From IMG/VR virus record IMGVR_UViG_3300043414_000372, positions 1-64,000 of that record: 64,000 nt of DNA; one strand, 5' to 3'. Within the stretch, counting starts at the first letter, position 1. Every line of letters starts with the position of its first letter. The notes below the pieces were generated by a model. That model saw only the letters and a list, made by a program, of their open reading frames with translations. It had not been told where the DNA came from and made no database searches. The translations under genes were made by a program, and so were the position numbers. This DNA comes from a virus (lineage: Duplodnaviria > Caudoviricetes). Of this stretch, positions 1 to 64,000 are shown piece after piece.

Positions 1-2
1 AA

Positions 3-557
3 TTTCCTAATGGTTGGCAAACAACTGTTCGTTGGCATGATGCCGGTGACTTTTTTAGTCCAGAATACTTAGACATGGCATTGAAGATGGCTGCTAAACA
101 TCCTGATGTTAGATTCTATGCTTACACTAAGATGGCTGGTGCAGCGTTAGCTAAGAAGCCAGATAACTTCATTATCAACTGGAGTGAAGGCGCTAACACT
201 GCACAAGAAAAACAAATCAAAGCACAAGACCCTAACTTAGACAAAACTAAGAATAGTCGCATCGTTCCAGAGAAACTATTCTATGACTTGTTAGCTAAGG
301 ATGAGAAGGGTAACTTGAAAAAGACGGATGACGGTGCATGGCAACCTGCTGATGAAGCGGCACTCAAAGAAATGAAACAACGTATTGCCACAGAATATGG
401 AATTAGTGCTTCGAGTATTTTAAGTTATACTGAATACATGGCTAAACGAAATTCAATTCCAGCTGGAATGAAGTACAATGTTATTGTTGCCCCGGGTGAA
501 GGTGATGTTAGTGCTAACGACCCTGGTGTACTAAGTACACTATTGTTAAGACACTAA
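3..557 (+). CDS. GP88-like protein, 5'-truncated by the window edge
   Basis: Frame is open upstream of the track ATG (75): FPNGWQTTVRWHDAGDFFSPEY followed by FYAYTK, the RWHxxGDF...YxYTK signature of phage Gp88-like proteins. Confidence 0.7.
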   Translation, partial: FPNGWQTTVRWHDAGDFFSPEYLDMALKMAAKHPDVRFYAYTKMAGAALAKKPDNFIINWSEGANTAQEKQIKAQDPNLDKTKNSRIVPEKLFYDLLAKDEKGNLKKTDDGAWQPADEAALKEMKQRIATEYGISASSILSYTEYMAKRNSIPAGMKYNVIVAPGEGDVSANDPGVLSTLLLRH

Positions 558-1384
558 ACTTTAAGTAGTTCTTCCAAAGTGTACAACTCTTTCATATAGG
601 GTGACACATTATCTAATACAGATACTGCTAAGTCACCCTTTCTTCTTGGACCTATTTTTGTAAGCAAATTAATATTAGGTATATTATTTACCTCTCTGAA
701 CATATTAATCATTTCAGCAACAGTATACCCTATACCGTGTCCCAAGCATTCTATCTGATTGCTTGGCTTCTCAATAGCACTACGTAATGCATCACAGATT
801 TCATTCACATGAACGTAATCACGTACACAAGTTCCATCTCGTGTACCATAATCATTACCAAAGATGGTAAACTCACCTGTCTCTTTTGCTTTCAATAGAT
901 TATACATTAGTCCATCGGGGTTAGTTGGCTCAAACCCATCACTACCAATTACATTGTAGAATCTAAAGATAGTATAAGGTGTGGGTTTGTGTTGAGTATA
1001 GTATTCACGCACAACATCTTCCGCAGCACGTTTACTAATTCCATATGCACTTTCACAATCTTGTGCTGCGCCTGTACTAGCAAAGATAAAGTTCTTTGTC
1101 TTTATTTTATTAATAACATTCATTGTACCATTCAAGTTAGTGATGTAATATTGAATGGGCATTCTTTCACTTTCACTAACATTAACTAATGCTGCTAAAT
1201 GAATTACTGCATCAAATTCCATATCAATATTAAACAACTTATTGATATTAAGTTGATAATGATCGGTTACGGGAAATTGTGATGGATTAATATCCAATCC
1301 ATATATTTCATAATCTGTGCGTAGCATCTTACTAAGATGACTACCAATGTAACCACTGTTACCTGTTATTAATACTTTTTTCAT
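554..1384 (-). CDS. galE: NAD-dependent epimerase/dehydratase (UDP-glucose 4-epimerase-like)
   Basis: TGNSGYIG Rossmann motif, HLAA, YGISK (YxxxK), FRFYNV, RDYVHV. Confidence 0.85.
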   Translation of the reverse strand: MKKVLITGNSGYIGSHLSKMLRTDYEIYGLDINPSQFPVTDHYQLNINKLFNIDMEFDAVIHLAALVNVSESERMPIQYYITNLNGTMNVINKIKTKNFIFASTGAAQDCESAYGISKRAAEDVVREYYTQHKPTPYTIFRFYNVIGSDGFEPTNPDGLMYNLLKAKETGEFTIFGNDYGTRDGTCVRDYVHVNEICDALRSAIEKPSNQIECLGHGIGYTVAEMINMFREVNNIPNINLLTKIGPRRKGDLAVSVLDNVSPYMKELYTLEELLKV

Positions 1385-2724
1385 TCAAAACTAAAAAGGC
1401 TTTCACCTTCTTCCTCTGGTTCAAACACTGGATCTTTGGTAAGATACGTATCATGGTCTGTATATATTATACGAAACTTGTGTTTATTTGTCAACACTGA
1501 TTTGATATCATCAATGCATAACAATCTACGTTCTAACTGGATATTAAAACTACTCAATTTAATTGTAGTTTCTTCGCATATCTTTGCAGTATTACTATTA
1601 GATTTCTTACCGTCAAACTCATTGAAACAACTATTCCATTTGTGAAATACATCAGCTTCTGTTTGTTGCGTGTGTGTCAACGCACCCTTATCATAGTATA
1701 ATTTAGCTATGCTATATTGTTCATATAGTGCTGTAACCAACGCAGCTATATTCTTCTTGTCAGTTCTATAGAAATAATCACTACTAAAGTTTTTAGTCCA
1801 GCGCATATCATCTAAACATACTGTGGGCATCTGTGTCATTTGCTCATAAAAAGCCATACCATAACTCTCAACCGTGCTAGGATTGAATGCAACTCTGCAA
1901 CTAGTAATGAAGTCTACCTTTTCTTGTCCAATGATACTGACTCCAATCTTGTAATCAGTTATTCCCATTTTCTTAAAACGATCCTCAAACTTTTTTGCAC
2001 CGTTTGCATTAGTCATAACTCGTGCGGGTAGTTTAGTTTGTTCAATCAAGTCTAGGTAAAGTTCTGGATTCTTACCTTCTTCCCATCTACCGATAAACAA
2101 TACACCTTCACGTGGTTTATGATGTTCTTTTAATAACTCTTGTTCTGTGATTGGAATAGGCAAGTGATATGCATTAGTAAATTGTAACTGATTAAACTTA
2201 CTCTGTGTGCCAATAGTAATGCCGTACAATTCCAATTGCTTACGCATCATATCATTAGTATTGTGTAAGAATGGATTCTTTGTGTCTTTAAAAATTTGAC
2301 TTTCTAAATGAGTATATGCAATTATTTGTATAACATCTTCAAGACCCATTGTACTAGCAACCTGAACAGTTTCGTATGTATTGCATATCAATGCATCATA
2401 TATATTATTTTCAAGTGCTTCTATGATACTGTTACGGAAGTTGGCCATACGTTCATAACAGAATGTATCACCGTACATAAATATACCGCTATGGTCCGTG
2501 TACTTTAATGATTCAAGTGGAGATATAACATTAGCTTTCAATGATTTAACAAAATCAGTATCTTGTGGTTCTTTATCAGTTATGATATCAACTTTGATGT
2601 TGTGACTATCCATTAACTCACAAAAACTTTTTGCAAATTGACCTATACCACCATGTGGTACTAATGTCTGATAGCTTACTAAGAAGCCTATTCTTTTGTT
2701 ATAGGTCCGCATTCCATACCTCAT
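1381..2724 (-). CDS. GT-B glycosyltransferase (GT4-like)
   Basis: PHGGIG N-terminal motif, FIGRWEEGKNP, and ESYGMAFYE (E-x7-E). Confidence 0.8.
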   Translation of the reverse strand: MRYGMRTYNKRIGFLVSYQTLVPHGGIGQFAKSFCELMDSHNIKVDIITDKEPQDTDFVKSLKANVISPLESLKYTDHSGIFMYGDTFCYERMANFRNSIIEALENNIYDALICNTYETVQVASTMGLEDVIQIIAYTHLESQIFKDTKNPFLHNTNDMMRKQLELYGITIGTQSKFNQLQFTNAYHLPIPITEQELLKEHHKPREGVLFIGRWEEGKNPELYLDLIEQTKLPARVMTNANGAKKFEDRFKKMGITDYKIGVSIIGQEKVDFITSCRVAFNPSTVESYGMAFYEQMTQMPTVCLDDMRWTKNFSSDYFYRTDKKNIAALVTALYEQYSIAKLYYDKGALTHTQQTEADVFHKWNSCFNEFDGKKSNSNTAKICEETTIKLSSFNIQLERRLLCIDDIKSVLTNKHKFRIIYTDHDTYLTKDPVFEPEEEGESLFSFE

Positions 2725-2893
2725 CTACTTTAGGAACAGTAATCCATTCTGTAAATCCTGCTCTTTTAAGAAATCCACCTGTTCTAGGATTCTGTGAAGC
2801 ATAGTCTGTTATTTCTGTTTCATACCGATATTGTAGTAATGTTTCAGGGCCATCTATTCCTGCTGTAGTAAGCCAACGCATTTCAAATCTCAT
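2699..2893 (-). CDS. Hypothetical protein (64 aa)
   Basis: ORF tiled in the operon with overlapping ends; no recognisable motif. Confidence 0.55.
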   Translation of the reverse strand: MRFEMRWLTTAGIDGPETLLQYRYETEITDYASQNPRTGGFLKRAGFTEWITVPKVDEVWNADL

Positions 2894-3135
2894 ATTAAAT
2901 CCTTTAATCTTGCTATTAAATATTCATCTTTATCATACCAACGATGTTCGTACAACCAATCTGCAAACCCTGATTGATATCCTGCGGTAATGCAATATAC
3001 ATTCTCTAACCACATTATACGCTTTGATATATAGCATCGTCTAGGCAATAGGGTAAACTTTAATTTTCTACCCATAACACATCGTTTAAAATGATAATCA
3101 CCGGCTGATTGCGTAGTCCAATCACTTGAGGGCAT
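2890..3135 (-). CDS. Hypothetical protein (81 aa)
   Basis: ORF tiled in the operon, overlapping its neighbours. Confidence 0.6.
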   Translation of the reverse strand: MPSSDWTTQSAGDYHFKRCVMGRKLKFTLLPRRCYISKRIMWLENVYCITAGYQSGFADWLYEHRWYDKDEYLIARLKDLI

Positions 3136-3230
3136 TATTCTCTATCCACTCTAGCATCTTCATTTGACCTATAGCACATGTATAGTACACCTACTATATA
3201 CCCAAGTAAGAATCCCCAAACTAAATTCAT
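3135..3230 (-). CDS. 31-aa single-pass membrane microprotein (not in ORF track)
   Basis: Hand translation MNLVWGFLLGYIVGVLYMCYRSNEDARVDRE*; TGATG overlap with queE stop and TAATG overlap with the next start, exactly filling the gap. Confidence 0.7.
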   Translation of the reverse strand: MNLVWGFLLGYIVGVLYMCYRSNEDARVDRE

Positions 3231-4078
3231 CAGGTACCCCACTCGTTTTTGAACAACGGCACTTGTAATCTATCACTATAGCGCCAGCCTAAACGCATTG
3301 CTTCATTAGCAACATTTCTAGCATTCATATTATACAAACTTTCAACACCGCCGCAAGGCATCAAATATACATGTCCTCTAAAGCCACGCTTACTGTATTC
3401 ATTAACTGCTTCTTGTGCTTCTTCTACGTCTTGTTTGTTTGCTACAACAAATTTAAGATATACATGACCCACTTGAGTATATTCATATACAACTTCAGGT
3501 CTTATTGCTTCTTCCCACTTTTCTCCGCTGATACTTAGTTTAGGACTGACGCTAAATGTTATTGCACCCATGCTACGACTGATACACCATTTATGTAAGT
3601 AGATTTTCAAATCTTGATGTAATTCTTGTGTACCGTTAGTTTCAAAAGTTAACTCTTGCAAACCACGCATGTTTTCATGTGAAAGCAAATCTACATAACT
3701 ACGTTGCCAACCCAGCAATGGTTCGCCGCCTGTGATAACAAGATGCTCACTCAACCAACGATTGTGTGGTAGCATTTCCATAATGCTATCAACGATACTA
3801 TCAGTTTCAAGTACAGGACTTAAATCTTTGAATCTTGGATCCCAACTTGCATAACTATCACAACCTGTGCTAACTAATGGTAGTTGTTTATAATCAGTAT
3901 AGTAATGAACACGGGCAGCTATATCTTCTACTTCACGACTTAGTTCACCCTTAGGCATACCAAAGCCTGCGCATTTGAAGTTACATCCGAATGTACGTAG
4001 AAAGACTGAGGGGACACCCATGTATCTACCCTCACCCTGAATGCTATAGAATAGTTCTGCGATTTTTAATTTTGCCAT
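3230..4078 (-). CDS. queE: 7-carboxy-7-deazaguanine synthase (radical SAM)
   Basis: IAELFYSIQGEG, RTFGCNFKC...C cluster motif, VITGGEP, ETNGT, VSPKL; start re-set to MAKLKI (4078). Confidence 0.92.
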   Translation of the reverse strand: MAKLKIAELFYSIQGEGRYMGVPSVFLRTFGCNFKCAGFGMPKGELSREVEDIAARVHYYTDYKQLPLVSTGCDSYASWDPRFKDLSPVLETDSIVDSIMEMLPHNRWLSEHLVITGGEPLLGWQRSYVDLLSHENMRGLQELTFETNGTQELHQDLKIYLHKWCISRSMGAITFSVSPKLSISGEKWEEAIRPEVVYEYTQVGHVYLKFVVANKQDVEEAQEAVNEYSKRGFRGHVYLMPCGGVESLYNMNARNVANEAMRLGWRYSDRLQVPLFKNEWGT

Positions 4079-4079
4079 G

Positions 4080-4559
4080 TTAATCCTGAAATTCGTTATC
4101 TTCCCTGTGCCCAACACGCATTGCCATGTTAGCATCAGTTTCTCTTACTTCTACTTTACTACACCAAACACGTTCTGCTTCACTAGCACCAAAGCTAGGC
4201 AATAGAATAGTGTTAATGTATTCGTATAAGAAATCACTAATACCCTCACAGCCAGTCTTTTCAACTTCTGTAATCTTTGCTAGCTTAAGTCTACCCAACT
4301 CAAGTAAATGTTCACGCATTGGGTCATCTTGTGCGACTAGTAATGTATGATCAAACCAATCTTCTAATACAGATTTTAGAGGCTTTAGTCCCCCAAAGTC
4401 TGTTACCCAATTACGGGCATCTAATGTATCAGCTTCAAATTCAAAATGAAATGAAAGTGCGTAGCCATGTATTAGATTGCAATGACTATCGGCACGCCAT
4501 TGACGATAAGCTACTGGACCTATTTGTTTGTAAGTCTTTGTTGAAATATATTTTGCCAT
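4080..4559 (-). CDS. queD: 6-carboxy-5,6,7,8-tetrahydropterin synthase
   Basis: CNLIHGY (CxxxHG), DFGGLK, FDHTLL, VRET; adjacent to queE. Confidence 0.9.
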   Translation of the reverse strand: MAKYISTKTYKQIGPVAYRQWRADSHCNLIHGYALSFHFEFEADTLDARNWVTDFGGLKPLKSVLEDWFDHTLLVAQDDPMREHLLELGRLKLAKITEVEKTGCEGISDFLYEYINTILLPSFGASEAERVWCSKVEVRETDANMAMRVGHREDNEFQD

Positions 4560-4565
4560 GATGTT

Positions 4566-4630
4566 CTCCTATGTTATTATAGCATAGGACGCAGAATTTA
4601 TCAACCGGGATGATGTCCTGTAGACCGGCT
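4566..4630 (-). promoter_or_regulatory. Candidate structured leader (hairpin + pseudoknot vs SD-sequestering stem) of queD
   Basis: AGCCGG/CCGGUU stem with 16-nt loop; loop AGGAC is complementary to downstream GUCCU, which alternatively forms UCCUAUG/CAUAGGA over the SD. Confidence 0.45.
4576..4604 (-). promoter_or_regulatory. Sigma70-type promoter of queD
   Basis: Minus strand TTGATA-N17-TATAAT with extended -10 TG; AGGAG SD follows. Confidence 0.7.
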
Positions 4631-4639
4631 CTGGGTAAA

Positions 4640-5194
4640 TTAAAGATAATTGTACCCAGGTAAATTTTTCTTTATACGACTTCGTAAAGTATCATTTGTT
4701 ATTTTTAGTGCTATGGCTGCATCCTTAACACAATCAAAAGTTCCAATAGGTGTTGATACTGATTTAGCCCTAGGATTTAATCCACCGTGCAACTGTGGTC
4801 TATTTTTGAACAGCAGTATATTTTCGGGCGTGTGCTTTTTACCATAAAATGAATTCAATGTTCCTTTTTTGCCAAACTGAGGATTTTTTTCTCCCTTCAT
4901 ACCAGGACTACCTACTGGCTTTCCGTCTCTTCCATTCTCGGGCCTTAGATTTGCCCACTCTTTAGATTCTACAATGTTGTTCTTCTCAGAGAATTTCAAA
5001 GCAAAATGTTCACATTCATCTTGATCTTCAAACTCCCAAACCTCTAATGTAATTATGTCTTTCCCGTGCATTTTCAAATGTCGGCGCCAATGTGTCCCTG
5101 AACCAATATAAACATTTGGATTTTTTTTGATAGTCATTCCAAAATATTTCAAGCCAGTTATTCTGTGTTGTTTTACATATAAATAAATTTTCAT
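4640..5194 (-). mobile_element. Free-standing GIY-YIG homing endonuclease with NUMOD3-like DNA-binding repeats
   Basis: IYLY...GLKYFG catalytic motif; GEKNPQFGKK and NSFYGKKHT NUMOD3-like motifs; inserted between intact genes. Confidence 0.85.
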
Positions 5195-5218
5195 AGATTA
5201 CCTCTATGATTATTTATC
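5191..5218 (-). promoter_or_regulatory. Late promoter plus translational-repression hairpin of the endonuclease gene
   Basis: GATAAATA (5211-5218) followed by UCAUAGA-ggtaa-UCUAUGA stem covering the GAGG SD and AUG. Confidence 0.65.
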
Positions 5219-5224
5219 CCTAAT

Positions 5225-5252
5225 TAGCGGGGTTGATGCCAAAAGACCGCTA
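5225..5252 (-). repeat. Second copy of the queD-leader hairpin
   Basis: UAGCGG/CCGCUA 6-bp stem, 16-nt loop UCUUUUGGCAUCAACC resembling UCUACAGGACAUCAUC at 4609-4624. Confidence 0.55.
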
Positions 5253-5255
5253 TAT

Positions 5256-6113
5256 CTATTTACCTAAATTCATTTCTTTTCGGATATTTGTGGCACTAAT
5301 TTGGGTGATATTTTCATCAAATGTTTCCTCACCTGATGTATATCCCACTCCGCGTCCCCAACCAATATGAACAATATTGGGTACAACTTGTATCTCATAT
5401 TGTCCTTGAAAGATTGGATCTAAATCACGTTTGATAAACCCTTTAACTTGGTCAATAGCGAAAGGATTACTTCCTTGCCATCCTTGTACATCACGTACTT
5501 GAATAACAACTTGCCCAGTTTTTGCTATCAATCGTTCAAACAATGCACGATGTCCAGCATGCCATGGTTGCCAACGACCCAGCATTTGTACTGTTTCTTT
5601 CTTCCAATCAAATACTGGTCTACGGCGATTGTCTAGTATATGTTGCCCAATAAACTCTGCCCACTTGTCAGCGTTTTGTTCTGTTATACGGAAATCATAT
5701 ACTTCTGGTGGAATAAATGCTTTGTTAGTATCATCAAACCGACCTTGGTCAATAGTATCAACCCAGATAGTCCAATCAGCTTTGAAGTTATTACGCATCT
5801 CAACTAATGGTGCAACAAAGTCGCATATAACATAATCACTAGTACAATTTAATGCAAACTCAGCCATACGCAATGATTGACGAATACGACCTTCACGGCT
5901 GAAGTCCCAATCATTATATTTTTTACGAATCTCATCAGCATTAAACCAATCTACACTACACTTGTATGTAGTTGGCATATGTTCCATGTTAATAGCACGA
6001 TCCATTGGAAAGTTTTTAATATTTGAATTTTCTTCAATATACTTTTTCAATGCTGTGGCTAAAAATGTTTTGCCTGCTCCCGGCAAACCCATAATAAGTA
6101 TTTTCTTTGTCAT
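5256..6113 (-). CDS. Adenylylsulfate-kinase-like P-loop kinase fused to HxGH nucleotidyltransferase domain
   Basis: GLPGAGKT, NADEIR, DFVAP in the N-terminal half; GRWQPWHAGH and ISATNIR in the C-terminal half. Confidence 0.75.
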   Translation of the reverse strand: MTKKILIMGLPGAGKTFLATALKKYIEENSNIKNFPMDRAINMEHMPTTYKCSVDWFNADEIRKKYNDWDFSREGRIRQSLRMAEFALNCTSDYVICDFVAPLVEMRNNFKADWTIWVDTIDQGRFDDTNKAFIPPEVYDFRITEQNADKWAEFIGQHILDNRRRPVFDWKKETVQMLGRWQPWHAGHRALFERLIAKTGQVVIQVRDVQGWQGSNPFAIDQVKGFIKRDLDPIFQGQYEIQVVPNIVHIGWGRGVGYTSGEETFDENITQISATNIRKEMNLGK

Positions 6114-6577
6114 TGTTTCACCTTATTTTGTTCTGCTTCTGATACACGTTTACGTAAACTGCTGCTACTGAAACTGTGGTCACGACTATTGAATACTAAT
6201 TCTATCTTACGCTTCTCACAAATTGCTCGTCCAGTAAAGTCTTTCTCCATGTACTCAACCCCTAGTATACGTACATCTACTGGCAATGTCAACAGTATGT
6301 CTTCCAAATCTTTTTCAGTATTATAAACAACGATTTCATCTACAAAACGTACAGCACTTAAACTGATTTGTCGTTCTACAATACTTTGAATGGGTGCATT
6401 CTTATCTGGTCTATCCCATTGTGCATTGTTTTGTAATCCGGCAATAAGGTAATCGCAATGATTCTTAGCTTCACTAAGCATTGCGATATGTCCAGCGTGT
6501 AATATATCAAATTGCGAGAATACAATACCTATCTTAAGGCCTTGTAGTTTTAGTTCTTTAATTCTATTGAATATCAT
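6110..6577 (-). CDS. Cytidylyltransferase (TagD/RfaE-C-like)
   Basis: FDILHAGH, ERQ..L.AVRFVDEIV, SSSSLRKR. Confidence 0.85.
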   Translation of the reverse strand: MIFNRIKELKLQGLKIGIVFSQFDILHAGHIAMLSEAKNHCDYLIAGLQNNAQWDRPDKNAPIQSIVERQISLSAVRFVDEIVVYNTEKDLEDILLTLPVDVRILGVEYMEKDFTGRAICEKRKIELVFNSRDHSFSSSSLRKRVSEAEQNKVKQ

Positions 6578-7251
6578 TTATTGCCCCGAGCCAATTGATA
6601 AAATTCTGCTCTTGCTGCTGGATCACTTTTGAATCCTCCACCTAGCTTACTTGTAACAGTACTAGAGCCAGTATCTTCTACGCCGCGACTTTTTACACAA
6701 TAGTGTTGTGCATCAATCATAACCGCAACATCTTCTGTTTCCAGAATATATTGTAATGCGTGAAAGATTTGTTCAGTCAATCGTTCTTGGATTTGTGGAC
6801 GCTTGCTAAAGTATTCTACAATACGATTGATTTTACTCAATCCGAGCACCTTTTGATTGGGAACATATGCGACAGTAGCAAGACCGTCAATGACTACAAA
6901 GTGATGTTCACAATTGCTTTGTACATTGATATTGCGTTCACATACCATTTCGTTGTACTTCATTTTGTTATCAACTGCGGTACATTTAGGGAATGCTTCA
7001 TAATCTAGTCCCCAAAAGATTTCGTTGACATACATCTTTGCCACACGCTTTGGTGTATCCATAAGACTATCATCACTTAGGTCAAGCCCCATTGTTTCCA
7101 TGATAGATTTGAAATGACCTTCAATGATGTGAATTTTGTCTGTACGAATTAGTTTATTTGGAATAGTAGGAGTTTCAACTCCCATCTTAACCAAATGTTC
7201 GTGTACTTGTTGACCCAACTCTGGATCTGTTTTTGTTTTATTGTAACTCAT
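6574..7251 (-). CDS. folE: GTP cyclohydrolase I
   Basis: TPKRVAKM, SNCEHH, GLSKINRIV, QIQERLT, HYCVKSRG; start re-set to MSYNK (7251) after GGAAGG SD. Confidence 0.95.
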   Translation of the reverse strand: MSYNKTKTDPELGQQVHEHLVKMGVETPTIPNKLIRTDKIHIIEGHFKSIMETMGLDLSDDSLMDTPKRVAKMYVNEIFWGLDYEAFPKCTAVDNKMKYNEMVCERNINVQSNCEHHFVVIDGLATVAYVPNQKVLGLSKINRIVEYFSKRPQIQERLTEQIFHALQYILETEDVAVMIDAQHYCVKSRGVEDTGSSTVTSKLGGGFKSDPAARAEFYQLARGNK

Positions 7252-7323
7252 AGATAACCTTCCTTTGTGATGGTTTGTGTTTTGAAATGTAAGCAACCGT
7301 TGTGCTGCTTACATATTTATTTA

Positions 7324-7530
7324 TCACTTTGATTTTGCTTTTGATTTTTTTGCTGGCTTAACGCTAGCAATTGCTTCATTAACTTCCCGCAATAGGGCTT
7401 CATCGTCCCAAACTAATTCAGTTTTACCATTCGGAAATGTTGTAACTGTTAAGTGATTACCTTTAACGATCTTTACTACATCTTGTCCTGTAGCATCGAT
7501 AGTTTCTGTTTTCTTTTTGCGGGTTGCCAT
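7324..7530 (-). CDS. Hypothetical protein, basic termini
   Basis: ORF track; tiled in the operon. Confidence 0.65.
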   Translation of the reverse strand: MATRKKKTETIDATGQDVVKIVKGNHLTVTTFPNGKTELVWDDEALLREVNEAIASVKPAKKSKAKSK

Positions 7531-7532
7531 GA

Positions 7533-7721
7533 TTAAGCCTTAGCTTCTTTACGTGCTGCTTTCTCAGCAGTAATTTCGTTACGGCGAGCCTTAACTGCTT
7601 TAGCTAGTTCACCCAATGCTTTACGGGCACGAGTTCCTGCTGCTGCATTACCTTTTTCAAACTTTTCATGTTCGGCTTCGTATGCTGCCAATTGTGTTTT
7701 AATATCATTATGTGCGTTCAT
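7533..7721 (-). CDS. Histone H1-like (Hc1-type) small basic protein
   Basis: EKFEKGNAAAGTRARKALGELAKAVKARR resembles the Hc1-like family motif. Confidence 0.65.
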   Translation of the reverse strand: MNAHNDIKTQLAAYEAEHEKFEKGNAAAGTRARKALGELAKAVKARRNEITAEKAARKEAKA

Positions 7722-7745
7722 TTTATTTTCCTTTTAAAAATTTAT

Positions 7746-8162
7746 TTAGCTGGGGTCGCCTTGACCCACAATATTATCATCTTCATCTAACAACTCTAGA
7801 GGACCTTCAAGTATGTAATCAGTGTCATCACAACTCCAACCCAATTCTTCTAGCCCTTCATAGAATTCTTCATCCCATGCTTCTGTTATTTTCTCTTGTT
7901 CTTCTTCACTCATATCATCAGGGAATTCCCAATCAGCATAACAACCATCATCTAGATGTTCAAGTTCCCATTCATAATCATCGCTACCAATCTGATAACC
8001 ATCCTCATTGACTAAATCAATTTCAGGTTGTGTATCACTTTCGCAATAGAATATCCCCCAACGATAGCCCTCAGTACGGATAATTTCTTTACCGTCTTTG
8101 TACCAATGTTGTTTTTCAATTGCACTCTTTTTATGTTGAGTTTTTAATGTCCATGTTGTCAT
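7746..8162 (-). CDS. Highly acidic hypothetical protein
   Basis: C-terminal two-thirds very D/E-rich with periodic W/Y. Confidence 0.7.
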   Translation of the reverse strand: MTTWTLKTQHKKSAIEKQHWYKDGKEIIRTEGYRWGIFYCESDTQPEIDLVNEDGYQIGSDDYEWELEHLDDGCYADWEFPDDMSEEEQEKITEAWDEEFYEGLEELGWSCDDTDYILEGPLELLDEDDNIVGQGDPS

Positions 8163-8163
8163 T

Positions 8164-8451
8164 TTATTCTTCCTCAGTTAATAAATCGTTGATGTTCTCG
8201 GCAATACTCAATGCCCACTCGTAGTTGTTATCCCATGCTTCATCATATTCAGGTGTATGATCATCGGCATCAATGAAGCCTTCAATCGCATAAGCAAAAC
8301 GTGTAGCAAAGTTTTCTTCATTAATATGAGTACTACCTTCATTCCACACATCTTCCATGGTCATGATTTCACGTATCATATCAACATCGCTGCTGCCATC
8401 AATGCATTCTTCAATTTCTTCATCTGTTAAGTCTGTTGGAATTCTTGACAT
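8164..8451 (-). CDS. Highly acidic hypothetical protein
   Basis: D/E-rich throughout, almost no basic residues. Confidence 0.65.
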   Translation of the reverse strand: MSRIPTDLTDEEIEECIDGSSDVDMIREIMTMEDVWNEGSTHINEENFATRFAYAIEGFIDADDHTPEYDEAWDNNYEWALSIAENINDLLTEEE

Positions 8452-8452
8452 A

Positions 8453-9628
8453 TCAGTATTTGCTTTCTCTAGTATATTTACGATAGTCTACACCCATTCG
8501 TAGCATAGACTCACCCTTGCCTTCAAGTATATCACAGATTCTATCTACTGTGCTATCGTTTCGGTCACTTATCTTTCCCATGTTCTTATGAGGCTCTTGT
8601 AATAGCCGACGCAACTTACCAATAGCATTATCAATAGACCAAGGAATATACAAACGGTCAGGATCGTTAGCGAAAGTTTCAGGGAAGCTGCGATAAGCAG
8701 GATAGAGAACATTACATCCGAGAGCATCAGCCTCACTGACGGTGTTTGATACCCAGTCCTGTAACGCACAGTTAAATACAACCCGACTATCATTAACAAT
8801 GTTGTAGTATTCATTCTTTTCTAGATCCTCATAGACTTTCAACAACCCGCGTGATTGCATGTCACGAGTGCGTTGCATATAGCTTTCGCTATTTGATTTA
8901 AGTTTACCACCACTACATACACAGAATTCAACATCGTTGTATGGTTTTTCTCTGTGCCATTGTTCAATGAGATCCATATAGAAATCAGGTTGTTTTTCCT
9001 GATCCCATCGTGCAGAAAATACTACACGCTTCTTGCGTTCATTAAATGGCTTGATACTTGCTACACGATTTTGTACTTCACTCTTACCAAATGCTAACCC
9101 ACTGATATTGTAAATTGGAGCCTTCCAACCTGCAATTTTCATATGCATTACCATTTCTTCATTAGTTGCGAGTACTCCATCCACAAATGAGTCAACCATC
9201 TTTTCATAGTGACCCATGAAATCCTGCATACCCCATACATGTACAAAATCATCAGGATCAATGGACTGAGCAAGACAGCGAACATAAATCTGAGGCCTGT
9301 GAACAGGATCAATTTGCTTAAGAATATACGGAAGACTTTCGATTCCGGGCTGAAACATGTCCTCAAAGTAGACAACATCTTCATTGTTTAATTCTCCTTG
9401 TTTCATCATACGAATTAAATTCATTAGCTGTGACATACCAAAGTATGTACGACCATGAGCATCTAATACTTGACCTGTTACAATTGCTTGGTCGTTACTT
9501 AGTGTTTCACCAGGCACAATAATATAGTTAATGCCGCGCCGATCAAACACAGTAGTATTCCAGTCTTGTAACTGTAGAGTATACCTTGCTTTGTAGGGTT
9601 CAAGACCCATGTAATAGAGTTTTCTCAT
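8453..9628 (-). CDS. GT-B fold glycosyltransferase
   Basis: VVFSARWDQEKQP, VFNCALQDWVSNTVSEADALGC, YPAYRSFPE C-terminal donor-binding pattern. Confidence 0.75.
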   Translation of the reverse strand: MRKLYYMGLEPYKARYTLQLQDWNTTVFDRRGINYIIVPGETLSNDQAIVTGQVLDAHGRTYFGMSQLMNLIRMMKQGELNNEDVVYFEDMFQPGIESLPYILKQIDPVHRPQIYVRCLAQSIDPDDFVHVWGMQDFMGHYEKMVDSFVDGVLATNEEMVMHMKIAGWKAPIYNISGLAFGKSEVQNRVASIKPFNERKKRVVFSARWDQEKQPDFYMDLIEQWHREKPYNDVEFCVCSGGKLKSNSESYMQRTRDMQSRGLLKVYEDLEKNEYYNIVNDSRVVFNCALQDWVSNTVSEADALGCNVLYPAYRSFPETFANDPDRLYIPWSIDNAIGKLRRLLQEPHKNMGKISDRNDSTVDRICDILEGKGESMLRMGVDYRKYTRESKY

Positions 9629-10209
9629 TTTATAAAATTATCTATAAAGTTGTTATGATTTTCATAATTCATTTTTGGATACAGATTGAAAGCCATTACT
9701 AATCTACGACCATTTACATCAGTCATTGGACTAACTTTGTGTCTTAATGTTCCGGGAAATATTATTAATTTACCAGTTTCAGGTGTTATCTTAGTTTGAC
9801 TAAACCAAATGTCTGAAGCACAAAATGTATCCATATAACATATTGCGCCAAAGCTAATTGGATTATGATCATGTTCCTTATGAAAACTTGTTATTTTGTA
9901 ATCAATTATCCAAGACTCTTTTATTTCTAAATTGACAGTTATCATCTTTGAGCCTGAATCTACTAGTTTAGTAGCCTTTTGCTCTATGTTTGATATTAAA
10001 TCATTAAAGTTATCGGTCCTATATTGTACTAGATAATCCGAATGCCACCAATTCCCGCCATTCCAAACCCCATCATTGTTATAATGATTTTTAGGATATT
10101 GTTCTTTATATTCATTGATATAATTAACTAATGTAGGGAAATTAAATTCTGACAGTAAGTTATATTCATAAACTGCCAAATCAGAATTATTGATGGTATG
10201 CTTAATCAT
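9625..10209 (-). CDS. Putative 2OG-Fe(II) oxygenase
   Basis: HKEHDH, LIIFPGTLRHKV, distal R and MAFNL; ATGA overlap with the GT start. Confidence 0.7.
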   Translation of the reverse strand: MIKHTINNSDLAVYEYNLLSEFNFPTLVNYINEYKEQYPKNHYNNDGVWNGGNWWHSDYLVQYRTDNFNDLISNIEQKATKLVDSGSKMITVNLEIKESWIIDYKITSFHKEHDHNPISFGAICYMDTFCASDIWFSQTKITPETGKLIIFPGTLRHKVSPMTDVNGRRLVMAFNLYPKMNYENHNNFIDNFIK

Positions 10210-10218
10210 AACACTTAA

Positions 10219-10425
10219 TTATGGACGAGCGTTTTCCTGCCATTGATCTTTAGCAAATTTGCCTGTAGCAAATTTAGTATACTGACGATATACATAACTC
10301 CGTTGATCGTAGAGTTCTGATTCATTGTACTTATAACCAAAATCCACACAGAATTCTAAGTATTTCTCTAGGTCCTCAAAGATTTGAGTAACACGTGGGT
10401 TTGATTGAAAAGTTTGTTTTGCCAT
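10219..10425 (-). CDS. Hypothetical protein (68 aa)
   Basis: ORF with AAGGA SD, tiled in the operon. Confidence 0.7.
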   Translation of the reverse strand: MAKQTFQSNPRVTQIFEDLEKYLEFCVDFGYKYNESELYDQRSYVYRQYTKFATGKFAKDQWQENARP

Positions 10426-10437
10426 TTTATATTTCCT

Positions 10438-10890
10438 TTAAATAGCGAGGTTACGATAAGGTTGAGTTCTATTATAAGAAATCGTAGCACCATTCTCATC
10501 ATCTTCAGAGACTTTGATTTTGATATTACGACTTGGATACCGAGTTGCGATAACCTCATAAAGGTCATCACTAATCATTTCACAACTTTTGTAATCCAAT
10601 GCAAGAATGCCTTGAGAATATTGATTCTCTAACCATCGTTTGAATTGAATAAACTCAATATCACGGTCGTTGTGAAATACTTCAATCGTCACTTCAAAAT
10701 GAAATATGTGACGATGTGGAGTTGCTAGAAAGCTAACATCATACTCATCACCTGTTGCCAAGTTAGGGTCTGTTGCTGCTGCGGGGTATTTATGAATACC
10801 TTCTTTTTGAAATCTTACAAAGATTGTACGAAATGCTTTATCTTTAATGCGCTGACGTTTTTCAATATCAGCTTGTTCTTTTTGGTTCAT
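10438..10890 (-). CDS. dpdL: QueD-paralogous T-fold protein, DpdL-like (predicted CDG decarboxylase)
   Basis: LATPHRHIF (LxxxHRHxF), DRDIEFIQFK, KSCEMI, VSEDDENG; sits two genes from the DpdA-like gene. Confidence 0.6.
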   Translation of the reverse strand: MNQKEQADIEKRQRIKDKAFRTIFVRFQKEGIHKYPAAATDPNLATGDEYDVSFLATPHRHIFHFEVTIEVFHNDRDIEFIQFKRWLENQYSQGILALDYKSCEMISDDLYEVIATRYPSRNIKIKVSEDDENGATISYNRTQPYRNLAI

Positions 10891-11099
10891 TATCTATCAT
10901 CCTCAAAATTAACACTTTCGTGGTCTTCATCCCATTGAAGTTTTGTATATCTTCTTATCTCAGAGTATACATCATTTCTATCTATCAGCATAGCTTTAAG
11001 GGCGTCTTTGTTAAAGTTACTGTCCTTTTCTACCTTCAAGATTTCCTTGTCAAGGTCTATGGCCCTTCGTTGTAATTTTGCAATTTGTTGTCTGTACAT
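10890..11099 (-). CDS. Hypothetical coiled-coil protein
   Basis: ORF track; start/stop overlap with the neighbour. Confidence 0.65.
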   Translation of the reverse strand: MYRQQIAKLQRRAIDLDKEILKVEKDSNFNKDALKAMLIDRNDVYSEIRRYTKLQWDEDHESVNFEDDR

Positions 11100-11103
11100 A
11101 TTA

Positions 11104-12645
11104 TTACTCCAAAACTAATGACATAGCTTCATCGCTATCTTCTATTTCTTCAATCGGTTCTTCTTCTACGGTAAACAATTCATCAAACATACTCATAGCA
11201 TTTTCAGTTTTCTTACCGCTAATACCTTGACTACCTGATTGAAATTGTTTCCAGTAACTACTATGATAATCAATCAAATCTAACGATTCTTGTTTTGTTT
11301 TCTTGCTAAAGATTTCATCAACAATGTTACCAAAGAAGTTATCACCTTCAAACTTATGTACCAACATCTTTGGAACTACACCTGTTTCATATTGACGATT
11401 AGCTTCTTGAACTGCATTCATATGCATCCATACATTATGACTTTGTAATAAGGTATAGCTTAGTGTATCCCAACTTGTTTTTGTTTCTTTACCATGCTGA
11501 CCCAAGAATCCTACACCACGATAACATAAGTCTTTCATAACTAATGCATCAGTTACTGGGCTATCAGTAAATGATTTATGTACACCATCAGCCAATACAG
11601 CATCACGGTATTTGCGATTGTCATTAGCATAACTTTTCTTTTCAGCAGTCTTTTCCATTTGATAAGACCATTTCTTGTTATGCTCAATAGTTGTATTGAA
11701 ATAAGCAAGACCCTTAGCAGCACTAAAGAATGGGCTAGCACAGTCAAATGTAATCTGAAGGCTTGGGTTATGATACTTACGTACCGCTTTCTGTATGTCT
11801 GTAAACAACACAGCATACTCTAAAATACTTGTACCCAAGCAATGAATCAAATCATGTTTGCCCTCACGTAGTAATCCATCATGGATGATACCAACCAATC
11901 TACGCAATGTCAAATGAATGTCAATCTTGTTTTGTCCACCGAATGCCCAACCATTAAAATGATTGTCTGGATAGATGTTTGGATCACAATACTTTTTCAT
12001 TTCTTCATACCAATCATCTGATTGAGTATGATTGCGACCCTGCAACACATTTAAGAACTTACATTTCCCTGAGCGATTATTTATAAAGTATTCGTTATTA
12101 ATATGTGTGGCAGATATTGCTTCTTCAATTGTACTGATACCATGCAAACTATTACCATTCTTATCTTTCATACCAAACGTAGTTAATGATTGACTTGGGA
12201 TATCTAAACACATACCATAATCCATGTATGTGTCCATCCACTTCAATACTGCTTTACGTTTAATCATAGCACGAGGACAGTTGGGATCCTTCCAATCAGC
12301 TGGCCATTGACCTTTTAGAATCTGAAAACCACCACTATCACCCAACATGAATGTACCTTCTTCACGTTCACGTATGATAGATTCACTTGGATCATCAACC
12401 GTTGTATCTAAGTTAGCGTGACCAGCAGAGTACAATCCCCACTTGTAATAGTAAAGACCTTCTTTGCTATTAAGAAAGTTTAGTTTCTCCACATCACCAT
12501 TAAAACTAGCAGGGATACGTGCAGCATCAAAGTATTGTTCACCTTTGCGTTGCTTACCCAAGCCAGCAATATAAAAACTACTGACTGCGGGTAAAAACAA
12601 TGCCCACTCTGGCTTATGCTTTTGTGATAGATTATCTTGTTTCAA
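11104..12645 (-). CDS. dpdA: DNA 7-deazaguanine transglycosylase (TGT fold, DpdA family)
   Basis: GDSGGFQ, LDIP, VLQG, AFGG, HCLG, TFDCASP line up with TGT catalytic/substrate motifs; clustered with folE/queD/queE. Confidence 0.8.
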   Translation of the reverse strand: MKQDNLSQKHKPEWALFLPAVSSFYIAGLGKQRKGEQYFDAARIPASFNGDVEKLNFLNSKEGLYYYKWGLYSAGHANLDTTVDDPSESIIREREEGTFMLGDSGGFQILKGQWPADWKDPNCPRAMIKRKAVLKWMDTYMDYGMCLDIPSQSLTTFGMKDKNGNSLHGISTIEEAISATHINNEYFINNRSGKCKFLNVLQGRNHTQSDDWYEEMKKYCDPNIYPDNHFNGWAFGGQNKIDIHLTLRRLVGIIHDGLLREGKHDLIHCLGTSILEYAVLFTDIQKAVRKYHNPSLQITFDCASPFFSAAKGLAYFNTTIEHNKKWSYQMEKTAEKKSYANDNRKYRDAVLADGVHKSFTDSPVTDALVMKDLCYRGVGFLGQHGKETKTSWDTLSYTLLQSHNVWMHMNAVQEANRQYETGVVPKMLVHKFEGDNFFGNIVDEIFSKKTKQESLDLIDYHSSYWKQFQSGSQGISGKKTENAMSMFDELFTVEEEPIEEIEDSDEAMSLVLE

Positions 12646-13009
12646 CTGATTCTTCTTTCTTAATCAAGGTCCTGACAATACTTATTTGTTCTTGCTTTTG
12701 CTTGATGGTGTTCAATAAATCTCTGACAGTGGGATTAGTTGATGCTAGTACTTCCAAATCAAGTTCTTCTTGACGCTTTTGTTTAGCCCAATCAAGCAAT
12801 GATTCTGCTTCAGCATTTAGACCTACATTAACGTGTCCCATCTGTAATGTCATCCAAGATGAACCATCATATACTTCTATACCCTGATTAACTGTGTTGA
12901 ATCTCATATTACCAAGGCCCTGTGCTCCAGTATAGTTATTAACGTAATTGGTAGCAGGACCACCACTTACATTTATGTACTTACCGGAACTAGCAATGTA
13001 CTTGATCAT
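12632..13009 (-). CDS. Hypothetical protein
   Basis: ORF overlapping both neighbours. Confidence 0.7.
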   Translation of the reverse strand: MIKYIASSGKYINVSGGPATNYVNNYTGAQGLGNMRFNTVNQGIEVYDGSSWMTLQMGHVNVGLNAEAESLLDWAKQKRQEELDLEVLASTNPTVRDLLNTIKQKQEQISIVRTLIKKEESVETR

Positions 13010-13737
13010 TTCTTGTTCGCTGGCAATAAGTAAACATATGTTGCGATACCACTATTAACTGTGATTTCAGTCGCACCCTGTTCACTAATCTTAACTGTCT
13101 TGTCACCAACTAGATCCATGATAGATAAGAATTCTTTAACGGGCCACTTATGTGTACCAGCTAGTGTGCCAGTAACTGGAGTGTTGAATACAAAGTTACC
13201 ACTGTGTGTTGAAGCATCACCAAAGAATACTTTCAAATCACTACCATCAGTTTTGAACACGAAATGTTCTTCTTCGCTATTTGCTTGTGCTTGCTTCTTA
13301 AGACGTTGAATACCAGCAATTGTTGGCTCAAATTCAACATTCCACTTAGCACCCTTAAATGATACACTCTTAACCTTTTCATCAACTACGCTTTTAAGCA
13401 TAAGACGATAATCGTTAATGAAGTCACCAGTCTTTGTTTCAAAGTGAATAGTAGATGGAACATCTACACCATCACGTTGAGTACGAACAACATTGATTTT
13501 AGATGTGTCATCATACTCATCAAACCCAATAATTGTTTTGAGTTTGTTTAAGTTAGGCATACCGAATACACCGATGAAGTCGGCGATTGGGTCTTTGAAT
13601 GTACCACTGATGATAACACTTTTGTTTTCTGCTACTGCATTGATTGCCGTTACAGTATCTGTACCAGTGACCTTAATAAGTTCAATAGTGCCAAGACCAA
13701 GAGTATGGTCAATTAAGTCTTTTAAATAATCTTTCAT
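13006..13737 (-). CDS. DNA polymerase sliding clamp (gp45-like)
   Basis: 243 aa, two-domain beta-rich pattern ending YVYLLPA; immediately downstream of the polymerase. Confidence 0.65.
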   Translation of the reverse strand: MKDYLKDLIDHTLGLGTIELIKVTGTDTVTAINAVAENKSVIISGTFKDPIADFIGVFGMPNLNKLKTIIGFDEYDDTSKINVVRTQRDGVDVPSTIHFETKTGDFINDYRLMLKSVVDEKVKSVSFKGAKWNVEFEPTIAGIQRLKKQAQANSEEEHFVFKTDGSDLKVFFGDASTHSGNFVFNTPVTGTLAGTHKWPVKEFLSIMDLVGDKTVKISEQGATEITVNSGIATYVYLLPANKK

Positions 13738-13779
13738 TTTGTTTCCTTTGTTTAAAATATTTAGGAGTTCCTATCACGT

Positions 13780-13808
13780 ATTATAGTGGAATATATTGCG
13801 ATAGTCAA
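13780..13808 (-). promoter_or_regulatory. Sigma70-type promoter of the clamp gene; late TAAATA also at 13758-13763
   Basis: TTGACT-N17-TATAAT. Confidence 0.8.
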
Positions 13809-13815
13809 CACCAGT

Positions 13816-16521
13816 TTAACCGAATGTGAATAAGTCATCAAATGTTGAGTTAACATCAGTATTACTTCTGATATCCCAATCTAATACGCCAAGTAAGTTG
13901 TCAATCTTTTCATCTACTAAGGTTGATTCCATTAATAAATCATCAAACGGTAATTCCTTGAACCATTGTGGTAAACGTAATTCATCAACTGGGTATGCAA
14001 TACTAGTGAAGCCCAATGCGTTATCTTTGAGTTTACAAACAACAATTTTCATACCATCTATAATCTTCTGGCTATAGTTATCACCATACACTCTGCGTAG
14101 ATAGTTCCAGTTAATTGCTGCACGGGCATGACCCACACCACACTTACCAGTCTTTTCAAATTCAATAGTATGCTTAGTTAAGTTATTAACACTCTTTGGG
14201 CTACCCTTTGTCCAACTATCTTGTTCAGACAGGTTAGTTTTGAATTCTTTAACCATTTCAATAACTTTATCACGTTGCTCACCAGCAAGGACCTTAGTAA
14301 GTACATCCATTAAGAATTCTTGTATATACTTAGGAGTATCAGCACGTTTCAAGTCAAGACCCATTGCTTTGATATCACCATTTTTTCCGTTTACATCTTT
14401 ACGCTTACCCTCTTTATCAAAGATATTAATAGCATAGCGTTTCTTTGTGATAAAGATAGCACGATCACCAATCAATTCACGACCAGCTTTAATGATTTCA
14501 CCATTCTTTCTTGGAGCATGAAATGCACGTTCCATAAATGCAGGAAAACTTTCATTAGCTTGGTCAGCAATACCGTCATACAATGTGATGCAGTTTTCTT
14601 TATCCCATTTAATATCACCATTCGCTATTTGCGAATTGAGAATAGGATAAGCAGTAAAGTAACATGAGTCAGTATCACCATATACAATCGCAGGACCTTC
14701 ATGGTTATAATCACCAGTAACTGTTTCATTGATGGTACTCATCATATGTTTAACAATCTGACGACCACTTAATGTAACACTTTGACCGATACGTTTGTCA
14801 TAGAATCTGCAATGTTCATTCAATAGTGCGCCATACGCTGAGTTCAACAAAATCTTACGAACAAGCTGACGCTTATCCCAGTATTCACGATCCTCATTCG
14901 TAGTAGATTCTTTAAGTTTCTTCTGCATTACTTTACGATCACTATACCAACGTGAGAGTAATCCAGGAACTACGCCCTCTTTCTCATAAGTAAAGATTGT
15001 ACCATTAGCAGAAAGCATCCATGGACGATTGCTATCAAAGATCATCTTCCAGATTTCAGCAGCACTATATTCCTCACTACGACCATCTTCGTAATCTATA
15101 GTAAGAATTGTGCCACGTTCTTGGTTCATAATTGATGTGTATTCTAATACACCAAACAAGTTCTCCCATAGAATAGCACCAGTAACGTCATCGTCACCTT
15201 CTTTGAAACGCTTTTTAAGGCTAGCAAGTTGCTTACCTTTGTCAAGCATATACTTGTCAGTTAATGTTTGCCTGACTTGACCGACGATGGTTTCTCCTGC
15301 CATGTTAAGGGCACGAATAACCGAGGGATAGAGCGAGTTGATGTCAACTGCTCCAACGTATTCGTGCATACCTCTTTTCGGCGTAGCAACGAAGGCACCT
15401 GCTGCCGGTTGTGTTTCTTCCGCATTCTCATTCCTTCTCTTTTTATCTGGCACTACTAATCCACGTTCGTGGGCTTCATTAAAAATCGCCATCTCAATCA
15501 TTGCTACAGAACCCATGACTGTTGGAAGCAGTACAGTGTTCTCATGCGCTAATTGATTGGCAAGTTCTAAAAACTTTAGTTTGTTGTGAATCTTCACTAA
15601 CAACATGGTATCTTGGCGATTGTATTCAATAAACTTTTTAAAGTCTTTGTTATACAACTGATCCAGAGTACCTTCATATTGAGTTTTGTTCTCGCCTACT
15701 TCCATCTCACCAATAGCATCTAACTTATATGAATGTCGTGATTCATAGTTATATTTCTTGTAGAGTTGTAAGTAGTCCAAGTGAATACGACCTACTAAGT
15801 CGTATGTAGTTTCACTTTTGCCAAATCTTTCGTATTCCCTAGCCTTAGGAAGTTGACCCATCAAGCAAAACTTGCGTGTGTCATCCTTACTCATTACTCG
15901 TGTGACACGATTAACCATGTAAGGTATGTCGTATCCTTCACTGTTCCAGCCAGTCATTACATCAGCATCTTCAATGAGTTGAAAGAAAACATCAAACATA
16001 TCCTTCTCATTAGTGAAAAGCATACAGTTTTCAAATTCATTACAAATTTCTTGTGCTGTCTCTGGACTCATGTGCTTAGGGGCAATGACCAATGTAACCA
16101 ATGTATCTTGCCAATCTAAATACAATGAGATAGCAGTTACTGGGTTGAATGGATCAGTTGTAGGACTGAACCCCTTCTCAGGATCAAAGTCTACCTCAAT
16201 GTCAAAGAAACAAGTATGAAGTTTAGGAACATCTGCCTTAAGATAATTTTCACTAAGGCAGCGAAACACTACTGGCACATCGCTTTCAAATAATTTCTTA
16301 CCTGAATGGATGCGTCTTTCTTTTTCAAACTCTTGTCGTTTGCGTGTACTGAAACGATTTACAGGGTCACCATATATACTGCGATACTTGCCCTTATGAT
16401 CGGGATAGTAGAGTACATAGTTTGTGGGATATTCTTTGTATTGACGCTTTCCGTTCTGGTCCCGTTCTACAACGTAGATACGATCCTCATCCCTGCTATG
16501 AATAGCATCAACGTAACTCAA
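13816..16521 (-). CDS. Family B DNA polymerase (T4 gp43-like)
   Basis: Exo FDIE; DINSLYPS, KILLNSAYG, YGDTDS, KKRY motifs; uninterrupted 901 aa. Confidence 0.97.
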   Translation of the reverse strand: MSYVDAIHSRDEDRIYVVERDQNGKRQYKEYPTNYVLYYPDHKGKYRSIYGDPVNRFSTRKRQEFEKERRIHSGKKLFESDVPVVFRCLSENYLKADVPKLHTCFFDIEVDFDPEKGFSPTTDPFNPVTAISLYLDWQDTLVTLVIAPKHMSPETAQEICNEFENCMLFTNEKDMFDVFFQLIEDADVMTGWNSEGYDIPYMVNRVTRVMSKDDTRKFCLMGQLPKAREYERFGKSETTYDLVGRIHLDYLQLYKKYNYESRHSYKLDAIGEMEVGENKTQYEGTLDQLYNKDFKKFIEYNRQDTMLLVKIHNKLKFLELANQLAHENTVLLPTVMGSVAMIEMAIFNEAHERGLVVPDKKRRNENAEETQPAAGAFVATPKRGMHEYVGAVDINSLYPSVIRALNMAGETIVGQVRQTLTDKYMLDKGKQLASLKKRFKEGDDDVTGAILWENLFGVLEYTSIMNQERGTILTIDYEDGRSEEYSAAEIWKMIFDSNRPWMLSANGTIFTYEKEGVVPGLLSRWYSDRKVMQKKLKESTTNEDREYWDKRQLVRKILLNSAYGALLNEHCRFYDKRIGQSVTLSGRQIVKHMMSTINETVTGDYNHEGPAIVYGDTDSCYFTAYPILNSQIANGDIKWDKENCITLYDGIADQANESFPAFMERAFHAPRKNGEIIKAGRELIGDRAIFITKKRYAINIFDKEGKRKDVNGKNGDIKAMGLDLKRADTPKYIQEFLMDVLTKVLAGEQRDKVIEMVKEFKTNLSEQDSWTKGSPKSVNNLTKHTIEFEKTGKCGVGHARAAINWNYLRRVYGDNYSQKIIDGMKIVVCKLKDNALGFTSIAYPVDELRLPQWFKELPFDDLLMESTLVDEKIDNLLGVLDWDIRSNTDVNSTFDDLFTFG

Positions 16522-16778
16522 AGTGTTTTACCCACAGTTTCCAAGATAGTGTTTAGTTCTTCGTGGTCAGCGTTTGTTTGACCAAGACTTGCTTTGTGTG
16601 CGACAGTAATTGCCTTCTTAAGAATGCCTGGCTTTACTTCCAGTTCTTCTGCGATAGCTTTCACAGTATCACTTAGCCCCTCACGTAGAGTATCAATCTC
16701 GTGTAGGACTACCATGCCCTCGTTGATAAGTTGAGTCAACTTAATCTTTTGCTCTCCGGTAAACATTTTACTACTCAT
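16518..16778 (-). CDS. T4 DsbA/DUF2312-like dsDNA-binding protein
   Basis: 86 aa helical; EIDTLREGLSDTVKAIAEELEVKPGILKKAI pattern. Confidence 0.55.
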   Translation of the reverse strand: MSSKMFTGEQKIKLTQLINEGMVVLHEIDTLREGLSDTVKAIAEELEVKPGILKKAITVAHKASLGQTNADHEELNTILETVGKTL

Positions 16779-16801
16779 AGTTTCTCCTTGTTAAAGTAAT
16801 T

Positions 16802-16830
16802 AGTATACATGCCTTGTGTAGAAAAGTCAA
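16802..16830 (-). promoter_or_regulatory. Sigma70-type promoter of the dsbA-like/polymerase operon
   Basis: TTGACT-N17-TATACT. Confidence 0.8.
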
Positions 16831-16835
16831 ACATT

Positions 16836-17435
16836 TTACTGCTTTTCTACAATCTTTTTAACCACAGTGTGCAGTCCTGGGTTAATATGTAATGCGTGTG
16901 GCATCAAATGTGTTCTTACATAGTTACGCATATATTTTGTGTCATCGTTACTATTGTCGTGACACCAATCAATAGATTTACGTTCGCACCAGCTTTTGAA
17001 TTCACTTTTGTTTGTTGTTAGAAACGGACGTACAACATTGTTTCTTTTTGATGGGATAACTTTTGGTTGTCCGTGAAGTGATGACCAAACATATGTTTCC
17101 ACACAGTCATCTAAATGATGACCGGTGACAATTAGTCCTAGTGTGTCACCAATACTATCTAAGAATTCATAGCGTTCATTACGCCAATGTTCTTCTGTGC
17201 TGAGTTCTTTGGGTTTAATATTCTTAATCATTCCAATCATAAGTGGAAGATTGCGTTCAGTGCAGAAGTGTGCAACAAATTCTAATGCACGTTCGCTATT
17301 CTCTGTTCCGTGATGAAAGAAAGCACAAGTTACATTGTGTTTTTGAGAAAGGAAGTCTGTGATAGCAACAGAGTCAACGCCGCCACTAAGTGCGACAACA
17401 ATATCTTTTGGCAATGGAAAGAGTAGTTTAAGCAT
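16836..17435 (-). CDS. tilS: tRNA(Ile)-lysidine synthase, catalytic domain only
   Basis: SGGVDS PP-loop, RNERY, GHHLDDCVET, VRPFL, DNSN...RNYVR; lacks the C-terminal domains. Confidence 0.88.
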   Translation of the reverse strand: MLKLLFPLPKDIVVALSGGVDSVAITDFLSQKHNVTCAFFHHGTENSERALEFVAHFCTERNLPLMIGMIKNIKPKELSTEEHWRNERYEFLDSIGDTLGLIVTGHHLDDCVETYVWSSLHGQPKVIPSKRNNVVRPFLTTNKSEFKSWCERKSIDWCHDNSNDDTKYMRNYVRTHLMPHALHINPGLHTVVKKIVEKQ

Positions 17436-17454
17436 CTATGCATTATAGCATAGA
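17435..17454 (-). promoter_or_regulatory. Extended -10 promoter inside a 7-bp dyad
   Basis: TCTATGC-TATAAT-GCATAGA, then ATG 6 nt after the -10 box. Confidence 0.65.
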
Positions 17455-17461
17455 ATACTTT

Positions 17462-18046
17462 TTATTGAAAGATTTCTGGATGATCTTTGCCAAATACTTT
17501 CATGTATTTGCCCGCACCCATATCTGCTAGCATTTCAATTGGGCTACCAGGATAACTGTCACCCGGTTTAATCATACCCAATTCTCCTTGACGGACATGA
17601 ACCAATTCATGAAAAACAGTACGCATAATATCAACCATATTACGATTAGCAACGTATACCCAAACACTGTTATCGTTTTCTGAATGACGACCAGTATGAT
17701 GTCCTTCTTGTGCTTCTTCAGTATCGTAACTAAATTCAAATTTGGGAGTAGATTGTAAATTAAGTTTTTGACTTGCCCACTTAATAAATTTCTGCATTAT
17801 TGGGTTATCTTCCAAGAAGTCTGGTTCACTATCTTGTTCATCTAATTTACCTTTAACCCATTCATCAGGTGATTTTTTGAATTTATGTACAAACAAGTCA
17901 TGTAATGCTTTGCCAGTAATACGATGTTTACTAGCAATATCCTGCATTAATTTGTCAATAGTATCGTAGTCATGTTTAGCCAATGACGGCAAACGTTTTG
18001 CTAATTCAATTGCAGCGGATTCAATAATGATGTGTTCAGTAAGCAT
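17462..18046 (-). CDS. Protein with C-terminal HExxH zinc-metallopeptidase-like motif
   Basis: HELVHVRQ...E; start re-set to MLTEH (18046), 4 nt after TAAATA. Confidence 0.6.
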   Translation of the reverse strand: MLTEHIIIESAAIELAKRLPSLAKHDYDTIDKLMQDIASKHRITGKALHDLFVHKFKKSPDEWVKGKLDEQDSEPDFLEDNPIMQKFIKWASQKLNLQSTPKFEFSYDTEEAQEGHHTGRHSENDNSVWVYVANRNMVDIMRTVFHELVHVRQGELGMIKPGDSYPGSPIEMLADMGAGKYMKVFGKDHPEIFQ

Positions 18047-18059
18047 TATGTATTTATCA

Positions 18060-18143
18060 AATATGCTCACTTTATAGTCCACGGTAGCGAATCGTTTTCT
18101 AAACCCAGCAGCCGGGTCACACGGTCCTAAGGTAGGTGTGTTC
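18060..18143 (-). ncRNA. Candidate structured RNA (unassigned)
   Basis: GC-rich intergenic stretch with three possible stems (CACAC/GUGUG, ACCC/GGGU, UUCGCU/AGUGAG); no family recognised. Confidence 0.25.
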
Positions 18144-18596
18144 TTACCAAGAACTTTCTTTAAGTTCCATGGTGTGTGTATCAAATCTTTTTAATCGTGC
18201 TAAGAATTCATTAGATTCTTCTGATACTATTCCAGTTAGTTGTAGTATGATTCTATCAGAAGCACCTGCATTTGCGCTAGCATAAGAAGTTTTGTGCCAA
18301 TCAACACTATATACATCTCCTGCACTCCATCCAGTATGAATGTCTTTGTCAAAGCAATAGAAATGCCCTGGTTCCCAATCTGTTAAATGAATACAGATTC
18401 TTTTAATAGTAAAGGGATTATCTAAATTATAATGTTCTAAATTGTCTTTAATGAAAGGGGTTACTTTATTTGGTTTTTGTATATCCAAATTAATATTACA
18501 ATCTCTAAGTTTGAATAGATTGCTTATTTGTTGAAGTAAAGTATCATTGATATTACTCCAATCACCCACGAGTTTGCCTAATTTTGTGATGTTCAT
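18144..18596 (-). CDS. Hypothetical protein, cupin/hydroxylase-like C-terminus
   Basis: HLTDWEPGHF...WSAGDVY...WH...SANAG..DRIILQLTG. Confidence 0.5.
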   Translation of the reverse strand: MNITKLGKLVGDWSNINDTLLQQISNLFKLRDCNINLDIQKPNKVTPFIKDNLEHYNLDNPFTIKRICIHLTDWEPGHFYCFDKDIHTGWSAGDVYSVDWHKTSYASANAGASDRIILQLTGIVSEESNEFLARLKRFDTHTMELKESSW

Positions 18597-18629
18597 ACTG
18601 ATATTTAGTATGATATATTGGTGTTAATA

Positions 18630-19445
18630 TTAATCATCATCCTTACCACATTTGGCTCTCTTAGCTTGTGTAAGAGCACCAAAGTCAACTGGCCATTCTT
18701 GGCCTGGAGACAATTCTTTAGCACCTTGGGGAAATCCAAAATGCACACCTGCTGCTTGTTGAATCTGTGCTACAGATAATCTAAACTTAGTTAAGTCATT
18801 ACCCAAGTTAGGATAAGGAGCAACGTGGGGGAATGCCCATCCTGCTATTTCTTTGGTTTGATTATTGATAACAATTTTATAATAACCATGCGGAACAACA
18901 ACACCGTTGCCGATTTTCTTATCTTGTGCATTATATACTCCACCAACATAAACTGTGTATGGTTGATTACGCTGAACTGCCCAACCACGCACACTTGTTT
19001 CTAATAGTTTCCATATGCCACGATTCAATGAACCAGCTTGTGGGGCCATGTTAGTCATTAAGAATGATTCAAACTCAACTTGAACATCCCATGATAGATC
19101 ACCGTCCGGACTCATATGTCCTTTATCGTAACCTGTACCAGCATAATCATCTGGCTTAGGACCGTTTGATATTGATTGATCAGCAGCAAAAGCATTAGTT
19201 CTACCCACGCATCCTAGTGCGTTTTGCGGCATTAATTCATATGTTACATACTTTGGTAATTTTGCAATAGGATCATATCCAACTAGATATGCTTGACGGC
19301 AAATGGGCTGTACTGCTATTGCCGTTTGGGGGAATCCGTATGGGGCGTGTACTTGACATTGTTGAGGTGGATTTGGTGCTCGTTGTGTCCAAGCGGATGA
19401 GGCAAAAGATGTTGCCATTAACAACAATGCTAATAATTTTTTCAT
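18630..19445 (-). CDS. DNA/RNA non-specific endonuclease (NucA-like) with Sec signal peptide
   Basis: MKKLLALLLMATSFASSA signal; YDKGHMSP, NMAPQ, LNRGIW beta-beta-alpha-Me motifs. Confidence 0.9.
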   Translation of the reverse strand: MKKLLALLLMATSFASSAWTQRAPNPPQQCQVHAPYGFPQTAIAVQPICRQAYLVGYDPIAKLPKYVTYELMPQNALGCVGRTNAFAADQSISNGPKPDDYAGTGYDKGHMSPDGDLSWDVQVEFESFLMTNMAPQAGSLNRGIWKLLETSVRGWAVQRNQPYTVYVGGVYNAQDKKIGNGVVVPHGYYKIVINNQTKEIAGWAFPHVAPYPNLGNDLTKFRLSVAQIQQAAGVHFGFPQGAKELSPGQEWPVDFGALTQAKRAKCGKDDD

Positions 19446-19447
19446 GT

Positions 19448-20212
19448 TTAACTTACTTTAAATAATTTTGAATATTCTGCAAAATTTTGTTGTCTATCTT
19501 TTAATCCCTGTAAAGCTGGATTAATCTTATGTGTTACTGTTTTTGTATCTGCAAAGTTTGTAATATTTTTAGTTTTATTTTGCCAAAACCATACAGCAAT
19601 CTTTGCAGCATTTGCAGGATCAGCCGCTAGCTGTGGTTTATTTACCAAATCAAGTCCTAATGCTTGTCCTGCCATGCGATAGTTATCACGCCCAGTTAAT
19701 TGAATATAACCTCTACCATGATAACGTTCTCCGTCACCCGCATGCTTGTTGCCTAATATCTTTGCAGTCTTTGGAGCAAATTCTGGATCATATTTTTGTT
19801 TATAGTAATTACTACCACCCCTCTCATCCATATGAGTAAAGTCAAAACTCTCATGCTTTAATTGTGCTAAGAATTGTGCTAGTTCTGCTCCTTTAATGCC
19901 AGCCTGTGTTGCTACATTAGCTAAGTATTTCTCTGTACCATCTAGCATTGAAGCAGGTGCTTGTTGAGTGATAGTAGGTTGGTGTGCTAACTGAGATTGA
20001 GGTACGGTCTGTGTACCCATAGAGCCATGCGCTCCTAATGCTCCTAATGCCAATGCTCCGCCTGCAGCCCATTGTTTCCAACCTTCTTCTAAATCTTCTT
20101 CAGATAGATCGGCTGGATTGTAGCCTTGCTCAACTAGATGACGATAGTATTCATCACCTGTCCAACGTGAACCTTGTTCACCGTATTCAGTTATAAATTC
20201 TTTCGCTCTCAT
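19448..20212 (-). CDS. Glycoside hydrolase family 19 (chitinase-like lysozyme) with N-terminal extension
   Basis: AQFLAQLKHES, YHGRGYIQLTGRDNY, AVWFW, KINPALQG. Confidence 0.88.
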   Translation of the reverse strand: MRAKEFITEYGEQGSRWTGDEYYRHLVEQGYNPADLSEEDLEEGWKQWAAGGALALGALGAHGSMGTQTVPQSQLAHQPTITQQAPASMLDGTEKYLANVATQAGIKGAELAQFLAQLKHESFDFTHMDERGGSNYYKQKYDPEFAPKTAKILGNKHAGDGERYHGRGYIQLTGRDNYRMAGQALGLDLVNKPQLAADPANAAKIAVWFWQNKTKNITNFADTKTVTHKINPALQGLKDRQQNFAEYSKLFKVS

Positions 20213-20652
20213 TATGCGCGGGCTTTCTTTAGAACACTACGAATCATCCATTGATGTTTTTCGTGAGCATCTAACCTTTCAGCGATAAAGTTAGCAATAC
20301 CTTGTTTGTTTTCTTGTGTAGCTGAAGCAAAGCAATGATTAAGTAATTCAATCATTCTAGCGTTATCCTCAAACAATTCAGCAAACATTAATTCAGCACG
20401 TGGGATTTTAAGTTGGTCTTGAATGATAGTTAATTCAGCATAGCGTGTTAAGCTGCCGGGTGCATAACTATCCAATGTACGAATATATTCAGCAATTTTA
20501 TCTACTGCGCTGTATACTTCTTCATAGAAGTTGCCAAAGAATTCGTGATATTGAGGGAAGTTGTCGCCCTCTACATTCCAATGAAAGTTTTGTGCCTTGA
20601 TGGACAATGAGTTAACACTTGCCAATAATACTTTTAAATCTTCTGTTAACAT
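20212..20652 (-). CDS. dps: Dps-family ferritin-like protein
   Basis: FHWNVEG..F..YHEFF, DKIAEYIR, HEKHQWMIRS. Confidence 0.92.
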   Translation of the reverse strand: MLTEDLKVLLASVNSLSIKAQNFHWNVEGDNFPQYHEFFGNFYEEVYSAVDKIAEYIRTLDSYAPGSLTRYAELTIIQDQLKIPRAELMFAELFEDNARMIELLNHCFASATQENKQGIANFIAERLDAHEKHQWMIRSVLKKARA

Positions 20653-20654
20653 AA

Positions 20655-21245
20655 TTATCCTTTTATTCCTTTAAAGATGGCTGATTCATTTGGTACACAA
20701 TTGTTTACTCTAACTCCGCCTTTCATCTTAGTTCCTTCTTTATGCTTGCCTGTCCAGCATTTAGGATCTAAACGTACTTTTTCTTCATCAATATTAGGAT
20801 TATTAATTTGTTCTGCTACACTATTCAAATGGTCATTACTTGTAGTAACATAACTATACATCCAACCATCTAAACTTACACCCTTATCTAATTGATTTTT
20901 AATATGAATAGCATTTTTAATAATTTCACGGATCTCGCCTTGCGCCATACCATCAATTTGGTCATCCTCAGTTGTTAATGTACCAATGCGTCTTTGGCCA
21001 GAACTTTTGAACATATCATTAGTTTCTTCATATGTACTGGGTGAGGGTAAGCCAACTCCTTCTTCAACTTTCTTTTCATCATTGGCAAATTGTTTCTTAG
21101 TTGCTTTTACAATGCCACTAAAACGCTTGTTGCCTTTTTTGAAGTCACCTTCACTATCTGCTTTACTAGCATCGGCTGAGGCAGCAGTTTTGTATTGTGC
21201 TAACTTTTCGTTAGATAGTTCTGTTAGAAAATCTGTTGGTTTCAT
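20655..21245 (-). CDS. Mosaic putative head internal protein
   Basis: Start re-set to MKPTDFLTE; short modules separated by xxE linkers; ends with CWTG...GVRVNNCVP motif. Confidence 0.55.
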   Translation of the reverse strand: MKPTDFLTELSNEKLAQYKTAASADASKADSEGDFKKGNKRFSGIVKATKKQFANDEKKVEEGVGLPSPSTYEETNDMFKSSGQRRIGTLTTEDDQIDGMAQGEIREIIKNAIHIKNQLDKGVSLDGWMYSYVTTSNDHLNSVAEQINNPNIDEEKVRLDPKCWTGKHKEGTKMKGGVRVNNCVPNESAIFKGIKG

Positions 21246-21246
21246 A

Positions 21247-22608
21247 TTATTTCTTCTTATAACCTTCACTTACCTTTTTCTTAGCAGCATCCCATGCAGC
21301 ATCAGTTTTTACATTGTGTTCTTTACCACCAGCACCAATATCAGCAATTCTGCTACCAATATCTTTTTTAGTTTGTACTACGGCTTTGTTGTGCTTGTCT
21401 ACTTTACCTTGTAGCTTTTTAGCAAAGTCAATTTTGCCTTCCGCCACACCTTGCTCACTACCTTGATCCATATACCATTTAAGAATTCTTAACAACTCAG
21501 TAAGTGCTTCTTTTCCTTCAGGATCACTACAGTAGTTTTTAGCCATTCTAGCCAAGTTGTACATTGTTTGCAAGTTGCCAGTGCTTACATCACCTTCATT
21601 CATACCTATCTTACGCATCACCGCTGGAGAAGCGATTTTAGAAGCGATATTTTGTATCGTTTCTTTTTTTCTTACTTGTCCTGCCCTATTGTCCATTTTT
21701 TGTGATACATTATCATAATGTTTTGCTAATGGATTCATATAGCCTCCACCTAATGCATCATGTAACTTGGGCTCCATTGCTTGATTACGTTTGTCTGTAG
21801 CAGCCTGTGCGGCTCTTCCCAAAAGACCAGAACTAAGTTCATTAATATTTTGCTGACCGTACATATCATGAATTTGGTCAATATAGAAACTATAAAAGCC
21901 ACGGCGTTCATTATATGCTCTATCGCCTAATACTCTTTTTACTGCTAGTACAGCATCACTTACTTCTGGACCCTTCATTACTCGTAATGCGTCGGTAACA
22001 AGTGAATCAACTCTTTGTGAGCCTTCGTTCATGGCATCACTATCATGTTGCATCTCTTGACTACTGATTAGATAATCCATGACACTAACCATCATGCCTT
22101 TTGCTGCACCAATCTTCTCTGATACCCACTCAGGGAATTCAGATTGCGTAGATAATCTCTTATCTAAATCACTAGCAGCACGGGCGATAGTGTGTAAACT
22201 ATTCTTTAGTGTCTCACCTTCATGTTCACCTTGATCTAAATCATGCTTAACAAATCCAGTTCTTTTTAATCTGCCCTGCCCAGGAATAACAATCAAATCT
22301 TGTTCTGAAAGATCATCTTCATTAACTTTCTTCATATCGGATCTAGCTTCAGATTTACTTATTTTATGTTTTTTCTCAAAATCATAAGAAGTTAGGTCTT
22401 TTAAATCTTTATTAATTTCTTTGATTTTGCTTTCCGCAATGCTATTAGCGTAAGGACCTTTCTTTTTGGCCTTGCCCTTGATTACTTGTTGTACAGGTTT
22501 TAGTCCACGAACATTAGTATCTTCACGGGTTTGAGTCATCATAGGCTGTGCTACGGTTGCGACTGATCCTGCTGTTGTGGAATTTTCTATTATTTGCTTA
22601 AATCTCAT
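21247..22608 (-). CDS. Mosaic putative head internal protein
   Basis: MRFKQIIE start; repeated IAE/VNE/MNE/INE/VAE/VSE linkers; late TAAATA at 22632-22637. Confidence 0.55.
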   Translation of the reverse strand: MRFKQIIENSTTAGSVATVAQPMMTQTREDTNVRGLKPVQQVIKGKAKKKGPYANSIAESKIKEINKDLKDLTSYDFEKKHKISKSEARSDMKKVNEDDLSEQDLIVIPGQGRLKRTGFVKHDLDQGEHEGETLKNSLHTIARAASDLDKRLSTQSEFPEWVSEKIGAAKGMMVSVMDYLISSQEMQHDSDAMNEGSQRVDSLVTDALRVMKGPEVSDAVLAVKRVLGDRAYNERRGFYSFYIDQIHDMYGQQNINELSSGLLGRAAQAATDKRNQAMEPKLHDALGGGYMNPLAKHYDNVSQKMDNRAGQVRKKETIQNIASKIASPAVMRKIGMNEGDVSTGNLQTMYNLARMAKNYCSDPEGKEALTELLRILKWYMDQGSEQGVAEGKIDFAKKLQGKVDKHNKAVVQTKKDIGSRIADIGAGGKEHNVKTDAAWDAAKKKVSEGYKKK

Positions 22609-22660
22609 GACGGTTTCCCAAAGTTATAGAGTATTTATCAAAATACCACAATATAGAAAC

Positions 22661-24505
22661 TTAATAGATTTTGCCGTTTGCTTTAGCAGTTGGGGGAATT
22701 CCTGCTCTACTAGTGTTCCAATAGAAGGCTTTTGCGTTCTTTTTGATAGAATCTGGATGTACATCTACTGTTAATGCGGTGCTATATCTAGGATCATTTT
22801 TTTGTTTTTCACTTGGAATATACCCGCTAGCTTCACTTATTCCACCACGATATTGATTATCTTTAATGCCAGCATAAGGACTTACTACTGGAGTCTTTTC
22901 CGCAGCAAATTGCATGGTGTAATGCTCATCTACAGTTTTCTTCAAAAAAGTATCAGCAAAATATTTACATTGCTGGTTAAGGTCTTTGTCACTAGTTTCT
23001 ATGATATCAAACTGCCTGCTATCATTATCTTGGGTAGGATCCATATATCCGCAATAGACTTTTTTGATGCCTTTGCTGTTTATGTAATCGGTGCAACTCT
23101 CACCGAATCTTTCATCAGAAGTTCTATCATCATATTCGTTGCAAGGGCTTAATGTAGTTACTATAATACTACCTTCTGGCACTTCACCGTACTTGTTTTC
23201 ATATGTGTCAATAGCATTATGTTCAGCATGAATCCATCTACCGTGTTTGTCTTTGCTTGTTTTTGCTACTATTCTGTCATCAGGATCAATAATACAAGCA
23301 GCAACGGCATGTTCCCCTGTCTTTTCTTTTATTTCTTTTTTAACAATGTTACATAACTTATACAAAATTTCATCTAATTTTGAATTGTGATTTTCTTTAT
23401 CTTCCGCTACATTTTGCTGATTTGGTTGTTTAAATACACTATATATTTTCTGTGTATCAATACCCTTTACTCCATTTGCTTGTAATACATTTGCCACAAA
23501 TGTTCCGCAATTTTCTGCTCCTACTGAGTTAGTTGTAGGAACTGATATTGGTTTTGATAATGATACAATTTTAATATTCTGTTTAGGAAACTCCGGATCA
23601 TCTGTAACTGCGTTAGTAACATACACATCATTACCTTTATGCCCACTCATCTGTATTTGTTTTCCATCTTGTGTTATAAATCCAACATGATCATAACTCC
23701 AGCCTTTGGGTGTTTTATTACTACGAGCAAAGAATATTTTATTTGCTATTGTATTATTTTCTTTCCCTTCATCCTCATCAATGTTCTGATACATAGTTTC
23801 AACGGTCAATATCTCACTATGTAACTTGTCTCTTAAATCATATAACTTTGTTATATATCCCTGACTACGCAACATCTTATATGCTAAATTCTCGGGACCA
23901 AACTCACCACCTTTATCTAAACCTGCTTGTCTATATCTTTTGATTGTGTCTATTATATGTTTTACTTTACTATACTTTTTGGACTTGAGGGCTATCTCTA
24001 TTAAACCTAATAACTTTTCATATTTGCTTTTGGTGGCGGTCTGGTCAAAATCACTTCTACGTTTAGTGGGTATTTTTATCCACTGGTCATTCATTACACT
24101 ATATTCACCTAAACTTACAACAGGTTGTCTACTGTCTTGTACATATAATTCTACTGGAATTTTATGAATCGTTATATCATGTGTATCATTGTATATTGTT
24201 TTCTTTGCTGTAAATAATTCTCTATATACTTCATCAACAGGTAAATTACCCATGTCTACTAATATATGTAAATCTAAGTCGCTATATTTTGTGTAACTGT
24301 ATGCAGCATTGCTACCTGATATTGTAATGTCATTTACATCTAAATCATTTACTCCCAATTCTTGTAAGAAATCTTCTGCTATTTTAAGTAGTTGTTCTCT
24401 AACTTCAGGTCGCAATTTTGTTCCATTCCATAACTTAGGGTTAAGTTTGTCGTGGAATGTTACTGCGTCACTTAGTTTAAAACTATTAAGTTCTTTTAGG
24501 TTCAT
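22661..24505 (-). CDS. Multidomain protein: Pol-beta nucleotidyltransferase + permuted papain-like (NlpC/P60-type) domain + Zn-dependent deaminase
   Basis: GS..YSDLDLH and VELYVQD; HVG (23681-23689) then NCGTFV (23507); HAE (23222-23230) and TLSPC...C. Confidence 0.72.
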   Translation of the reverse strand: MNLKELNSFKLSDAVTFHDKLNPKLWNGTKLRPEVREQLLKIAEDFLQELGVNDLDVNDITISGSNAAYSYTKYSDLDLHILVDMGNLPVDEVYRELFTAKKTIYNDTHDITIHKIPVELYVQDSRQPVVSLGEYSVMNDQWIKIPTKRRSDFDQTATKSKYEKLLGLIEIALKSKKYSKVKHIIDTIKRYRQAGLDKGGEFGPENLAYKMLRSQGYITKLYDLRDKLHSEILTVETMYQNIDEDEGKENNTIANKIFFARSNKTPKGWSYDHVGFITQDGKQIQMSGHKGNDVYVTNAVTDDPEFPKQNIKIVSLSKPISVPTTNSVGAENCGTFVANVLQANGVKGIDTQKIYSVFKQPNQQNVAEDKENHNSKLDEILYKLCNIVKKEIKEKTGEHAVAACIIDPDDRIVAKTSKDKHGRWIHAEHNAIDTYENKYGEVPEGSIIVTTLSPCNEYDDRTSDERFGESCTDYINSKGIKKVYCGYMDPTQDNDSRQFDIIETSDKDLNQQCKYFADTFLKKTVDEHYTMQFAAEKTPVVSPYAGIKDNQYRGGISEASGYIPSEKQKNDPRYSTALTVDVHPDSIKKNAKAFYWNTSRAGIPPTAKANGKIY

Positions 24506-24569
24506 TTTTGGGGTCAGGCTTCTGTGGTTTAGGGGGATATTTTGGGGGCTTATGTCTAAACCAACTCAT
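24486..24569 (-). CDS. 27-aa Pro/Lys-rich upstream micro-ORF (not in ORF track)
   Basis: MSWFRHKPPKYPPKPQKPDPKNEPKRT*; ATG 4 nt after TAAATA; overlaps the start at 24505 out of frame. Confidence 0.45.
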   Translation of the reverse strand: MSWFRHKPPKYPPKPQKPDPKNEPKRT

Positions 24570-24589
24570 ATAGTATTTAGTTTTATATT

Positions 24590-24613
24590 AAAAAAGCCCC
24601 TTTCGGGGCCTTC
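24590..24613 (-). terminator. Intrinsic terminator
   Basis: GAAGGCCCC-GAAA-GGGGC followed by U6, right after the 24614 stop. Confidence 0.85.
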
Positions 24614-25540
24614 TTATGCAGCTTTGACTGATTTAACTTCGTTGCCGTCTTTGTCAACTAGTTTCAATCCCATGCCTTGCTGACGTTCCAAGAACATAGG
24701 TCCAACTGTATTCATCAAATGTTCTTGATTTTCCATACAGAAAACATATGATCCACTGTGACGTAATAGAACACGCTTGTCCATCCAGATACGACCTCCT
24801 AGATCACGCCAGTTTTCACAGAATGTCCAATCTTCACTGTAATAACGATTTTGACGAACCGCAGTGTCAAAATATGTTTTCAAGTGTTGATCAAACTTTG
24901 GATCTAATCCAATGTCGTTCTTGTATTGCTTAACTGCTGGATGAGTTTTCAATTTCTCAAATACATGTTTTTTCATTAACAAGAAACCAGTACCTGCTTT
25001 AGATACTTCTTGCAATCCGTCTGGTCCTTCTTCAGCACCATCAAATCCATTAACTACCCATTTGATAGGCATAGTTTTCATTGGGTACAATCCACCAATA
25101 ACATCTACGTCACGATTTAACAATACTAACAAGTGCCATGGCTCCCAACCAATGTCAGCGTCAACAAAGAATAAGTGTGTTGCGTCTGGCATGTCTAAGA
25201 ACTTAGCAGTTAGTGTGTTACGGGCACGACTGATAAGACTTTCATTTACCATTGTTTCTAATGTCCAGTCAATGTTTAATTGTCGGGCTGTGTTAGCCCA
25301 TTTAATGAAACTCATAAATGTTGATTCAGTCAACATACCACCATAGCAAGGCATAGCGATATGCACTTTGGTTGTACGTAGAAAGTCTACATTTACTTGT
25401 ACTTGTCCGGCTGCGGGTGCTTCAGCAGGAGCATCTGCTGCTTTTGCTGCTTGCTCTGCTGCCGCTTGTTCAGCGATTTCTTGTACCATTTCTACTGGTA
25501 CTGTTTTTTCTTCTGATGCTTTTGATTTCTTTGTTGCCAT
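24614..25540 (-). CDS. GT-A fold glycosyltransferase-like protein
   Basis: IAMPCYGG, ESLISRARN, FFVDADIGW (DxD), GGLYPMK, SEDWTFC, LRHSG. Confidence 0.75.
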   Translation of the reverse strand: MATKKSKASEEKTVPVEMVQEIAEQAAAEQAAKAADAPAEAPAAGQVQVNVDFLRTTKVHIAMPCYGGMLTESTFMSFIKWANTARQLNIDWTLETMVNESLISRARNTLTAKFLDMPDATHLFFVDADIGWEPWHLLVLLNRDVDVIGGLYPMKTMPIKWVVNGFDGAEEGPDGLQEVSKAGTGFLLMKKHVFEKLKTHPAVKQYKNDIGLDPKFDQHLKTYFDTAVRQNRYYSEDWTFCENWRDLGGRIWMDKRVLLRHSGSYVFCMENQEHLMNTVGPMFLERQQGMGLKLVDKDGNEVKSVKAA

Positions 25541-25590
25541 AAGGTCCTCTATTAAGATATAATTATTTACATCAGGAAGAGGGGTACGAA

Positions 25591-27270
25591 TTATTTTTCT
25601 TCTAAATAATCCAGGCTTTCGGGGATATTAGATTCTTCAATAGGCTCAATTGTAGCACCCATCTTCATCTTCTCATTAACTGTCATATTCATATCAGACA
25701 GTATCTTCTGTAAAGCATTTAATCTATTATTAATTGGAACATTAGCTAAGGTATTACGGATACTGCCTGCATCACTGGGTTTGATTTTAGCTAACACATC
25801 ATTAATAATCTTATCAACTACTGCGTTCTGTTGACCGATAATATTGCTTTTTTGTTTTTTTACTGGAGGGGTAACTTCAATTTCTTCAGAGTCCCAATTG
25901 TCTCTTACATAATCTTTATACACTTCTCTATTATGTTCCCAACGCTTTGCTGCTTTAGACAATTCAGGTGAATTAATATGTCTACCTAATCTTTCTAGTA
26001 TCACCGGCAATTCTTTAGCAATTATACTAAATGATTTATGCATATCTACCACACCATGCTTCTCTTTGCCAGATAAGAAATCTTTCAAATCATTTGTTTG
26101 TGATGGGTATGCTTTGCACAAATCGTATAATTCATTCTTAAGTTTATTAATGTACATGTTCTGTGTCCAACGACCACCAATACCTGCTACAATTAATCTG
26201 AATCCTTTATCTAAAGCACCATGATTGTCAACATATTTCTCAGCTTGCATTAGCATATTGTTATATACGCCAGCAATAGGTTCACTAATGTCATTGACAA
26301 CGGCTCTTAATGTAGATTCTTTACTTGTGCTTTCTACCACCGGTTGTTCTCTAAATGAACTAGGGAACAACTCAATATTATATTTTTTAGCCAATCCAAA
26401 TACAACAGGTACTGTAAGCACATGACCGGGCAACATTGCCCAAGCACCTAAACCCAATCCTCTTACAACATCTTTAAGCTGTTCGTTGGCAATATTCATT
26501 TCTTCTTTACTTACAGTTTCACCGTTGGTATAGCGTAGATATGTACCTAACATTAATTTTGATTCTTCAGCTTCTTGGCTTAAACCATTTTTTAATTTTA
26601 GTAACCAATTTTTAATGCCTTCTTTAGTTGGTATCTTGTTTTTAATATCAGTCATTGAAGGCATACTAAATCCCTCATCAACCGTTTCTACACCCATGCC
26701 AGCATCTAATAACTTAGTAACATTTGCTGCTAACTTAGGATTCTGTTGTGTAGCCGGATATAAACTCATTACCATCGCTGTCTTGCGCTTATCATTAAGT
26801 TTAGGCCACATCTCACGAATCTCACTAGCACTAGTAATCCCAGGCCCAAACTCTATGGTCGGTAGATAAGCCATATAAGCGTGTTTACTAAATGGTTGTA
26901 AGTTTTTACCCGTATACGGTTGAAAATAACTAGGACTACCATCTTTCTTTGTGCCACCTGGTTTAGGACTTTCGTTGCGGTCCTTCTCACTACGTACAAA
27001 TATTAATACATCACTATTGGGATCGTATTGACTTGTAATTTCTTCTGCTTTGAATGGACTCTTAACTTGTATAAAATGTCCAGGAGCAACACCTGCTACC
27101 TTAGCAAGTTTTTCTTTAATCGAAAAAGGGAAAGGTCTTTCTTCTTGACTATTAGTAGCAGCCACGTATACATCAGCACCGGGGAAGGCTTTTACTGCTG
27201 CTTGATATAGTGAGGCATGACCCGCATGAAACGGGTGAAAGCCTCCGGGCATCACTACTATTGTACTCAT
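25591..27270 (-). CDS. HxGH nucleotidyltransferase domain fused to LETM1-like and unknown modules
   Basis: PGGFHPFHAGH; central GLGLGAWAMLPG...ELFPSSF segment resembles the LETM1 RBD end; xxE linkers. Confidence 0.6.
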   Translation of the reverse strand: MSTIVVMPGGFHPFHAGHASLYQAAVKAFPGADVYVAATNSQEERPFPFSIKEKLAKVAGVAPGHFIQVKSPFKAEEITSQYDPNSDVLIFVRSEKDRNESPKPGGTKKDGSPSYFQPYTGKNLQPFSKHAYMAYLPTIEFGPGITSASEIREMWPKLNDKRKTAMVMSLYPATQQNPKLAANVTKLLDAGMGVETVDEGFSMPSMTDIKNKIPTKEGIKNWLLKLKNGLSQEAEESKLMLGTYLRYTNGETVSKEEMNIANEQLKDVVRGLGLGAWAMLPGHVLTVPVVFGLAKKYNIELFPSSFREQPVVESTSKESTLRAVVNDISEPIAGVYNNMLMQAEKYVDNHGALDKGFRLIVAGIGGRWTQNMYINKLKNELYDLCKAYPSQTNDLKDFLSGKEKHGVVDMHKSFSIIAKELPVILERLGRHINSPELSKAAKRWEHNREVYKDYVRDNWDSEEIEVTPPVKKQKSNIIGQQNAVVDKIINDVLAKIKPSDAGSIRNTLANVPINNRLNALQKILSDMNMTVNEKMKMGATIEPIEESNIPESLDYLEEK

Positions 27271-27719
27271 TATTGTCCGCTTGTTATTGCCTGTAATAGT
27301 GCTCTGGCTACTACACGGTCTTTTTCTTGTTCTTCATCTGACAATTGAGCATAAGGAATGTTCATTAACTTTTCACGTTGTTGAAGTTTTGCTTCTAACT
27401 TACCTGCTGCTTTTAGTTTTTCAGTGTCATCAAATTGTTCTGGATTCTCTACAAATTGTTTAGCGGTTACATTCCATCCATTATGTATCGCATCACTAAT
27501 CTTTTCGATATCAGTAACACCTGCACTAATTAACTTTAGTGCAAATTCGGCTGATTTCAAATTAGCTTGCCAACCAAATGTATTGCCTGGACTACTTCTT
27601 CCATAATGATAAGCATCATCTAATGCTTTGTCACTAATCTGTGCAAGGTGACTTATGTCCATGCTTTCGTTTATCATGTCAATATATTTTCTAAATAATT
27701 CACCAACATTCTCGTCCAT
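27270..27719 (-). CDS. RyR (ryanodine receptor repeat) domain protein
   Basis: AIHNGW...PYAQLSDEEQEKDR motif. Confidence 0.65.
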   Translation of the reverse strand: MDENVGELFRKYIDMINESMDISHLAQISDKALDDAYHYGRSSPGNTFGWQANLKSAEFALKLISAGVTDIEKISDAIHNGWNVTAKQFVENPEQFDDTEKLKAAGKLEAKLQQREKLMNIPYAQLSDEEQEKDRVVARALLQAITSGQ

Positions 27720-27729
27720 TTTATTTTCC

Positions 27730-28089
27730 TTAATAACTTAATTTAACGTAATTAACTAAACCCTGCTGGAAGTCTACAACTTTTGCTCTCATATAAACAA
27801 AGTTACCGGTAACATTTGTATATTGTGTAGCATTTGGATTATCACTTCCATTAAATTCGTACACATCAAACCATTGATTATCTACTGATGCGGGATTTGC
27901 TAGTGTTGCTTGGATAACAATGTTTCCAATAATATTGGTTACGCTAAGATTAACTGTCTGTAAATCTCTGTTACCTAAATAATATGCTGCGGCCGGTTGA
28001 GCGTCCCCTACAACTGTGTAGGGTGCTCCGTTGCCTGGATTTTGATAGGCTGTCTGTGGTAACAGAATAAGTGTAGTAGATTGGCTCAT
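27730..28089 (-). CDS. Hypothetical beta-rich protein
   Basis: ORF track; AGGA SD. Confidence 0.7.
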   Translation of the reverse strand: MSQSTTLILLPQTAYQNPGNGAPYTVVGDAQPAAAYYLGNRDLQTVNLSVTNIIGNIVIQATLANPASVDNQWFDVYEFNGSDNPNATQYTNVTGNFVYMRAKVVDFQQGLVNYVKLSY

Positions 28090-28256
28090 TATGCTTTCAC
28101 CACTTCAACTACTACACTTTCACCCACTAATTCTTGGGCAACTTGCTCAATTGCCGCTTGAACATCTGCACCTACAAGTCCACCATTGTCGGTGTCTGAA
28201 TCTTTAACGATTTTACTGAATTTGACAACTAATATGTCCTCTACGATTTTTGCCAT
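28089..28256 (-). CDS. Hypothetical protein (55 aa)
   Basis: Start re-set to MAKIVED after TAAATA (28274-28279) and GGAG SD. Confidence 0.65.
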   Translation of the reverse strand: MAKIVEDILVVKFSKIVKDSDTDNGGLVGADVQAAIEQVAQELVGESVVVEVVKA

Positions 28257-28284
28257 GATAATACTCCGTAGAGTATTTATCATT

Positions 28285-29019
28285 TTAGACAGGATCGGGT
28301 CGTTTTTCTAATTTGTATCGTTTTCCAAGCATATGGCCATACATTAATACTAGATAACTCAATGTACTTTCATTGTCATAATCAATAGAATGAGTTCCGC
28401 TAGTATAGCGATAACTCCAACTATTGTGTGAAGCAATCGGGCGTCTAACATACTCGTCTAACCAGTCTTTTAATGCATTGCTAGGGACTAATTCTTTACT
28501 TTTCTTAACAGTATCATACAAATCTTTGACAAAAGTTTTATCTTCAATGTACGCAGTTTTTAAGTAAATCCTGTAGTTATGTTTTGGCTTATTGACATAG
28601 TACTTTGTACCAGCAAACTGCTCAACTTGTACCTCAGTAATTTTTACAGTAATTGGTCCAAGTTCCTTCAATGTAAGCAACAACTCTAAATCGTTGCTGT
28701 AAACTGAAGCAGTATCACACTCAAGTCTAAAACCCACTGTTCCGGGTTTTTTGTTAGCATTGCGCCAATCAATGTAGTTAGTAATTTCGTTAAAATTTCC
28801 TACAATCATAGCTTTTCTGTCTGCTCTGATTTTATTGTATCCAGTAGAATCTATTCGTTTTACCAAATCTTCTGGAGTTTTAGCATAGCTAGCATAACCC
28901 AACCCATCTATTCTGAATTTAGCACGATATCTATACTTGTTGTAATAGTTGTTTTCCTTATATTCATAATAATCAATATTAGGAACGTCTTTAACTGACC
29001 TCAATAATCCCATTTTCAT
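28285..29019 (-). CDS. Hypothetical protein
   Basis: 244-aa ORF tiled in the operon. Confidence 0.7.
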   Translation of the reverse strand: MKMGLLRSVKDVPNIDYYEYKENNYYNKYRYRAKFRIDGLGYASYAKTPEDLVKRIDSTGYNKIRADRKAMIVGNFNEITNYIDWRNANKKPGTVGFRLECDTASVYSNDLELLLTLKELGPITVKITEVQVEQFAGTKYYVNKPKHNYRIYLKTAYIEDKTFVKDLYDTVKKSKELVPSNALKDWLDEYVRRPIASHNSWSYRYTSGTHSIDYDNESTLSYLVLMYGHMLGKRYKLEKRPDPV

Positions 29020-31252
29020 TCACCTTAGCTGTTAGTTTATGTGTTACTGCAAAATCAATTGCGCCGTCTGTCATCACAGCACTGATTGTAGCAGATTTAA
29101 TGCGTTCAAACAAGACCTTTTTACTTAGAGGTACCCGAATCAATTCATCAATCTTACGTGCTAGTGGTCGTGCGCCCATTTTCTTATCGTACCCTTGCTC
29201 TGCCAAATACTCTACTACTGGCTCACTAAGGTTCAATGAGATATCATGCTTGTCCAACAAACTCTTTTTCAAGTCATCGGTAAACTTGATAACAATCTTC
29301 TTAATCGCAAGTGTATCCAATTTGTTAAACTTACAAATCAAATCAACACGATTTCTAAATTCTGGTTTGAAGAATTCTTTCAATGCTTTGTCATCTTCAC
29401 CGGTCTTTTCTTGGCTACCAAATCCAATATTATTGCGTTCGCTATCACTAGAACCCAAATTACTAGTCATAATAATGATAGTGTTTTTACAGTTAACTTG
29501 TTTACCATTACTACCAGTAATATGTCCTTCATCCAACATCTGTAGAAAGATATTAAAGATATCTGGATGTGCTTTCTCAACTTCATCAAACAACATAATT
29601 GAATGTGGGTTTTTACTTAAGTCATTAATTAATCGTCCACCACTTACTTGACTATCACCAAACCCAACATAACCCGGGGGAGGTCCAATCAAGCTACTTA
29701 CACTATGCTTCTCTCCATACTCACTCATATCATATTTGAGTAAGGGCATATCTAAGTTCTTGCTTAGAAGTTTAGCAAGTTCTGTCTTGCCAGTACCAGT
29801 TGGTCCTAAGAACAAGAAACTTGCTGTAGGTTTACTATCGTTGCCAATACCCGCAAATGAAACATATACTCGTTCAAGTACCTGCTGTACAGTTTCATCT
29901 TGCCCGTATAGTTTATCTTTGATGCTTGATTCTAATTTATGAATCAAATCAAAGTTGTCACCTTTCATCTTATCAGCAGGGACGCCAGTGAAACGTTCAA
30001 CCTGATCAAACACAAGTTCTTTCGTAATGATTGCACCTTTGTTCTCTGCTACACGTTGTTTAGCGCAAGCGGCATCAAGCAAATCAATAGATTTATCTGG
30101 ATTCTTACGGTCATGAATATAACGGTCAGCACTTTCAACTGCTGCTTTAATAGCATCATCGGTGATTTCAACATTGTGAAAATCATTCAATCTGCTGCTC
30201 AACCCATTCAAAATACGAATAGTTGTATCATGGTTAGGTTCATCAACACTCACACGATAGAACCTACGCATTAATGCACGATCTTTTTCAAAACTTTCGT
30301 AATATTCTTCCCAAGTTGTACTAGCAATAACTTTAAGAGTACCTTTAGTAATTGCTGGTTTAATCATATTGGCAAAATCAACCGACCCATTATTTGAGCC
30401 GCCTGAACCCTGCATAGTATGTGCTTCATCAATAAAAAGAATAGTCTTTTTCTTTGTGTTCAGTGCATCTAATACTGCTTTGACCTTTTCTTCAAAGTCT
30501 CCGCGATACTTACTACCAGCAAGCAAACTACCCACTTCTAAACTATATAGTTGATGGTCGTGCAAGAATTCAGGGACTTCTTTGTTAATCATCATCTGTG
30601 CTAGACCTTCAGCAATTGCGGTTTTACCAACGCCCGGGTCACCAACCATCAATACGTTACTCTTGAATCGTTTAGCAAGTACATTAATGATATCATCAAG
30701 TTCTTTTGTACGACCGATGAGTGGTTCAAGTTTACCCTGTGCTGCTAGTTGTGTTAGATTGATTGTATATTCTTCTAGAATTTCATCGGCCTGATTATCT
30801 GTTAGATTAGTATTTTCATTATGTTTATAATGTTTTTGCCAATGTGCTACGAATTCGTTTTTATTGATTCCATACTTAAGTAAGAAATAATGAGCATGGC
30901 TATTACCTTCACTTGCAATACTTAGATATAAATCTATTGTAGTAACTTGCCGGCGACCACTAAACAATACTTGTGTTACTGAACGATTCATTACACGTTC
31001 TAAGCTATTAGTTTTGCGAGGAACTACTTCATCTTCTTTACTTACGATAGCATGAAGGCTGTCCAAATATGCAGCGATTTCTTGTGACATTGAATCAATG
31101 TCAGCACCATAACTTACTAGGCATTTCTTAAAGGCTGAATGAGTTATTAGTGAAAGCAGTAGATGTTCTACCGTGACGTATTGATGTTTACGTTCTTTTG
31201 AGTATTCAATAGATTGTTGAATAATATGTTCAATTTCGGGTGAATGTGTCAT
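28991..31252 (-). CDS. clpA: Clp protease ATP-binding subunit (ClpA-like)
   Basis: Clp N-domain, two AAA+ modules (GDPGVGKT, GPTGTGKT; FIDEAH, LFDEVEKAH), no ClpB middle domain, IGF loop. Confidence 0.92.
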   Translation of the reverse strand: MTHSPEIEHIIQQSIEYSKERKHQYVTVEHLLLSLITHSAFKKCLVSYGADIDSMSQEIAAYLDSLHAIVSKEDEVVPRKTNSLERVMNRSVTQVLFSGRRQVTTIDLYLSIASEGNSHAHYFLLKYGINKNEFVAHWQKHYKHNENTNLTDNQADEILEEYTINLTQLAAQGKLEPLIGRTKELDDIINVLAKRFKSNVLMVGDPGVGKTAIAEGLAQMMINKEVPEFLHDHQLYSLEVGSLLAGSKYRGDFEEKVKAVLDALNTKKKTILFIDEAHTMQGSGGSNNGSVDFANMIKPAITKGTLKVIASTTWEEYYESFEKDRALMRRFYRVSVDEPNHDTTIRILNGLSSRLNDFHNVEITDDAIKAAVESADRYIHDRKNPDKSIDLLDAACAKQRVAENKGAIITKELVFDQVERFTGVPADKMKGDNFDLIHKLESSIKDKLYGQDETVQQVLERVYVSFAGIGNDSKPTASFLFLGPTGTGKTELAKLLSKNLDMPLLKYDMSEYGEKHSVSSLIGPPPGYVGFGDSQVSGGRLINDLSKNPHSIMLFDEVEKAHPDIFNIFLQMLDEGHITGSNGKQVNCKNTIIIMTSNLGSSDSERNNIGFGSQEKTGEDDKALKEFFKPEFRNRVDLICKFNKLDTLAIKKIVIKFTDDLKKSLLDKHDISLNLSEPVVEYLAEQGYDKKMGARPLARKIDELIRVPLSKKVLFERIKSATISAVMTDGAIDFAVTHKLTAKVNENGIIEVS

Positions 31253-32055
31253 TTAGACTCCTTTAGTTTTTGTTGAGAAATGCTATTGATTACCGTTTCA
31301 TCTATTATATCAGGAATGAAAGGTTTTAGCAAGATTATTTGGTCACCATATCCAGTTGTGTTGTAAATGGGCATACCTTGTCCTGTTAATTTCAATTGTA
31401 TATATGGTTGTGTTCGTGGTTTTACTGTTACCTCAAGTGTTTTTCCAGATAAGGTCGTGAATTCAAAAGTAGTTCCAATAATCAAATCTAATACTGATAT
31501 GGAATGATTACAGACTAAATCATTACCTTGTCTATCGTATTTAAGATGAGGTTCGATACGAAAATCTACGACTAGACTAGCACCATCAAGTACGTTATCA
31601 ATTTTCATTTGATTACCATTTTGTATACCTTTTGGTACTTGAATAGTTACTGCATGGACATTAGTGGGTGTTTGTAGTTTTAATAATTGTTCCCCGCCGT
31701 GATATGCTTGTTCAAGTGATATGTTTATTGTAGTGCGGAATACTTGTTGTTGTGGTTGTTGTCTACGTTGATTAAACGGGTCAAACGGGTTACCTCCCCC
31801 AAACATCTGACCAAATATATGTTCAAATCCTTGAGGCATTCCACCTTGATGATGGAATCCTTGTGGCATAGGATTATCATATTGTTGACGTTTTTCCGGG
31901 TTACTTAAAGTATCGTAAGCCGCTTGTATATCTTGGAATTTAGCCTTGTCGCCGCCCTTGTCAGGATGATGCTGACTAGCGAGTTTGCGATATGATTTTT
32001 TGATTTCGTCAGGTGTAGCTGTTTTACTAACACCCAAAGTATTGTAATGATCCAT
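31249..32055 (-). CDS. DnaJ class II / CbpA-like co-chaperone
   Basis: J-domain with HPDKGG, G/F-rich linker, no zinc finger, C-terminal substrate domain. Confidence 0.9.
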   Translation of the reverse strand: MDHYNTLGVSKTATPDEIKKSYRKLASQHHPDKGGDKAKFQDIQAAYDTLSNPEKRQQYDNPMPQGFHHQGGMPQGFEHIFGQMFGGGNPFDPFNQRRQQPQQQVFRTTINISLEQAYHGGEQLLKLQTPTNVHAVTIQVPKGIQNGNQMKIDNVLDGASLVVDFRIEPHLKYDRQGNDLVCNHSISVLDLIIGTTFEFTTLSGKTLEVTVKPRTQPYIQLKLTGQGMPIYNTTGYGDQIILLKPFIPDIIDETVINSISQQKLKESK

Positions 32056-32061
32056 TCAGTT

Positions 32062-32090
32062 AGTATAGCATACTTTTATGCTATTGTCAA
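32062..32090 (-). promoter_or_regulatory. Sigma70-type promoter of dnaJ-clpA
   Basis: TTGACA-N17-TATACT; ATAGCAT/ATGCTAT dyad overlaps it; ATG 6 nt after the -10 box. Confidence 0.8.
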
Positions 32091-32094
32091 CACT

Positions 32095-32736
32095 TTAGTT
32101 AACGCCGGCAACCTTTTCTTTAGTTCGGCCGTACGCGGCTATACCCAATACTGCACCCATTGCAATATGATATAGTCCAGCACCTTGCAAGGTTAACGGT
32201 TGCCACTGACTAGTAACTTGCCCATGATTTAATGCTTGTAATAGACTCCAAAGAATCGGAAACAAAATAAAATCCACAAAACATGTAGACATGTATAACC
32301 ATCCCATCATAGGGCGCCATTTTGAATTTATCCAATGCTCACTTTCTGCATCATTGGCAACTAATATTTCAGCACCTTGCGCTGCATTAGATCCTGCGCC
32401 GGTTAATACTGGATTATTACCGACGCTCATGTTCATGTTACTTGTGCCGACTGAACCCATGTTGTTTGTTGACCCACCAAAACTTGTTGATCCGAACCCG
32501 CCTGGTGTTGAATTGAAGCCCGGTGTTGGTGAACCAAAACCACTGGTTGATCCAAAGCCTCCTGTTGGTGTAGCGCCAAATGCTGAAGGCCCGCTTGAAA
32601 ATGAGTTGGTTGAGCCATAAGTACTTCCTTGTGGAAATTGTGATATAGTAGGATCGGCCGCTAATATATCGTGGTGATCATCGCTCTTTGCTATTGCTGA
32701 ATCTGTTGTTGCTTTCTGTGCTAATATAGTTGCCAT
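32095..32736 (-). CDS. Putative holin (3-TM type) with long G/S/F-rich N-terminus
   Basis: WRPMMGWLY...WQPLTLQG.GLYHIAMGAVLG..AYGRT.EK hydrophobic C-terminal domain. Confidence 0.6.
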   Translation of the reverse strand: MATILAQKATTDSAIAKSDDHHDILAADPTISQFPQGSTYGSTNSFSSGPSAFGATPTGGFGSTSGFGSPTPGFNSTPGGFGSTSFGGSTNNMGSVGTSNMNMSVGNNPVLTGAGSNAAQGAEILVANDAESEHWINSKWRPMMGWLYMSTCFVDFILFPILWSLLQALNHGQVTSQWQPLTLQGAGLYHIAMGAVLGIAAYGRTKEKVAGVN

Positions 32737-33284
32737 TATAAACCTGCCATTGATATAAATGCTTTTAATTCGCTATCTGGTTCACCGTGTAAATTAACTG
32801 TGTCTAATCCTGCACGATGACGCATCTCGTTTAATTCTTCTTCATCTTCGTTTTGTTCACGATATTCATGCGGGCTAATAGTAATTTTTTGTTTTAATAT
32901 TTCAGCATCCGCATCATAATCTTCTTCATCAATATTTATAGTCCACTCATTTACTTTTAAATCTGTTAATGTTTCTAAATCTTCTATCAATTCTACAATA
33001 CGTGCTGGAACTTTTGTTCTACGTTTCATCTCAACAAATACTAGATATTTTCCAGGACTTAATTCACCTTCACTAATACTAGCATCAATAATCCAGTCAT
33101 ATCCTCGCTCAAACCAATCAACTAAATCATCACCTGCTGCTTCACTATTAACAGTAAATGCCAAGGTGACTATATCAGCATCTCTCCCCGCCTTAGCAGC
33201 ATATTCATCTACGGAAACAGTAGGTTCAATTTGATCTACCATATCCAAATAGTCTAAGCCTTCATTAATGATTCTTCTAGTCAT
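32736..33284 (-). CDS. Hypothetical acidic protein
   Basis: ORF track; MTRRIINE start. Confidence 0.7.
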   Translation of the reverse strand: MTRRIINEGLDYLDMVDQIEPTVSVDEYAAKAGRDADIVTLAFTVNSEAAGDDLVDWFERGYDWIIDASISEGELSPGKYLVFVEMKRRTKVPARIVELIEDLETLTDLKVNEWTINIDEEDYDADAEILKQKITISPHEYREQNEDEEELNEMRHRAGLDTVNLHGEPDSELKAFISMAGL

Positions 33285-33292
33285 AATATACC

Positions 33293-33898
33293 TTACATTG
33301 CGGGGGCAGGTGGTGCACCTGGTGGCATGCCGCCCATTCCTGTACCAGCATCTTGTTCTTGTTCTTCCTGATCAGTAGTAGAATTTTGATCCAAATCGTC
33401 ATCGTATGAATCATCTAGTTCTTCCAGATCAATTGTTTGGCCAGCTAAGTCAATAGAACCTTCTTTAATATCATCTAATAAATCTTTTGGTATTTCAATG
33501 TAAACAAACCAAATTTTCTTTGGTGCCATCTTTGGATAGCGTGTTCCAGGGACATAATCTTCGTAGTCTTTAACTTCTACTGGAACTTCAATCTCTGATT
33601 TAGCAAACTTGACTTTACATCCAACTGCTACTAAACGTCTAGCACCCTTAGGATTGGGCATTAACTTATATGGCCACATGAATACGCAGCTAACAGTATA
33701 GCGTTTTACGTTAGGACCTTGAACTAATTCACCCAATTCCCAATTACGATAAGCGTAAAGATCGGATTCGTCTAGTACTCGTTCAAAGTCTAGTAGGGTG
33801 TTCATTGACCCGTCACTGGTAAATATACCCTTTACGGTGTCTACAATGCTGACATAATCAACATTATCAAAGAAATTGTCGGCGGTTTCGTGCTTCAT
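33293..33898 (-). CDS. Hypothetical late protein
   Basis: ATG 5 nt after TAAATA (33904-33909). Confidence 0.75.
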   Translation of the reverse strand: MKHETADNFFDNVDYVSIVDTVKGIFTSDGSMNTLLDFERVLDESDLYAYRNWELGELVQGPNVKRYTVSCVFMWPYKLMPNPKGARRLVAVGCKVKFAKSEIEVPVEVKDYEDYVPGTRYPKMAPKKIWFVYIEIPKDLLDDIKEGSIDLAGQTIDLEELDDSYDDDLDQNSTTDQEEQEQDAGTGMGGMPPGAPPAPAM

Positions 33899-34070
33899 TA
33901 ATATATTTATCTTTTATTGATTAATAGCACTATTTCGATATTTCGCAGTTGAGCCAAGTATTTAGTCTAAAATATTGCGTTAAAAGTCTGATACATTACA
34001 GCATGGGTTTTACTTTAAATAATATTGAGTATTATGAGTACTCACCCGCTCTTATAAAGGAGAATTTACA

Positions 34071-34856
34071 TTGAGCAAACGGAAAACCAGTGCTTTACGC
34101 ACTACTCAGCAAGATCCACGCTTTTCAAGCAAAAAACAAACAAATCAAACTTTTTACATGAAAGAATCAAAAACAATAGATTTCTCGCAAGCACAAAAAT
34201 CTGTAAGGATCAATAAACGACCCGTACAGTTAGTACCTAAATCCCTGAATCAAGAAAATTACATTATCGCTTTACTAGATGAGGACACGGATATTGTTGT
34301 TGTCACTGGTCCGGCTGGTACGGGTAAAACTTATTTAGCAATGCAGGCTGCTATAAAAGCAATGCGGAATGGAGAATGTGATAGAATCATATTGTCTCGT
34401 CCCGCAGTAGGAGTAGATGACGAAAAACATGGCTTCTTGCCAGGTGATATCAATCAAAAGATGGAACCATGGACAAGACCTTTATTAGATGTATTACGTG
34501 AGTATTACACACAAGCAGAAATAACCCACATGTTGGACGAACAGATTATAGAGATTGCTCCATTGGCATTCTGTCGTGGTCGTAACTTCAAACACAGTTG
34601 GGTAGTGTTAGATGAAGCGCAAAATGCAACACCTGGTCAACTCAAAATGATTATGACTAGAATCGGCGTTGGCAGTAAGATTGTAATTACTGGCGATATT
34701 GAACAAGCCGATAGAAAATCAGCCGACAATGGGCTACTAGACTTACAAAATCGATTGAGGAAGGGGGTGATACCAGGGTTGCAGTTATGTACTTTTGACA
34801 TCAAAGATGTTCAAAGACACCGCATCATTGAACATGTACTAAACTTGTACAGTTAA
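34071..34856 (+). CDS. phoH: PhoH-family ATPase
   Basis: GPAGTGKT, LSRPAV, GFLPGD, LAFCRGRNF, DEAQN, GDIEQ.D; TTG start after AAGGAG. Confidence 0.95.
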   Translation: MSKRKTSALRTTQQDPRFSSKKQTNQTFYMKESKTIDFSQAQKSVRINKRPVQLVPKSLNQENYIIALLDEDTDIVVVTGPAGTGKTYLAMQAAIKAMRNGECDRIILSRPAVGVDDEKHGFLPGDINQKMEPWTRPLLDVLREYYTQAEITHMLDEQIIEIAPLAFCRGRNFKHSWVVLDEAQNATPGQLKMIMTRIGVGSKIVITGDIEQADRKSADNGLLDLQNRLRKGVIPGLQLCTFDIKDVQRHRIIEHVLNLYS

Positions 34857-34880
34857 AAAGAGGGGCACTGCCCCTCTTTT
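34856..34880. terminator. Bidirectional intrinsic terminator
   Basis: AAAAGAGGGGC-act-GCCCCTCTTTT perfect palindrome between convergent genes. Confidence 0.85.
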
Positions 34881-35148
34881 ATTTCTTCTGAATTTCGCTT
34901 TCAGTATTATTCTTTATTAATTGGTCTATCAATGTTGGATATACTCGTCGGTAATATTCAATCATTTTATCCCAATCACTATCTACTACCTTCCCCTCAA
35001 CTACGCATTTGTCAATGTTCTTTTTATTAAAATCTAAAATGACATTGCACGTTTGAATGTCAGAGTTCCGTACTTTTTTGCTAATACTAACTTGTTCATC
35101 AATCTGTCCATTGGGTTTACGAACAAAAGTAATCAATAAATATCTCAC
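34879..35148 (-). CDS. Hypothetical protein
   Basis: ATGA-coupled to the clamp loader. Confidence 0.7.
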   Translation of the reverse strand: MRYLLITFVRKPNGQIDEQVSISKKVRNSDIQTCNVILDFNKKNIDKCVVEGKVVDSDWDKMIEYYRRVYPTLIDQLIKNNTESEIQKK

Positions 35149-36071
35149 GATGTTAACTCCACTAATGTTGCTGCTAGACTAATCTCAGGGATTCCAACTA
35201 ATGGCAAGTTTGCTAATCCATTACGAATGACAATGATACTAGCATCACGTTTTTCTTGTTGCTTGCCCCATAAGTCTAAGTTGTCATACATCCACTTATA
35301 AGTATCTTCAATACGTGTTGGGTACAACGCAATGTATTGCATCAGTTGCTGGCGTCCCTCAAGAATCTTGCCAGCTTTAAACAATGTTGTTGCTTCTAAC
35401 AACAATTCATGTTCACTGTTACCTTCTGATTGTGGGGGCAATAGTTTTCCTGTGCTGCTATTGACTTGTAGTTGATTCAAGCATTTACGCAAGTCTGGAT
35501 ATGCTACACGAACATAGCTGTCTAATGTATCCAAGTCAAACTCAATACCCTCAGTTACAAGAACAGTTGCTGCCCTTGCTGTATATTCTGTGCGATCAGG
35601 CTTAGCGATATGAAATTTGTGGCAACGACTTTCACGCAATGCTGGAATGATTTTGTGTTCATAGTTACAAGTAAGAATGAACCTTACTGTATCAGCATAT
35701 GCTTCCATATCGTTACGCAATGCTGCTTGAAACTCTGGACTTGTATAGTCAGCCTCGTCAAGTAAAATCACTTTAAACTTACCGAACGGCATTGTTTGTG
35801 CGAATCCATTAATCTTATCACGCACAACTGCTACACCATTCTCGCGGCTCGCATTGATTTCTAATACATCATAATCTTCTACACCAAGTTCATTAATTAA
35901 AACTTTAGCAAGAGTAGTCTTACCAGTACCCGGGTCGCCACTTAGTAATAGATGTGGGATAGAGCCATTGGCTATCCAACCTTCTACTTGTTGTTTTTGT
36001 CGTTCATCTACAAAGACATAATCTGTTACAGATTTCGGACGATACAACTCAACCCATAATTTATTTTTCAT
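35145..36071 (-). CDS. Clamp loader AAA+ subunit (gp44/RFC-like)
   Basis: WVELYRP, GDPGTGKT, EINAS, LDEAD, CNY, ESRC, PDLRKCLN. Confidence 0.93.
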   Translation of the reverse strand: MKNKLWVELYRPKSVTDYVFVDERQKQQVEGWIANGSIPHLLLSGDPGTGKTTLAKVLINELGVEDYDVLEINASRENGVAVVRDKINGFAQTMPFGKFKVILLDEADYTSPEFQAALRNDMEAYADTVRFILTCNYEHKIIPALRESRCHKFHIAKPDRTEYTARAATVLVTEGIEFDLDTLDSYVRVAYPDLRKCLNQLQVNSSTGKLLPPQSEGNSEHELLLEATTLFKAGKILEGRQQLMQYIALYPTRIEDTYKWMYDNLDLWGKQQEKRDASIIVIRNGLANLPLVGIPEISLAATLVELTS

Positions 36072-36373
36072 TTTCTTAGCATTTCAAGAGTTATAATATG
36101 TGCGATACCTTGACCCAAGTCTTGGTCACTATTAATGATATGCAATGCTGAATTGCGTTCATCTGTTCTAGGATCATATTTGTTGTACTCCATTACATAT
36201 CCACCGTTCGCTGAATGTATCGTAAAGTTCATACCATTTGGCTGATCCATCCTACGACCTGAACTAAGAGTAGCAATAGTTTTTGATGTAGCTATCACAT
36301 CACCGTCTGAACGGACTTTATTCCAATCTTCTCTAACCCATTGAATAACTTTTTGCTTAAACCAATTTATCAT
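36068..36373 (-). CDS. Hypothetical protein
   Basis: Tiled in the operon. Confidence 0.7.
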   Translation of the reverse strand: MINWFKQKVIQWVREDWNKVRSDGDVIATSKTIATLSSGRRMDQPNGMNFTIHSANGGYVMEYNKYDPRTDERNSALHIINSDQDLGQGIAHIITLEMLRK

Positions 36374-36754
36374 TTAATATACCTTATCACTCCAAGTTTC
36401 GTCTTTTAATTTCTCGTCAGATATAAGTAAAATATCTGCCGGATCCACTCTGCGAATAGTCTTTGGTCCTTCTTCATCTTCGATATCTATACCACGAGTC
36501 CAACGACCATGACTAATCATAATCCATTTACCAATCTGATATTCTGGGTCTGTGTTAGTAGAACCGATAGCATAAATCTTCCCCCAACGAGGGCGAATAC
36601 CTGCGCTTTTCATATCGTCATTGGGTAATAGAATACCGCTGCTGAGAATTCTAACATCAAAATCCATATCACACACTATGATATGGGCGCCGATTGGCTT
36701 GAATTGGCTCTTGTTAAAACGATGTGGTTCGAATGCTAATTTCTTTTCTTCCAT
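36374..36754 (-). CDS. groES: GroES-like co-chaperonin
   Basis: FKPIGAHIIV, SSGILLP, G.I.AIG, IGKWI; start re-set to MEEKK. Confidence 0.75.
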   Translation of the reverse strand: MEEKKLAFEPHRFNKSQFKPIGAHIIVCDMDFDVRILSSGILLPNDDMKSAGIRPRWGKIYAIGSTNTDPEYQIGKWIMISHGRWTRGIDIEDEEGPKTIRRVDPADILLISDEKLKDETWSDKVY

Positions 36755-36755
36755 A

Positions 36756-37133
36756 TTACTTCTTCTTTGTTGATTTTTTAATTTCTTCTTCTTTGATTTT
36801 TTCAATTTCTAAATCATCTTCAAATGATTCTTCTAATTCTAATTCTTCAGGAAGAAGTTCTGCTACGTCAATCTTTGCTGGTTTGGTAGCATCAGGTTGT
36901 AATTTTTGCTGAGATTTTTTAGTTACTTGTGCGGAACGATTACCTACTGTTTTGGTATAAGCGTTATTTACTTTGTCTGTTACTGGTTTTACGACTCTAC
37001 CAAATGCATCAATTGTGTCTCCGCGGGCGTTAAGATTCTTAACATTCCCCACTGCTCGTGTTTTTTCATTTTTTTGAATCATGGCGCCCATGTCCACGCT
37101 TTTACCCATTGCTGATCTGTATATACTTGCCAT
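36756..37133 (-). CDS. Hypothetical protein
   Basis: ORF with GGAG SD. Confidence 0.7.
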   Translation of the reverse strand: MASIYRSAMGKSVDMGAMIQKNEKTRAVGNVKNLNARGDTIDAFGRVVKPVTDKVNNAYTKTVGNRSAQVTKKSQQKLQPDATKPAKIDVAELLPEELELEESFEDDLEIEKIKEEEIKKSTKKK

Positions 37134-37144
37134 TTTTAATCTCC

Positions 37145-37654
37145 TTATTTTAAGAATTCGTCTACCGATAATTGATAGTACAAACTATTTATACGATGAA
37201 TCCCGATCAAATACAATACATAACTAGCTACACTACTGCCACGACCTACACCCCATACTATGTTATTTCTACGCATTGTATCCACAAGATACTTTAGATA
37301 CTTCAATAATGGGAACATATTCCTATCATGGAATTTTAATAGTTCATCCCCTGCACGTTGCAATTCTTCTTCGTTTTTACATTGATCCAATACCCATTTA
37401 GCAATGTCAATTTCGTAGTATTCTTGGGGCATTTGCCATTGTGATTGATTTAGTTCATCAAATTCTTCTAGTGATAGTTTGGTATCAACATATTCTACTA
37501 GTGTGGGTAGATTTTCATCTGAGAGAAAGATACTATCCAAATTGATTTGTTTATCTACGAAACATCCTTTGATAGTGCGTATAGGATCACGCATATACAA
37601 GTCACAGAGGTCATTTTCTGTGAGGATAATTTGTCCGTAATTGTCAGTTTTCAT
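37145..37654 (-). CDS. Stand-alone fragment of DNA polymerase III alpha (DnaE) ending before the catalytic DxD
   Basis: R...EL...VWGVGRGSSVASYVLYLIGIHRIN..Y.L...EFLK aligns by eye to DnaE VGPGRGSGAGSLVAYAL..T..DP...L.FERFL. Confidence 0.78.
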   Translation of the reverse strand: MKTDNYGQIILTENDLCDLYMRDPIRTIKGCFVDKQINLDSIFLSDENLPTLVEYVDTKLSLEEFDELNQSQWQMPQEYYEIDIAKWVLDQCKNEEELQRAGDELLKFHDRNMFPLLKYLKYLVDTMRRNNIVWGVGRGSSVASYVLYLIGIHRINSLYYQLSVDEFLK

Positions 37655-37689
37655 CTATGTATTATAACATAGACTTTTGTGTAAATCAA
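37654..37689 (-). promoter_or_regulatory. Sigma70-type promoter with dyad around the -10 box
   Basis: TTGATT-N17-TATAAT; TCTATGT-TATAAT-ACATAGA; ATG 6 nt after the -10 box. Confidence 0.75.
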
Positions 37690-38295
37690 CTATATTGGTT
37701 GTTTTTCATGGTCATTACTGAAAATAATTTCAGTAGTAGTATATTCTTTTTGTTCCCAATCTAACCCAACACTTGCCCAATCGCTATGTTGTTTTACCAA
37801 TCTAACAATTTTATCCTTTTTGTTAGTCTTGAGTATGTCGGACATGTTAGTAGAACTATCACTCCACCAGCCTTTGTTACCAAACGGGTGATTAGCAACC
37901 GTTTCTATATCATATACAAATTTAACATCATCACTTAATCCAGACATAAGTGAAAGATCAGTAATGTGTAATTTACCTTCTGTTATTGCATTTAGTTTTA
38001 GTAACAACAATATGGTTATGATTTGGTCGTATGGTTCATCGGGCAATGTACAGACTTTGATATCAGCCTGCATATACTTTTCTATAGCTTTTTTTTCTGA
38101 ATCTTGTACAAAAACACTATTACCCAAACATTCATGTAAGAAGTAATGTATCCTATCCATAGCTATATTTTGTTCTTTAATAGATGCTGTATCGACTTCC
38201 ATTTTTAATGCAAGTTCGTAGATGGTCATTGAGAATTCACCCTCAAAGTAAACCCCAGCTTGGAATGCGAATTCACGTTCTATTTTTGTTGCCAA
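37690..38295 (-). CDS. Hypothetical protein
   Basis: 201-aa ORF. Confidence 0.7.
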   Translation of the reverse strand: MATKIEREFAFQAGVYFEGEFSMTIYELALKMEVDTASIKEQNIAMDRIHYFLHECLGNSVFVQDSEKKAIEKYMQADIKVCTLPDEPYDQIITILLLLKLNAITEGKLHITDLSLMSGLSDDVKFVYDIETVANHPFGNKGWWSDSSTNMSDILKTNKKDKIVRLVKQHSDWASVGLDWEQKEYTTTEIIFSNDHEKQPI

Positions 38296-38536
38296 TTTGA
38301 TCCTCTTTTTGTATTGATACTTGACCTTGAATGTTTTGTTTTTTCATAACCTCGTCAAGTTTTTTGCTGGCTTCATTACGATATGTTTCAATTACCATAT
38401 GAAGCTGATTGATTAATGGTCTATTGCCCGTGCGATGGGCAAAGTTTAGTTTATTCATCAGACCAGTTAAATCAGTCTGAATTTCCTCTAATGTCTTTTC
38501 AGACAATGCTGCTCTGTTTAAGAATGGATGTTCCAT
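38273..38536 (-). CDS. Hypothetical late protein
   Basis: ATG 5 nt after TAAATA (38542-38547). Confidence 0.7.
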   Translation of the reverse strand: MEHPFLNRAALSEKTLEEIQTDLTGLMNKLNFAHRTGNRPLINQLHMVIETYRNEASKKLDEVMKKQNIQGQVSIQKEDQIGNKNRT

Positions 38537-38547
38537 TCAGATATTTA

Positions 38548-39837
38548 TTACCAAGATTGTAGTGCTAATCTTTTCCAAATATCATTGCCAACATAATATG
38601 TTGCAGTGGTTGCATTTGAATTTGTACTTAATCCTACTGTTGTTCCGGATACACCATTTGTTCTGGATTGGCTAACTGTGATATTTGGGCTAGCAACTGT
38701 TTTGATATAATAAACTGTATTCCCAATCAATCCACCCATATTAGCAGTAAAAACAATAGGAGCATTTACTGCGCTAGTCAAACTACTCAAATTGCCTGAT
38801 AATGTGATAAGATTTCCACTAGCGAATGTGTTTGTAACGTTGGTAACGCAAGCTGTAGCATTATATGAATCAGTAGCTATATATACATATGATACCGGGT
38901 TAGCAAACATAGTAGTACCTGAAGCATTTGCACCAATAGCAATATTAGCCCCGCCAATAGATGATGACACGGTGAATGTATTACTTGACACCACGTTTCT
39001 TACATAATATGTAGTTCCTACTACAATATTACCTGCAAGTGAAGTTCCAGTAAAGACTACTGGTAAATCAGTATATAATTGTGATGTATTACCAGATGTA
39101 GTAAGATACGGGTCTGTGTTAGCTGTTATAATTGTTAATTGATTAAACGACGGGCTAACTGCTACATCACCGTTAACATCACCTTGCAATCCAGTTGGAG
39201 GAACAAGGCGTTGTTGTATTTGTGTTGTTATTCTAGGTCTATTGATTGGAGTAATGTACAATGTGTTTCCGCAATCAGTTGTACTTACCATGTAGTTAAG
39301 TTGAGTTACACCATTTGGAACCGTTACTGCTAGATTGCCACTACTATTAGAATAGTTTTCAAGTGTAGTTGCGCCTGTGTCAGGAGATAATGTTACACTT
39401 GATGGGAATGTGATTACAGCATTAGCTGCATTAGCTGCTATTGAAAGGTTAACTTGTACGTTACTTTGAGTGCCGGTTGGTGCCCAGCTACCAAAATTAA
39501 TCGTAGTGTCTCCTGCAACTGTACCATAATGTACATCACCCAAAGACACATTTACCAATACAGTGCCTGATAATGCGTTACCCAAATTATAAGTGGTTGC
39601 TCTAAAGCTACGTGTACTTGCGTTACTGATAAGGGTGTTAGCCATATCATTATTAATAGTTGTACCAATTAATGCTTGTTTAACTACTACTTTGTTTTGT
39701 AGGTCAGTTATTTCATTGCCAGCAGCATTTAAATTGTTTACGATAGAGGCAAAGTTATCTCTGAAGCCTTGGCTGTTGTTGTTCACGCCCGGGACAGGAT
39801 AATTTACATTTATTGCGTTTGTGTTGATTGTACTCAT
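38548..39837 (-). CDS. Putative baseplate/tail fibre structural protein
   Basis: YPVPGVNNNSQGFRDNF N-terminus, N/T/S-rich beta repeats, ends WKRLAL. Confidence 0.6.
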   Translation of the reverse strand: MSTINTNAINVNYPVPGVNNNSQGFRDNFASIVNNLNAAGNEITDLQNKVVVKQALIGTTINNDMANTLISNASTRSFRATTYNLGNALSGTVLVNVSLGDVHYGTVAGDTTINFGSWAPTGTQSNVQVNLSIAANAANAVITFPSSVTLSPDTGATTLENYSNSSGNLAVTVPNGVTQLNYMVSTTDCGNTLYITPINRPRITTQIQQRLVPPTGLQGDVNGDVAVSPSFNQLTIITANTDPYLTTSGNTSQLYTDLPVVFTGTSLAGNIVVGTTYYVRNVVSSNTFTVSSSIGGANIAIGANASGTTMFANPVSYVYIATDSYNATACVTNVTNTFASGNLITLSGNLSSLTSAVNAPIVFTANMGGLIGNTVYYIKTVASPNITVSQSRTNGVSGTTVGLSTNSNATTATYYVGNDIWKRLALQSW

Positions 39838-39859
39838 GTTTGTATTCCGTTATATATAT

Positions 39860-42340
39860 TTAGTATTGCGTTTCATCCGGCAAAATTGTTTGTCTAGGGA
39901 ACAACACATAGAAATCTTTGCTATTTATTGGGTCAGGCACTGGAGTAGCACTGGGCAATCCTGACCATGCAGGTGGACTTAATGTATTTTCCCAATTGTA
40001 AGTGATACTCTTGTTTACCGTAAATCTATCTATATTGAAGTTAATTTGATTAAGAGTATAAGGCCAATTTGTTTCTATATTTGTTTTAACAGATTTGGCG
40101 TATCCTGGTAATGTATAACATATTACCCAAGCCTGAGTATAGCCCAATGTACTACCGTTTTCTTGTTGACTTGTCATCCATAATGGTAGTAATGTACTAT
40201 CAAATACTTGTCCTAGTACATTGGATACTCTAGTACGCATATTATATAAACTGTTTGGATACAATGTTCTAGCATATCCCGGTGTTCTACTTGTATAATA
40301 GCCTGGCGCTAACTCTTTATTATAACTAGTAAAGATATCAGTTATGCTTGTATACCAAGGACCCAAACCCAAGTCAATTGGTACTTGCCAGTATATACTA
40401 CTAGGTACGCTTTGTCCTTGTGGATTGATTAAGTTGTCAATTACTTCACTATATACTACTTCATAGATGATATTACCATTAGCATCTTTAGCTACCGCAG
40501 TTTTTAATTCACCTAATGTTATGTTTCTCCAATAGTGATTTCTAGTAACGGCGGCAATATATTCTTCTAAACCACTAGCGTATATTCCGTAAGCATGTTC
40601 GTAAATGATACTTGTAGCTTTTCCAAAGTTTGAATCATCCGGTCTGTACAATGAATCAGTAGGAATTAAATTTGAGTCATCTAATAATGTGCTCAATATA
40701 TTTCTATCATTAATACTTGGTGCAGCTTGAATATAAAGAATATCAGTTGGTTGACTATAGTTTTGATAAACTGTTACCTCAAATGTTTTACTTGATGTTA
40801 CGACAGGATACGTGGGTGAGTATGCTTGTATTGTAACACTAAAATTTGTAGTGTCCCCGGTATTTAAAAATACATCAGATGGTTGATTAGCAACCACCCC
40901 GGTTATTTCACCGTTAGTTAATAAAGTTAGATTAGGCGGCAATGAACCTGACGTAATTCTGTATAACAACGGTACATCTGAGTCTGCTACAACCTTTAAT
41001 GTACTTAATGTTCCATTGTATATAGTTCCCAAATTTACTGGGGTTATCCAAGTAATGACTCCAGTAATATCTAAACTTAAAGTAAATGCAAAGTTAAAAT
41101 TAACACTAGATATGCTACCATTGTTGATTTTACGAACACTTACAGTAAATCTATAACTGTTGATACCCGGAGAAGCAAGATATGGATCGCCGGTAATCCA
41201 TCCGGTAGTAGTATCACCGGTCAACCAATTTGGTAAATTAGAATATACGTATGTAAGCAATCCGCCATCAAAATCATGTCCTATAACTTTAAATGCAAAA
41301 TAATTATCACTTAAATAATTCCCCATTTGGGCACTTGCAGAAGGTGATACTGGAGGTAAAATATAATAACCATAATATGGATCTGTATCATTTACTGTTA
41401 TTGTTAATGGGCGAGTATTTAATATAGTAGGAATTCTAGTATTAAGTGCTTTGCCCGGGCCACCCTGACTTGATGATAAATTTTGATTGATAACTGTTAT
41501 TGAATAAGACGAGAAATTACCACCCAATGCACTAACTAATTTTAATACAAAATTATAAGTCCTACTAGTAGGTTGTCCTACTGAGACAGAAGGCAATGTT
41601 ACAGTCATTGCACCAGAATCATCAGTCAATTGTAATATACTACCGTTTTGCGTAACAGATATTGCAAATGCATTGTTGGTTATATCTATTTCTCTTATGT
41701 AATATGTCACACCAGCTACAATATTACCAATTGGATTAGTAAATGTCACCGGTCTTCCTATTGTTATACCTAACACTGATATACAATATATATAATCAGT
41801 TGATGCAGTTGTAGTCAACCCAACTGTAGTTATTAATGGTAAATTAACTGAGGTTGTAGGTGGTGACGCATAACCCTGTATCATTCCAGTTGGTGATACT
41901 TCAATTCCGGGGGGTAATGATCCTGATTGCAATTCAACGGTTACTACATTATCAGCAGATGGATTAGAATATGTTATTTGTTGTTGAACCCAAATGCTAT
42001 CTTGAGTACTCAATATCAAACCAGATTCTGTAGTGAATTGCGGAATAGCACTTCCAGTAACTGTCATATTAAAAGTTCTATCACGCAAGTTTCCTAAATT
42101 ATCAGTAGCACGAATAGTAAATGCTGTTACTGTATTTTGTGTTACTAGGGTAGGTATACCGGTTAATATACCATTATTTGAATTCAATGTAATATTAGTA
42201 GGCAAATTGCCTGATATTAAAGTATATATTATACTAGTAGCAGGTGCTACTGGCGATGCTGATAAAACAAAGGTCATTGGAAGTCCATAAGGATAACTTC
42301 CTATAGATCCGGCTGACGTATTCCAAGTTGGTTGTGCCAT
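39860..42340 (-). CDS. Baseplate-associated protein with repeated Ig-like (putative Ig) domains
   Basis: Repeated Y.L.SG.LP.G..L...G.I.G units. Confidence 0.65.
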   Translation of the reverse strand: MAQPTWNTSAGSIGSYPYGLPMTFVLSASPVAPATSIIYTLISGNLPTNITLNSNNGILTGIPTLVTQNTVTAFTIRATDNLGNLRDRTFNMTVTGSAIPQFTTESGLILSTQDSIWVQQQITYSNPSADNVVTVELQSGSLPPGIEVSPTGMIQGYASPPTTSVNLPLITTVGLTTTASTDYIYCISVLGITIGRPVTFTNPIGNIVAGVTYYIREIDITNNAFAISVTQNGSILQLTDDSGAMTVTLPSVSVGQPTSRTYNFVLKLVSALGGNFSSYSITVINQNLSSSQGGPGKALNTRIPTILNTRPLTITVNDTDPYYGYYILPPVSPSASAQMGNYLSDNYFAFKVIGHDFDGGLLTYVYSNLPNWLTGDTTTGWITGDPYLASPGINSYRFTVSVRKINNGSISSVNFNFAFTLSLDITGVITWITPVNLGTIYNGTLSTLKVVADSDVPLLYRITSGSLPPNLTLLTNGEITGVVANQPSDVFLNTGDTTNFSVTIQAYSPTYPVVTSSKTFEVTVYQNYSQPTDILYIQAAPSINDRNILSTLLDDSNLIPTDSLYRPDDSNFGKATSIIYEHAYGIYASGLEEYIAAVTRNHYWRNITLGELKTAVAKDANGNIIYEVVYSEVIDNLINPQGQSVPSSIYWQVPIDLGLGPWYTSITDIFTSYNKELAPGYYTSRTPGYARTLYPNSLYNMRTRVSNVLGQVFDSTLLPLWMTSQQENGSTLGYTQAWVICYTLPGYAKSVKTNIETNWPYTLNQINFNIDRFTVNKSITYNWENTLSPPAWSGLPSATPVPDPINSKDFYVLFPRQTILPDETQY

Positions 42341-42341
42341 A

Positions 42342-42962
42342 TTAACTTGTTAAATAATGCATCGCTAATTCATAGTGATGCTTTCTATCTTCTAAACCAA
42401 TTGTACCACCATTGATACGTTTAGTTAATGTTACAAAATCACCACTATCACAGTATTGATTTAGTTTGTTATTATCCCAGAACCATCCTGCACTTGCTAC
42501 AGCACCATTTGGTGTTTCTAAGTAAGCTATTGTATCTTCTAAACTCATATTCAAATCTTGTGCGAATTTAGTATAATTAGCACGACCAGTCAATTGAATT
42601 AGTCCACGTCCACAGAAGCGATATCCATCACCTGATTCTTCTGGTCCATTACTCATACGATTAGCATAGACACGATTAGCAATCATTTCTGGCTTTTTAG
42701 CATAATGACTTGCTATTTCATCATTGGGGAAATATTTACCAAATGTACCGCGTAATCCTTTAGCACTATAGTTTAGATTTTCTTTGATAGCAGTAAACCC
42801 ACCAGATTCATGGGCGCATTGTGCTATGAATCCTGCTAGTCTTGACGGATTAACATTCATGTCATAGTATTCAGCCACTGTGTTTAGTGGTTCCAAGTAT
42901 CCCTCAAGCACACTTGCTTTGGTTTTGGGACACATATGTGTTAATAAATCTAGGGTTACCAT
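42342..42962 (-). CDS. Glycoside hydrolase family 19 lysozyme/endolysin
   Basis: FIAQCAHES, ENLNYS, RGLIQLTGRANY, SAGWFW, RINGGTIG; own TAAATA at 42981-42986. Confidence 0.92.
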   Translation of the reverse strand: MVTLDLLTHMCPKTKASVLEGYLEPLNTVAEYYDMNVNPSRLAGFIAQCAHESGGFTAIKENLNYSAKGLRGTFGKYFPNDEIASHYAKKPEMIANRVYANRMSNGPEESGDGYRFCGRGLIQLTGRANYTKFAQDLNMSLEDTIAYLETPNGAVASAGWFWDNNKLNQYCDSGDFVTLTKRINGGTIGLEDRKHHYELAMHYLTS

Positions 42963-43013
42963 AATACTTCCTTATTATAGTATTTATCGTTTTGATTGAA
43001 GGTTGTTGATGAC

Positions 43014-43862
43014 TTACATATTCTGTGTATTTGTTGATGGGAATTGACGAGATGTTCCTGGCCAGATAATACGAACTGCACCGGGGATTGCAAAACTATT
43101 TACTCCACCGCGCATACCTCCACCGTATGTATTTAAAACAAATGGATCTGTGGTGTATTTGTTTCCGCCACTACCACCTCCACCGTTTTGACTATCTGCG
43201 ACTCCGGTGTTCATGCCGCCTGCACCATTACTACCTTGTCCTAAAATTCCAACTCCACCTCCAAATCCCCATCCCTGCGGGCCGGCACCACCACCACCAC
43301 CACCGCCCCCTGCGCCAGCTTGTCCGGCACCATTTACACTGTCGGAGTTTTGACCAAATCCATTACCACCTGCGCCTGAATATCCACCAGCACCACCGCC
43401 GCCGCCGCCCCAATAATTACCGTAACCCGGGCTTCCGCCCGCGCCACCGGGATATCCCGTGCCGTAAATAACACTTCCCCCGGCGCCACCACTAGCGGTG
43501 CCAATTGGACTGTCTAATCCTCCACCCGCAGCACATGTAGTAGTATTGAAACTAGCATCACGGACATTAGCACCACTATTAAGTGACGGGACAACAACTG
43601 TATATCCTTGCCCCGGTATTACTGTAAAATTATTTACATATGCCAATGCCCCGCCGCCGCCGCCAGCAAAATAACTATTTGTCCCGTCATAATATCCTGG
43701 ATTCCCTGCACCACCTGCACCTACACAAACAACACTTACACTAGTTACACCGGTAGGTGCAACCCATGTATATGTACCTGGCGTAGTATATGCCTGTTGC
43801 CCGGTTGGTTCTATTACCGCAGTAAATCCCGATATTCTCATTGGTCCAAATGATATTCCCAT
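43014..43862 (-). CDS. Glycine-rich tail adhesin-like protein
   Basis: YTTPGTYTWVAPTGV..V.VVCVGAGG, long GGG loops, GAVRIIW end. Confidence 0.7.
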   Translation of the reverse strand: MGISFGPMRISGFTAVIEPTGQQAYTTPGTYTWVAPTGVTSVSVVCVGAGGAGNPGYYDGTNSYFAGGGGGALAYVNNFTVIPGQGYTVVVPSLNSGANVRDASFNTTTCAAGGGLDSPIGTASGGAGGSVIYGTGYPGGAGGSPGYGNYWGGGGGGAGGYSGAGGNGFGQNSDSVNGAGQAGAGGGGGGGGAGPQGWGFGGGVGILGQGSNGAGGMNTGVADSQNGGGGSGGNKYTTDPFVLNTYGGGMRGGVNSFAIPGAVRIIWPGTSRQFPSTNTQNM

Positions 43863-43873
43863 ATATTACTTCT

Positions 43874-44260
43874 TTAAGGTTTAGGATATTTTGCTTTAAC
43901 GGCAAGACAAGCATCAATATAAGCCTGTATTTGTGCTTGATCACCTTTGACTATGCCATCAATATAATCGGTCATCGGTGGATATTCTGCGGCTCTATCT
44001 CTTTGGTATTGAGTTTTTGCTAGTTCAGTTTGCATTGCTATATATGAGTCAATTAGTACAGTGGGTGCTTCCTTAGCAACAAACTGACCATCAATATATG
44101 CCCACCCGTAAGGTGCAGAGCCGCTTGGCTCACCTTGAACAATGAATGCCTCCAACGCCGTGTTTTTAAAAACCTGCTCTATGCCGCAGGTGTAGCGGTC
44201 TTCAAGTTCAACAACGTCACCAAAAAATACTACGTTAGTAGCGTTAACTAGGGTACTCAT
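43874..44260 (-). CDS. Putative tail fibre assembly protein
   Basis: YQRDRAAEYP...VKAKYPKP C-terminus; follows the adhesin gene. Confidence 0.5.
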   Translation of the reverse strand: MSTLVNATNVVFFGDVVELEDRYTCGIEQVFKNTALEAFIVQGEPSGSAPYGWAYIDGQFVAKEAPTVLIDSYIAMQTELAKTQYQRDRAAEYPPMTDYIDGIVKGDQAQIQAYIDACLAVKAKYPKP

Positions 44261-47103
44261 ACGATTGCTCCTTGGGAGAAGTACACACGGCCTTCATAAA
44301 GTTCATTATTTTGCATTGAACTACCAGTTGCGGTATTTGAGTACATTAAAGCCGCTTTACTTGCTGTTGGGAACGCAACTGGGTTTGGCGTAACTAAAGG
44401 AGTTGCAACGATTGCGAGTGCGCTAGTGATGTTTGTTGTCAAGGGTTTACCAATAATTGGCGTACCGTTGACGATTGTGTATGGGGCAATGTAACCAGCC
44501 GACAAGTAAGTAGCGTTAATGGCATCCCAAGTTCCGACAAAAACAAAACCTTTAGATGCAGAAAGCGGCGACAAAATAGCCAAGTTGTTTCCACCTTGTG
44601 GGGAAGTAGAAAATGCATTTACAGAAAAATTTGTTGAAGCAAAAGTAGGCACTAAGTTTGCCAAATCAACACAAAACATACCTACTGTTCCAGCGCCAGC
44701 ACTAACAGCAATTGCCCTTGTTGAACTTACTGCTACTGCGTAAAAATTACCTCCATAAGTCATAGCAGCACTACTGTTTAGAATTAAAGGCCCATAAACA
44801 GTAGGTAGTTGGAATGTCCATGTTCCACCAGATACGCTAAAACCAATTGCATACATATAGTTAGAAGAACCATTAGTTGCAAAAATAATTCCAGTGGTTG
44901 CGGTTAATGCAACAATGTTACCTCTACCTGCTGTACCTGTACTAAAAGATGTTTGAGTTCCAGCAGTGATAGCTGTACCACTTACTGTAATTGTATTAAC
45001 ATACGCCGATCCTCCAAAACCTGCAACTACCGCTGATGTACTTGATGTCGCCGCAATAGATATGCCATAAGTCATATTTCCTGCAAGAGTTATTACTGGT
45101 GTACCAATCGTTAAAGTAGAACCAGAAATATTTAAAGTAACTGTGTAACCATTTGTGGTAGTTCCATAAGCTATAACACACTGAGTTGATGACAATGCAC
45201 ATATTGCCATTTTGTACCAAGTAGGAGAATTGGCAGTAGTAATTCCAAAATTAATGCTGCTTGTTACCGCATAACTTGTGCCAGTAATCGTAATTAATTT
45301 AGCAACAAGAGGGACTGCTGATAAAGTTGGATCAATATTAGGCTGATAAAGAAGTATTGCTTGTGTCGGACTTATAGAAACAAACGTAGGAACCATATAG
45401 GTGCTGTTAAAGATAGCACTAGAGCCCACTTGACTTCCCACCCACAGTGGGTATGCGGTTCCTACTGAAGAATTACCCCCAGTAATAACATTTGCCGCGC
45501 TGCTACCGGCGTTTCCAACGTACCCAGAGTTATAAGCATAAATGCAAGTTGATGCGCTTGGTGTTGCCACAGCAGGTGCTTGCATAGCACAAGAACCAAC
45601 GATACCGTAGAAAATTTGAGATGAATTAACTATCGTTGTGTTTGATTTCGTGGTAGTTGTTCCACTAATTGTTAAATAATATGAAGTAGGATAAGGTGTA
45701 TAATTGTTGGAAAAAAGCAATGCTTGTGTTGCGGATATTGCAGAAATACTTGGAGCATAATAACTGCCTCCAGAATCAATAAATAACTCATTGCCGGCAG
45801 TAATAGTAAATCCGCTTACACTACAAGTCATTGCATAAAGGGCACCAGCACTATTTGCATAATAAGAAACAATAAATTTTGTTGCGCTTAATGCTGTTAT
45901 TTGTGCAGAAATAGCATAGTTTGCCGAATTGATGGTAAGGCTATTAACATATGTTGTCGTAGTTCCTGATATTGAATAAAGCCCAACGGCAATCTCTGTA
46001 CCAGATGCTGGACTATATACAAAAGCCACTAAAGTAGAGGACAAAGATACACATTGACCTCCCCACGCAGCTGTAGAACCATAGGTTGTTAATCCGTTAT
46101 TTATTGCGCCGTACGTTAAAGTTGAGCCGCTAATTGTTGCAACTAATGCATATTGAGTTCCAGAACCGTATACCCCAGTAGCCATAATCAGTGCCGTAGT
46201 GGCAGTTAACATTGCTATAGATGGGTTATATACATAATAATTATTAGCATTCGTACTCAAAATTGCTATTGATTCTGTGCCAACAGTTATGGTCGTTCCA
46301 GATACTGTAATAGGTACAGCAGAAATACTATTAGGAGTGTTTTGGCCAGAGTTCCAAGCAATAATTCCTGTTGTGGAACTTAACATTTGTATGGTGGCAT
46401 TTTTTCCACCAGAATAATACATTGACCCAGAAACAAATACAGGGGTACTCATCGTAAGTACACCAGAATTGTTTGTAACTACTGCTGCATAAATAGTAGT
46501 CGTACCACTATATGATCCAGTAGTGGCTTTTAACAGGTTAAACACATACACTGCTTGTGTTGAACTAATTGCGGAGATTTGAGTCCCACCACCGGGGTAC
46601 ATATTTCCTTTAGTAATACCTTGTATGCTTGTAATAGAAGGGGCGCTATTAACAATATCAGACGGAAAATTTCCAGTTGTCCAAACACCCGCAGCGGTAG
46701 ACACATCAATTGCCCACATATAGTAGCCAGTGTCTGGGCCAATAGCTAACAGGTAGTTTCCTGCGTTGTCGTTGACAATTAAGGTGTAGGTCTGGCTCAA
46801 ATTTTTGAGCATGAAATTAGCCAGAGTCAAAGCCGATGCAGAAGGTAAAGTGACCGTGATGTCTGCTGTGGGGGTAATTGCTACGTTGTTGCCGCCTACT
46901 GTTGTTGGAAGTGTTAAATCACTTGCTTGTGCGGGGTAATTTACAATACCACCGCTGCCCGGGCCAGTAGCGCCTGCAATACCAGTGGCACCTGTTGGTC
47001 CAGTAGCACCACTTGGCCCAGTAGCACCAGTTGCTCCCTGATCACCAAGACTTGCTGGATCCCATGTGCTTGTGTTTGTGTTATAATATTTTAGTACGGA
47101 CAT
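44257..47103 (-). CDS. Tail fibre/receptor-binding protein with beta-propeller-like repeats
   Basis: Short collagen stretch, then repeated LS.T.A..(V/Y)......TISGTT.T.G units. Confidence 0.7.
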   Translation of the reverse strand: MSVLKYYNTNTSTWDPASLGDQGATGATGPSGATGPTGATGIAGATGPGSGGIVNYPAQASDLTLPTTVGGNNVAITPTADITVTLPSASALTLANFMLKNLSQTYTLIVNDNAGNYLLAIGPDTGYYMWAIDVSTAAGVWTTGNFPSDIVNSAPSITSIQGITKGNMYPGGGTQISAISSTQAVYVFNLLKATTGSYSGTTTIYAAVVTNNSGVLTMSTPVFVSGSMYYSGGKNATIQMLSSTTGIIAWNSGQNTPNSISAVPITVSGTTITVGTESIAILSTNANNYYVYNPSIAMLTATTALIMATGVYGSGTQYALVATISGSTLTYGAINNGLTTYGSTAAWGGQCVSLSSTLVAFVYSPASGTEIAVGLYSISGTTTTYVNSLTINSANYAISAQITALSATKFIVSYYANSAGALYAMTCSVSGFTITAGNELFIDSGGSYYAPSISAISATQALLFSNNYTPYPTSYYLTISGTTTTKSNTTIVNSSQIFYGIVGSCAMQAPAVATPSASTCIYAYNSGYVGNAGSSAANVITGGNSSVGTAYPLWVGSQVGSSAIFNSTYMVPTFVSISPTQAILLYQPNIDPTLSAVPLVAKLITITGTSYAVTSSINFGITTANSPTWYKMAICALSSTQCVIAYGTTTNGYTVTLNISGSTLTIGTPVITLAGNMTYGISIAATSSTSAVVAGFGGSAYVNTITVSGTAITAGTQTSFSTGTAGRGNIVALTATTGIIFATNGSSNYMYAIGFSVSGGTWTFQLPTVYGPLILNSSAAMTYGGNFYAVAVSSTRAIAVSAGAGTVGMFCVDLANLVPTFASTNFSVNAFSTSPQGGNNLAILSPLSASKGFVFVGTWDAINATYLSAGYIAPYTIVNGTPIIGKPLTTNITSALAIVATPLVTPNPVAFPTASKAALMYSNTATGSSMQNNELYEGRVYFSQGAIV

Positions 47104-47108
47104 TTATT
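47006..47108. repeat. 103-bp direct repeat, copy 1
   Basis: Matches 48855-48957 with 2 mismatches by manual alignment. Confidence 0.92.
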
Positions 47109-47334
47109 CTTTCCAGGCTGGATCTATTGTCCATGTTCCGTTATCGTACAAATATTTATTTCCAACCCAGTCCTCAGGTGGAGTAACGTTTTCAATAAGT
47201 TGAGCATTGGATGCGTTCAAATCACCAATGTCGTAACCTGGCGCATGAACTCGGTCAGTGCCAAAAGTTATGATTTCATTATCATTCCATATATATTTAG
47301 AACGTTTTGTTTCAGTGTGAATTAGTGTTTTCAT
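47104..47334 (-). CDS. Small tail fibre accessory protein
   Basis: PPEDWVGNKYLYDNGTW.DP.W motif. Confidence 0.55.
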   Translation of the reverse strand: MKTLIHTETKRSKYIWNDNEIITFGTDRVHAPGYDIGDLNASNAQLIENVTPPEDWVGNKYLYDNGTWTIDPAWKE

Positions 47335-47335
47335 T

Positions 47336-48952
47336 TTATCCTTTAACTAGAATGTTTGTTGATGTTAAAGCCAGTCCAGCATACGGTTGTGAACTTGCTG
47401 AAGATGATAGTGTGCCATCTGGAGCAACATAGTATTTAAGACCCGGTGTTAGACTAGATTGTGAATTGTTCGTGCCGCTTACAACATTTATGGTAGCGGT
47501 TTGACCATTTGTATACGCTGCACTAGAAAACCCAAGAAAATTACTAGTGGACAAAGTTCCAGCGTATGCGTTATATCCAACTACAGAAGGATAAAAACTT
47601 CCAGTAGTATTAAGCCCTGCTATAATTATTAAATATAAATTATCAGCAATACAACCTTGAATGCCTTGTCCTGAGATATTAGGCACTATAGATGCATAGT
47701 CTGTTGATGTAAAGGTTGTTCCAGAAATAGATGTTATTACTACAGGAATAGCGCCACAGATAAAAATAATTTTCCCAGAAGCCGAATAATAAAAACCAGT
47801 ATACCCTTGATAACTTGCGTTTCTAGATACGTTTAATGTTGCTGGAGTTCCAAAAGTAATTGTAGACCCCGAAATTGAACCAACAGCAGCATACACTAAA
47901 GACCCCGCCGCTGAACACCAACAAGCCATGACTTTCTGGTCGACAGGAGAGTACGCTAATCCAAATCCATATCTATAACTAGTACCAGACGATGATTGCA
48001 AAACAACTTCTGACCCAACGAAAGTTAACGTTGTTCCCGATAATGTACCTATTCTTACTGTTGGATAATAAGAACTATTAAAACTACCAACAATAAATTT
48101 ATTATTAACAGTATCTTTTGTAATTGCAGTCCACATTGTTTGACCCGTACCATTTATGGCGGTTGTTGTACTTCCTATAGATATAGAAGAAGTTGTAACC
48201 GTAAGAACGGTTGCAGTAGTAGCACTAACACTTGTGTCACACGTAACCCATATTACTTTTTGACTTGCAGAATCATAATAAAGTGATTGTCCATAATTAT
48301 TAGTACTTGTAGTTGATACAGCACCTTGCGCGCCGGCTGTTATGCCTGTGCCAGATGTATAAGCGCATATAACATAAGGATAACTATCAGAATTTTGACT
48401 AAAAGCAAACATATGCTGAGAAATGTGCGATATGAATGTTGCTCCTGTTCCTGTTCCTGAACCTAAACTTACATTATTTGAATAAATTACTACAGGAGTA
48501 CCAAATGTAATACTGTTTGAGGTAACAATACCAGCCGCAGCCATTAAATACAAGGTAGTAGGCTGCATATACCAAACTACAACAGTATTTTTAACCGGGT
48601 CATAAGAAGCATTTATAAAAGAAACATATCCGTTAGCCGCCGATGTTGTTGACGCATAGGTGAGACCAACGCCTACGGTAGCCGCAGATGATGTGATGGC
48701 AGGTACGCTCACCGTACCATCGCTATTCAAGATAACAGTCGCACCATTTCCCAATGTGCCTGATGCCACAGCGGTGACAGTTCCTGCTGATGCACCAGTA
48801 GCGCCTGCAGGACCTGTAGCGCCAGTTGTACCGTTTGACCCAGTAGCGCCAGTTGCACCACTTGGTCCAGTAGCACCAGTCGCTCCCTGATCACCAAGAC
48901 TTGCTGGATCCCATGTGCTTGTGTTTGTGTTATAATATTTTAGTACGGACAT
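47336..48952 (-). CDS. Tail fibre/receptor-binding protein sharing the N-terminus of the 948-aa protein
   Basis: First 33 aa identical ([33 protein letters not shown]), then divergent beta-repeat body. Confidence 0.7.
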   Translation of the reverse strand: MSVLKYYNTNTSTWDPASLGDQGATGATGPSGATGATGSNGTTGATGPAGATGASAGTVTAVASGTLGNGATVILNSDGTVSVPAITSSAATVGVGLTYASTTSAANGYVSFINASYDPVKNTVVVWYMQPTTLYLMAAAGIVTSNSITFGTPVVIYSNNVSLGSGTGTGATFISHISQHMFAFSQNSDSYPYVICAYTSGTGITAGAQGAVSTTSTNNYGQSLYYDSASQKVIWVTCDTSVSATTATVLTVTTSSISIGSTTTAINGTGQTMWTAITKDTVNNKFIVGSFNSSYYPTVRIGTLSGTTLTFVGSEVVLQSSSGTSYRYGFGLAYSPVDQKVMACWCSAAGSLVYAAVGSISGSTITFGTPATLNVSRNASYQGYTGFYYSASGKIIFICGAIPVVITSISGTTFTSTDYASIVPNISGQGIQGCIADNLYLIIIAGLNTTGSFYPSVVGYNAYAGTLSTSNFLGFSSAAYTNGQTATINVVSGTNNSQSSLTPGLKYYVAPDGTLSSSASSQPYAGLALTSTNILVKG

Positions 48953-48957
48953 TTATT
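48855..48957. repeat. 103-bp direct repeat, copy 2
   Basis: Matches 47006-47108. Confidence 0.92.
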
Positions 48958-48969
48958 AATCTACTCTAT

Positions 48970-57546
<8,577 letters not shown>

Positions 57547-57599
57547 GTTAGTGTTACCTATTTATAATGTATTTATCGTTATTTAAGAAACGGTGACCC

Positions 57600-57630
57600 A
57601 AAAAAATACCCGACTACTGCCGGGTATTTT
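57600..57630 (-). terminator. Intrinsic terminator
   Basis: AAAATACCCG...CGGGTATTTT 10-bp stem followed by a U-tract on the minus strand. Confidence 0.8.
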
Positions 57631-57644
57631 AAATTACGATTCTA

Positions 57645-60506
57645 TTATAGACCGCTTAATTTTCTATAGTCTTTTAACAAATCATTAGACTCTTTCATTG
57701 GGCTACCTAAACCATCAACGCCCATACGACTCTTTTGACCATTAATAACTGGGATAGTTGTTTGACCAGTAGATTTTTGTTTATTCAATCCACCACTGAT
57801 AACTTTAGTCATAAAGTCAATGTCAGCTTCAAAAGTATCATCTGCGCTATTAGCGTATGATTCATCTACTTTTTTGTCTTTCTTGTATTTCTCGTCTTTC
57901 TTGTCATCATACTCTATGTCTTTAGTAACTTTCTTTCCTGCTTTTTCTGCTTTGTTGTCGTCTTTGCCTTTATGACCTTCATCATATTCAATATCGTTAG
58001 CAACTTTTTTACCTGCTTTTTCTGCTTTCTCATCTTTCTTTTCAGTTGATTCTTCTGAAAGCATTGATATTTTTCTGAAAAGATTAAAGAAACTTGATTC
58101 TGACATTGTTTCACATTTGCAAGGATTGCAATCACATTTTTTACAAGTGCCTTCATCTAATTCTTCTTTGCCGGCTTCTTCACCTGTAGTATCTTCTTTG
58201 CCTTCAGACGGGCTTGAATATGTTTCACCTTCTTCTTCATCTGCACCTGCATCTGCTGTTGCTAATGCTGAGTTAGCCGCATCATTGCCTTGTGTAGCAT
58301 TAGTAGAGTTAGCTGAACCATTATCAGGAGGATTATCTTCAGCTACATTGTAAGCCATTTGATCTTCTGATTCTACTTCATCAACAACTTGTTGATCACC
58401 GGATGGCTCACATCCACATTCCATCATTCCGCATTCATTGCAAGGTTCTTCACCTTCATGTGAATGACCTTCTTCACCGTGACCTTCTTCGCTTTCATAA
58501 TCACCACCACTTGGCATATCACCGCCGCCTGACAGTTTTCTCATCAATGCCATCATACCGTCATGGTCATCAACTACTTCAATTCCACCAGGAGCTTGTG
58601 TTGAGCCTTGTGGTGCGCCATAACCGTTTTGTTCGTCGCCGCCAAACAAGCCCATGCCTGCTGATTTGATGATAGATAATAATTGATCTGCTTCACCATC
58701 TTGTGCTGATACACTTACTGAATCAGGAGATCCTTGTTGACCTTTGCTGATAGAAACAGTCATACCTTCAGTAACGTCTTTACCTTCAAGTAAAGCATTT
58801 AATTGCTTGTCTAATGCTTCAAACGCAAATTCTTCTAAACGTGAATCGTAGTTTGAGTTATCAGTAAATGAACTTCCACCTACTTTAAATTTACCACCAT
58901 GTGGTGTCTTAGCAAGACCAGCAGTGAAAGCATTGCCTTCGTCCATCTCATCATGTGCGCCATAGCTAGCCATTGTGCCTACTTCAGGAGATACTTCATC
59001 AACTGCTGTGCGACCTAGTATTGGCATTTGACCATAGCACTCGTCTAGACCTTCTTTGAAGCCATCATGGTAGCAACGTGCTTCTTCCATATCATCGTGT
59101 GTACAATTGTATGGCATTTTTCTTAATGCGTGACTCTTACCTTCAAGTCTTGCTGCTTGTAAATGATGTTCCATACCTTCTTTCACTTTCTTTTTCTCAT
59201 CTTTTTTAGCAAAAGGATTTACACCTTTCTTAGGTGCTTCACCTTTCTTCTTTAAATCATTTTTACCTTTACCATCTTCAGCATAGTCAGGGATGTTGTT
59301 GTTATTTTCATCTGGCTTTTTCTTAGTATCTTTCTTAGCAAAAGGATTAACACCCTTCTTGCTTTCTAATACACCGCGATTAGCAGTACTTAGTGGGCTT
59401 GATTGAGCAAAGTGTTGTGGTGCTTCTGCTTCCTTCACTCCGTGTTGGGCAATGTTGGTTGGTTCTTCCACCGCGTGTTTTGCCATTTTTAATAATGGAT
59501 GATTACTGTCATATTTTAATTGTTGCCTTTTACCATTGATATCAATATCTAAATTACCAAAATAATCGTCATACTCAGCAGTACCTATTTCTTTGCCGTT
59601 TTTTAATACTTTGAATGTACTAACATTCATCGTGCTCCAACCTTCTGGATCATCTTGTTCTTCACTGGATATTAATTCTAATGTGTAAGGAGATTCACCT
59701 TGAGATTCATGCATCTTGCTTAATGTTTTAGCAAGTTGTGCTTGCTTTTCTGTCTTAGCAGGATAATCTTCTTTATGTGCTAACACCTTTGCTCTAAACT
59801 GAGCAGGAGTCATATCATGTGATTTTGCTTTTGCAGTGAATGCACCTTTATTTTTTGTAGCATCTTTGATCCAATTATCGCCTGTTTCTTTCATTGGTGC
59901 AACTTGTGAGCCTGCACCTGCAGCAGGTGCAGCACCCGGAGCTGGTTGACCAGTTGGAGCAGCGCCTGGCTTTTGCATTGACATTGTACCATTCTTAGCT
60001 GCTTGAACTACTGCTGGATCTTGTGTAGTGATTGCTGGCATTGAAGGATTAGCAGGATCTTTAATCATAAAAGATGGCTTTGTTGCCATTTGCTGTTGTT
60101 GCTTTTGTTGTGGTGTAGCTGGCATTGGCTGTACTGCTAAACCTGCTTCACTTAACGCTTCATCCATTTGGTCAAAGTATTCTTTAAGACTATGCTTAAC
60201 ACTAGGCTTGCCACTTGGTTTAGGTGCTTTACCTATTCCCATTGCTTTGTTTAATGCTGTGCTATCATACTCTTTTGCTTTGTCAGGATTTGGTGGACGA
60301 CCTTTGCCACGCTTTGGCTCATTTTGAGCACCAAGTTTTCCTAGACTCATACGACCAACTGGCTTACCATACTGGTCTTTAACATCTTCTGAACCGTGTT
60401 TGTTTCCATATCCACCTGGCTCTGATTTATGAACTGTACCTTTATCAGTAGTGGTTGTTGCTTCTGATAATTGGTCGAATGATTTTAATATATCTCTGAT
60501 ATCCAT
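57645..60506 (-). CDS. Large acidic low-complexity protein, putative prohead core/internal protein
   Basis: More than 15 (L/V/M)xE linkers, charged repeats, Cys clusters. Confidence 0.55.
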   Translation of the reverse strand: MDIRDILKSFDQLSEATTTTDKGTVHKSEPGGYGNKHGSEDVKDQYGKPVGRMSLGKLGAQNEPKRGKGRPPNPDKAKEYDSTALNKAMGIGKAPKPSGKPSVKHSLKEYFDQMDEALSEAGLAVQPMPATPQQKQQQQMATKPSFMIKDPANPSMPAITTQDPAVVQAAKNGTMSMQKPGAAPTGQPAPGAAPAAGAGSQVAPMKETGDNWIKDATKNKGAFTAKAKSHDMTPAQFRAKVLAHKEDYPAKTEKQAQLAKTLSKMHESQGESPYTLELISSEEQDDPEGWSTMNVSTFKVLKNGKEIGTAEYDDYFGNLDIDINGKRQQLKYDSNHPLLKMAKHAVEEPTNIAQHGVKEAEAPQHFAQSSPLSTANRGVLESKKGVNPFAKKDTKKKPDENNNNIPDYAEDGKGKNDLKKKGEAPKKGVNPFAKKDEKKKVKEGMEHHLQAARLEGKSHALRKMPYNCTHDDMEEARCYHDGFKEGLDECYGQMPILGRTAVDEVSPEVGTMASYGAHDEMDEGNAFTAGLAKTPHGGKFKVGGSSFTDNSNYDSRLEEFAFEALDKQLNALLEGKDVTEGMTVSISKGQQGSPDSVSVSAQDGEADQLLSIIKSAGMGLFGGDEQNGYGAPQGSTQAPGGIEVVDDHDGMMALMRKLSGGGDMPSGGDYESEEGHGEEGHSHEGEEPCNECGMMECGCEPSGDQQVVDEVESEDQMAYNVAEDNPPDNGSANSTNATQGNDAANSALATADAGADEEEGETYSSPSEGKEDTTGEEAGKEELDEGTCKKCDCNPCKCETMSESSFFNLFRKISMLSEESTEKKDEKAEKAGKKVANDIEYDEGHKGKDDNKAEKAGKKVTKDIEYDDKKDEKYKKDKKVDESYANSADDTFEADIDFMTKVISGGLNKQKSTGQTTIPVINGQKSRMGVDGLGSPMKESNDLLKDYRKLSGL

Positions 60507-60516
60507 TTTCTTTTCC

Positions 60517-61146
60517 TTAACGGTTATATGCTGCGCCAGTCTTTGGCTTAGGTGGCATCTTTATAGTACTCATTGGGCTCTTATCACCCAACTTCTTATC
60601 ATCTAAATATGGCTTGAACGGATCAAACGCATCTTTTGTTCTTGTTCCTGCATATGGAATATCAATCTTAGACGCTTTGGCTTGGTCTTTGATTGACTGT
60701 AAATATGAATCGCCATATGCTTTACTTGCTTCTTTGGCACCAGGTTGCTCACTCATTTCTTCTTTGTCAAGTAATGGACTATTTTTCATTTCATTCTCAT
60801 AGCCAGCCATTTCACTATCAATGCTATCATCAAAATGAGTTGCTATCATTCTGACCATGTTAACGTTGTAACCTAATAGTTGAGCAAGTTGTTGTACCAT
60901 TGGTTCTGTAGCTGGGTATCTAAACTCAACTTTGATCAATGTAACACTTTCATTCTCTAAATTAGGAAATCCGTATGGTGTTTTTTGTATCGGTGTGCTT
61001 TTAGGCTCACTGATTTCCACTGGGTCAAACTTGTTTAGATTGTACTTAAACATATCTATAAAGTCTTTATCAATGGTGCCGGCAATTTTGATAGTGTACT
61101 TGTAAGTCTTTACACTTTCCATAATATGTTGTTTAAGGCTACGCAT
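60517..61146 (-). CDS. Hypothetical late protein
   Basis: Start re-set to MRSLKQHIME after TAAATA (61167-61172) and AGGA SD. Confidence 0.7.
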   Translation of the reverse strand: MRSLKQHIMESVKTYKYTIKIAGTIDKDFIDMFKYNLNKFDPVEISEPKSTPIQKTPYGFPNLENESVTLIKVEFRYPATEPMVQQLAQLLGYNVNMVRMIATHFDDSIDSEMAGYENEMKNSPLLDKEEMSEQPGAKEASKAYGDSYLQSIKDQAKASKIDIPYAGTRTKDAFDPFKPYLDDKKLGDKSPMSTIKMPPKPKTGAAYNR

Positions 61147-61177
61147 TTTTTTATTCCTGTATATATTATTTATCTTT

Positions 61178-61654
61178 TTAGTCGGATTTCGCTGCCAACA
61201 TCTTAAGTAACTCGTTTCTGTCAAGTTCTCTACCCTCACCCAACGGGGTAGCCTCAATCTCTTTGTCTCTACTTGCTTCTTTTTGATCCAATTGTGCTTT
61301 TTTTAGTTGCAAATCAATCATTTTTAACTTCTTATTTAGTTTAGCAGTCTTTGCTGTAATAGCATGACCTAGCATAGTTCCAGCAACATTGAATATCTCA
61401 CTAGCATATCTACTATCAACTTGCATACCCAAGTCCATTAAGTCTTTGTAGCTATCTTGTGCTAATGTAGCAAGACTATCCATCTCGTCATCGGCAGCTT
61501 CTAATCCACGTACTTGGGGTAATGCTTGTTCTATTTTTGATAGACTATCTAATGCTTCTGTGGTGATTTCTTGTGCGTTCTCTGGCGTCGGTTTTGCCAA
61601 AGTGTCTATTTCATTTTGGGGAAGTTCAAAAAGTTCTTCTAGCTTTTTTGTCAT
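61178..61654 (-). CDS. Helical late protein, possibly terminase small subunit-like
   Basis: Coiled-coil helical pattern; next to the head-completion gene; ATG 5 nt after TAAATA. Function is a guess. Confidence 0.35.
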   Translation of the reverse strand: MTKKLEELFELPQNEIDTLAKPTPENAQEITTEALDSLSKIEQALPQVRGLEAADDEMDSLATLAQDSYKDLMDLGMQVDSRYASEIFNVAGTMLGHAITAKTAKLNKKLKMIDLQLKKAQLDQKEASRDKEIEATPLGEGRELDRNELLKMLAAKSD

Positions 61655-61666
61655 AAAAGTATTTAG

Positions 61667-62104
61667 TTACTTTCGTGACCCGTTTCTAAAAAGGTCATCT
61701 TCAGTTATGACTCTAAAAGCAAAACCTTGCATTTTACAATATGCTGTAGCAGCAGCCCATTTCGCATGATTTACTGCAACCACTGCTCTATCTCTTGCAC
61801 TTGCTGCACGGCTTTCTATAAGACTTTGTTTTTTAGGTTTAATCTCTACAACTTCAGCAATTGCTTTCCCAAACTTGTTTTGATAAACAACAAAGAAGTC
61901 TGGAATATAGTTATGCACTTTACCATCCAATGGACTACGATATGGTATAATTAATGATTCACTAGCCCAATGTGTTACATTTTTGTGTGTATCACAAAAG
62001 GTCATGAATGTTAATTCCCAGCCTGATCTATATTTAGGCTTATGTTTACCTACATATTTTTGTGGGTTTTTAACAGTATATATACCTTGAGCCCAGTTAG
62101 CCAT
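61667..62104 (-). CDS. Head completion nuclease (T4 gp4 / TnsA-N-like)
   Basis: YRSGWE..FM..CD, WASE...IPY, YIPDF, EIKP PD-(D/E)xK motif. Confidence 0.85.
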   Translation of the reverse strand: MANWAQGIYTVKNPQKYVGKHKPKYRSGWELTFMTFCDTHKNVTHWASESLIIPYRSPLDGKVHNYIPDFFVVYQNKFGKAIAEVVEIKPKKQSLIESRAASARDRAVVAVNHAKWAAATAYCKMQGFAFRVITEDDLFRNGSRK

Positions 62105-62106
62105 AT

Positions 62107-62466
62107 TTATTGTACGATGTTACGTGCCACAGGTTGATTTGATCTCGGAATAATAGATATACCATACAATGTTGTTTTACTTTTGAAACTGTTAAGATAA
62201 TAAGCAAGAGTTTGATTTATTTCCATCTTTTTCTTGCCTTTAAGTTGATCCAACAAATCTAATGCAGGGATTCCTGTTTCTTGTGCTATTCTAAAAAAAA
62301 CAGCAGTGAAGTTATCCGCAATATTGACAGTATCACAGATAGATACAAAATATGAATGAACTATATCATACTCAGCACCATTAATTATAGTGTTGAATGA
62401 ATAAAAAGAATCAAAAATTCTAACTGTTTGATCCAAAGATGTACGGTTATCTAAAATTTGTGGCAT
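62107..62466 (-). CDS. Hypothetical protein
   Basis: Tiled in the structural operon. Confidence 0.7.
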   Translation of the reverse strand: MPQILDNRTSLDQTVRIFDSFYSFNTIINGAEYDIVHSYFVSICDTVNIADNFTAVFFRIAQETGIPALDLLDQLKGKKKMEINQTLAYYLNSFKSKTTLYGISIIPRSNQPVARNIVQ

Positions 62467-62479
62467 TATTTAACTTTCT

Positions 62480-63700
62480 TTATCTTCCACGGGGACCGGA
62501 TGGTCCGTTTGGAAGTTGTTGTCCGGGATAAGGATTAGTACCAACCGAAGCAGGAGATGCTGTACCTGCATTAGGTACAGTTGATCCTTGTGCGCTATAT
62601 CCTGACCCACCTGAGCCGCCAAACACAGGAATTGAAGTAATTATATTTCTGTTTGGTGTTTGCCCTACATAATTTATTGCAGCATTTGTGACTTCAGTAG
62701 TTGCTAGTTTAGATAGATTAACATTTTTAAATGTGTTATATGTAGTTCCGGCTGCCTGAACAGCACCTAATATATTTCCATTAGACAACGCACTAATTGC
62801 TCCCCCTACACCATCAACTAATCCACCTTGACCTAATATATTTTTATTGGCGCCTGGTCTAGCTATGGGACTTAATGTTCTGTCATAATTGGCATCTGAT
62901 CCAAATCCAGTGACAATGTTATCAGGAGATTTGCCATCAACCGCGCCTTCATTATAAACTACGGTTTCATAATCTAATGTCATTTGCATTTCCATAGTTC
63001 CGTTGCCTTGATTATAATCATATGTATCATGGCTACATCTAGTTATCAATGGATTTACCAAAGTATAAGCAGCAAAATTATGTTGATTAAATCCAAATAT
63101 AGTTATATTTTTAAAGAAAGGTATTTTCTGCCCAGTTGGATTAGCTGTTTCTCCAACATACCCCCAATCATCATTGCCAGTTATTGAAGGCTGATATTGT
63201 GTACGTGAGTTATAGGTAGCATCACTAGCAGTAGATACGCCGCCGCCAGCGTTCGCTTGTGCTGCTGGGTTTCCACCTCTTGCTCCTGCAAATTCTACTT
63301 TAGGTTTTCTACCATCTGCATAATAATAATTGTAATATGCTTTCCACATTGATCTAATAGCATTGCCATTGTCATCATGGAAAGTAATATCTACATTATC
63401 ATATTTGATTTTTGTTTGTACAAGACGCTTACGATTATATTGATTTAATTCAACAGTATTAAATGTATAACTAGGTAGTTTTACTGTTTTTACCATTAAG
63501 CCATAATTAAAAGAACTTGCTCCTGGATATGCCTCTGGATTTATATCAAAATATACGTGAAACAGATATTTAAACTTAGGTGCGTTTTGATATGCGTTGG
63601 GTCTAAATGTCTTACTAGCATGAGTGTAATCACGTAGGAAATCGCTGCCGAAAAATGTTCCGGCAGCGCCCTGTAGTAAGTCTTGAAAAAATCCAGCCAT
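62480..63700 (-). CDS. Tail tube-like / tube initiator protein (gp19/gp48/gp54 fold)
   Basis: VKTVKLPSY, NQYNRKR, YDNVDITFHDD, MTLDYE. Confidence 0.7.
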   Translation of the reverse strand: MAGFFQDLLQGAAGTFFGSDFLRDYTHASKTFRPNAYQNAPKFKYLFHVYFDINPEAYPGASSFNYGLMVKTVKLPSYTFNTVELNQYNRKRLVQTKIKYDNVDITFHDDNGNAIRSMWKAYYNYYYADGRKPKVEFAGARGGNPAAQANAGGGVSTASDATYNSRTQYQPSITGNDDWGYVGETANPTGQKIPFFKNITIFGFNQHNFAAYTLVNPLITRCSHDTYDYNQGNGTMEMQMTLDYETVVYNEGAVDGKSPDNIVTGFGSDANYDRTLSPIARPGANKNILGQGGLVDGVGGAISALSNGNILGAVQAAGTTYNTFKNVNLSKLATTEVTNAAINYVGQTPNRNIITSIPVFGGSGGSGYSAQGSTVPNAGTASPASVGTNPYPGQQLPNGPSGPRGR

Positions 63701-63729
63701 AGCTTAGATTTTGTTAAATGTAGTTCTTA

Positions 63730-63999
63730 TTATAAAGAACCACCGATACCAGTAGCAATTGAACCAGCTGTTCTACCGATAGTAGCACCAACACCAGAAC
63801 CAATTGGAGATTGAATTGCGTTATCATAACGTAATGTTAATGCAATCGTTACTGCTTCGTTAGTTGCATAATTCAAGGTATTATAGTTAGCTGATTGTAA
63901 GAAGCATCCATATAGTTCCCATGTCTCTAAAACTATAGGAGCATTTGTACCGTTACCACCGTCTAAAATTTCAATATTAGTTTGAAACTTATAGTCTTG
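63730..63999 (-). CDS. Tail tube protein C-terminus, truncated by the window edge (not in ORF track)
   Basis: Hand translation QDYKFQTNIEILDGGNG...ETWELYGCFL...TLRYDNA...GSL*. Confidence 0.8.
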   Translation of the reverse strand, partial: QDYKFQTNIEILDGGNGTNAPIVLETWELYGCFLQSANYNTLNYATNEAVTIALTLRYDNAIQSPIGSGVGATIGRTAGSIATGIGGSL

Positions 64000-64000
64000 A

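Follow-up and report, generated by a model that had tools for sequence, protein, structure and literature searches.

The Cellulophaga phage phiST is among the closest described systems to the locus examined in this study. Its DNA carries plain dDG as a full replacement (Cui, Hutinet et al., NAR 2023, PMC10516641), and the same study proposed a DpdL-mediated conversion of CDG (7-carboxy-7-deazaguanine) to 7-deazaguanine in this phage, DpdL being marked by the signature LxxxHRHxF. Expression of DpdL and DpdA from the Acidovorax phage ACP17 in E. coli, without the glycosyltransferase (GT), yielded no dDG, and a missing enzyme was suspected by the authors (PMC10516641). A different kind of relative is found in the phage clusters for sugar hypermodification of 5-hydroxymethylcytosine (hmC) (T4 alpha/beta-GT; bioRxiv 10.1101/2023.12.21.572611). 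Phage-encoded GT-B enzymes validated as DNA glycosyltransferases find BshA and MshA among their top matches in the PDB, many of them require a paired epimerase, and one requires a kinase-like enzyme plus a cytidylyltransferase; purines and deazapurines go unmentioned in that report (bioRxiv 10.1101/2023.12.21.572611). The DNA of the Pseudomonas jumbo phage PA5oct (Wroclawvirus) is resistant at G-containing restriction sites and is targeted by END nucleases, which are defence nucleases sensing modified DNA (PMC12191111). We found no published chemical identity for the modified G of PA5oct.

A sugar on a 7-deazaguanine derivative within a nucleic acid occurs in the galactosyl- and mannosyl-queuosine of animal tRNA, and the mannosyltransferase responsible for the latter is of the GT4 type. 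However, this is RNA rather than DNA, and the sugar resides on the cyclopentenediol hydroxyl, which is absent from both dDG and dCDG. In the current study, we analysed a stretch of 64,000 nucleotides (the window) from an uncultured giant phage, in which 7-deazaguanine DNA-modification genes occupy positions 554-12645, all on the minus strand.

Results

All ORFs between 554 and 16521 are encoded on the minus strand, each adjoining or overlapping the next, which agrees with the co-oriented, tightly tiled arrangement given in a preliminary description of this DNA. The same description had placed the cluster directly downstream of a clamp and a polymerase. A family B DNA polymerase (PolB, 13816-16521; PF00136 7e-41, PF03104 7e-24) is indeed present, whereas the supposed clamp, a conserved 243-aa protein after the polymerase (13006-13737), had no match in a Pfam search and falls into phrog_12062, which carries no assigned function; its PA5oct homologue is annotated as a structural protein. 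A conserved 68-aa ORF between dpdL and the GT gene (10219-10425), kept in 31 of 34 complete related loci, had no family match in profile searches. Absent from the preliminary description were several small ORFs and a homing endonuclease (4640-5194; phrog_314 3e-9, NUMOD3), which occurs in 2 of 80 related loci. The latter is a mobile insertion, a passenger outside the pathway.

The deazaguanine core consists of FolE, a GTP cyclohydrolase I (6574-7296; PF01227 1e-62, phrog_2197 5e-76), QueD, a 6-carboxy-tetrahydropterin synthase (4080-4559; PTPS family PF01242 1e-14, phrog_2389 4e-43), and QueE, a radical-SAM 7-carboxy-7-deazaguanine synthase (3230-4135; phrog_2076 2e-53, TIGR03365 6e-15). The product of 10438-10890 (150 aa) is a DpdL, a T-fold QueD paralogue and proposed CDG decarboxylase, whose motif LATPHRHIF matches the LxxxHRHxF signature (PMC10516641). 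It is 55% identical to the DpdL of ACP17, 57% to that of PA5oct and 35% to that of phiST. Residues H33, H59, R60, H61, E79 and C103 are invariant among 29 homologues, and a leucine occupies the site of the catalytic Cys in the QueD/PTPS motif. The transglycosylase was harder to recognize by sequence, as the 513-aa product of 11104-12645 (TTG start) had no Pfam, PHROG or NCBIfam match, and a PF01702 search of the whole genome found nothing. The 50 best PDB fold matches of its AF2 model (pLDDT 83) are without exception tRNA-guanine transglycosylases (TGTs), D103 (LGDSGGFQ) and D301 (FDC) are invariant in 30 homologues, and it is 33% identical to EST35_0316 of PA5oct; its sequence matched neither the BUDD-type DpdA nor a DpdA3 profile. 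Because its predicted fold is that of a TGT and both DSGGFQ and FDC are kept, this protein is assigned as a DpdA of the PA5oct type. Accordingly, the identities first proposed for FolE, QueD and QueE (by family matches), DpdL (by LATPHRHIF) and DpdA (by fold and motifs) were all borne out.

Like the window, phiST encodes FolE, QueD, QueE, an LxxxHRHxF DpdL and a TGT-fold transglycosylase beside its replication genes, with no QueC or QueF. However, its DpdA is a short DpdA3 and its genome has no member of the GT family described below (GT-B2), whereas the window has a 513-aa DpdA of another subfamily together with GT-B2, a GalE-like epimerase and variable sugar genes. The ACP17 cluster (QueD-FolE-DpdA-GT-DpdL-QueE) has a GT of the same family at 23% identity, but its DpdA (424 aa, DSGGLQ) is of the BUDD/BUCT-ZZ01 type, a subfamily unalignable with that of the window, and GalE, GT4 and cytidylyltransferase are absent nearby. 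PA5oct shares the order PolB - 243-aa protein - DpdA - GT (EST35_0317) - DpdL, with QueE further along, although no homologues of GalE, GT4 or cytidylyltransferase were seen in its locus.

The product of 8453-9628 (GT-B2, 391 aa) has weak Pfam matches and an AF2 model of pLDDT 95.5, for which Foldseek retrieved glycogen synthase, BshA, MshA, PimA, LmbT and SenB from the PDB at E ~1e-12. Judged by this model, it is with confidence a GT4-like GT-B glycosyltransferase. Its closest viral models include the GT of the ACP17 cluster (TM 0.75-0.85), and in BFVD its two nearest viral structures, one of them the ACP17 GT, are clearly separate from generic phage GTs. The enzyme looks catalytically competent, since R207 and K212 never vary among 62 homologous sequences and E211 and E299 hardly do; P214 and S294 are invariant in the same set. 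In the acceptor domain, acidic or polar residues make up most of the invariant positions (E10, R15, Y16, D90, D127, E142). The family as a whole, 799 clusters at E<=1e-3, is acidic with a median pI of 5.8, in which it is unlike T4 beta-GT. None of the 62 family members gave a match to a DUF3524-type N-terminal domain.

A tblastn search with GT-B2 against 50,697 phage records matched no more than 5 of them, from 4 phages, and in each of these a DpdL lies at most 2 kb away. Profile iteration added PA5oct EST35_0317, the Phosso GT and the BCSR5 GT, each within its own dpd cluster, and in total GT-B2 lies beside DpdL in six more cultured lineages (BUCT-ZZ01, ACP17, BUDD/X1, PA5oct, Phosso and BCSR5). 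The closest cultured relative is encoded by a Synechococcus phage. Among related IMG/VR loci the DpdA-DpdL-GT trio is retained in all 34 complete ones, although counts inside this phage group are mostly not independent events. Distant metagenomic members with DNA context (29-40% identity) had an LxxxHRHxF DpdL within ~1.5 kb in 8/8 cases, and one such member occurs in a small PolA phage with FolE2 replacing FolE. The pair is found with at least two unrelated, mutually unalignable DpdA subfamilies, it is accompanied by QueE wherever the flank sufficed and by a DpdA-type gene in most contexts, and dpdL and the GT gene are frequently translationally coupled. The preliminary description had named the co-occurrence of this GT with dpdA/dpdL as a check, and the family was seen solely adjoining DpdL, in every genomic context that could be read. 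The converse does not hold, as five DpdL phages, including phiST, lack GT-B2 genome-wide and all five have DpdA3; RHph_I1_18 has a close DpdL relative (62% identity) and no GT. This distribution supports a dedicated association of GT-B2 with the deazaguanine genes.

The sugar genes had been described as a kit, but a single integrated set is not supported. The sole near-constant one of these genes besides GT-B2 is the GalE-like NAD-dependent sugar-nucleotide epimerase of the SDR type (554-1384, 276 aa; GxxGxxG, YxxxK; PF01370 4e-30, TIGR01179 5e-46 but below cut-off, phrog_540), present in 33 of the 34 complete loci. In a second GT lineage, a GalE-like gene, 34% identical, adjoins the GT. The second, GT4-like glycosyltransferase (1381-2724, 447 aa), with a weak Glycos_transf_1 match (1e-4), joins the GT-B2 profile upon iteration and is present in 23/34 loci; a homologue (38% identity) lies in the BUCT-ZZ01 deazaguanine cluster and remoter ones in Erwinia jumbo phages without a DpdL match. 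A cytidylyltransferase-like protein of the TagD/RfaE domain II type (6110-6577; PF01467 5e-10, TIGR02199 3e-17, TIGR01518 2e-13) occurs in 22/34, and its family is frequent in cyanophages and vibriophages. A P-loop kinase fused to an HxGH nucleotidyltransferase (5256-6113; phrog_10255 3e-41, APS_kinase 2e-6, NMNAT-like matches 6e-5; GLPGAGKT, WHAGH) occurs in 10/34. Its homologues in Sanovirus adjoin NADAR, MazG and methyltransferase genes with no Dpd genes, and its role in the pathway is doubtful. All three families are widespread in phages without any DpdL. The 2OG-Fe(II) oxygenase (9625-10209; PF13759 1e-7, phrog_81 3e-19), found in one locus among 80 related ones and in one among the 34 complete loci, is an accessory passenger.

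Discussion

The best reading of the locus is a DpdL-type deazaguanine pathway extended by a dedicated glycosyltransferase, making a sugar-bearing deazaguanine in DNA the candidate product, because GT-B2 is linked to DpdL and GalE is near-constant. We give this reading about an even chance of being correct. FolE, QueD and QueE would convert GTP to CDG, a chemistry established for these families, and DpdL may convert CDG to 7-deazaguanine, by analogy to the proposal for phiST. The PA5oct-type DpdA, to judge from its fold and motifs, would then exchange guanine in the phage DNA for the deazapurine. Gene linkage suggests that GT-B2 moves a hexose from UDP-hexose onto the deazaguanine, most likely once it is in DNA, and that the GalE-like epimerase supplies or epimerises the donor. 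More speculatively, the GT4 and the cytidylyltransferase, and less certainly the kinase fusion, could be swappable extras that extend the glycan or make it differ among related phages. Since phiST makes plain dDG without GT-B2, deazaguanine DNA as such does not require the enzyme.

Both the ACP17 expression result and the restriction resistance of PA5oct count in favour of sugar-bearing DNA, and the validated phage DNA glycosyltransferases (bioRxiv 10.1101/2023.12.21.572611) may serve as a precedent by analogy. The parallels to hmC sugar clusters include GT-B enzymes with BshA/MshA-like matches, epimerase and GT pairs, sets of kinase, cytidylyltransferase and GT, successive GTs and proximity to replication genes. 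However, those clusters act on a hydroxymethyl pyrimidine derived from a methyltransferase plus a TET enzyme, or from a ThyA-like hydroxymethylase, whereas in the window the conserved partner is a purine-replacement pathway; the thymidylate synthase of this phage is of the canonical kind, and a TET-like gene was not found. Against sugar-bearing DNA stand the small-molecule acceptors of the closest solved GT4 structures and the acidity of the GT-B2 family. Furthermore, 7-deazaguanine has no hydroxyl, and the sugar would need to reside on N2, O6 or a ring carbon, or on the carboxylate if CDG is the acceptor. We know of no GT4 enzyme that glycosylates such positions on DNA.

In a first alternative, GT-B2 belongs to the deazaguanine pathway but its acceptor is a free base or an intermediate: the sugar would be transient, as a carrier or activating group that lets DpdA accept the base, or would end up in a soluble deazapurine glycoside, with plain dDG or dCDG kept in the DNA. 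The nearest structures (BshA, MshA, LmbT and SenB) are small-molecule GT4 enzymes and the acceptor-domain invariants would suit a base better than a DNA backbone, but validated DNA-acting phage GT-B enzymes match BshA and MshA too; therefore, the fold does not discriminate. The frequent coupling of dpdL to the GT gene and the lack of dDG from ACP17 DpdL and DpdA alone (PMC10516641) would also fit a free-base acceptor. On the other hand, recognition in a TGT-type pocket is through the N2/N1 face, and a base already glycosylated would therefore probably fit it poorly. Huimycin and dapiramicin, deazapurine natural products of actinomycetes with N2-linked sugars on a free preQ0-type base, count in favour of this alternative, whereas variable extra GTs and sugar-nucleotide genes better suit a displayed, diversifying glycan than a transient group. 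Overall, we consider a free-base acceptor unlikely.

A second alternative, which we regard as less probable still, is that the DNA contains plain dDG and the GTs target phage or host proteins, the envelope or another base, their location being explained by a shared early/DNA-metabolism transcription unit. The abundance of the GT4, cytidylyltransferase and kinase-fusion families in DpdL-less phages favours this possibility, as does the canonical thymidylate synthase, which therefore offers no pointer to hmC or hmU either. However, GT-B2 itself was never seen apart from DpdL, and their adjacency persists across a T4-like cyanophage, Busanvirus, Xanthomonas, Burkholderia, Sinorhizobium and Pseudomonas jumbo phages and a small PolA phage, despite varying gene orders and DpdA types. 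Lastly, cyanobacteria build pterin glycosides with GTP cyclohydrolase I, PTPS and a pteridine glycosyltransferase, and all three enzyme classes are adjacent here, with a cyanophage as the source of the closest cultured GT-B2 relative, but a pterin glycoside made by FolE, the PTPS-like T-fold protein and the GT4 enzyme, separately from DNA modification, is very improbable given a DpdL without the catalytic Cys, the company of QueE and mostly of a DpdA-type gene, the GT-less DpdL relative of RHph_I1_18 and no sepiapterin-reductase-like gene having been noted.

We found no published description of a sugar-bearing purine in DNA. If the reading of a glycosylated deazaguanine is true, the DNA of this phage would carry a sugar on a purine.

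Gene content of the locus

The window covers the opening 64 kb of a 229,851-bp IMG/VR viral record with an estimated completeness of ~61%; the GC content is ~36%. From 554 to 16521, all ORFs lie on the minus strand and adjacent ORFs abut or overlap. Megablast of this region against cultured phages returned no match, and thus no near cultured relative at the DNA level. Its relatives in IMG/VR run into the hundreds, with at least 599 stretches counted by peptide patterns of GT-B2, a 391-aa GT4-like glycosyltransferase encoded at 8453-9628 (minus strand). Pfam, PHROG, and NCBIfam searches corroborated the following genes of the preliminary description, all on the minus strand: FolE (6574-7296; PF01227, 1e-62), QueD (4080-4559; PF01242, 1e-14 and phrog_2389, 4e-43), QueE (3230-4135; phrog_2076, 2e-53), an epimerase of GalE type (554-1384), a protein resembling cytidylyltransferases (6110-6577), a fusion of a P-loop kinase with an HxGH nucleotidyltransferase (5256-6113), a PF13759-type 2OG-Fe(II) oxygenase (9625-10209), and PolB (13816-16521). 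Weak family matches were obtained for two glycosyltransferases, GT-B2 and the product of a separate gene termed GT4 (1381-2724, minus strand). A 243-aa protein previously called a clamp received no support as such from the family searches. A homing endonuclease gene situated between queD and the kinase fusion (4640-5194, minus strand; phrog_314, NUMOD3) occurs in only 2/80 related loci and is therefore a recent mobile insertion.

With FolE, QueD, and QueE all present, the synthesis set for 7-carboxy-7-deazaguanine (CDG) expected of a DpdL-type 7-deazaguanine system is complete. Within the ~61% complete record, a QueF search (PF14489) matched only inside FolE and a QueC search (PF06508) gave a sole, sub-threshold match to a PP-loop protein. 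This 199-aa protein (16836-17435, minus strand) is encoded just upstream of the polymerase and contains SGGVDS and GHHLDD motifs. It was rejected as a QueC candidate, as Pfam places it in ATP_bind_3 (PF01171, 4e-35); it is TilS-like. Between folE and the GT-B2 gene are two very acidic small proteins, both with a pI of ~4.05 and neither matching a Pfam or PHROG family. The first (7746-8162, minus strand) has 138 aa, including 42 D+E, and is present in 10/34 relatives, and the second (8164-8451, minus strand) has 95 aa, including 29 D+E, and is present in 2/34. Their composition resembles that of DNA-mimic anti-restriction proteins.

The 150-aa DpdL (10438-10890) contains LATPHRHIF at residues 55-63, in agreement with the LxxxHRHxF signature that replaces the CxxxHGH of QueD (Cui, Hutinet et al., PMC10516641). 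It is 55% identical to the DpdL of phage ACP17 and 35% identical to that of phiST. The putative DpdA (11104-12645, 513 aa) was far more elusive: it had no match in Pfam, PHROG, or NCBIfam, none among PDB sequences by phmmer and profile searches, and PF01702 found nothing for it over the whole genome record. Its AlphaFold model (pLDDT 83) has exclusively tRNA-guanine transglycosylases (TGT) among the top 50 Foldseek PDB matches, and the motifs LGDSGGFQ (D103) and FDC (D301) are invariant in 30 homologues. We take D103 and D301 to be the catalytic pair equivalent to D102/D280 of the Zymomonas TGT. Given these motifs and the confinement of the fold matches to TGT, the 513-aa ORF is a DpdA, identified only through its predicted fold. 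Its subfamily also includes PA5oct EST35_0316 and the Phosso protein. A profile built from the DpdA3 proteins of phiST, D479, Ahp1, and RHph_I1_18 matched no window ORF, which excludes DpdA3 membership, and the protein also falls outside the BUDD/ACP17-type subfamily. Among the related IMG/VR loci (L005-L084), identity to the window proteins ranges from 35 to 97% for DpdA, 77 to 96% for GT-B2, and 63 to 98% for DpdL, which suggests that DpdA has been swapped out or is fast-evolving beside a conserved DpdL-GT pair. In Vibrio phage Bakedbeans, DpdL is the C-terminal third of the 383-aa gp176 (L089:6215-7366), the ~260-aa N-terminal part of which has no Pfam match.

Structure and family of GT-B2

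Modeled from an alignment of 62 diverse homologues, GT-B2 adopts a two-Rossmann-domain GT-B fold with high confidence (pLDDT 95.5, pTM 0.92), and resembles BshA, MshA, PimA, and glycogen synthase (E ~1e-12, TM 0.6-0.67). Together with LmbT and SenB, these comprise its PDB and Swiss-Prot fold neighbors, which are retaining enzymes of GT4. GT-B2 itself scores 18.8 bits against Pfam Glycos_transf_1, below the cut-off of 26.4. The member from BUDD reaches 45.7 bits, and 47/62 family members match at E<=0.1. Among the 62 homologues, R207 and K212 never vary and E211 and E299 hardly do; these four residues probably correspond to the nucleotide-sugar donor site of GT4 enzymes. Against a library of viral structures, two models rank closest (E 1e-23 and 1e-18), one of them the ACP17 cluster protein; they stand far apart from the remainder, which are generic phage glycosyltransferases at 1e-11. 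Membership in the queuosine mannosyltransferase (QTMAN/GTDC1) family was rejected, as none of the 62 members has a DUF3524-type N-terminal domain at Pfam E<=0.1; QTMAN/GTDC1 is likewise absent from the top 30 Swiss-Prot fold matches. Complex prediction for GT-B2 with DpdL (score 0.00) speaks neither for nor against binding. One family member, P0157 (L102:1888-3855, 655 aa), carries a ~290-aa C-terminal extension with no Pfam match and is encoded <1 kb from DpdL.

Co-occurrence of GT-B2 with DpdL

Co-occurrence of the glycosyltransferase with dpdA/dpdL across phages had been put forward as a check on whether sugar is added to deazaguanine in phage DNA, and GT-B2 family members are indeed found beside DpdL in both cultured and distant metagenomic carriers. 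In a tblastn search of 50,697 phage records, GT-B2 matched only BUCT-ZZ01 (64% identity), ACP17, BUDD, and X1, each time <2 kb from DpdL. Profile iteration added three proteins: PA5oct EST35_0317, which is located between DpdA and DpdL, a Phosso glycosyltransferase, the start of which overlaps the stop of DpdL, and one BCSR5 protein. We also sampled ten distant family members (29-40% identity), eight of which have readable DNA flanks. An LxxxHRHxF DpdL lies within ~1.5 kb in all eight, usually accompanied by QueD, QueE, and FolE; one such carrier is a small phage with PolA that relies on FolE2. By gene linkage, the case that GT-B2 belongs to the deazaguanine pathway is strong.

Not every DpdL phage has the glycosyltransferase. 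Genome-wide, phiST, D479, Ahp1, RHph_I1_18, and Bakedbeans encode no GT-B2 family member, and all five carry DpdA3, whereas GT carriers have a long DpdA with DSGG[FL]Q, in two mutually unalignable subfamilies plus BCSR5, and tentatively a third, DSGA-type group. The absence of the GT with DpdA3 and its presence with long DpdA types is a clean pattern in a small sample. DpdL itself is not split by GT presence: the window protein is >60% identical to those of both RHph_I1_18, which lacks the GT, and Phosso, which has it. As a result, GT-B2 looks like an add-on that would act downstream of the DpdL step.

Several carriers encode additional enzymes. A weak Glyco_tranf_2_3 match of GT2 type (L096:7147-8001) adjoins the family GT in one lineage, and a Glycos_transf_2 gene and an InPase gene are found near the family member P0234; given such extra GT2-type genes in other GT-DpdL lineages, multi-sugar decoration is not peculiar to the window phage. 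The cluster of Synechococcus phage BUCT-ZZ01, which also holds GT4, DpdA, DpdL, and GT-B2, has a phosphoribosyltransferase-domain protein (L002:4093-4554; PF00156, 3e-13) between queE and queD, a hint that the deazapurine route may branch at the level of the nucleotide. The dpd cluster of Xanthomonas phage BUDD includes a PP-loop protein of PAPS-reductase type (L004:6380-6874, 164 aa) that may act on the CDG carboxylate.

Conserved core and variable periphery

The preliminary description had spoken of a kit of sugar genes interleaved with the deazaguanine cluster. Gene content in the 34 related loci with sufficient flank on both sides shows instead a fixed core and a changeable periphery. DpdA and DpdL are present in 34/34, as is GT-B2 by construction, and GalE is present in 33/34. 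These core genes are followed by a 68-aa ORF (31/34), FolE, QueD, and QueE (30/34 each), GT4 (23/34), the cytidylyltransferase (22/34), the kinase fusion (10/34), and the 2OG oxygenase (1/34). Some relatives have a minimal order of DpdA-DpdL-GT-GalE-QueE, and a GalE-like gene also adjoins the GT in a second GT lineage (L100). The kinase fusion and cytidylyltransferase were rejected as dedicated parts of the pathway, since both families are widespread without Dpd genes. Cyanophages and vibriophages often encode TagD-like cytidylyltransferases, and Erwinia jumbo phages with no DpdL match have homologues of GT4. Kinase-fusion homologues in Sanovirus phages have NADAR, MazG, and methyltransferase neighbors, a context that points to a role linked to nucleotides or NAD/ADP-ribose and not to sugar activation. 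In Stenotrophomonas phage Bhz60 (Sanovirus), for instance, the kinase plus HxGH-transferase family (L103:5565-6741) is found beside a NADAR-domain protein, a MazG-like pyrophosphatase, and a DNA methyltransferase.

Discussion

In the proposed pathway, the first three steps would be CDG synthesis, the DpdL reaction, and insertion by DpdA, all of which match established or published proposals. We consider the chance that a glycosylated deazapurine then results in DNA to be about even. The main difficulty is chemical: 7-deazaguanine deoxynucleoside (dDG) has no hydroxyl group, and a sugar would have to be attached at N2, O6, or a ring carbon of the deazapurine, or at the carboxylate where CDG serves as the acceptor. 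Creation of a hydroxyl by the 2OG oxygenase was rejected as a general mechanism, as the oxygenase is missing in 33/34 complete relatives as well as in all other GT-DpdL lineages examined. The alternative that the GT works at the base level, leaving no sugar in DNA, we regard as unlikely; the GT-B2 structure is compatible with either DNA or a free base as the acceptor.

Action upon an unrelated acceptor is improbable, given the linkage to DpdL. A precedent for sugars on phage DNA comes from a preprint of 2023, in which glycosyltransferases that modify 5hmC were validated, including GT-B enzymes with BshA and MshA as top PDB matches, epimerase-dependent GTs, and a kinase-like, cytidylyltransferase, and GT-B set that adds heptose; purines are nowhere mentioned in it (10.1101/2023.12.21.572611). 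Phage clusters that place sugars on hydroxymethyl-pyrimidines encode TET/5mYOX or a ThyA-like hydroxymethylase, for neither of which the window phage shows a sign. Its only ThyA homologue meets the NCBIfam equivalog cut-offs for canonical thymidylate synthase, and hmC/hmU thus lacks support as the sugar acceptor, with no hydroxymethyl-pyrimidine acceptor apparent in the 230 kb available. A search for TET-like PF12851 was silent, but so was its positive control. Pterin glycosides as the product are scarcely credible.

The favored reading, a sugar-bearing deazapurine in DNA, fits within a broader proposal that we hold at slightly under even odds: a large GT4-like phage family would glycosylate 7-deazaguanine (or CDG) in DNA, with swappable GT4, cytidylyltransferase, kinase fusion, and epimerase variants altering the glycan among close relatives as a form of DNA "serotype". 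All natural 7-deazaguanines in DNA known to us either lack a side chain or have a small one, and all DNA sugars known to us are on pyrimidines. A full-text literature search, which was not exhaustive, found no report of glycosylated deazaguanine in DNA. To date, dDG has been demonstrated only in phiST-type phages, which carry no GT, and expression of ACP17 DpdL and DpdA in E. coli yielded no dDG, leading the authors to suspect an absent enzyme (PMC10516641). PA5oct DNA is resistant to enzymes with G in their recognition site, and END nucleases, which sense modified DNA, target this phage (PMC12191111).

If glycosylation of the deazapurine is correct, several implications follow. Firstly, it would account for the failure to rebuild the ACP17 pathway from DpdL and DpdA alone and would suggest the identity of the modified G in PA5oct-like therapeutic jumbo phages. 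Secondly, it would provide new enzymes to tag purines in DNA. The same GT-DpdL pair exists in at least six cultured phages, and environmental metagenomes are rich in the family, which forms 799 clusters at 50% identity (E<=1e-3). A glycosylated deazapurine would be the first purine to bear a sugar in any DNA and would unite the two largest hypermodification classes of phage DNA, and its glycan "serotype" would be selected by modification-dependent nucleases within an abundant group of uncultured jumbo phages.

Follow-up and report, generated by a model that had tools for sequence, protein, structure and literature searches.

The intercistronic leader of queD in this uncultured lake phage probably contains a cis-acting RNA switch (copy A), in which a pseudoknot that is conserved and covaries among relatives shares a strand with a helix that hides the ribosome-binding site; that this arrangement regulates translation, that it acts in the ON direction and that its effector is a small molecule are inferences. 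The element is carried by well over a hundred uncultured phages, always upstream of queD and co-oriented with it. A homing endonuclease gene lies between copy A and a truncated second copy (copy B). The window referred to below is the whole 64,000-nucleotide stretch of DNA that was analysed, and all of the elements, both hairpins included, lie on its minus strand, as follows.

5256-6113, minus strand: upstream co-oriented gene, 285 aa, kinase/nucleotidyltransferase-like (open reading frame and family matches)
5226-5251, minus strand: copy B, read as a relic of the aptamer 5' half (covariance model 21.3 bits, model positions 4-30 only)
5251-5247, 5246-5231 and 5230-5226, minus strand: copy B P1 5' strand (AGCGG), loop and P1 3' strand (CCGCU)
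5192-5225, minus strand: endonuclease leader, with conserved ATAAATA and the hairpin CAUAGA (5208-5203)/UCUAUG (5197-5192)
4640-5194, minus strand: homing endonuclease gene, free-standing, I-TevI/Seg-like, 184 aa (phrog_314 'homing endonuclease', E 3e-9)
4586-4632, minus strand: copy A, complete pseudoknot aptamer (covariance model 51.7 bits, E 2.7e-15)
4629-4625 and 4608-4604, minus strand: copy A P1 5' and 3' strands
4624-4620, minus strand: copy A L1 (UCUAC)
4619-4615, minus strand: copy A P2 5' strand, variable part (AGGAC), followed by a bulged A at 4614
4613-4611, minus strand: copy A conserved P2 extension (UCA)
4610-4609, minus strand: copy A L2 (UC, with the invariant C4609)
4603-4594, minus strand: copy A L3 (UGAUAAAUUC)
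4593-4591 and 4590-4586, minus strand: copy A P2 3' strand, conserved UGC and then variable GUCCU
4576-4604, minus strand: sigma70-like promoter inside the element (TTGATA-17-TATAAT, 11/12 matches; activity only predicted)
4557-4589, minus strand: expression platform, its hairpin present in the minimum free energy (MFE) fold
4589-4583, 4582-4574 and 4573-4567, minus strand: platform sequestor 5' arm (UCCUAUG), loop and 3' arm (CAUAGGA)
4570-4566 and 4559-4557, minus strand: Shine-Dalgarno sequence (SD, AGGAG) and AUG of queD
4080-4559, minus strand: queD, the regulated gene, 6-carboxytetrahydropterin synthase of the PTPS family (Pfam PF01242 at 1.1e-14)

The pseudoknot and its conservation

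The preliminary description of this DNA had reported two hairpins with 6-bp stems and 16-nt loops, and both are present on the minus strand at the coordinates claimed, copy A with AGCCGG (4630-4625), loop UCUACAGGACAUCAUC (4624-4609) and CCGGUU (4608-4603), and copy B with UAGCGG (5252-5247), loop UCUUUUGGCAUCAACC (5246-5231) and CCGCUA (5230-5225). The complementarity it had noted between AGGAC in the loop of copy A (4619-4615) and GUCCU in the tail (4590-4586), overlapping the SD hairpin, was likewise found. Conservation and covariation in relatives bear out the hairpin as an RNA element rather than a chance stem, but the aptamer is larger than had been described, with P2 running through the conserved UCA/UGC and with a 10-nt A-rich L3. 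It is about 47-50 nt in size and is predicted to fold as an H-type pseudoknot with a 5-bp P1, an L1 starting N-C-U, and a P2 in which the hairpin loop and the tail would form four to five variable pairs, a U-C apposition, a C-G pair and an A-U or G-C pair. L2 would be 2 nt long, its last base, an invariant C, being stacked beside P1, and the conserved UGC separates the A-rich linker from the variable P2 strand.

That the two hairpins are beyond chance rests not on folding energy, which is unremarkable for the leader of the window (z-scores +0.1 to -0.9), but on the uniqueness of the shared hairpin pattern (only two sites, copies A and B, in the 229,851-bp genome), on a covariance model built from relatives that matched only these two copies, and on covariation in the relatives. 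The MFE fold of the window's own leader favours a window-specific CAGAG/UUCUG pairing over P1. Of 80 related IMG/VR loci found through QueD, 71 carry the element ahead of queD (70 of the 71 were caught by a regular expression and one, L012, was missed by it). A scan of DNA for the pattern, made without regard to gene context, gave at least 118 further matches; among the matches listed, 96 of 118 had a perfect 5-bp P1 (about 5% expected by chance), and QueD accounted for 90 of the 93 downstream open reading frames. The element is abundant in lake phages. As it is missing from about 1 in 10 related queD loci and from the cultured phages ACP17 and X1, it must be dispensable.

Across 56 diverse sequences P1 is paired in every one, with double changes at three of its five pairs (GC/CG/UA, CG/AU/UA and AU/UA). 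The loop/downstream pairing postulated in the preliminary description also covaries in the relatives, with compensatory types at all four variable P2 pairs (one of which occurs as UA 15, AU 11, GC 11 and CG 5 times). The P2 covariation score was 0.527, compared with 0.135 +/- 0.016 for shuffled sequences (0/500) and no more than 0.108 for slid controls, and the P2 loop with its own tail gave a mean of -5.27 kcal/mol, compared with -3.64 +/- 0.135 when tails were shuffled among sequences (0/2000). P2 is 83-88% paired, a minority of sequences having a mismatch (for example GGUCA, GGACA and GAGCA loops opposite UGCC). The pair joining L2 and L3 is A-U in 45 sequences and G-C in 10 with no single-sided change, and the adjacent C-G is invariant. 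Fourteen positions are invariant over the 56 sequences; four of these are the two top P1 pairs, and the other ten are in loops and the conserved end of P2. On a quick QueD tree the minimum number of changes was 12 for the state of the L2-L3 pair, 32 for P1 type and 57 for the P2 4-mer, counts which are inflated by tree error and recombination.

Expression platform and promoter

The pseudoknot and the helix that hides the ribosome-binding site had been described as mutually exclusive, and this is supported by the strand that they share, the sequestor 5' arm overlapping the P2 3' strand at U4589-U4586, and by equivalent pairing in relatives. Of 103 distinct leaders, which cover five or more unrelated platform designs, 101 show pairing between the P2 3' strand and the SD or AUG in folds of the platform alone; the SD or AUG is 15-40 nt beyond the P2 strand. 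Predicted stabilities of the two folds are close, from -4 to -12 kcal/mol for platform hairpins and averaging about -5 kcal/mol for P2 duplexes. Two of the features by which a riboswitch is recognised, a covarying sense-strand aptamer upstream of a gene and a platform pairing that is mutually exclusive with that aptamer, are both present. With the knot unformed, the variable P2 3' strand would mask the queD SD or start codon; with the knot formed, most likely through stabilisation by an effector, the ribosome site would be free and QueD would be translated. Because formation of the knot occupies a strand that would otherwise be paired with the SD or AUG, it should free the ribosome site, and this wiring implies ON rather than feedback-OFF control, although the direction is inferred. 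For a biosynthetic gene, such ON logic is uncommon.

A caveat of the preliminary description, that a sigma70 promoter overlaps the element, holds for the window, where the site matches at 11 of 12 positions, but it is restricted to one of several leader classes. The -35 TTGATA (4604-4599) falls on the last P1 base and L3, and the -10 TATAAT (4581-4576), with TG before it, is in the sequestor loop. A promoter match of at least 9/12 is found in 64 of 71 class-1 leaders compared with 3 of 40 other leaders, and the TAnnnT hexamer is retained in 69 of 70 class-1 leaders. In the 37 of 40 non-class-1 leaders that lack a promoter-like site, queD mRNA must contain the element. In the leader class of the window, the platform promoter would yield short transcripts with an open ribosome site, in which case the target of the switch would be read-through mRNA. 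Most queD mRNA of class-1 leaders could come from this well-conserved promoter and lack the aptamer. Most elements (76 of 111) are no more than 60 nt from the stop of a co-oriented upstream open reading frame, and in most loci P1 starts 0-15 nt past the upstream stop codon. ATTCTGC was considered as a MotA-like repeated promoter box and rejected, there being a single intergenic instance in the genome. No RNA data holding the locus are listed among public runs, the holders being DNA or probably DNA; runs labelled RNA-Seq contain only variants without the endonuclease and are apparently DNA, in the form of contigs from which transcript starts are not resolvable.

The endonuclease insertion and copy B

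The second hairpin had been taken as a duplicate of the element that arose when the endonuclease inserted. Its tie to the insertion was upheld, in that relatives without the endonuclease have one element and those with it have a relic and a full copy, but copy B is not a second switch, being a truncated 5' half that the model matches at positions 4-30 only. It lacks L3, the P2 3' strand and the platform; the endonuclease cassette begins at 5225, and the stop codon of the 285-aa gene (5258-5256) is 4 nt ahead of the relic. Copy B is nearly identical to P1 and the loop of L054 and L066, two loci without the endonuclease. Judged from sequence alone, it is what is left of the 5' part of an older copy, and is presumed to be non-functional.

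Presence/absence polymorphism, a fixed site and close relatives that differ in this respect, features by which a free-standing homing endonuclease is recognised, are all observed here. The endonuclease is absent in the close relatives L001-L004, where the orthologous upstream stop is followed directly by a single intact element; contigs and joints without the gene exist in lake metagenomes, and most carriers of the element do not have it. In six other endonuclease-bearing loci (L051, L113/L130/L132 and L038/L040, comprising three distinct sequences) the order of relic, endonuclease gene and full element is the same, and the homologues, at 65% identity, occupy the same site. The junction in the window, CCGCT/AATTAG, is common to L051 and L113/L130/L132. 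Some nucleotides that never vary in the 56 aligned aptamers, or in any full copy that was parsed, are missing from the relics in L113 and L038. Pfam gives NUMOD3, NUMOD1 and I-TevI DNA-binding domains in the endonuclease, all sub-threshold, and leaves the catalytic domain unrecognised; an N-terminal IYLYV...KYFG pattern was read by eye, without cleavage data. The endonuclease leader was compared across four endonuclease-bearing loci, and in the predicted fold its hairpin (5208-5192) masks part of the SD and AUG of the endonuclease gene. An origin of this leader as a decayed queD leader was rejected, as the CATAG..ATG resemblance is too weak, and a T4-type late promoter before the endonuclease gene is unsupported, TATAAATA having 20 occurrences in the genome compared with 42 expected.

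We infer the order of events as follows. An I-TevI/Seg-like cassette would have inserted immediately 3' of P1 of the resident aptamer, leaving copy B as its remnant, and the complete aptamer that follows the cassette would have kept queD under control. In a homing model, cleavage is predicted near CCGCT/TTACAAATTCTGC, and an occupied site would be resistant.

Known systems, effector and biological meaning

The preliminary description had judged that the element does not match preQ1-I, preQ1-II or preQ1-III, and this is confirmed by the absence of an Rfam covariance-model match for any of them. No family fits among all 4227 searched by cmscan at E<=10 with window positions 3000-8000 and 4550-4650 and L005 positions 2180-2310, 100-nt pieces included; low-scoring matches to SNORD126, Mu-gpT-DE, Glutamine-II (on the wrong strand) and cow-rumen-1 were rejected as chance. 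A megablast search of the locus against cultured phages gave nothing and blastn of the leader gave only chance matches of 23-42 nt, while ACP17 and X1, the closest cultured QueD phages, have no room for the element and no covariance-model match. There was no true copy in a prokaryote genome collection searched with a 19-base pattern, the 15 matches all lacking the loop, tail and ribosome-binding-site features and being close to the chance expectation in number. A literature search, with one review outside its coverage, found no report of a queD-associated phage riboswitch. Riboswitches have been reported to be rare and nearly absent in phages, with the suggestion that phages may use classes still undiscovered (PMC5473149).

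The element shares with preQ1-I (RF00522) the H-type topology P1, L1, P2, L2, P1', L3, P2', a 5-bp P1 with a G-C top, an L2 whose last base is an invariant C that abuts P1, an A-rich L3 linker, predicted control at the ribosome-binding site and linkage to 7-deazaguanine (queuosine-type) biosynthesis genes. It differs in its size of about 50 nt, in a P2 of 6-7 layers that include the conserved UCA/UGC, in a 10-nt L3 with an A-N-A-N-A pattern, in giving no covariance-model match, and in its occurrence, which was confined to uncultured phages and to positions preceding queD. In the compact preQ1-I aptamer, of about 34 nt, the P2 3' strand comes directly after the A-rich tail and usually contains the SD, whereas in the phage element the SD is outside P2 and competes as a partner for the P2 3' strand, which inverts the logic to ON. 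PreQ1-II (RF01054) and preQ1-III (RF02680) are also pseudoknotted leaders of 7-deazaguanine-related genes, but their models do not match; they are different in size and architecture, and in both of them ligand binding leads to occlusion of the SD. The T4 e, soc and I-TevI leaders form a hairpin that hides the ribosome-binding site on read-through transcripts, with a promoter within the hairpin giving open transcripts, and in the gene 32 leader of T4 a pseudoknot serves as a nucleation site for a protein in translational control. The present element resembles these in being a phage leader with a ribosome-binding-site hairpin, an internal promoter and a pseudoknot, but here a covarying pseudoknot competes with the hairpin and the promoter is sigma70-like, not late-type. 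The endonuclease gene resembles those of Seg/I-TevI GIY-YIG endonucleases in being a small intergenic open reading frame with hints of NUMOD and I-TevI-type DNA-binding domains, in its polymorphism between close relatives and in its insertion beside conserved sequence. It differs in that the gene has entered a non-coding, probably regulatory RNA element where P1 borders L3, and in having a relic half-aptamer on one side and a complete aptamer on the other.

The effector is most likely a small molecule of the 7-deazaguanine pathway with a guanine-like edge, and candidates are CDG, 7-deazaguanine, preQ0, H2NTP (the pterin substrate) and CPH4 (the product), although there are no binding data. We tentatively propose, as a reading that is quite possible but far from assured, that the element is a new phage-restricted riboswitch class in which a preQ1-I-shaped knot senses a 7-deazapurine or pterin metabolite and activates the first committed enzyme of DNA 7-deazaguanine modification, its DNA being a homing site at which the endonuclease brings a spare aptamer. 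The effector could instead be a protein, for example a translational regulator encoded by the phage, or an enzyme of the pathway (QueD itself or a different one) that acts on the mRNA from which it is made, with binding to a real knot shifting its balance with the helix that hides the ribosome-binding site. We consider this unlikely. All of the structural evidence is equally compatible with a protein operator, and large phages use protein-operated leaders, including those of T4 RegA, gp43 and the gene 32 leader pseudoknot. The reported rarity of riboswitches in phages (PMC5473149) is also in its favour. Against a protein stand the small size of the element, the location of most invariant bases in loops and at the P1/P2 junction, including the C beside P1, its link to a single enzyme gene, placed at a branch point of metabolism, even though the neighbouring genes vary among the phages, and the lack of a co-occurring candidate binding protein in the material examined. 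The location also has a precedent in preQ1-I aptamers, which hold their ligand there.

It is rather improbable that there is no effector, and that the knot is a fixed folding device, for example one that forms co-transcriptionally and keeps the ribosome site open, or a switch dependent on temperature, Mg or time, or a means of coupling to translation of the upstream gene by ribosomes terminating a few bases before P1. In its favour, the distance from the upstream stop to P1 is 0-15 nt in most loci, so that terminating ribosomes must melt P1, and the closeness of the two folds in predicted stability also fits; however, the 14 invariant positions include unpaired loop nucleotides and go beyond what a simple anti-sequestor helix needs, and a pocket is suggested by the invariant C adjoining P1 together with the A-N-A-N-A pattern conserved in the linker. 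A function at the level of DNA, with the hairpin as terminator of the upstream gene and the tail as promoter, or with conservation reflecting a homing-endonuclease target, is very improbable. The sigma70-like promoter (11/12) does overlap L3 and the platform loop, where TAnnnT is kept in 69 of 70 class-1 leaders, and the endonuclease does insert exactly at the P1/L3 border. However, an intrinsic terminator is not indicated by loops of 13-19 nt without a U-run, and a scan of the window called no terminator-like site at 4603-4630 or 5225-5252; nor is there a DNA-level rationale for the loop-tail covariation and the A-U/G-C switch. L3 and UCYGC are invariant also in the 37 of 40 leaders without a promoter, the combination of ATTCTGC and TAnnnT does not recur in the genome as a promoter box, and most carriers are without the endonuclease.

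QueD catalyses the first committed step of 7-deazaguanine synthesis, and the element is located at the branch point where GTP-derived H2NTP commits to 7-deazaguanine. No convincing QueC was found in the five large records searched, which are only 61-86% complete. Modification of DNA with 7-deazaguanine protects phage DNA from restriction. Identification of the effector of the proposed riboswitch would bring a new aptamer, for a ligand of deazapurine or pterin type, would show how phages meter an anti-restriction pathway, and would provide an uncommon natural example of a pseudoknot switch of the ON type. The split of a copy by the endonuclease appears to be new. The homing endonuclease has apparently taken the invariant DNA of a probable regulatory RNA as its landing site, yet an apparently working copy of the RNA follows the gene, and the familiar targeting of conserved coding sites by mobile endonucleases is thereby extended to a non-coding switch.

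The two hairpins and their surroundings

Both hairpins lie at exactly the positions given in the preliminary description, which had read them as a duplicated hairpin with a pseudoknot/anti-Shine-Dalgarno architecture in the queD copy, and the AGGAC/GUCCU complementarity, the UCCUAUG/CAUAGGA hairpin covering the Shine-Dalgarno sequence (SD) and the TTGATA-17-TATAAT site are likewise present. The observation is real, and its interpretation is largely right. Every gene of the region is on the minus strand, in the order listed here with the two copies of the element.

Genes and element copies in the region
7296-6574, minus strand, folE
6577-6110, minus strand, cytidylyltransferase-like gene
6113-5256, minus strand, kinase/nucleotidyltransferase-like gene (285 aa), upstream of copy B
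5251-5226, minus strand, copy B, a hairpin
5194-4640, minus strand, 184-aa ORF matching the PHROG family 'homing endonuclease' (3e-9)
4632-4586, minus strand, copy A, the full pseudoknot element
4559-4080, minus strand, queD
4135-3230, minus strand, queE

In Pfam the 184-aa ORF gave NUMOD3, NUMOD1 and I-TevI DNA-binding signals, all sub-threshold. A sigma70-like site (TTGACA-17-TATACT, 6264-6292, minus strand, 11/12 matches) lies within the cytidylyltransferase-like gene, oriented toward the kinase-like gene and queD.

The element is an H-type pseudoknot with stems P1 and P2 and loops L1 to L3, its 3' tail carrying the 3' strand of P2. The motif CGGTCT-N3-GG-N8-CCG occurs only twice in the 229,851-bp record, at the two hairpins, and a covariance model built from relatives (R1) matched copy A with 51.7 bits and copy B with 21.3 bits, with no further significant match in the whole record. 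The tail sequence GUCCU is complementary to the loop of copy A (AGGAC) and not to that of copy B, so that the working unit is copy A with its tail. Folding thermodynamics alone gave no signal (z-scores +0.1 to -0.9). In the minimum free energy fold of the window's leader, P1 is replaced by a helix between the conserved L3 sequence UUCUG (4592-4596) and CAGAG (4630-4634, minus strand), a stretch contributed by the terminal part of the endonuclease cassette; this pairing is window-specific rather than conserved, and might weaken the switch in the window.

A covarying pseudoknot upstream of queD

A search of IMG/VR for QueD relatives gave 80 contigs, and the same hairpin was present within ~110 nt upstream of queD in 71 of them. 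At these loci the stem variants were always paired (AGCGG/CCGCU, ACCGG/CCGGU, AGAGG/CCUCU, ATCGG/CCGAU), the loop had a constant UCU start and UCAYC end, and the tail a constant NUANAAAYUCYGC; in one locus (L065) the element has a single mismatch in P1. Roughly a tenth of the related queD loci (L017, L024, L033/L035, L042/L046/L070 and L074) have no element, and at these queD adjoins the upstream ORF or the leader has plain promoter-like sequences. Scanning the viral collection with a pattern, without regard to gene context, gave a perfect 5-bp P1 in 96 of the 118 matches listed and, among these, a QueD family member as 90 of the 93 ORFs downstream. A stricter pattern run on one genome per species for 185,579 prokaryote species gave 15 matches, about the chance expectation, and in none of them were the features of the loop, the tail or the ribosome site present. 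The leader had no blastn match in 50,697 phage records, and such a leader is absent from ACP17 and X1, the closest cultured phages with QueD. As far as the collections searched show, the element is restricted to uncultured phages, mostly freshwater according to run metadata.

Among 56 diverse aligned aptamers P1 was paired in all 56, with double changes at three of its five pairs. The variable P2 consists of four pairs joining the loop to the nucleotides right after UCYGC, each showing several Watson-Crick types; a minority of sequences have one mismatch. The helices seen included some of 4 bp (GGCA/UGCC, GGCG/CGCC, GGUG/CACC, GGGC/GCCC, GGAC/GUCC, GAAC/GUUC, GGCU/AGCC, GUGU/ACAC, AUGC/GCAU) and some of 5 bp (GACGC/GUGUC, GGCAU/AUGCC, GACAU/AUGUC, ACGAC/GUCGU). 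Covariation of this loop/downstream pairing, which the preliminary description had named as a check, was found: the score was 0.527 compared with 0.135 +/- 0.016 for column shuffles (0/500) and at most 0.108 for slid-partner controls. Without any alignment, the mean energy of each loop with its own tail was -5.27 kcal/mol, against -3.64 +/- 0.135 when tails were shuffled among sequences (0/2000). At the conserved loop end, UCA, the third base shows perfect covariation with the pyrimidine (Y) in UCYGC (A-U, n=45; G-C, n=10; no single-sided changes), and the C-G next to this L2-L3 pair is invariant, which together indicate that P2 extends via a U-C apposition into two conserved pairs. L2 is then 2 nt long, its last base an invariant C adjoining P1, and L3 is an A-rich stretch of 10 nt. 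On a quick QueD tree the minimum numbers of state changes were at least 12 for the L2-L3 pair, 32 for P1 type and 57 for the P2 4-mer; although inflated by tree error and recombination, these counts rule out a single inherited change.

Ribosome-site pairing, promoter overlap and the effector

Folding of 103 distinct leaders was confined to the stretch that begins with the P2 3' strand and ends at the start codon; in 101 of them this strand paired with the SD or AUG, in several designs.

Platform designs: pairing, site covered
GCCUAUG/CAUAGG, SD (the window's class)
UGCCAUC/GAUGGCA, AUG
GUCAUC/GAUGAC, AUG
CGCCAUUG/CAAUGGC, AUG
CUCC or CUCUU, GGAG

Such pairing through unrelated sequences looks like riboswitch expression platforms. 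Since the P2 strand has the ribosome site as its alternative partner, and P2 itself does not include that site, knot formation should expose the site, and an ON direction is likely if the element regulates.

The preliminary description cautioned that a sigma70 promoter overlaps the element. For the window's leader class (class 1) this holds: a TAnnnT hexamer in the SD-hairpin loop is kept in 69 of 70 distinct leaders, a promoter-like site with at least 9/12 matches is present in 64/71, and the embedded promoter is probably real. Its transcripts would begin within the 3' arm and be open constitutively, leaving read-through mRNA for the switch to act on. However, the promoter does not explain the element, because 37 of 40 leaders of other classes have no such site and retain all invariant L3 and UCYGC bases, in 76/111 the element starts within 60 nt (in most, within 15 nt) of the stop codon of an upstream ORF in the same orientation, a scan at the element in the window found no terminator-like site, and ATTCTGC with TAnnnT, considered as a recurrent promoter box, was rejected as not recurrent in the genome.

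The view that the element belongs to none of the preQ1-I, -II or -III classes was borne out by a cmscan against all 4227 Rfam 15 families, which gave no match to these and no other credible match, even at E<=10 on pieces of 100-130 nt. The closest fold is that of preQ1-I, which has in common with the element the pseudoknot topology, a 5-bp P1 with G-C pairs at its top, an A-rich L3 and, where L2 meets P1, an invariant C. The ON logic inferred here is the opposite of that of translational preQ1-I switches. By this analogy we treat the element as one that would function like a preQ1-I-type aptamer, and not as a family member.

The only gene with which the element is associated is queD, the first committed step after FolE. 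An invariant C lies next to P1 and suggests, in the absence of binding data, a ligand with a guanine-like edge, deazapurines and pterins included. A substrate-type signal (H2NTP), or another cue for the pathway to run, would be consistent with ON logic. The window's own record and those of L002, L041, L043 and L143 (61-86% complete) contained no convincing QueC (PF06508) but merely weak, partial matches to its C-terminal part, of which one, in L143's record, was just above cut-off; this agrees with the earlier idea that the pathway may end at CDG or 7-deazaguanine, with the reservation that the records are incomplete. A protein effector instead of a metabolite cannot be excluded, nor can an effector-free folding switch. 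We are highly confident of a structured cis-regulatory RNA, and evenly divided on a metabolite-binding riboswitch.

Endonuclease insertion and the origin of copy B

P1 and loop of copy B are nearly identical to those of L054/L066, two queD loci without the endonuclease. Its loop GGCA would require a UGCC tail; instead, CCGCU is followed immediately by AAUUAGGG..., the endonuclease leader. In four close relatives (L001-L004; upstream protein 92-93% and QueD 97-99% identical to the window) the endonuclease gene is absent and the upstream gene stop is followed by one intact element. A 65%-identical endonuclease occupies the same site in six other loci (L051, L113/L130/L132, L038/L040), preceded in every case by a relic P1 and loop and followed by a full element; the junction CCGCT|AATTAG is common to L051 and L113/L130/L132, with a variant in L038/L040. 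As expected of a remnant, the relics of L113 and L038 are missing bases that never vary among the 56 aligned aptamers and that all full copies parsed have fixed. Contigs from three public lake/aquatic runs (DNA or probably DNA) pass from 4613 straight to 5251/5257, and the loop that they carry on the window's tail is a different one (GGGC type); in nature, therefore, alleles that have the endonuclease occur alongside alleles that lack it. The proposed duplication at endonuclease insertion is thus supported by the paired relic and full element, but copy B, aligning to R1 positions 4-30 only, is just the 5' half.

The endonuclease gene has a hairpin of its own, CAUAGA/UCUAUG (window 5192-5208, minus strand), masking half of its SD and the AUG, and ATAAATA is conserved upstream of the start in 4/4 endonuclease leaders compared. 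A T4-type late promoter was unsupported (TATAAATA, 20 occurrences in the genome against 42 expected). At L173 (minus strand) a 293-aa endonuclease-like ORF, 34% identical to the window's, lies between an intact element with platform and queD; it begins ~40 nt past the element, just after the SD, and queD follows only after it and a short spacer, so that the switch may now control the endonuclease there. L059 and L158 have more distant endonuclease homologues or fragments downstream of queD, and L096 a fragment upstream on the opposite strand. The region around queD has the look of a hot spot for mobile endonuclease genes.

We propose that the cassette lands at the P1/L3 border, that each insertion would reduce the resident element to a relic 5' half, and that the complete downstream aptamer would maintain queD control; invariant switch DNA would be a good homing target across diverged phages, an inference made without cleavage data. 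Copy B is then a relic of the switch made by homing endonuclease insertion, and copy A represents a pseudoknot switch that is well supported, uncatalogued and restricted to phages, and whose regulatory role is inferred.

What the first reader, a model, noticed from the sequence alone, without database searches (positions are those of the whole stretch)
17462..27719. Block of late proteins with capsid-targeting-like N-termini and Glu linkers: putative head-packaged, protease-released effector arsenal
Seen: N-termini MRAKEFITE (20212), MKPTDFLTE (21245), MRFKQIIE (22608), MLTEHIIIE (18046), also MTRRIINE, MRSLKQHIME and MDIRDILKSFDQLSE elsewhere. Unrelated modules are joined at (L/I/V/M)xE-(G/S/D/A) sites (VDEG, VAEG, MNEG, VAED, INES). 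Known: T4 internal proteins use an MKTYQEFIAE-type capsid-targeting peptide and gp21 cleaves after Glu in (I/L)xE. Inference: these are polyproteins packaged in the head, cut into separate enzymes and injected with the DNA.
Basis: partly seen in the sequence, partly recalled or inferred. Interest (0 to 1): 0.75.

Follow-up and report, generated by a model that had tools for sequence, protein, structure and literature searches.

The report
T4-like head-loading tags, jumbo phage
An uncultured freshwater giant phage puts a 9-residue tag (MRAKEFITE type), very like the peptide phage T4 uses to load proteins into its head and then cuts off, on several unrelated proteins; packaging and cutting have not been tested.

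Summary
The window is the first 64 kb of a 230-kb viral contig with a T4-type head module and a gp21-family (S77) prohead protease.

- Tag: four of the eleven genes in the block begin with a 9-residue tag ending hydrophobic-x-Glu: a zincin peptidase, a GH19 murein hydrolase with a membrane segment, and two unknowns. A fifth has a longer leader.
- Not chance: the tag ends at residue 9 in 6 proteins (0.9 expected), and in 13 (1.4 expected) in a complete relative.
- Widespread: it heads unrelated proteins on at least 120 viral contigs. It varies only at synonymous sites.
- Cutting motif: the same motif fills the scaffold protein (17 sites, 2.65 expected) and the capsid propeptide.
- Joints: module boundaries fall on this motif. 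In 37 of 51 fused relatives the joint Glu sits in or near the tag's register (p 5e-30).

The best reading is a T4-style capsid-targeting propeptide, probably also used as an internal joint. The secreted nuclease, the Dps protein, the glycosyltransferase-like protein and the two large untagged enzymes show no tag. No experiment shows packaging, cutting or injection. This scan has reported similar tags in other jumbo phages. I found no paper on this tag.

The parts
17462..18046 (-). p194: tag MLTEHIIIE (18020-18046), an N-terminal helical part and a C-terminal SprT/IrrE-like zincin metallopeptidase with HELVH
   Evidence: Start and tag are conserved in 120 homologs (M-x4-hydrophobic-hydrophobic-x-E|S). 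AF2 model pLDDT 78. Foldseek matches SprT-like and IrrE-like entries at E 6e-4 over residues 81-192.
18051..18058 (-). GATAAATA, late-type promoter-like motif 4 nt upstream of the p194 ATG
   Evidence: The genome has 28 copies, nearly all 4-27 nt upstream of ORF starts, including large structural genes and a head gene.
19448..20212 (-). p254: tag MRAKEFITE (20186-20212), acidic spacer ending LEE|G, Gly/Ala-rich membrane-like segment (about 20021-20083), GH19 murein hydrolase domain (about 19562-19900)
   Evidence: Pfam GH19 E 1e-15. The tag matches the strict motif. The GWK + Gly/Ala module follows [LV]xE in 6 different proteins. The gene is absent at the syntenic site in relative G005. A second, untagged GH19 lies at 42342-42962.
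20655..21245 (-). p196: tag MKPTDFLTE (21219-21245), basic region, joint VEE|G, C-terminal Cys-containing module
   Evidence: The G005 ortholog (670 aa) has tag MRTNEFLAE, a long insert and an added VDE|G + membrane-like module.
21247..22608 (-). p453: variant tag MRFKQIIE, multi-module protein with six [LIVM]xE[GSDA] sites
   Evidence: Six sites against 1.95 expected, p 0.015. A 62-residue insert relative to G005 lies exactly between AMNE| and NINE|. The protein ends at VSEG, where the G005 ortholog continues with the membrane-like module.
22632..22639 (-). GATAAATA promoter-like motif 23 nt upstream of p453, heading the abutting genes p453, p196, Dps, p254 and nuclease
   Evidence: The gene ends abut or overlap.
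27270..27719 (-). p149: longer leader ...ELFRKYIDMINE|S; candidate long-form tag
   Evidence: The leader is conserved in G005 (MSTELFRKYIDMLNE|S) although its length differs. Weaker case.
22661..24505 (-). p614: untagged modular enzyme (nucleotidyltransferase-like N-domain, unknown module, cytidine/dCMP deaminase-like domain, conserved C-module). The middle is swapped in G005 at acidic joints.
   Evidence: Pfam and PHROG hits. Breakpoints lie at NIDEDEG| and TVDE| (VAEE| in G005). No N-terminal tag, so membership is unproven.
25591..27270 (-). p559: untagged, N-terminal cytidylyltransferase-like fold starting at residue 3, variable C-terminal modules
   Evidence: The KMKMGAT module is flanked by VNE| and IEE|. 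Membership is unproven.
18144..18596 (-). p150 of unknown function; not part of the tag system on present evidence
   Evidence: No tag. The G005 ortholog is 227 aa and aligns only over residues 21-150 at 51% identity.
18630..19445 (-). Endonuclease_NS with a Sec-type signal peptide; not part of the tag system
   Evidence: Pfam E 3e-37. The N-terminus MKKLLALLLMATSFASSAW is a signal peptide by inspection.
20212..20652 (-). Dps/ferritin-like protein, untagged
   Evidence: Pfam Ferritin E 3e-22. 93% identical in G005.
24614..25540 (-). p308 (phrog_1574, glycosyltransferase-like), untagged, followed by a strong intrinsic terminator at 24590-24610
32736..33284 (-). p182 MTRRIINE...: homolog of virion structural proteins of cultured RaK2-like jumbo phages
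   Evidence: phrog_13138 E 2e-21. tblastn hits CBB, GAP32 and BF genes annotated as virion structural protein; the CBB protein starts MTKRIYE.
57645..60506 (-). p953 MDIRDILKSFDQLSE...: acidic low-complexity protein with 16 [LIVM]xE[GSDA] sites
   Evidence: 16 sites against 4.55 expected, among the top three in the genome together with the scaffold.
60517..61146 (-). p209 MRSLKQHIME...: variant tag, GATAAATA 20 nt upstream
   Evidence: The tag is not conserved in the distant G003 homolog. Weak case.

Best explanation
The 9-residue N-terminus M-(R/K)-(A/I)-x-(E/D)-(F/I/L)-(I/L/V)-x-E is most likely a capsid-targeting propeptide of the T4 kind.

Proposed mechanism:
1. The tagged proteins are made from late-type promoters.
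2. The tag takes them into the scaffolding core of the prohead.
3. The gp21-family (S77) prohead protease removes the tag by cutting after the final Glu.
4. The cargo stays in the head and leaves with the DNA at infection.

Tagged cargo in the window: a zincin peptidase (p194), a GH19 murein hydrolase that would begin with a membrane segment after cutting (p254), and two proteins of unknown function (p196, p453).

The same hydrophobic-x-Glu site also marks joints between swappable modules inside these proteins. Some of them are therefore probably cut into pieces.

Shown here: the tag, its portability, its conservation, the protease gene, motif enrichment in the scaffold, and joints in register with the tag.

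Inferred: targeting, cleavage, retention in the head, and injection.
For: 1. Head machinery.
- S77 protease at genome 209974-210609, E 1e-29.
- Gene order portal, p75, p275, protease, p366, capsid protein matches T4 genes 20-67-68-21-22-23.
- The capsid protein is a gp23 homolog, E 5e-41.

2. T4 sites, read from NC_000866 (CTS also cited in PMC8442874).
- Internal proteins: MKTYQEFIAE|A.
- gp22: MLKEQLIAE|A.
- gp24: MAKINELLRE|S.
- gp23: ...SFLTE65|A.
- The tags here end FITE, FLTE, FINE and IIIE.

3. Internal control.
- [LIVM]xE[GSDA] occurs 17 times against 2.65 expected in the scaffold-like p366, and 5 against 1.25 in the protease.
- The capsid propeptide has four such sites in its first 45 residues.

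4. Position-specific excess at residue 9.
- Counts are 6 against 0.89, 13 against 1.42 and 8 against 1.31 in three genomes.
- T4, as a control, recovers its known tagged proteins.

5. Portability.
- The tag is on at least 120 viral contigs and heads unrelated proteins, including GH19+LysM, DUF6934, DUF6321, GGACT and a ~125-aa family.
- Proteins in this genome share only the first 9 residues.

6. Selection on the peptide.
- All synonymous codons are used, for example Ile ATA 45, ATT 26, ATC 28.
- A profile built without the tag found 98 stand-alone cluster representatives, nearly all with the tag.
- Cargo is 47-51% identical between G000 and G005, while neighbouring genes are 80-96% identical.

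7. Joints.
- In 37 of 51 fused relatives the core is preceded by [LIVMF]xE within a few residues, most often (17 sites) in the same register as the tag's Glu. Background is 7.8%, p 5e-30.
- Shared modules follow ITE|, IEE|, VGE|, LEE|, VDE| and VEE| in different proteins.

8. Other lines.
- All five large tag-bearing contigs have the S77 protease.
- The tag is low-confidence (unstructured) in the AF2 model of p130.
- GATAAATA motifs lie upstream of p453, p194 and the p130 operon.
Against: - There is no direct evidence. No cultured relative carries the tag family. RaK2, the nearest phage with a virion proteome, shows no N-terminal tag excess.
- The five contigs with the protease are relatives, so that co-occurrence is not independent evidence.
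- The hydrophobic-x-Glu before a module could be a structural cap of the module, or a favoured recombination spot in acidic linkers. In the p194 model the tag lies inside a predicted helix.
- T4 internal proteins are small and basic. Here p130, p182 and p953 are acidic (pI 4.2-5.7).
- The late-promoter assignment is by motif only. TATAAATA itself is not enriched.
Confidence: 0.6

Rival explanations
1. The N-terminal tag is real, but the internal hydrophobic-x-Glu joints are not cut. They would be acidic linker ends or helix caps where recombination swaps modules, and the multi-domain proteins would act intact. They could act in the cytoplasm late in infection, or as whole packaged proteins.
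For: - Whole-block enrichment of [LIVM]xE[GSDA] is modest once the genome-wide excess is allowed for (24 against 13.5, genome 284 against 219).
- Some breakpoints are not at Glu, for example KRNP|DF.
- p614 and p559 have no tag.
- The motif in front of the membrane-like module and the p130 core is so constant that it could be part of those modules.
Against: - The same motif is strongly over-represented in the scaffold, which in T4 is the protein degraded by gp21.
- The joint Glu peaks in the register of the tag's terminal Glu.
- A module can stand directly behind the tag or behind an internal joint.
Confidence: 0.3
2. The tag is an address or recognition peptide for something other than the prohead.
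For:
- One relative has a Tat-like signal straight after the tag, and p254 has a membrane segment.
Against: - Tagged genes are scattered over the genomes and not next to one enzyme. Only 23 of 120 tag loci hold any ORF of 200 aa or more with CxxxCxxC.
- The tag's last four residues equal the T4 gp23 and internal-protein cleavage sites.
- The site type fills the scaffold.
Confidence: 0.1
3. For p254 alone: it is a signal-anchored (SAR-like) endolysin exported late by the host Sec system, and its N-terminal tag has nothing to do with the head.
For: - GH19 domains in cultured phages are annotated as endolysins.
- The Gly/Ala-rich weakly hydrophobic segment looks like a SAR domain.
Against: - The segment starts at residue 45 here and residue 185 in a relative, not at the N-terminus.
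- The genome has a separate untagged 206-aa GH19 with its own late-type motif, a better endolysin candidate.
- The same segment sits at the C-terminal parts of non-lytic proteins in G005.
- The gene is dispensable in G005.
Confidence: 0.15

Closest known systems
Phage T4 capsid targeting sequence (CTS, MKTYQEFIAE) of internal proteins IPI-III, with the short propeptides of gp24, gp22 and Alt, removed by prohead protease gp21 (Mullaney and Black 1996, as cited in PMC8442874 and PMC5694885)
   Same: - Short (9-10 residue) N-terminal peptide shared by unrelated, fast-changing proteins.
- Ends in (F/L)(I/L)xE.
- Genome has a gp21-family protease and T4 head-gene order.
- The scaffold is full of the same site.
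   Different: - 9 residues rather than 10, with consensus MRAxEFIxE.
- Many more cargo families per genome (up to 13 in a complete relative), including enzymes and a membrane-anchored murein hydrolase.
- Cargo is often acidic.
- The site also appears as an internal joint between modules, and some fused proteins keep a whole internal tag.
- Nothing has been tested experimentally.
Processed head and ejection proteins of giant phages phiKZ, 201phi2-1 and SPN3US (PMC5694885, PMC7411985, PMC10052503)
   Same: - Homologous prohead protease cutting after Glu.
- Several inner-head proteins are processed, some at multiple sites.
- Paralogs have identical N-termini.
- Ejection protein gp47's mature part starts with a membrane helix, as p254 would after cutting at LEE|G.
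   Different: - Those phages use (A/S/G)-x-E and mostly long (over 100 residue) propeptides.
- Here the tag is short and T4-like, and the phage lineage is different (DNA polymerase nearest Atu_ph07 and RaK2-like phages).
Polyvalent proteins of phages and conjugative elements (Iyer et al. 2017, as cited in PMC7824862)
   Same: - Multi-domain proteins proposed to be injected with the DNA.
- They combine enzymes such as zincin peptidases, nucleotide-acting enzymes and acetyltransferase-like domains.
- Modules are shuffled between relatives.
   Different: - Here the modules are small and often stand alone behind a tag.
- The joints carry a defined protease-type motif.
- I did not test for the portal-associated (MuF-type) domain typical of many polyvalent proteins.

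Membership tests
T4-type capsid-targeting propeptide system | Short N-terminal peptide shared by otherwise unrelated proteins of one phage | tested here: met
   Four strict tags in this genome share only residues 1-9. There is a position-9 excess in three genomes.
T4-type capsid-targeting propeptide system | Peptide ends in the prohead-protease site (hydrophobic-x-Glu) | tested here: met
   The tags end FITE, FLTE, FINE and IIIE. T4 sites are FIAE, LIAE, LLRE and FLTE. The same site is enriched in this phage's scaffold, 17 against 2.65.
T4-type capsid-targeting propeptide system | Genome encodes a gp21-family prohead protease within a T4-type head module | tested here: met
   PF03420 E 1e-29. 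Gene order matches T4. The capsid protein matches gp23 at E 5e-41. The protease is present in all five large tag-bearing contigs.
T4-type capsid-targeting propeptide system | Tag is removed by the protease after the terminal Glu | not testable with these tools
   It needs proteomics or co-expression. No computational result here bears on it.
T4-type capsid-targeting propeptide system | Tagged proteins are in the mature head and enter the host with the DNA | not testable with these tools
   No cultured phage carries the family. Only p182's homologs are annotated as virion proteins in CBB, GAP32 and BF.
T4-type capsid-targeting propeptide system | Late expression together with head genes | tested here: inconclusive
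   GATAAATA lies upstream of p453, p194 and the p130 operon, and also of structural genes. It is a motif only, and p614 lies behind a terminator.
T4-type capsid-targeting propeptide system | Cargo genes are hypervariable between close relatives | tested here: met
   p130 and p124 are 47-51% identical between G000 and G005, against 80-96% for neighbours. The GH19 gene is present in one and absent in the other, and modules are inserted or swapped.
SAR (signal-anchor-release) endolysin, for p254 | Weakly hydrophobic Gly/Ala-rich membrane segment at the extreme N-terminus of the muralytic enzyme | tested here: not met
   The segment starts at residue 45 (residue 185 in a relative). It would become N-terminal only after cutting at LEE|G.
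Polyvalent proteins (Iyer et al. 2017) | Very large single polypeptides combining many conflict-related domains, often with a portal-associated MuF-type domain | tested here: inconclusive
   p614 has 3-4 modules and p194 is a stand-alone zincin. No MuF-type hit was seen in Pfam scans of block proteins, but I did not search for one specifically.

The most novel reading that the evidence does not exclude
In this abundant clade of freshwater jumbo phages the prohead-protease site may serve two roles. It would be both the cutting point and a portable joint, so that head-delivered effectors are built, swapped and released as cassettes bounded by hydrophobic-x-Glu. That would amount to a phage polyprotein system. 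Its products would include a murein hydrolase that gains an N-terminal membrane anchor only after cutting, and proteins that expose export signals after tag removal.
Probability: 0.35. Interest if true: 0.8.

Novelty: new variant of a known kind. Interest (0 to 1): 0.6.

Why it matters
If the tag works like the T4 capsid-targeting sequence, the set of proteins that these abundant uncultured freshwater phages inject could be read straight from sequence, by taking every ORF that starts M-R-A-x-E-F-I-x-E. That would give a catalogue of candidate early-acting effectors, such as peptidases, cell-wall hydrolases and redox enzymes, for phages with no cultured host.

The joints in register with the tag suggest that the protease site also organises how such cargo evolves, as swappable cassettes. 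I found this described neither for T4 nor in the papers I read on phiKZ-like phages.

The tag could also serve as a packaging handle for phage engineering, as the T4 sequence already does.

Tried and rejected
- Megablast of the block, and tblastn of p453 and p130, against cultured phages found no match. No virion proteome can therefore be borrowed.
- The whole RaK2 genome was scanned for N-terminal tags and showed no excess.
- The T4 late promoter TATAAATA is not enriched (5 found, 9.2 expected). The variant GATAAATA is the motif placed in front of genes.
- Sigma-70 promoter and terminator scans gave no more than chance overall.
- The AF2 model of the p130 family was searched against PDB and BFVD. 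No known fold matched, only an uncharacterised phage homolog. The protein-atlas look-up of p130 gave nothing useful.
- Complex prediction of the protease with the tagged N-terminus gave no verdict, neither support nor evidence against.
- A literature search for the tag strings found no paper holding MRAKEF or MRASEF.
- One PHROG call failed on a wrong coordinate.
- Radical-SAM leader idea: the linkage check was weak, 23 of 120 loci by a loose CxxxCxxC test, so it is kept only as a minor rival.
- The idea that the four tagged proteins are simply paralogs was rejected. BLAST finds no similarity beyond residues 1-9, except between p124 and p130.

Full report
**Setting**

The window is the first 64 kb of a 229,851-bp IMG/VR viral contig, rated about 61% complete.
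- Its family-B DNA polymerase is nearest to those of Atu_ph07, Vibrio phage 2.275.O and RaK2-like jumbo phages, at about 45% identity.
- Nothing in the finding region matches a cultured phage at the DNA level.
- All genes in 17462-27719 lie on the minus strand.
- At 207-213 kb the contig carries a T4-type head module. A protein at 209974-210609 matches Peptidase_S77 (T4 gp21 family), E 1e-29.
- The gene order portal, p75, p275, protease, p366, capsid protein mirrors T4 genes 20-67-68-21-22-23.
- The 398-aa capsid protein matches T4 gp23 at E 5e-41.

**The observation**

- A strict pattern, M-x(2-4)-[DEQ]-[FILM]-[ILM]-x-E, finds four true N-termini in the 230-kb contig: MRAKEFITE (254 aa), MKPTDFLTE (196 aa), MRASEFLTE (124 aa) and MRAKEFINE (130 aa). 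It finds one internal chance hit.
- These proteins share nothing beyond residues 1-9, except the 124/130 pair.
- Counting [FILVMH][ILVM]xE by the residue at which it ends gives a spike at residue 9. The counts are 6 against 0.89 expected here, 13 against 1.42 in a complete 338-kb relative (G003) and 8 against 1.31 in a close syntenic relative (G005).
- T4, used as a positive control, returns its known tagged proteins. RaK2 shows no spike.

**The tag is widespread and selected as a peptide**

By my own calculation far fewer than one hit is expected by chance.
- Across 99 distinct loci every synonymous codon is used, for example Ile ATA 45, ATT 26, ATC 28. Selection therefore acts on the peptide, not the RNA.
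- Most carriers are a ~125-aa family, often in tandem. The same nine residues also head a GH19+LysM protein, DUF6934 and DUF6321 proteins and others.
- Tagged proteins in G003 and G005 include a GGACT-like enzyme and a protein with a Tat-type signal right behind the tag.
- To avoid circularity I built a profile of the ~125-aa family without its first ten residues and searched 1.8 billion cluster representatives. There were 690 hits. Of the best 150, 98 are stand-alone proteins, and nearly all of these begin M-(R/K)-(A/I/L)-x-(E/D)-(F/I/L/V)-(I/L/V)-x-E. Most of the exceptions look like miscalled starts or truncated sequences.
- Between G000 and G005 these cargo proteins are only 47-51% identical with identical or near-identical tags. 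Neighbouring genes are 80-96% identical.
- In the AF2 model of the 130-aa member the tag has low confidence, while the core is moderately well predicted.

**Link to the prohead protease**

From the T4 record I read these sites; the T4 targeting sequence is also quoted in PMC8442874:
- MKTYQEFIAE|A, twice.
- MKTFKEFIKE|D.
- gp22: MLKEQLIAE|A.
- gp24: MAKINELLRE|S.
- The gp23 maturation site: ...SFLTE65|A.

The tags here end FITE, FLTE, FINE and IIIE. The phage itself supplies an internal control.
- Against composition-preserving shuffles, [LIVM]xE[GSDA] occurs 17 times against 2.65 expected in p366. This is the coiled-coil protein in the position of the T4 scaffold gp22, which gp21 degrades.
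- The motif occurs 5 times against 1.25 in the protease.
- The capsid protein has four hydrophobic-hydrophobic-x-Glu sites in the 45 residues before the conserved core.
Next comes p453 from the block (6 against 1.95).
- All five large tag-bearing contigs (191-338 kb) encode the S77 protease. They are relatives, so this is not independent evidence.

**Joints**

Comparison with the syntenic relative G005 shows cassette-like changes at Glu sites.
- p453 has a 62-residue insert lying exactly between AMNE| and NINE|.
- p453 ends at VSEG, where the G005 ortholog runs on into a Gly/Ala-rich membrane-like module.
- That module (GWK plus about 20 small hydrophobic residues) follows LEE|, VEE|, VDE|, VDE|, VEE| and VAE| in six different proteins, including p254.
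- A basic Cys-containing module follows the tag (ITE|) in one protein and IEE| or VGE| inside two others.
- An acetyltransferase-like module stands alone behind a tag on one contig. In the G005 counterpart of p614 it is an internal module, between NIDEEE| and VAEE|.
- The strongest test comes from the profile search. Fifty-two representatives carry the ~125-aa core as a module of a longer protein, in most cases the C-terminal one. In 37 of 51 internal junctions a [LIVMF]xE precedes the core, against a background of 7.8% (p 5e-30). The Glu position peaks in exactly the register of the tag's Glu9.
- A few of these fused proteins keep a whole internal MRAKEFIxE.
- Not every breakpoint is at Glu. 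Over the whole block the motif is only mildly enriched once the genome-wide excess is allowed for.

**What the block contains**

Tagged:
- p194 has a C-terminal half that folds as a SprT/IrrE-like zincin with HELVH.
- p254 consists of tag, spacer, membrane-like segment and GH19.
- p196 and p453 are of unknown function.
- p149 has a longer conserved leader ending MINE|S.

Untagged:
- An Endonuclease_NS with a Sec signal peptide.
- A Dps-like ferritin.
- p150.
- The glycosyltransferase-like p308.
- The modular enzymes p614 (nucleotidyltransferase-like, unknown module, deaminase, C-module) and p559 (cytidylyltransferase-like N-domain).

A second, untagged 206-aa GH19 at 42342-42962 with its own promoter-like motif is the better endolysin candidate. 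This leaves p254 as an extra, dispensable enzyme that is absent from G005.

**Timing**

- TATAAATA is not enriched.
- GATAAATA occurs 28 times in the contig, nearly always 4-27 nt upstream of an ORF start on the coding strand. These ORFs include large structural genes and the small head gene after the portal.
- Copies lie upstream of p453 (heading the abutting p453, p196, Dps, p254, nuclease string), upstream of p194, at 28274-28281, and upstream of the operon holding p130 and p124.
- A strong terminator follows p308, so p614 is transcribed separately from an unidentified promoter.
- 'Late' is therefore plausible for the tagged genes but rests on a motif.

**Reading**

The most economical explanation is a T4-style capsid-targeting propeptide, cut off by the S77 protease, on a varied and fast-changing cargo. 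The same site probably serves as an internal cut or joint. I put 0.6 on the tag reading and about 0.35-0.45 on real internal cleavage.

After cutting at LEE|G, p254 would begin with a membrane segment. The same is reported for the mature part of ejection protein gp47 of SPN3US (PMC5694885).

Rivals:
- The joints may be linkers that are never cut.
- The tag may address another partner. The phage has a ClpA-like ATPase, and an earlier scan note linked a different tag to a radical-SAM enzyme. A loose linkage check here was negative.
- p254 may be a signal-anchored endolysin.

**Known and new**

- The T4 targeting sequence, variable internal-protein loci and processed head proteins of phiKZ-like phages are established (PMC3012670, PMC5694885).
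- Injected polyvalent proteins have been proposed (PMC7824862).
- I found no paper holding this tag.
- This scan has already reported T4-like tags in other uncultured jumbo phages, and noted p124 and p130 of this same genome. Within the scan it is therefore a repeat of a theme.
- What this case adds: an unbiased profile test of tag conservation, the scaffold as an internal control for the site, and the in-register joints in fused relatives.

Noticed in passing
window 42342-42962 (-): Second GH19 protein, 206 aa, with no tag and no membrane segment, and GATAAATA 18 nt upstream. It is the likely true endolysin and lies beside tail-fibre-like genes.
   Followed up: partly
window 24590-24610 (-): Strong intrinsic terminator (GGCCCCGAAAGGGGC followed by six T) after p308. 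It splits the block into separate transcription units.
   Followed up: partly
G000 genome 107972-110248 (-), outside the window: 758-aa protein with 16 [LIVM]xE[GSDA] sites (4.4 expected) and GATAAATA 5 nt upstream. It is a candidate multiply cut head-core protein with no recognisable N-terminal tag.
   Followed up: no
L127:602-1365 (G000 112601-113364): The ~125-aa tagged family also has an invariant Glu (nearly invariant S-x-E) about 18 residues before a conserved C-terminal tail, SPVxxFKGYKRK or SPVAKPKKNKYGV. This may be a second cut site or a C-terminal signal.
   Followed up: partly
L158:17068-17964 (G003): A tagged protein (MRISEIIVE) has a twin-arginine (Tat) type signal directly after the tag. 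Removing the tag would expose an export signal.
   Followed up: no
L167:1601-2155 (G005) and L158:5843-6322 (G003): G005 has an Fe/Mn superoxide dismutase beginning MRDIITLLEE, an N-terminus that looks tag-like. G003 has a GGACT/AIG2-like enzyme with a tag-like N-terminus. Redox and small-molecule enzymes may be among the cargo.
   Followed up: no
P0282, P0309, P0326, P0356, P0381: Long metagenomic proteins keep a complete internal ...(R/K)(E/K)MRAKEFIxE just before the C-terminal ~125-aa core. They are either true fusions with an internal tag or upstream ORFs read through into a tagged gene.
   Followed up: partly
L034:1104-2432, L043:409-1314, L074:1640-2251: A small basic module with two Cys (...GKSRPGRVKRAGASC...MYHWCANMK...) moves between the N- and C-terminal ends of different tagged proteins. 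No family was recognised.
   Followed up: no
window 18630-19445 (-): Phage-encoded non-specific Endonuclease_NS with a Sec signal peptide, in the same string of abutting genes as the tagged proteins. It is presumably exported rather than packaged.
   Followed up: no
window 28991-31252 (-): 753-aa ClpA/ClpB-like AAA+ ATPase just upstream of the block. Iyer et al. (PMC7824862) suggested that such chaperones might aid virion assembly or protein translocation in jumbo phages.
   Followed up: no

Follow-up and report, generated by a model that had tools for sequence, protein, structure and literature searches.

A probable N-terminal unit of a split minimal DNA polymerase III alpha in an uncultured phage

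Results and Discussion

Genes and features of the locus

The DNA under study belongs to a 229,851-bp record of an uncultured phage with a CheckV completeness of 61%; in the following, the window denotes the whole stretch of 64,000 nucleotides that was analyzed. Within positions 37145-37689 of this window only one open reading frame was found (hereafter the N-unit, Table 1), which ends with ...GVGRGSSVASYVLYLIGIHRINSLYYQLSVDEFLK-TAA, i.e. with the residues EFLK. The remaining 35 nt (37655-37689) are intergenic and carry a promoter-like site. Downstream of the N-unit a small ORF, a gp31/GroES-like gene and a gp44-type clamp-loader gene follow on the same strand, and this order was also observed for the complete relatives MIJ3, 121Q and SCTP-2. 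The clamp-loader gene lies ~1-1.5 kb downstream of the N-unit, and its matches to Gp44_lid and DNA_pol3_delta2 were below their cut-offs. A family B DNA polymerase (PolB), taken to be the phage's main replicase, is present in the own record as well as in MIJ3, 121Q and SCTP-2. These results corroborate the first-pass annotation of the locus, which had described a stand-alone DnaE fragment in a PolB phage, equipped with its own strong (here: predicted) promoter and located upstream of groES and the clamp loader.

Table 1 Features of the N-unit and C-unit regions (positions refer to the window unless G000:C1 or L017 is given).
Feature	Position	Strand	Remarks
N-unit of split minimal Pol III alpha (probable)	37145..37654	minus	169 aa; ORF list, Pfam, PHROG, profile, AF2 model
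Sigma-70-type promoter-like site TTGATT-17-(TG)TATAAT	37661..37689	minus	10/12 consensus matches, upstream TG; predicted function
Next gene downstream of the N-unit	36756..37133	minus	125 aa; weak phrog_14844 match
gp31/GroES-like co-chaperonin	36374..36805	minus	phrog_931, E 8.5e-11
AAA+ clamp-loader large subunit, T4 gp44 type	35145..36071	minus	PF00004, E 1.5e-16
Family B DNA polymerase, matched part	14233..15504	minus	PF00136, E 5.5e-35; 903-aa open frame
C-unit of split minimal Pol III alpha (probable)	G000:C1:90570-91181	minus	203 aa, GTG start; phrog_11778 'DNA polymerase', E 2.4e-55
phrog_11637 ORF	L017 4247-4627	plus	~120 aa, motif WWW[EQ]SNR; 121Q gene 17, PA5oct EST35_0221; PHROG
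Rv2179c-like DEDDh 3'-5' exonuclease	L017 5179-5739 = G000:C1:91178-91738	minus	186 aa; PF16473, E 4e-34

The promoter-like site scored best within the 4.5 kb that were scanned. Its position and hexamers are kept in 28 of 28 IMG/VR relatives (L188-L215), in which the -10 box (TATAAT, TACAAT, TAGAAT and similar, usually with an upstream TG, and with a TTGnnn box 17 nt upstream) ends exactly 6 nt ahead of the ATG; the spacer between the -35 and -10 boxes varies among them. A Shine-Dalgarno sequence upstream of the N-unit was found neither in the own genome nor in the 28 relatives. With the -10 box 6 nt from the ATG and no Shine-Dalgarno sequence, the N-unit mRNA is predicted to be leaderless or nearly so, and it looks like a conserved early transcript of this kind. 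The GGAG Shine-Dalgarno sequence of the downstream 125-aa gene starts directly past the N-unit TAA in the own genome and in nearly all of the 28 relatives, and because of this abutment the gene is probably co-transcribed with the N-unit.

Family, structure and conservation of the N-unit

The N-unit matched the Pfam family PF07733 (DNA_pol3_alpha) at profile positions 16-94 of 260 with an E-value of 1.6e-8 and 35 bits (cut-off 23.9), and phrog_11127 'DNA polymerase' was matched over the full length (E 1.3e-39). A profile derived from 77 diverse N-unit homologs aligned without gaps to residues 320-392 of E. coli alpha (E 7.6e-5). Thereby, the GVGRGS sequence of the N-unit is placed on E. coli G359-S364 (R138-G139-S140 on R362-G363-S364) and the terminal EFL on residues 390-392 (F167-L168 on F391-L392). 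In the structure alignment the N-unit ends at the position of E. coli residue 393, eight residues short of D401; the catalytic aspartates, D401 and D403 in the published E. coli numbering, lie 8-10 residues past its end. The earlier observation that the ORF stops at EFLK just before the PDxDxD motif, without catalytic aspartates, is therefore borne out by a profile alignment that ends at residue 392. A further PF07733 match was found neither in the window nor in the whole 229,851-bp record by a Pfam six-frame search, and no DnaE-like sequence was detected in any frame after the N-unit stop.

The AF2 model of the N-unit, built on the alignment of the 77 homologs, reached a pLDDT of 93. Its residues ~70-169 align to E. 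coli alpha 278-393 (Z 9.8-11.3), M. tuberculosis (Mtb) DnaE1 306-413, Taq alpha 296-455 and PolC 825-965. This model was compared with 48,161 representative PDB chains without dependence on Foldseek, and VIA-align was also applied to the C-unit model described below; Foldseek E-values were weak for both models (0.005-0.05) because of the very long targets, whereas VIA-align separated the matches clearly. For the N-unit, only C-family polymerases stood out (Z 8.0-12.5), with the next unrelated chain at Z 3.3. The best match was Mtb DnaE1 (Z 12.5, rmsd 1.9 A, 93 residues aligned), accompanied by PolC (Z 8.3-11.7), E. coli alpha (Z 9.8-10.2) and Taq alpha (Z 8.0). The aligned part starts just past the end of the PHP domain of the cellular enzymes and corresponds to the N-terminal palm subdomain, which is mostly helical. 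In the model, residues 1-70 make up a small, confidently folded alpha/beta region consisting of three short strands and two helices, for which neither language-model look-alikes nor a wide structure search gave a usable match in DnaE or elsewhere. This region could be a docking module.

Nine residues (R100, E104, G135, G137, R138, G139, S140, S144 and L147) are invariant in the 77-sequence alignment, and all 77 homologs end with ...EF[LFM][KR], with no more than a few residues left to the stop. A word-index search yielded at least 8000 relatives, nearly all of them 169 aa long. When 1.84 billion cluster representatives were searched exhaustively with HMMER, 1021 clusters at 50% identity reached E <= 0.001; the best 150 of them were 95-222 aa long, and nearly all of these matched up to their own C-terminus. 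Pairwise dN/dS values (NG86) for 21 distinct IMG/VR DNA relatives ranged from 0.03 to 0.23 with a median of 0.089, and the stop codon is located at the identical place in all 21. These values show strong purifying selection on the N-unit, for which alone dN/dS was measured. In L097, what looked like an in-frame stop turned out to be merely the natural gene end.

The C-unit, a separately encoded partner half

Pfam six-frame searches for PF07733 and PF17657 in four genomes (the own 229,851-bp record and the complete relatives MIJ3, 121Q and SCTP-2) had suggested that no second half exists. This reading was overturned by the discovery of the C-unit, which is too divergent for Pfam. A 13-bit match to the finger domain in 121Q pointed to an ORF of 212 aa that starts with ...TDIDIDF, and the C-unit of the own genome was then located by a motif scan and phmmer (E 5e-33 to the 121Q ORF). 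The search for an ORF starting near PDIDID, proposed with the first-pass annotation, thus ended at a 203-aa protein whose gene lies 53 kb from the N-unit and outside the window. Its sequence reads M-R-I-D-S-DIDIDF...KLDLL...IRPGK...KKAHAIAY, with five residues preceding DIDIDF. In 34 diverse sequences D6, D8, D10, H37, G40, K69, D71, R139, P140, K142, H171 and Y175 are invariant; D8, D10 and D71 are the metal-binding aspartates, and RPGK and K-x-H-A-x-x-Y are the finger motifs. Four C-unit sequences from phage records were left out of the structure prediction. The catalytic Asp triad and GRGS are therefore not on one chain here, the Asp residues being located on a separate protein.

The C-unit motifs are collinear with SMPDIDIDF, ALYRPG and FNKSHAAGY of Mtb DnaE1. 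The sequence match itself was weak (E 0.02 with the 34-sequence profile), and a 12-sequence C-unit profile gave no match to PDB sequences. Because of the weak sequence match, the putative assignment of the C-unit to DnaE rests on the predicted structure and short motifs. The AF2 model (pLDDT 89) aligned along nearly its entire length, and to C-family polymerases alone: PolC 968-1308 (Z 10.1), Taq 459-847 (9.2), Mtb 416-818 (8.8) and E. coli 397-790 (7.8). The values for the C-family covered Z 6.1-10.1, and the next unrelated chain was found at 3.6.

Compared to the cellular enzyme the C-unit is trimmed, since its 203 aa cover E. coli 397-790 with ~192 residues aligned. The distance between D10 and D71 is 61 residues, compared to 152 (D403-D555) in E. 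coli, from which we conclude that the thumb is absent. About 100 further finger residues are absent as well, and altogether ~200 palm and finger residues of the E. coli protein are without counterpart. Neither unit aligns past residue 790 of E. coli alpha; consequently, both lack the clamp-binding, OB and tau-binding regions. Neither a PHP domain (PF02811) nor a Pfam finger domain (PF17657) was found in the own record (61% complete) or in MIJ3, 121Q and SCTP-2.

Fit and co-occurrence of the two halves

In the model alignments the last position covered by the N-unit is E. coli 393, Taq 455, Mtb 413 or PolC 965, and the C-unit takes over three to four residues later, at E. coli 397, Taq 459, Mtb 416 or PolC 968. 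The break is located in a short loop, which leads from the last palm helix to the strand bearing the first two catalytic aspartates, and nothing is lost or added. As the halves abut without extra residues, there is no split intein, and any assembly of N-unit and C-unit must therefore be non-covalent. This agrees with the initial statement that neither a remainder nor an intein is visible in the window.

Searching 50,697 phage records by tblastn, the N-unit was detected in 95 and the C-unit in 96 records with near-identical genus tallies (N-unit/C-unit: Escherichia 34/34, Pseudomonas 11/11, Klebsiella 10/11). In addition, 14 genomes were inspected, namely the own genome, MIJ3, 121Q, SCTP-2, PA5oct, Atu_ph07, RsoM2USA, RAS14, Slickus01 and five IMG/VR contigs (250-525 kb); all 14 contain exactly one N-unit and one C-unit, 4-182 kb apart.

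Both halves were also observed in the Alishewanella phage Slickus01 (OQ508957.1; L102/L106/L112), whose genome is circular and comprises 141,644 bp. The split mini Pol III is therefore not restricted to phages >200 kb.

Among the close relatives of the N-unit longer than 296 aa (six proteins) no fusion of N-unit and C-unit was found. Instead, the fusion partner is a neighbouring gene or a fragment of a ribonucleotide reductase; each of the six is represented by one contig and five of them by single sequences. In two metagenome proteins, P0391 and P0392, the reading frame continues from the N-unit into the downstream 125-aa neighbour; in P0393 an upstream 201-aa neighbour is fused to the N-unit, and in P0394 the N-unit is followed by the C-terminal part of a ribonucleotide reductase. 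Since each of these four long forms is a single sequence from a single contig, they may be artefacts of assembly or gene calling.

Interpretation and proposed mechanism

We consider it very likely that the N-unit forms the N-terminal part of a minimal nucleotidyltransferase of the C family (DnaE-like), which is encoded by two genes and is typical of group 2.2 jumbo phages. Complementary parts of one DnaE-type active site are divided between two conserved genes that occur together, with the nucleotide-binding motif on the N-unit and the metal-binding aspartates and finger motifs on the C-unit, and each gene is embedded in a replisome gene cluster (clamp loader and primase-helicase, respectively). 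Of the two options offered in the first-pass annotation, half of a naturally split C-family polymerase or a decoy, the former is supported by the DIDIDF ORF, the abutting boundaries and the one-to-one occurrence in 14/14 genomes. Assembly in trans, DNA-templated polymerase activity and a biological role of the split pair are what we infer for this system.

In DnaE, the helix-turn with the GRGS motif holds the triphosphate of the incoming nucleotide. The N-unit would provide this element as part of the helical half of the palm, and the C-unit would contribute the beta-sheet with D8, D10 and D71 plus a cut-down finger region with RPGK and K-x-H-A-x-x-Y. Most likely, both proteins dock non-covalently on the surface that is intramolecular in DnaE, which would result in a ~43-kDa heterodimer with one complete active site. 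This heterodimer would probably serve as a thumbless, accessory second polymerase beside PolB, and short primer extension, gap filling or repair may be its jobs. As the DnaE finger motifs are kept and the genes are located among replication genes, DNA-templated synthesis supplementing PolB is most likely the reaction of the heterodimer. Template-directed, processive synthesis is not assured, because the thumb is absent and ~200 palm and finger residues are without counterpart; the missing thumb and clamp-binding parts argue against a processive replicase and leave room for a non-polymerase transferase.

Such a transferase would also use one joint active site, then specialised for untemplated addition, a nucleotide signal or the nucleotidylation of proteins or DNA ends. 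The reduced fingers and the sparse alignment over the E. coli 397-790 range, the OB fold and PHP domain that were not found, the full PolB that the phage already possesses and the catalytic versatility of the Pol-beta fold are all in its favour. However, the invariant RPG and KxHAxAY motifs are located near the template and the incoming dNTP in DnaE, the closest structural matches are exclusively C-family replicases, and the genes reside in primase-helicase and clamp-loader clusters, so that we regard this specialisation as unlikely. Less probable is a solo, non-catalytic role of the N-unit, directed either at the host Pol III (as its decoy or inhibitor) or at the phage replisome (as an adaptor), with the co-occurrence of the C-unit reflecting shared ancestry. 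The predicted own promoter, the distance to the C-unit and the extra ~70-aa N-terminal region would fit this idea, and co-occurrence alone is weak evidence of interaction, as related phages have many genes in common. A mere decoy, on the other hand, would not need a GRGS motif that is invariant in 77 diverse sequences, nor would it explain a boundary exactly complementary to the C-unit. Partner subunits of DnaE are reported to bind to the PHP domain, the clamp-binding motif and the C-terminal tail. All of these regions lie outside the E. coli 278-393 stretch that is aligned to N-unit residues 70-169, and the catalytic residues are encoded by the C-unit; the dominant-negative or decoy role considered in the first-pass annotation is therefore not favoured.

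The same annotation had named a frameshift or sequencing error interrupting a contiguous dnaE and a decaying pseudogene as readings that would undo the split-gene interpretation. Nothing more than the truncated look of the PF07733 match speaks for either of them. Against decay stand the low dN/dS values (median 0.09), and both length and stop are shared by thousands of metagenome proteins as well as by 95 phage records. The continuation of the protein is encoded 53 kb away and not adjacent to the stop, directly past which the Shine-Dalgarno sequence of the next gene begins. Pseudogene and frameshift explanations are thus excluded, with a negligible residual chance.

Returning to the split polymerase, the separation of the genes might itself be functional: with the halves in separate replisome clusters and under separate promoters, and with the N-unit on its conserved, presumably leaderless transcript of early type, active enzyme would only arise when and where both are made. 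The mini Pol III could then be a hand-off polymerase, which extends primase products before PolB takes over (cf. Pol alpha), or one that copes with modified DNA of the phage. We rate this extension of the model as quite unlikely.

Relation to known systems

In analogy to bacterial DnaE and PolC, the phage proteins exhibit the palm fold, GRGS, DxD, a third Asp, RPG and KSHAxAY with structural Z values of 6.1-12.5. The cellular enzymes are single chains of ~1100-1400 aa, which comprise PHP, thumb, full fingers, clamp-binding, OB and tau-binding parts, whereas the phage version consists of two chains (169 + 203 aa) without thumb and without a PHP or Pfam finger-domain match. The split DnaE of cyanobacteria (DnaE-n/DnaE-c) is likewise a C-family polymerase from two distant genes. 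In this case, however, DnaE is broken elsewhere and the halves are ligated by protein trans-splicing, whereas the phage halves abut at E. coli 393|397 and carry no intein.

The system has already been described. Iyer, Anantharaman, Krishnan, Burroughs and Aravind (2021; Viruses 13:63; PMC7824862) predicted computationally a split minimal Pol III alpha in group 2.2 jumbo phages and thus reached the same split-polymerase reading independently; active assembly of the two units is a prediction in that work, too. As in their description, distant genes encode an N-terminal unit for NTP binding and a C-terminal unit that binds Mg and the template, PolB is present alongside, and other Pol III domains were not found (the own record is 61% complete; three complete relatives agree). 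Nothing essential differs: the copy described here is one more example, from an uncultured phage, and its lineage adds a 4-nt-overlapping Rv2179c-type exonuclease gene. Furthermore, both PHROGs (11127, 11778) and recent GenBank/RefSeq records already label the halves 'DNA polymerase', and Weinheimer and Aylward (2022; PMC9123017) list PF07733 as the marker of the marine jumbo-phage group PGC_A. The PA5oct omics paper does not mention the N-unit and C-unit genes, and a biochemical or structural test of a split Pol III alpha heterodimer was not found in the full-text literature searched. The present analysis adds a fit of the boundaries at residue level, values for selection, the absence of fused forms in very large databases and the conserved promoter geometry.

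If it works, the pair would be a two-chain C-family polymerase of ~370 aa, far smaller than DnaE/PolC, and would reveal the minimal active core of the bacterial replicase; Iyer et al. (2021; PMC7824862) argue that the minimal Pol III alpha models an ancestral form. Each half has thousands of metagenome relatives, and, if the interpretation is true, two unrelated DNA polymerases are at work together in a very large, widespread clade of giant phages.

Surroundings of the C-unit gene

In the own genome, PA5oct and 121Q a convergent phrog_11637 ORF comes next to the C-unit, then a gene for a structural protein, the primase and finally the helicase, and a similar layout was observed in Atu_ph07 and Slickus01. 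The phrog_11637 ORF converges on the 3' end of the C-unit and slightly overlaps it in all five genomes.

On the other side, the end of the exonuclease gene overlaps the GTG start of the C-unit by 4 nt (GTGA), which suggests translational coupling of the two genes. The adjoining exonuclease was considered as a proofreader and rejected, as no such neighbour is located upstream in PA5oct, Atu_ph07, RAS14, Slickus01, RsoM2USA and 121Q. The pairing of exonuclease and C-unit is lineage-specific and stands outside the conserved system.

The tail of the C-unit (L017 ~4574-4615, minus strand) has a low confidence in the own-genome model and is not conserved in 121Q, Atu_ph07 and RsoM2USA. In the own lineage and in PA5oct it terminates with short aromatic motifs (...TAFTSTFS, ...DPFKLFS) and is reminiscent of the clamp-binding tails of T4-type polymerases.
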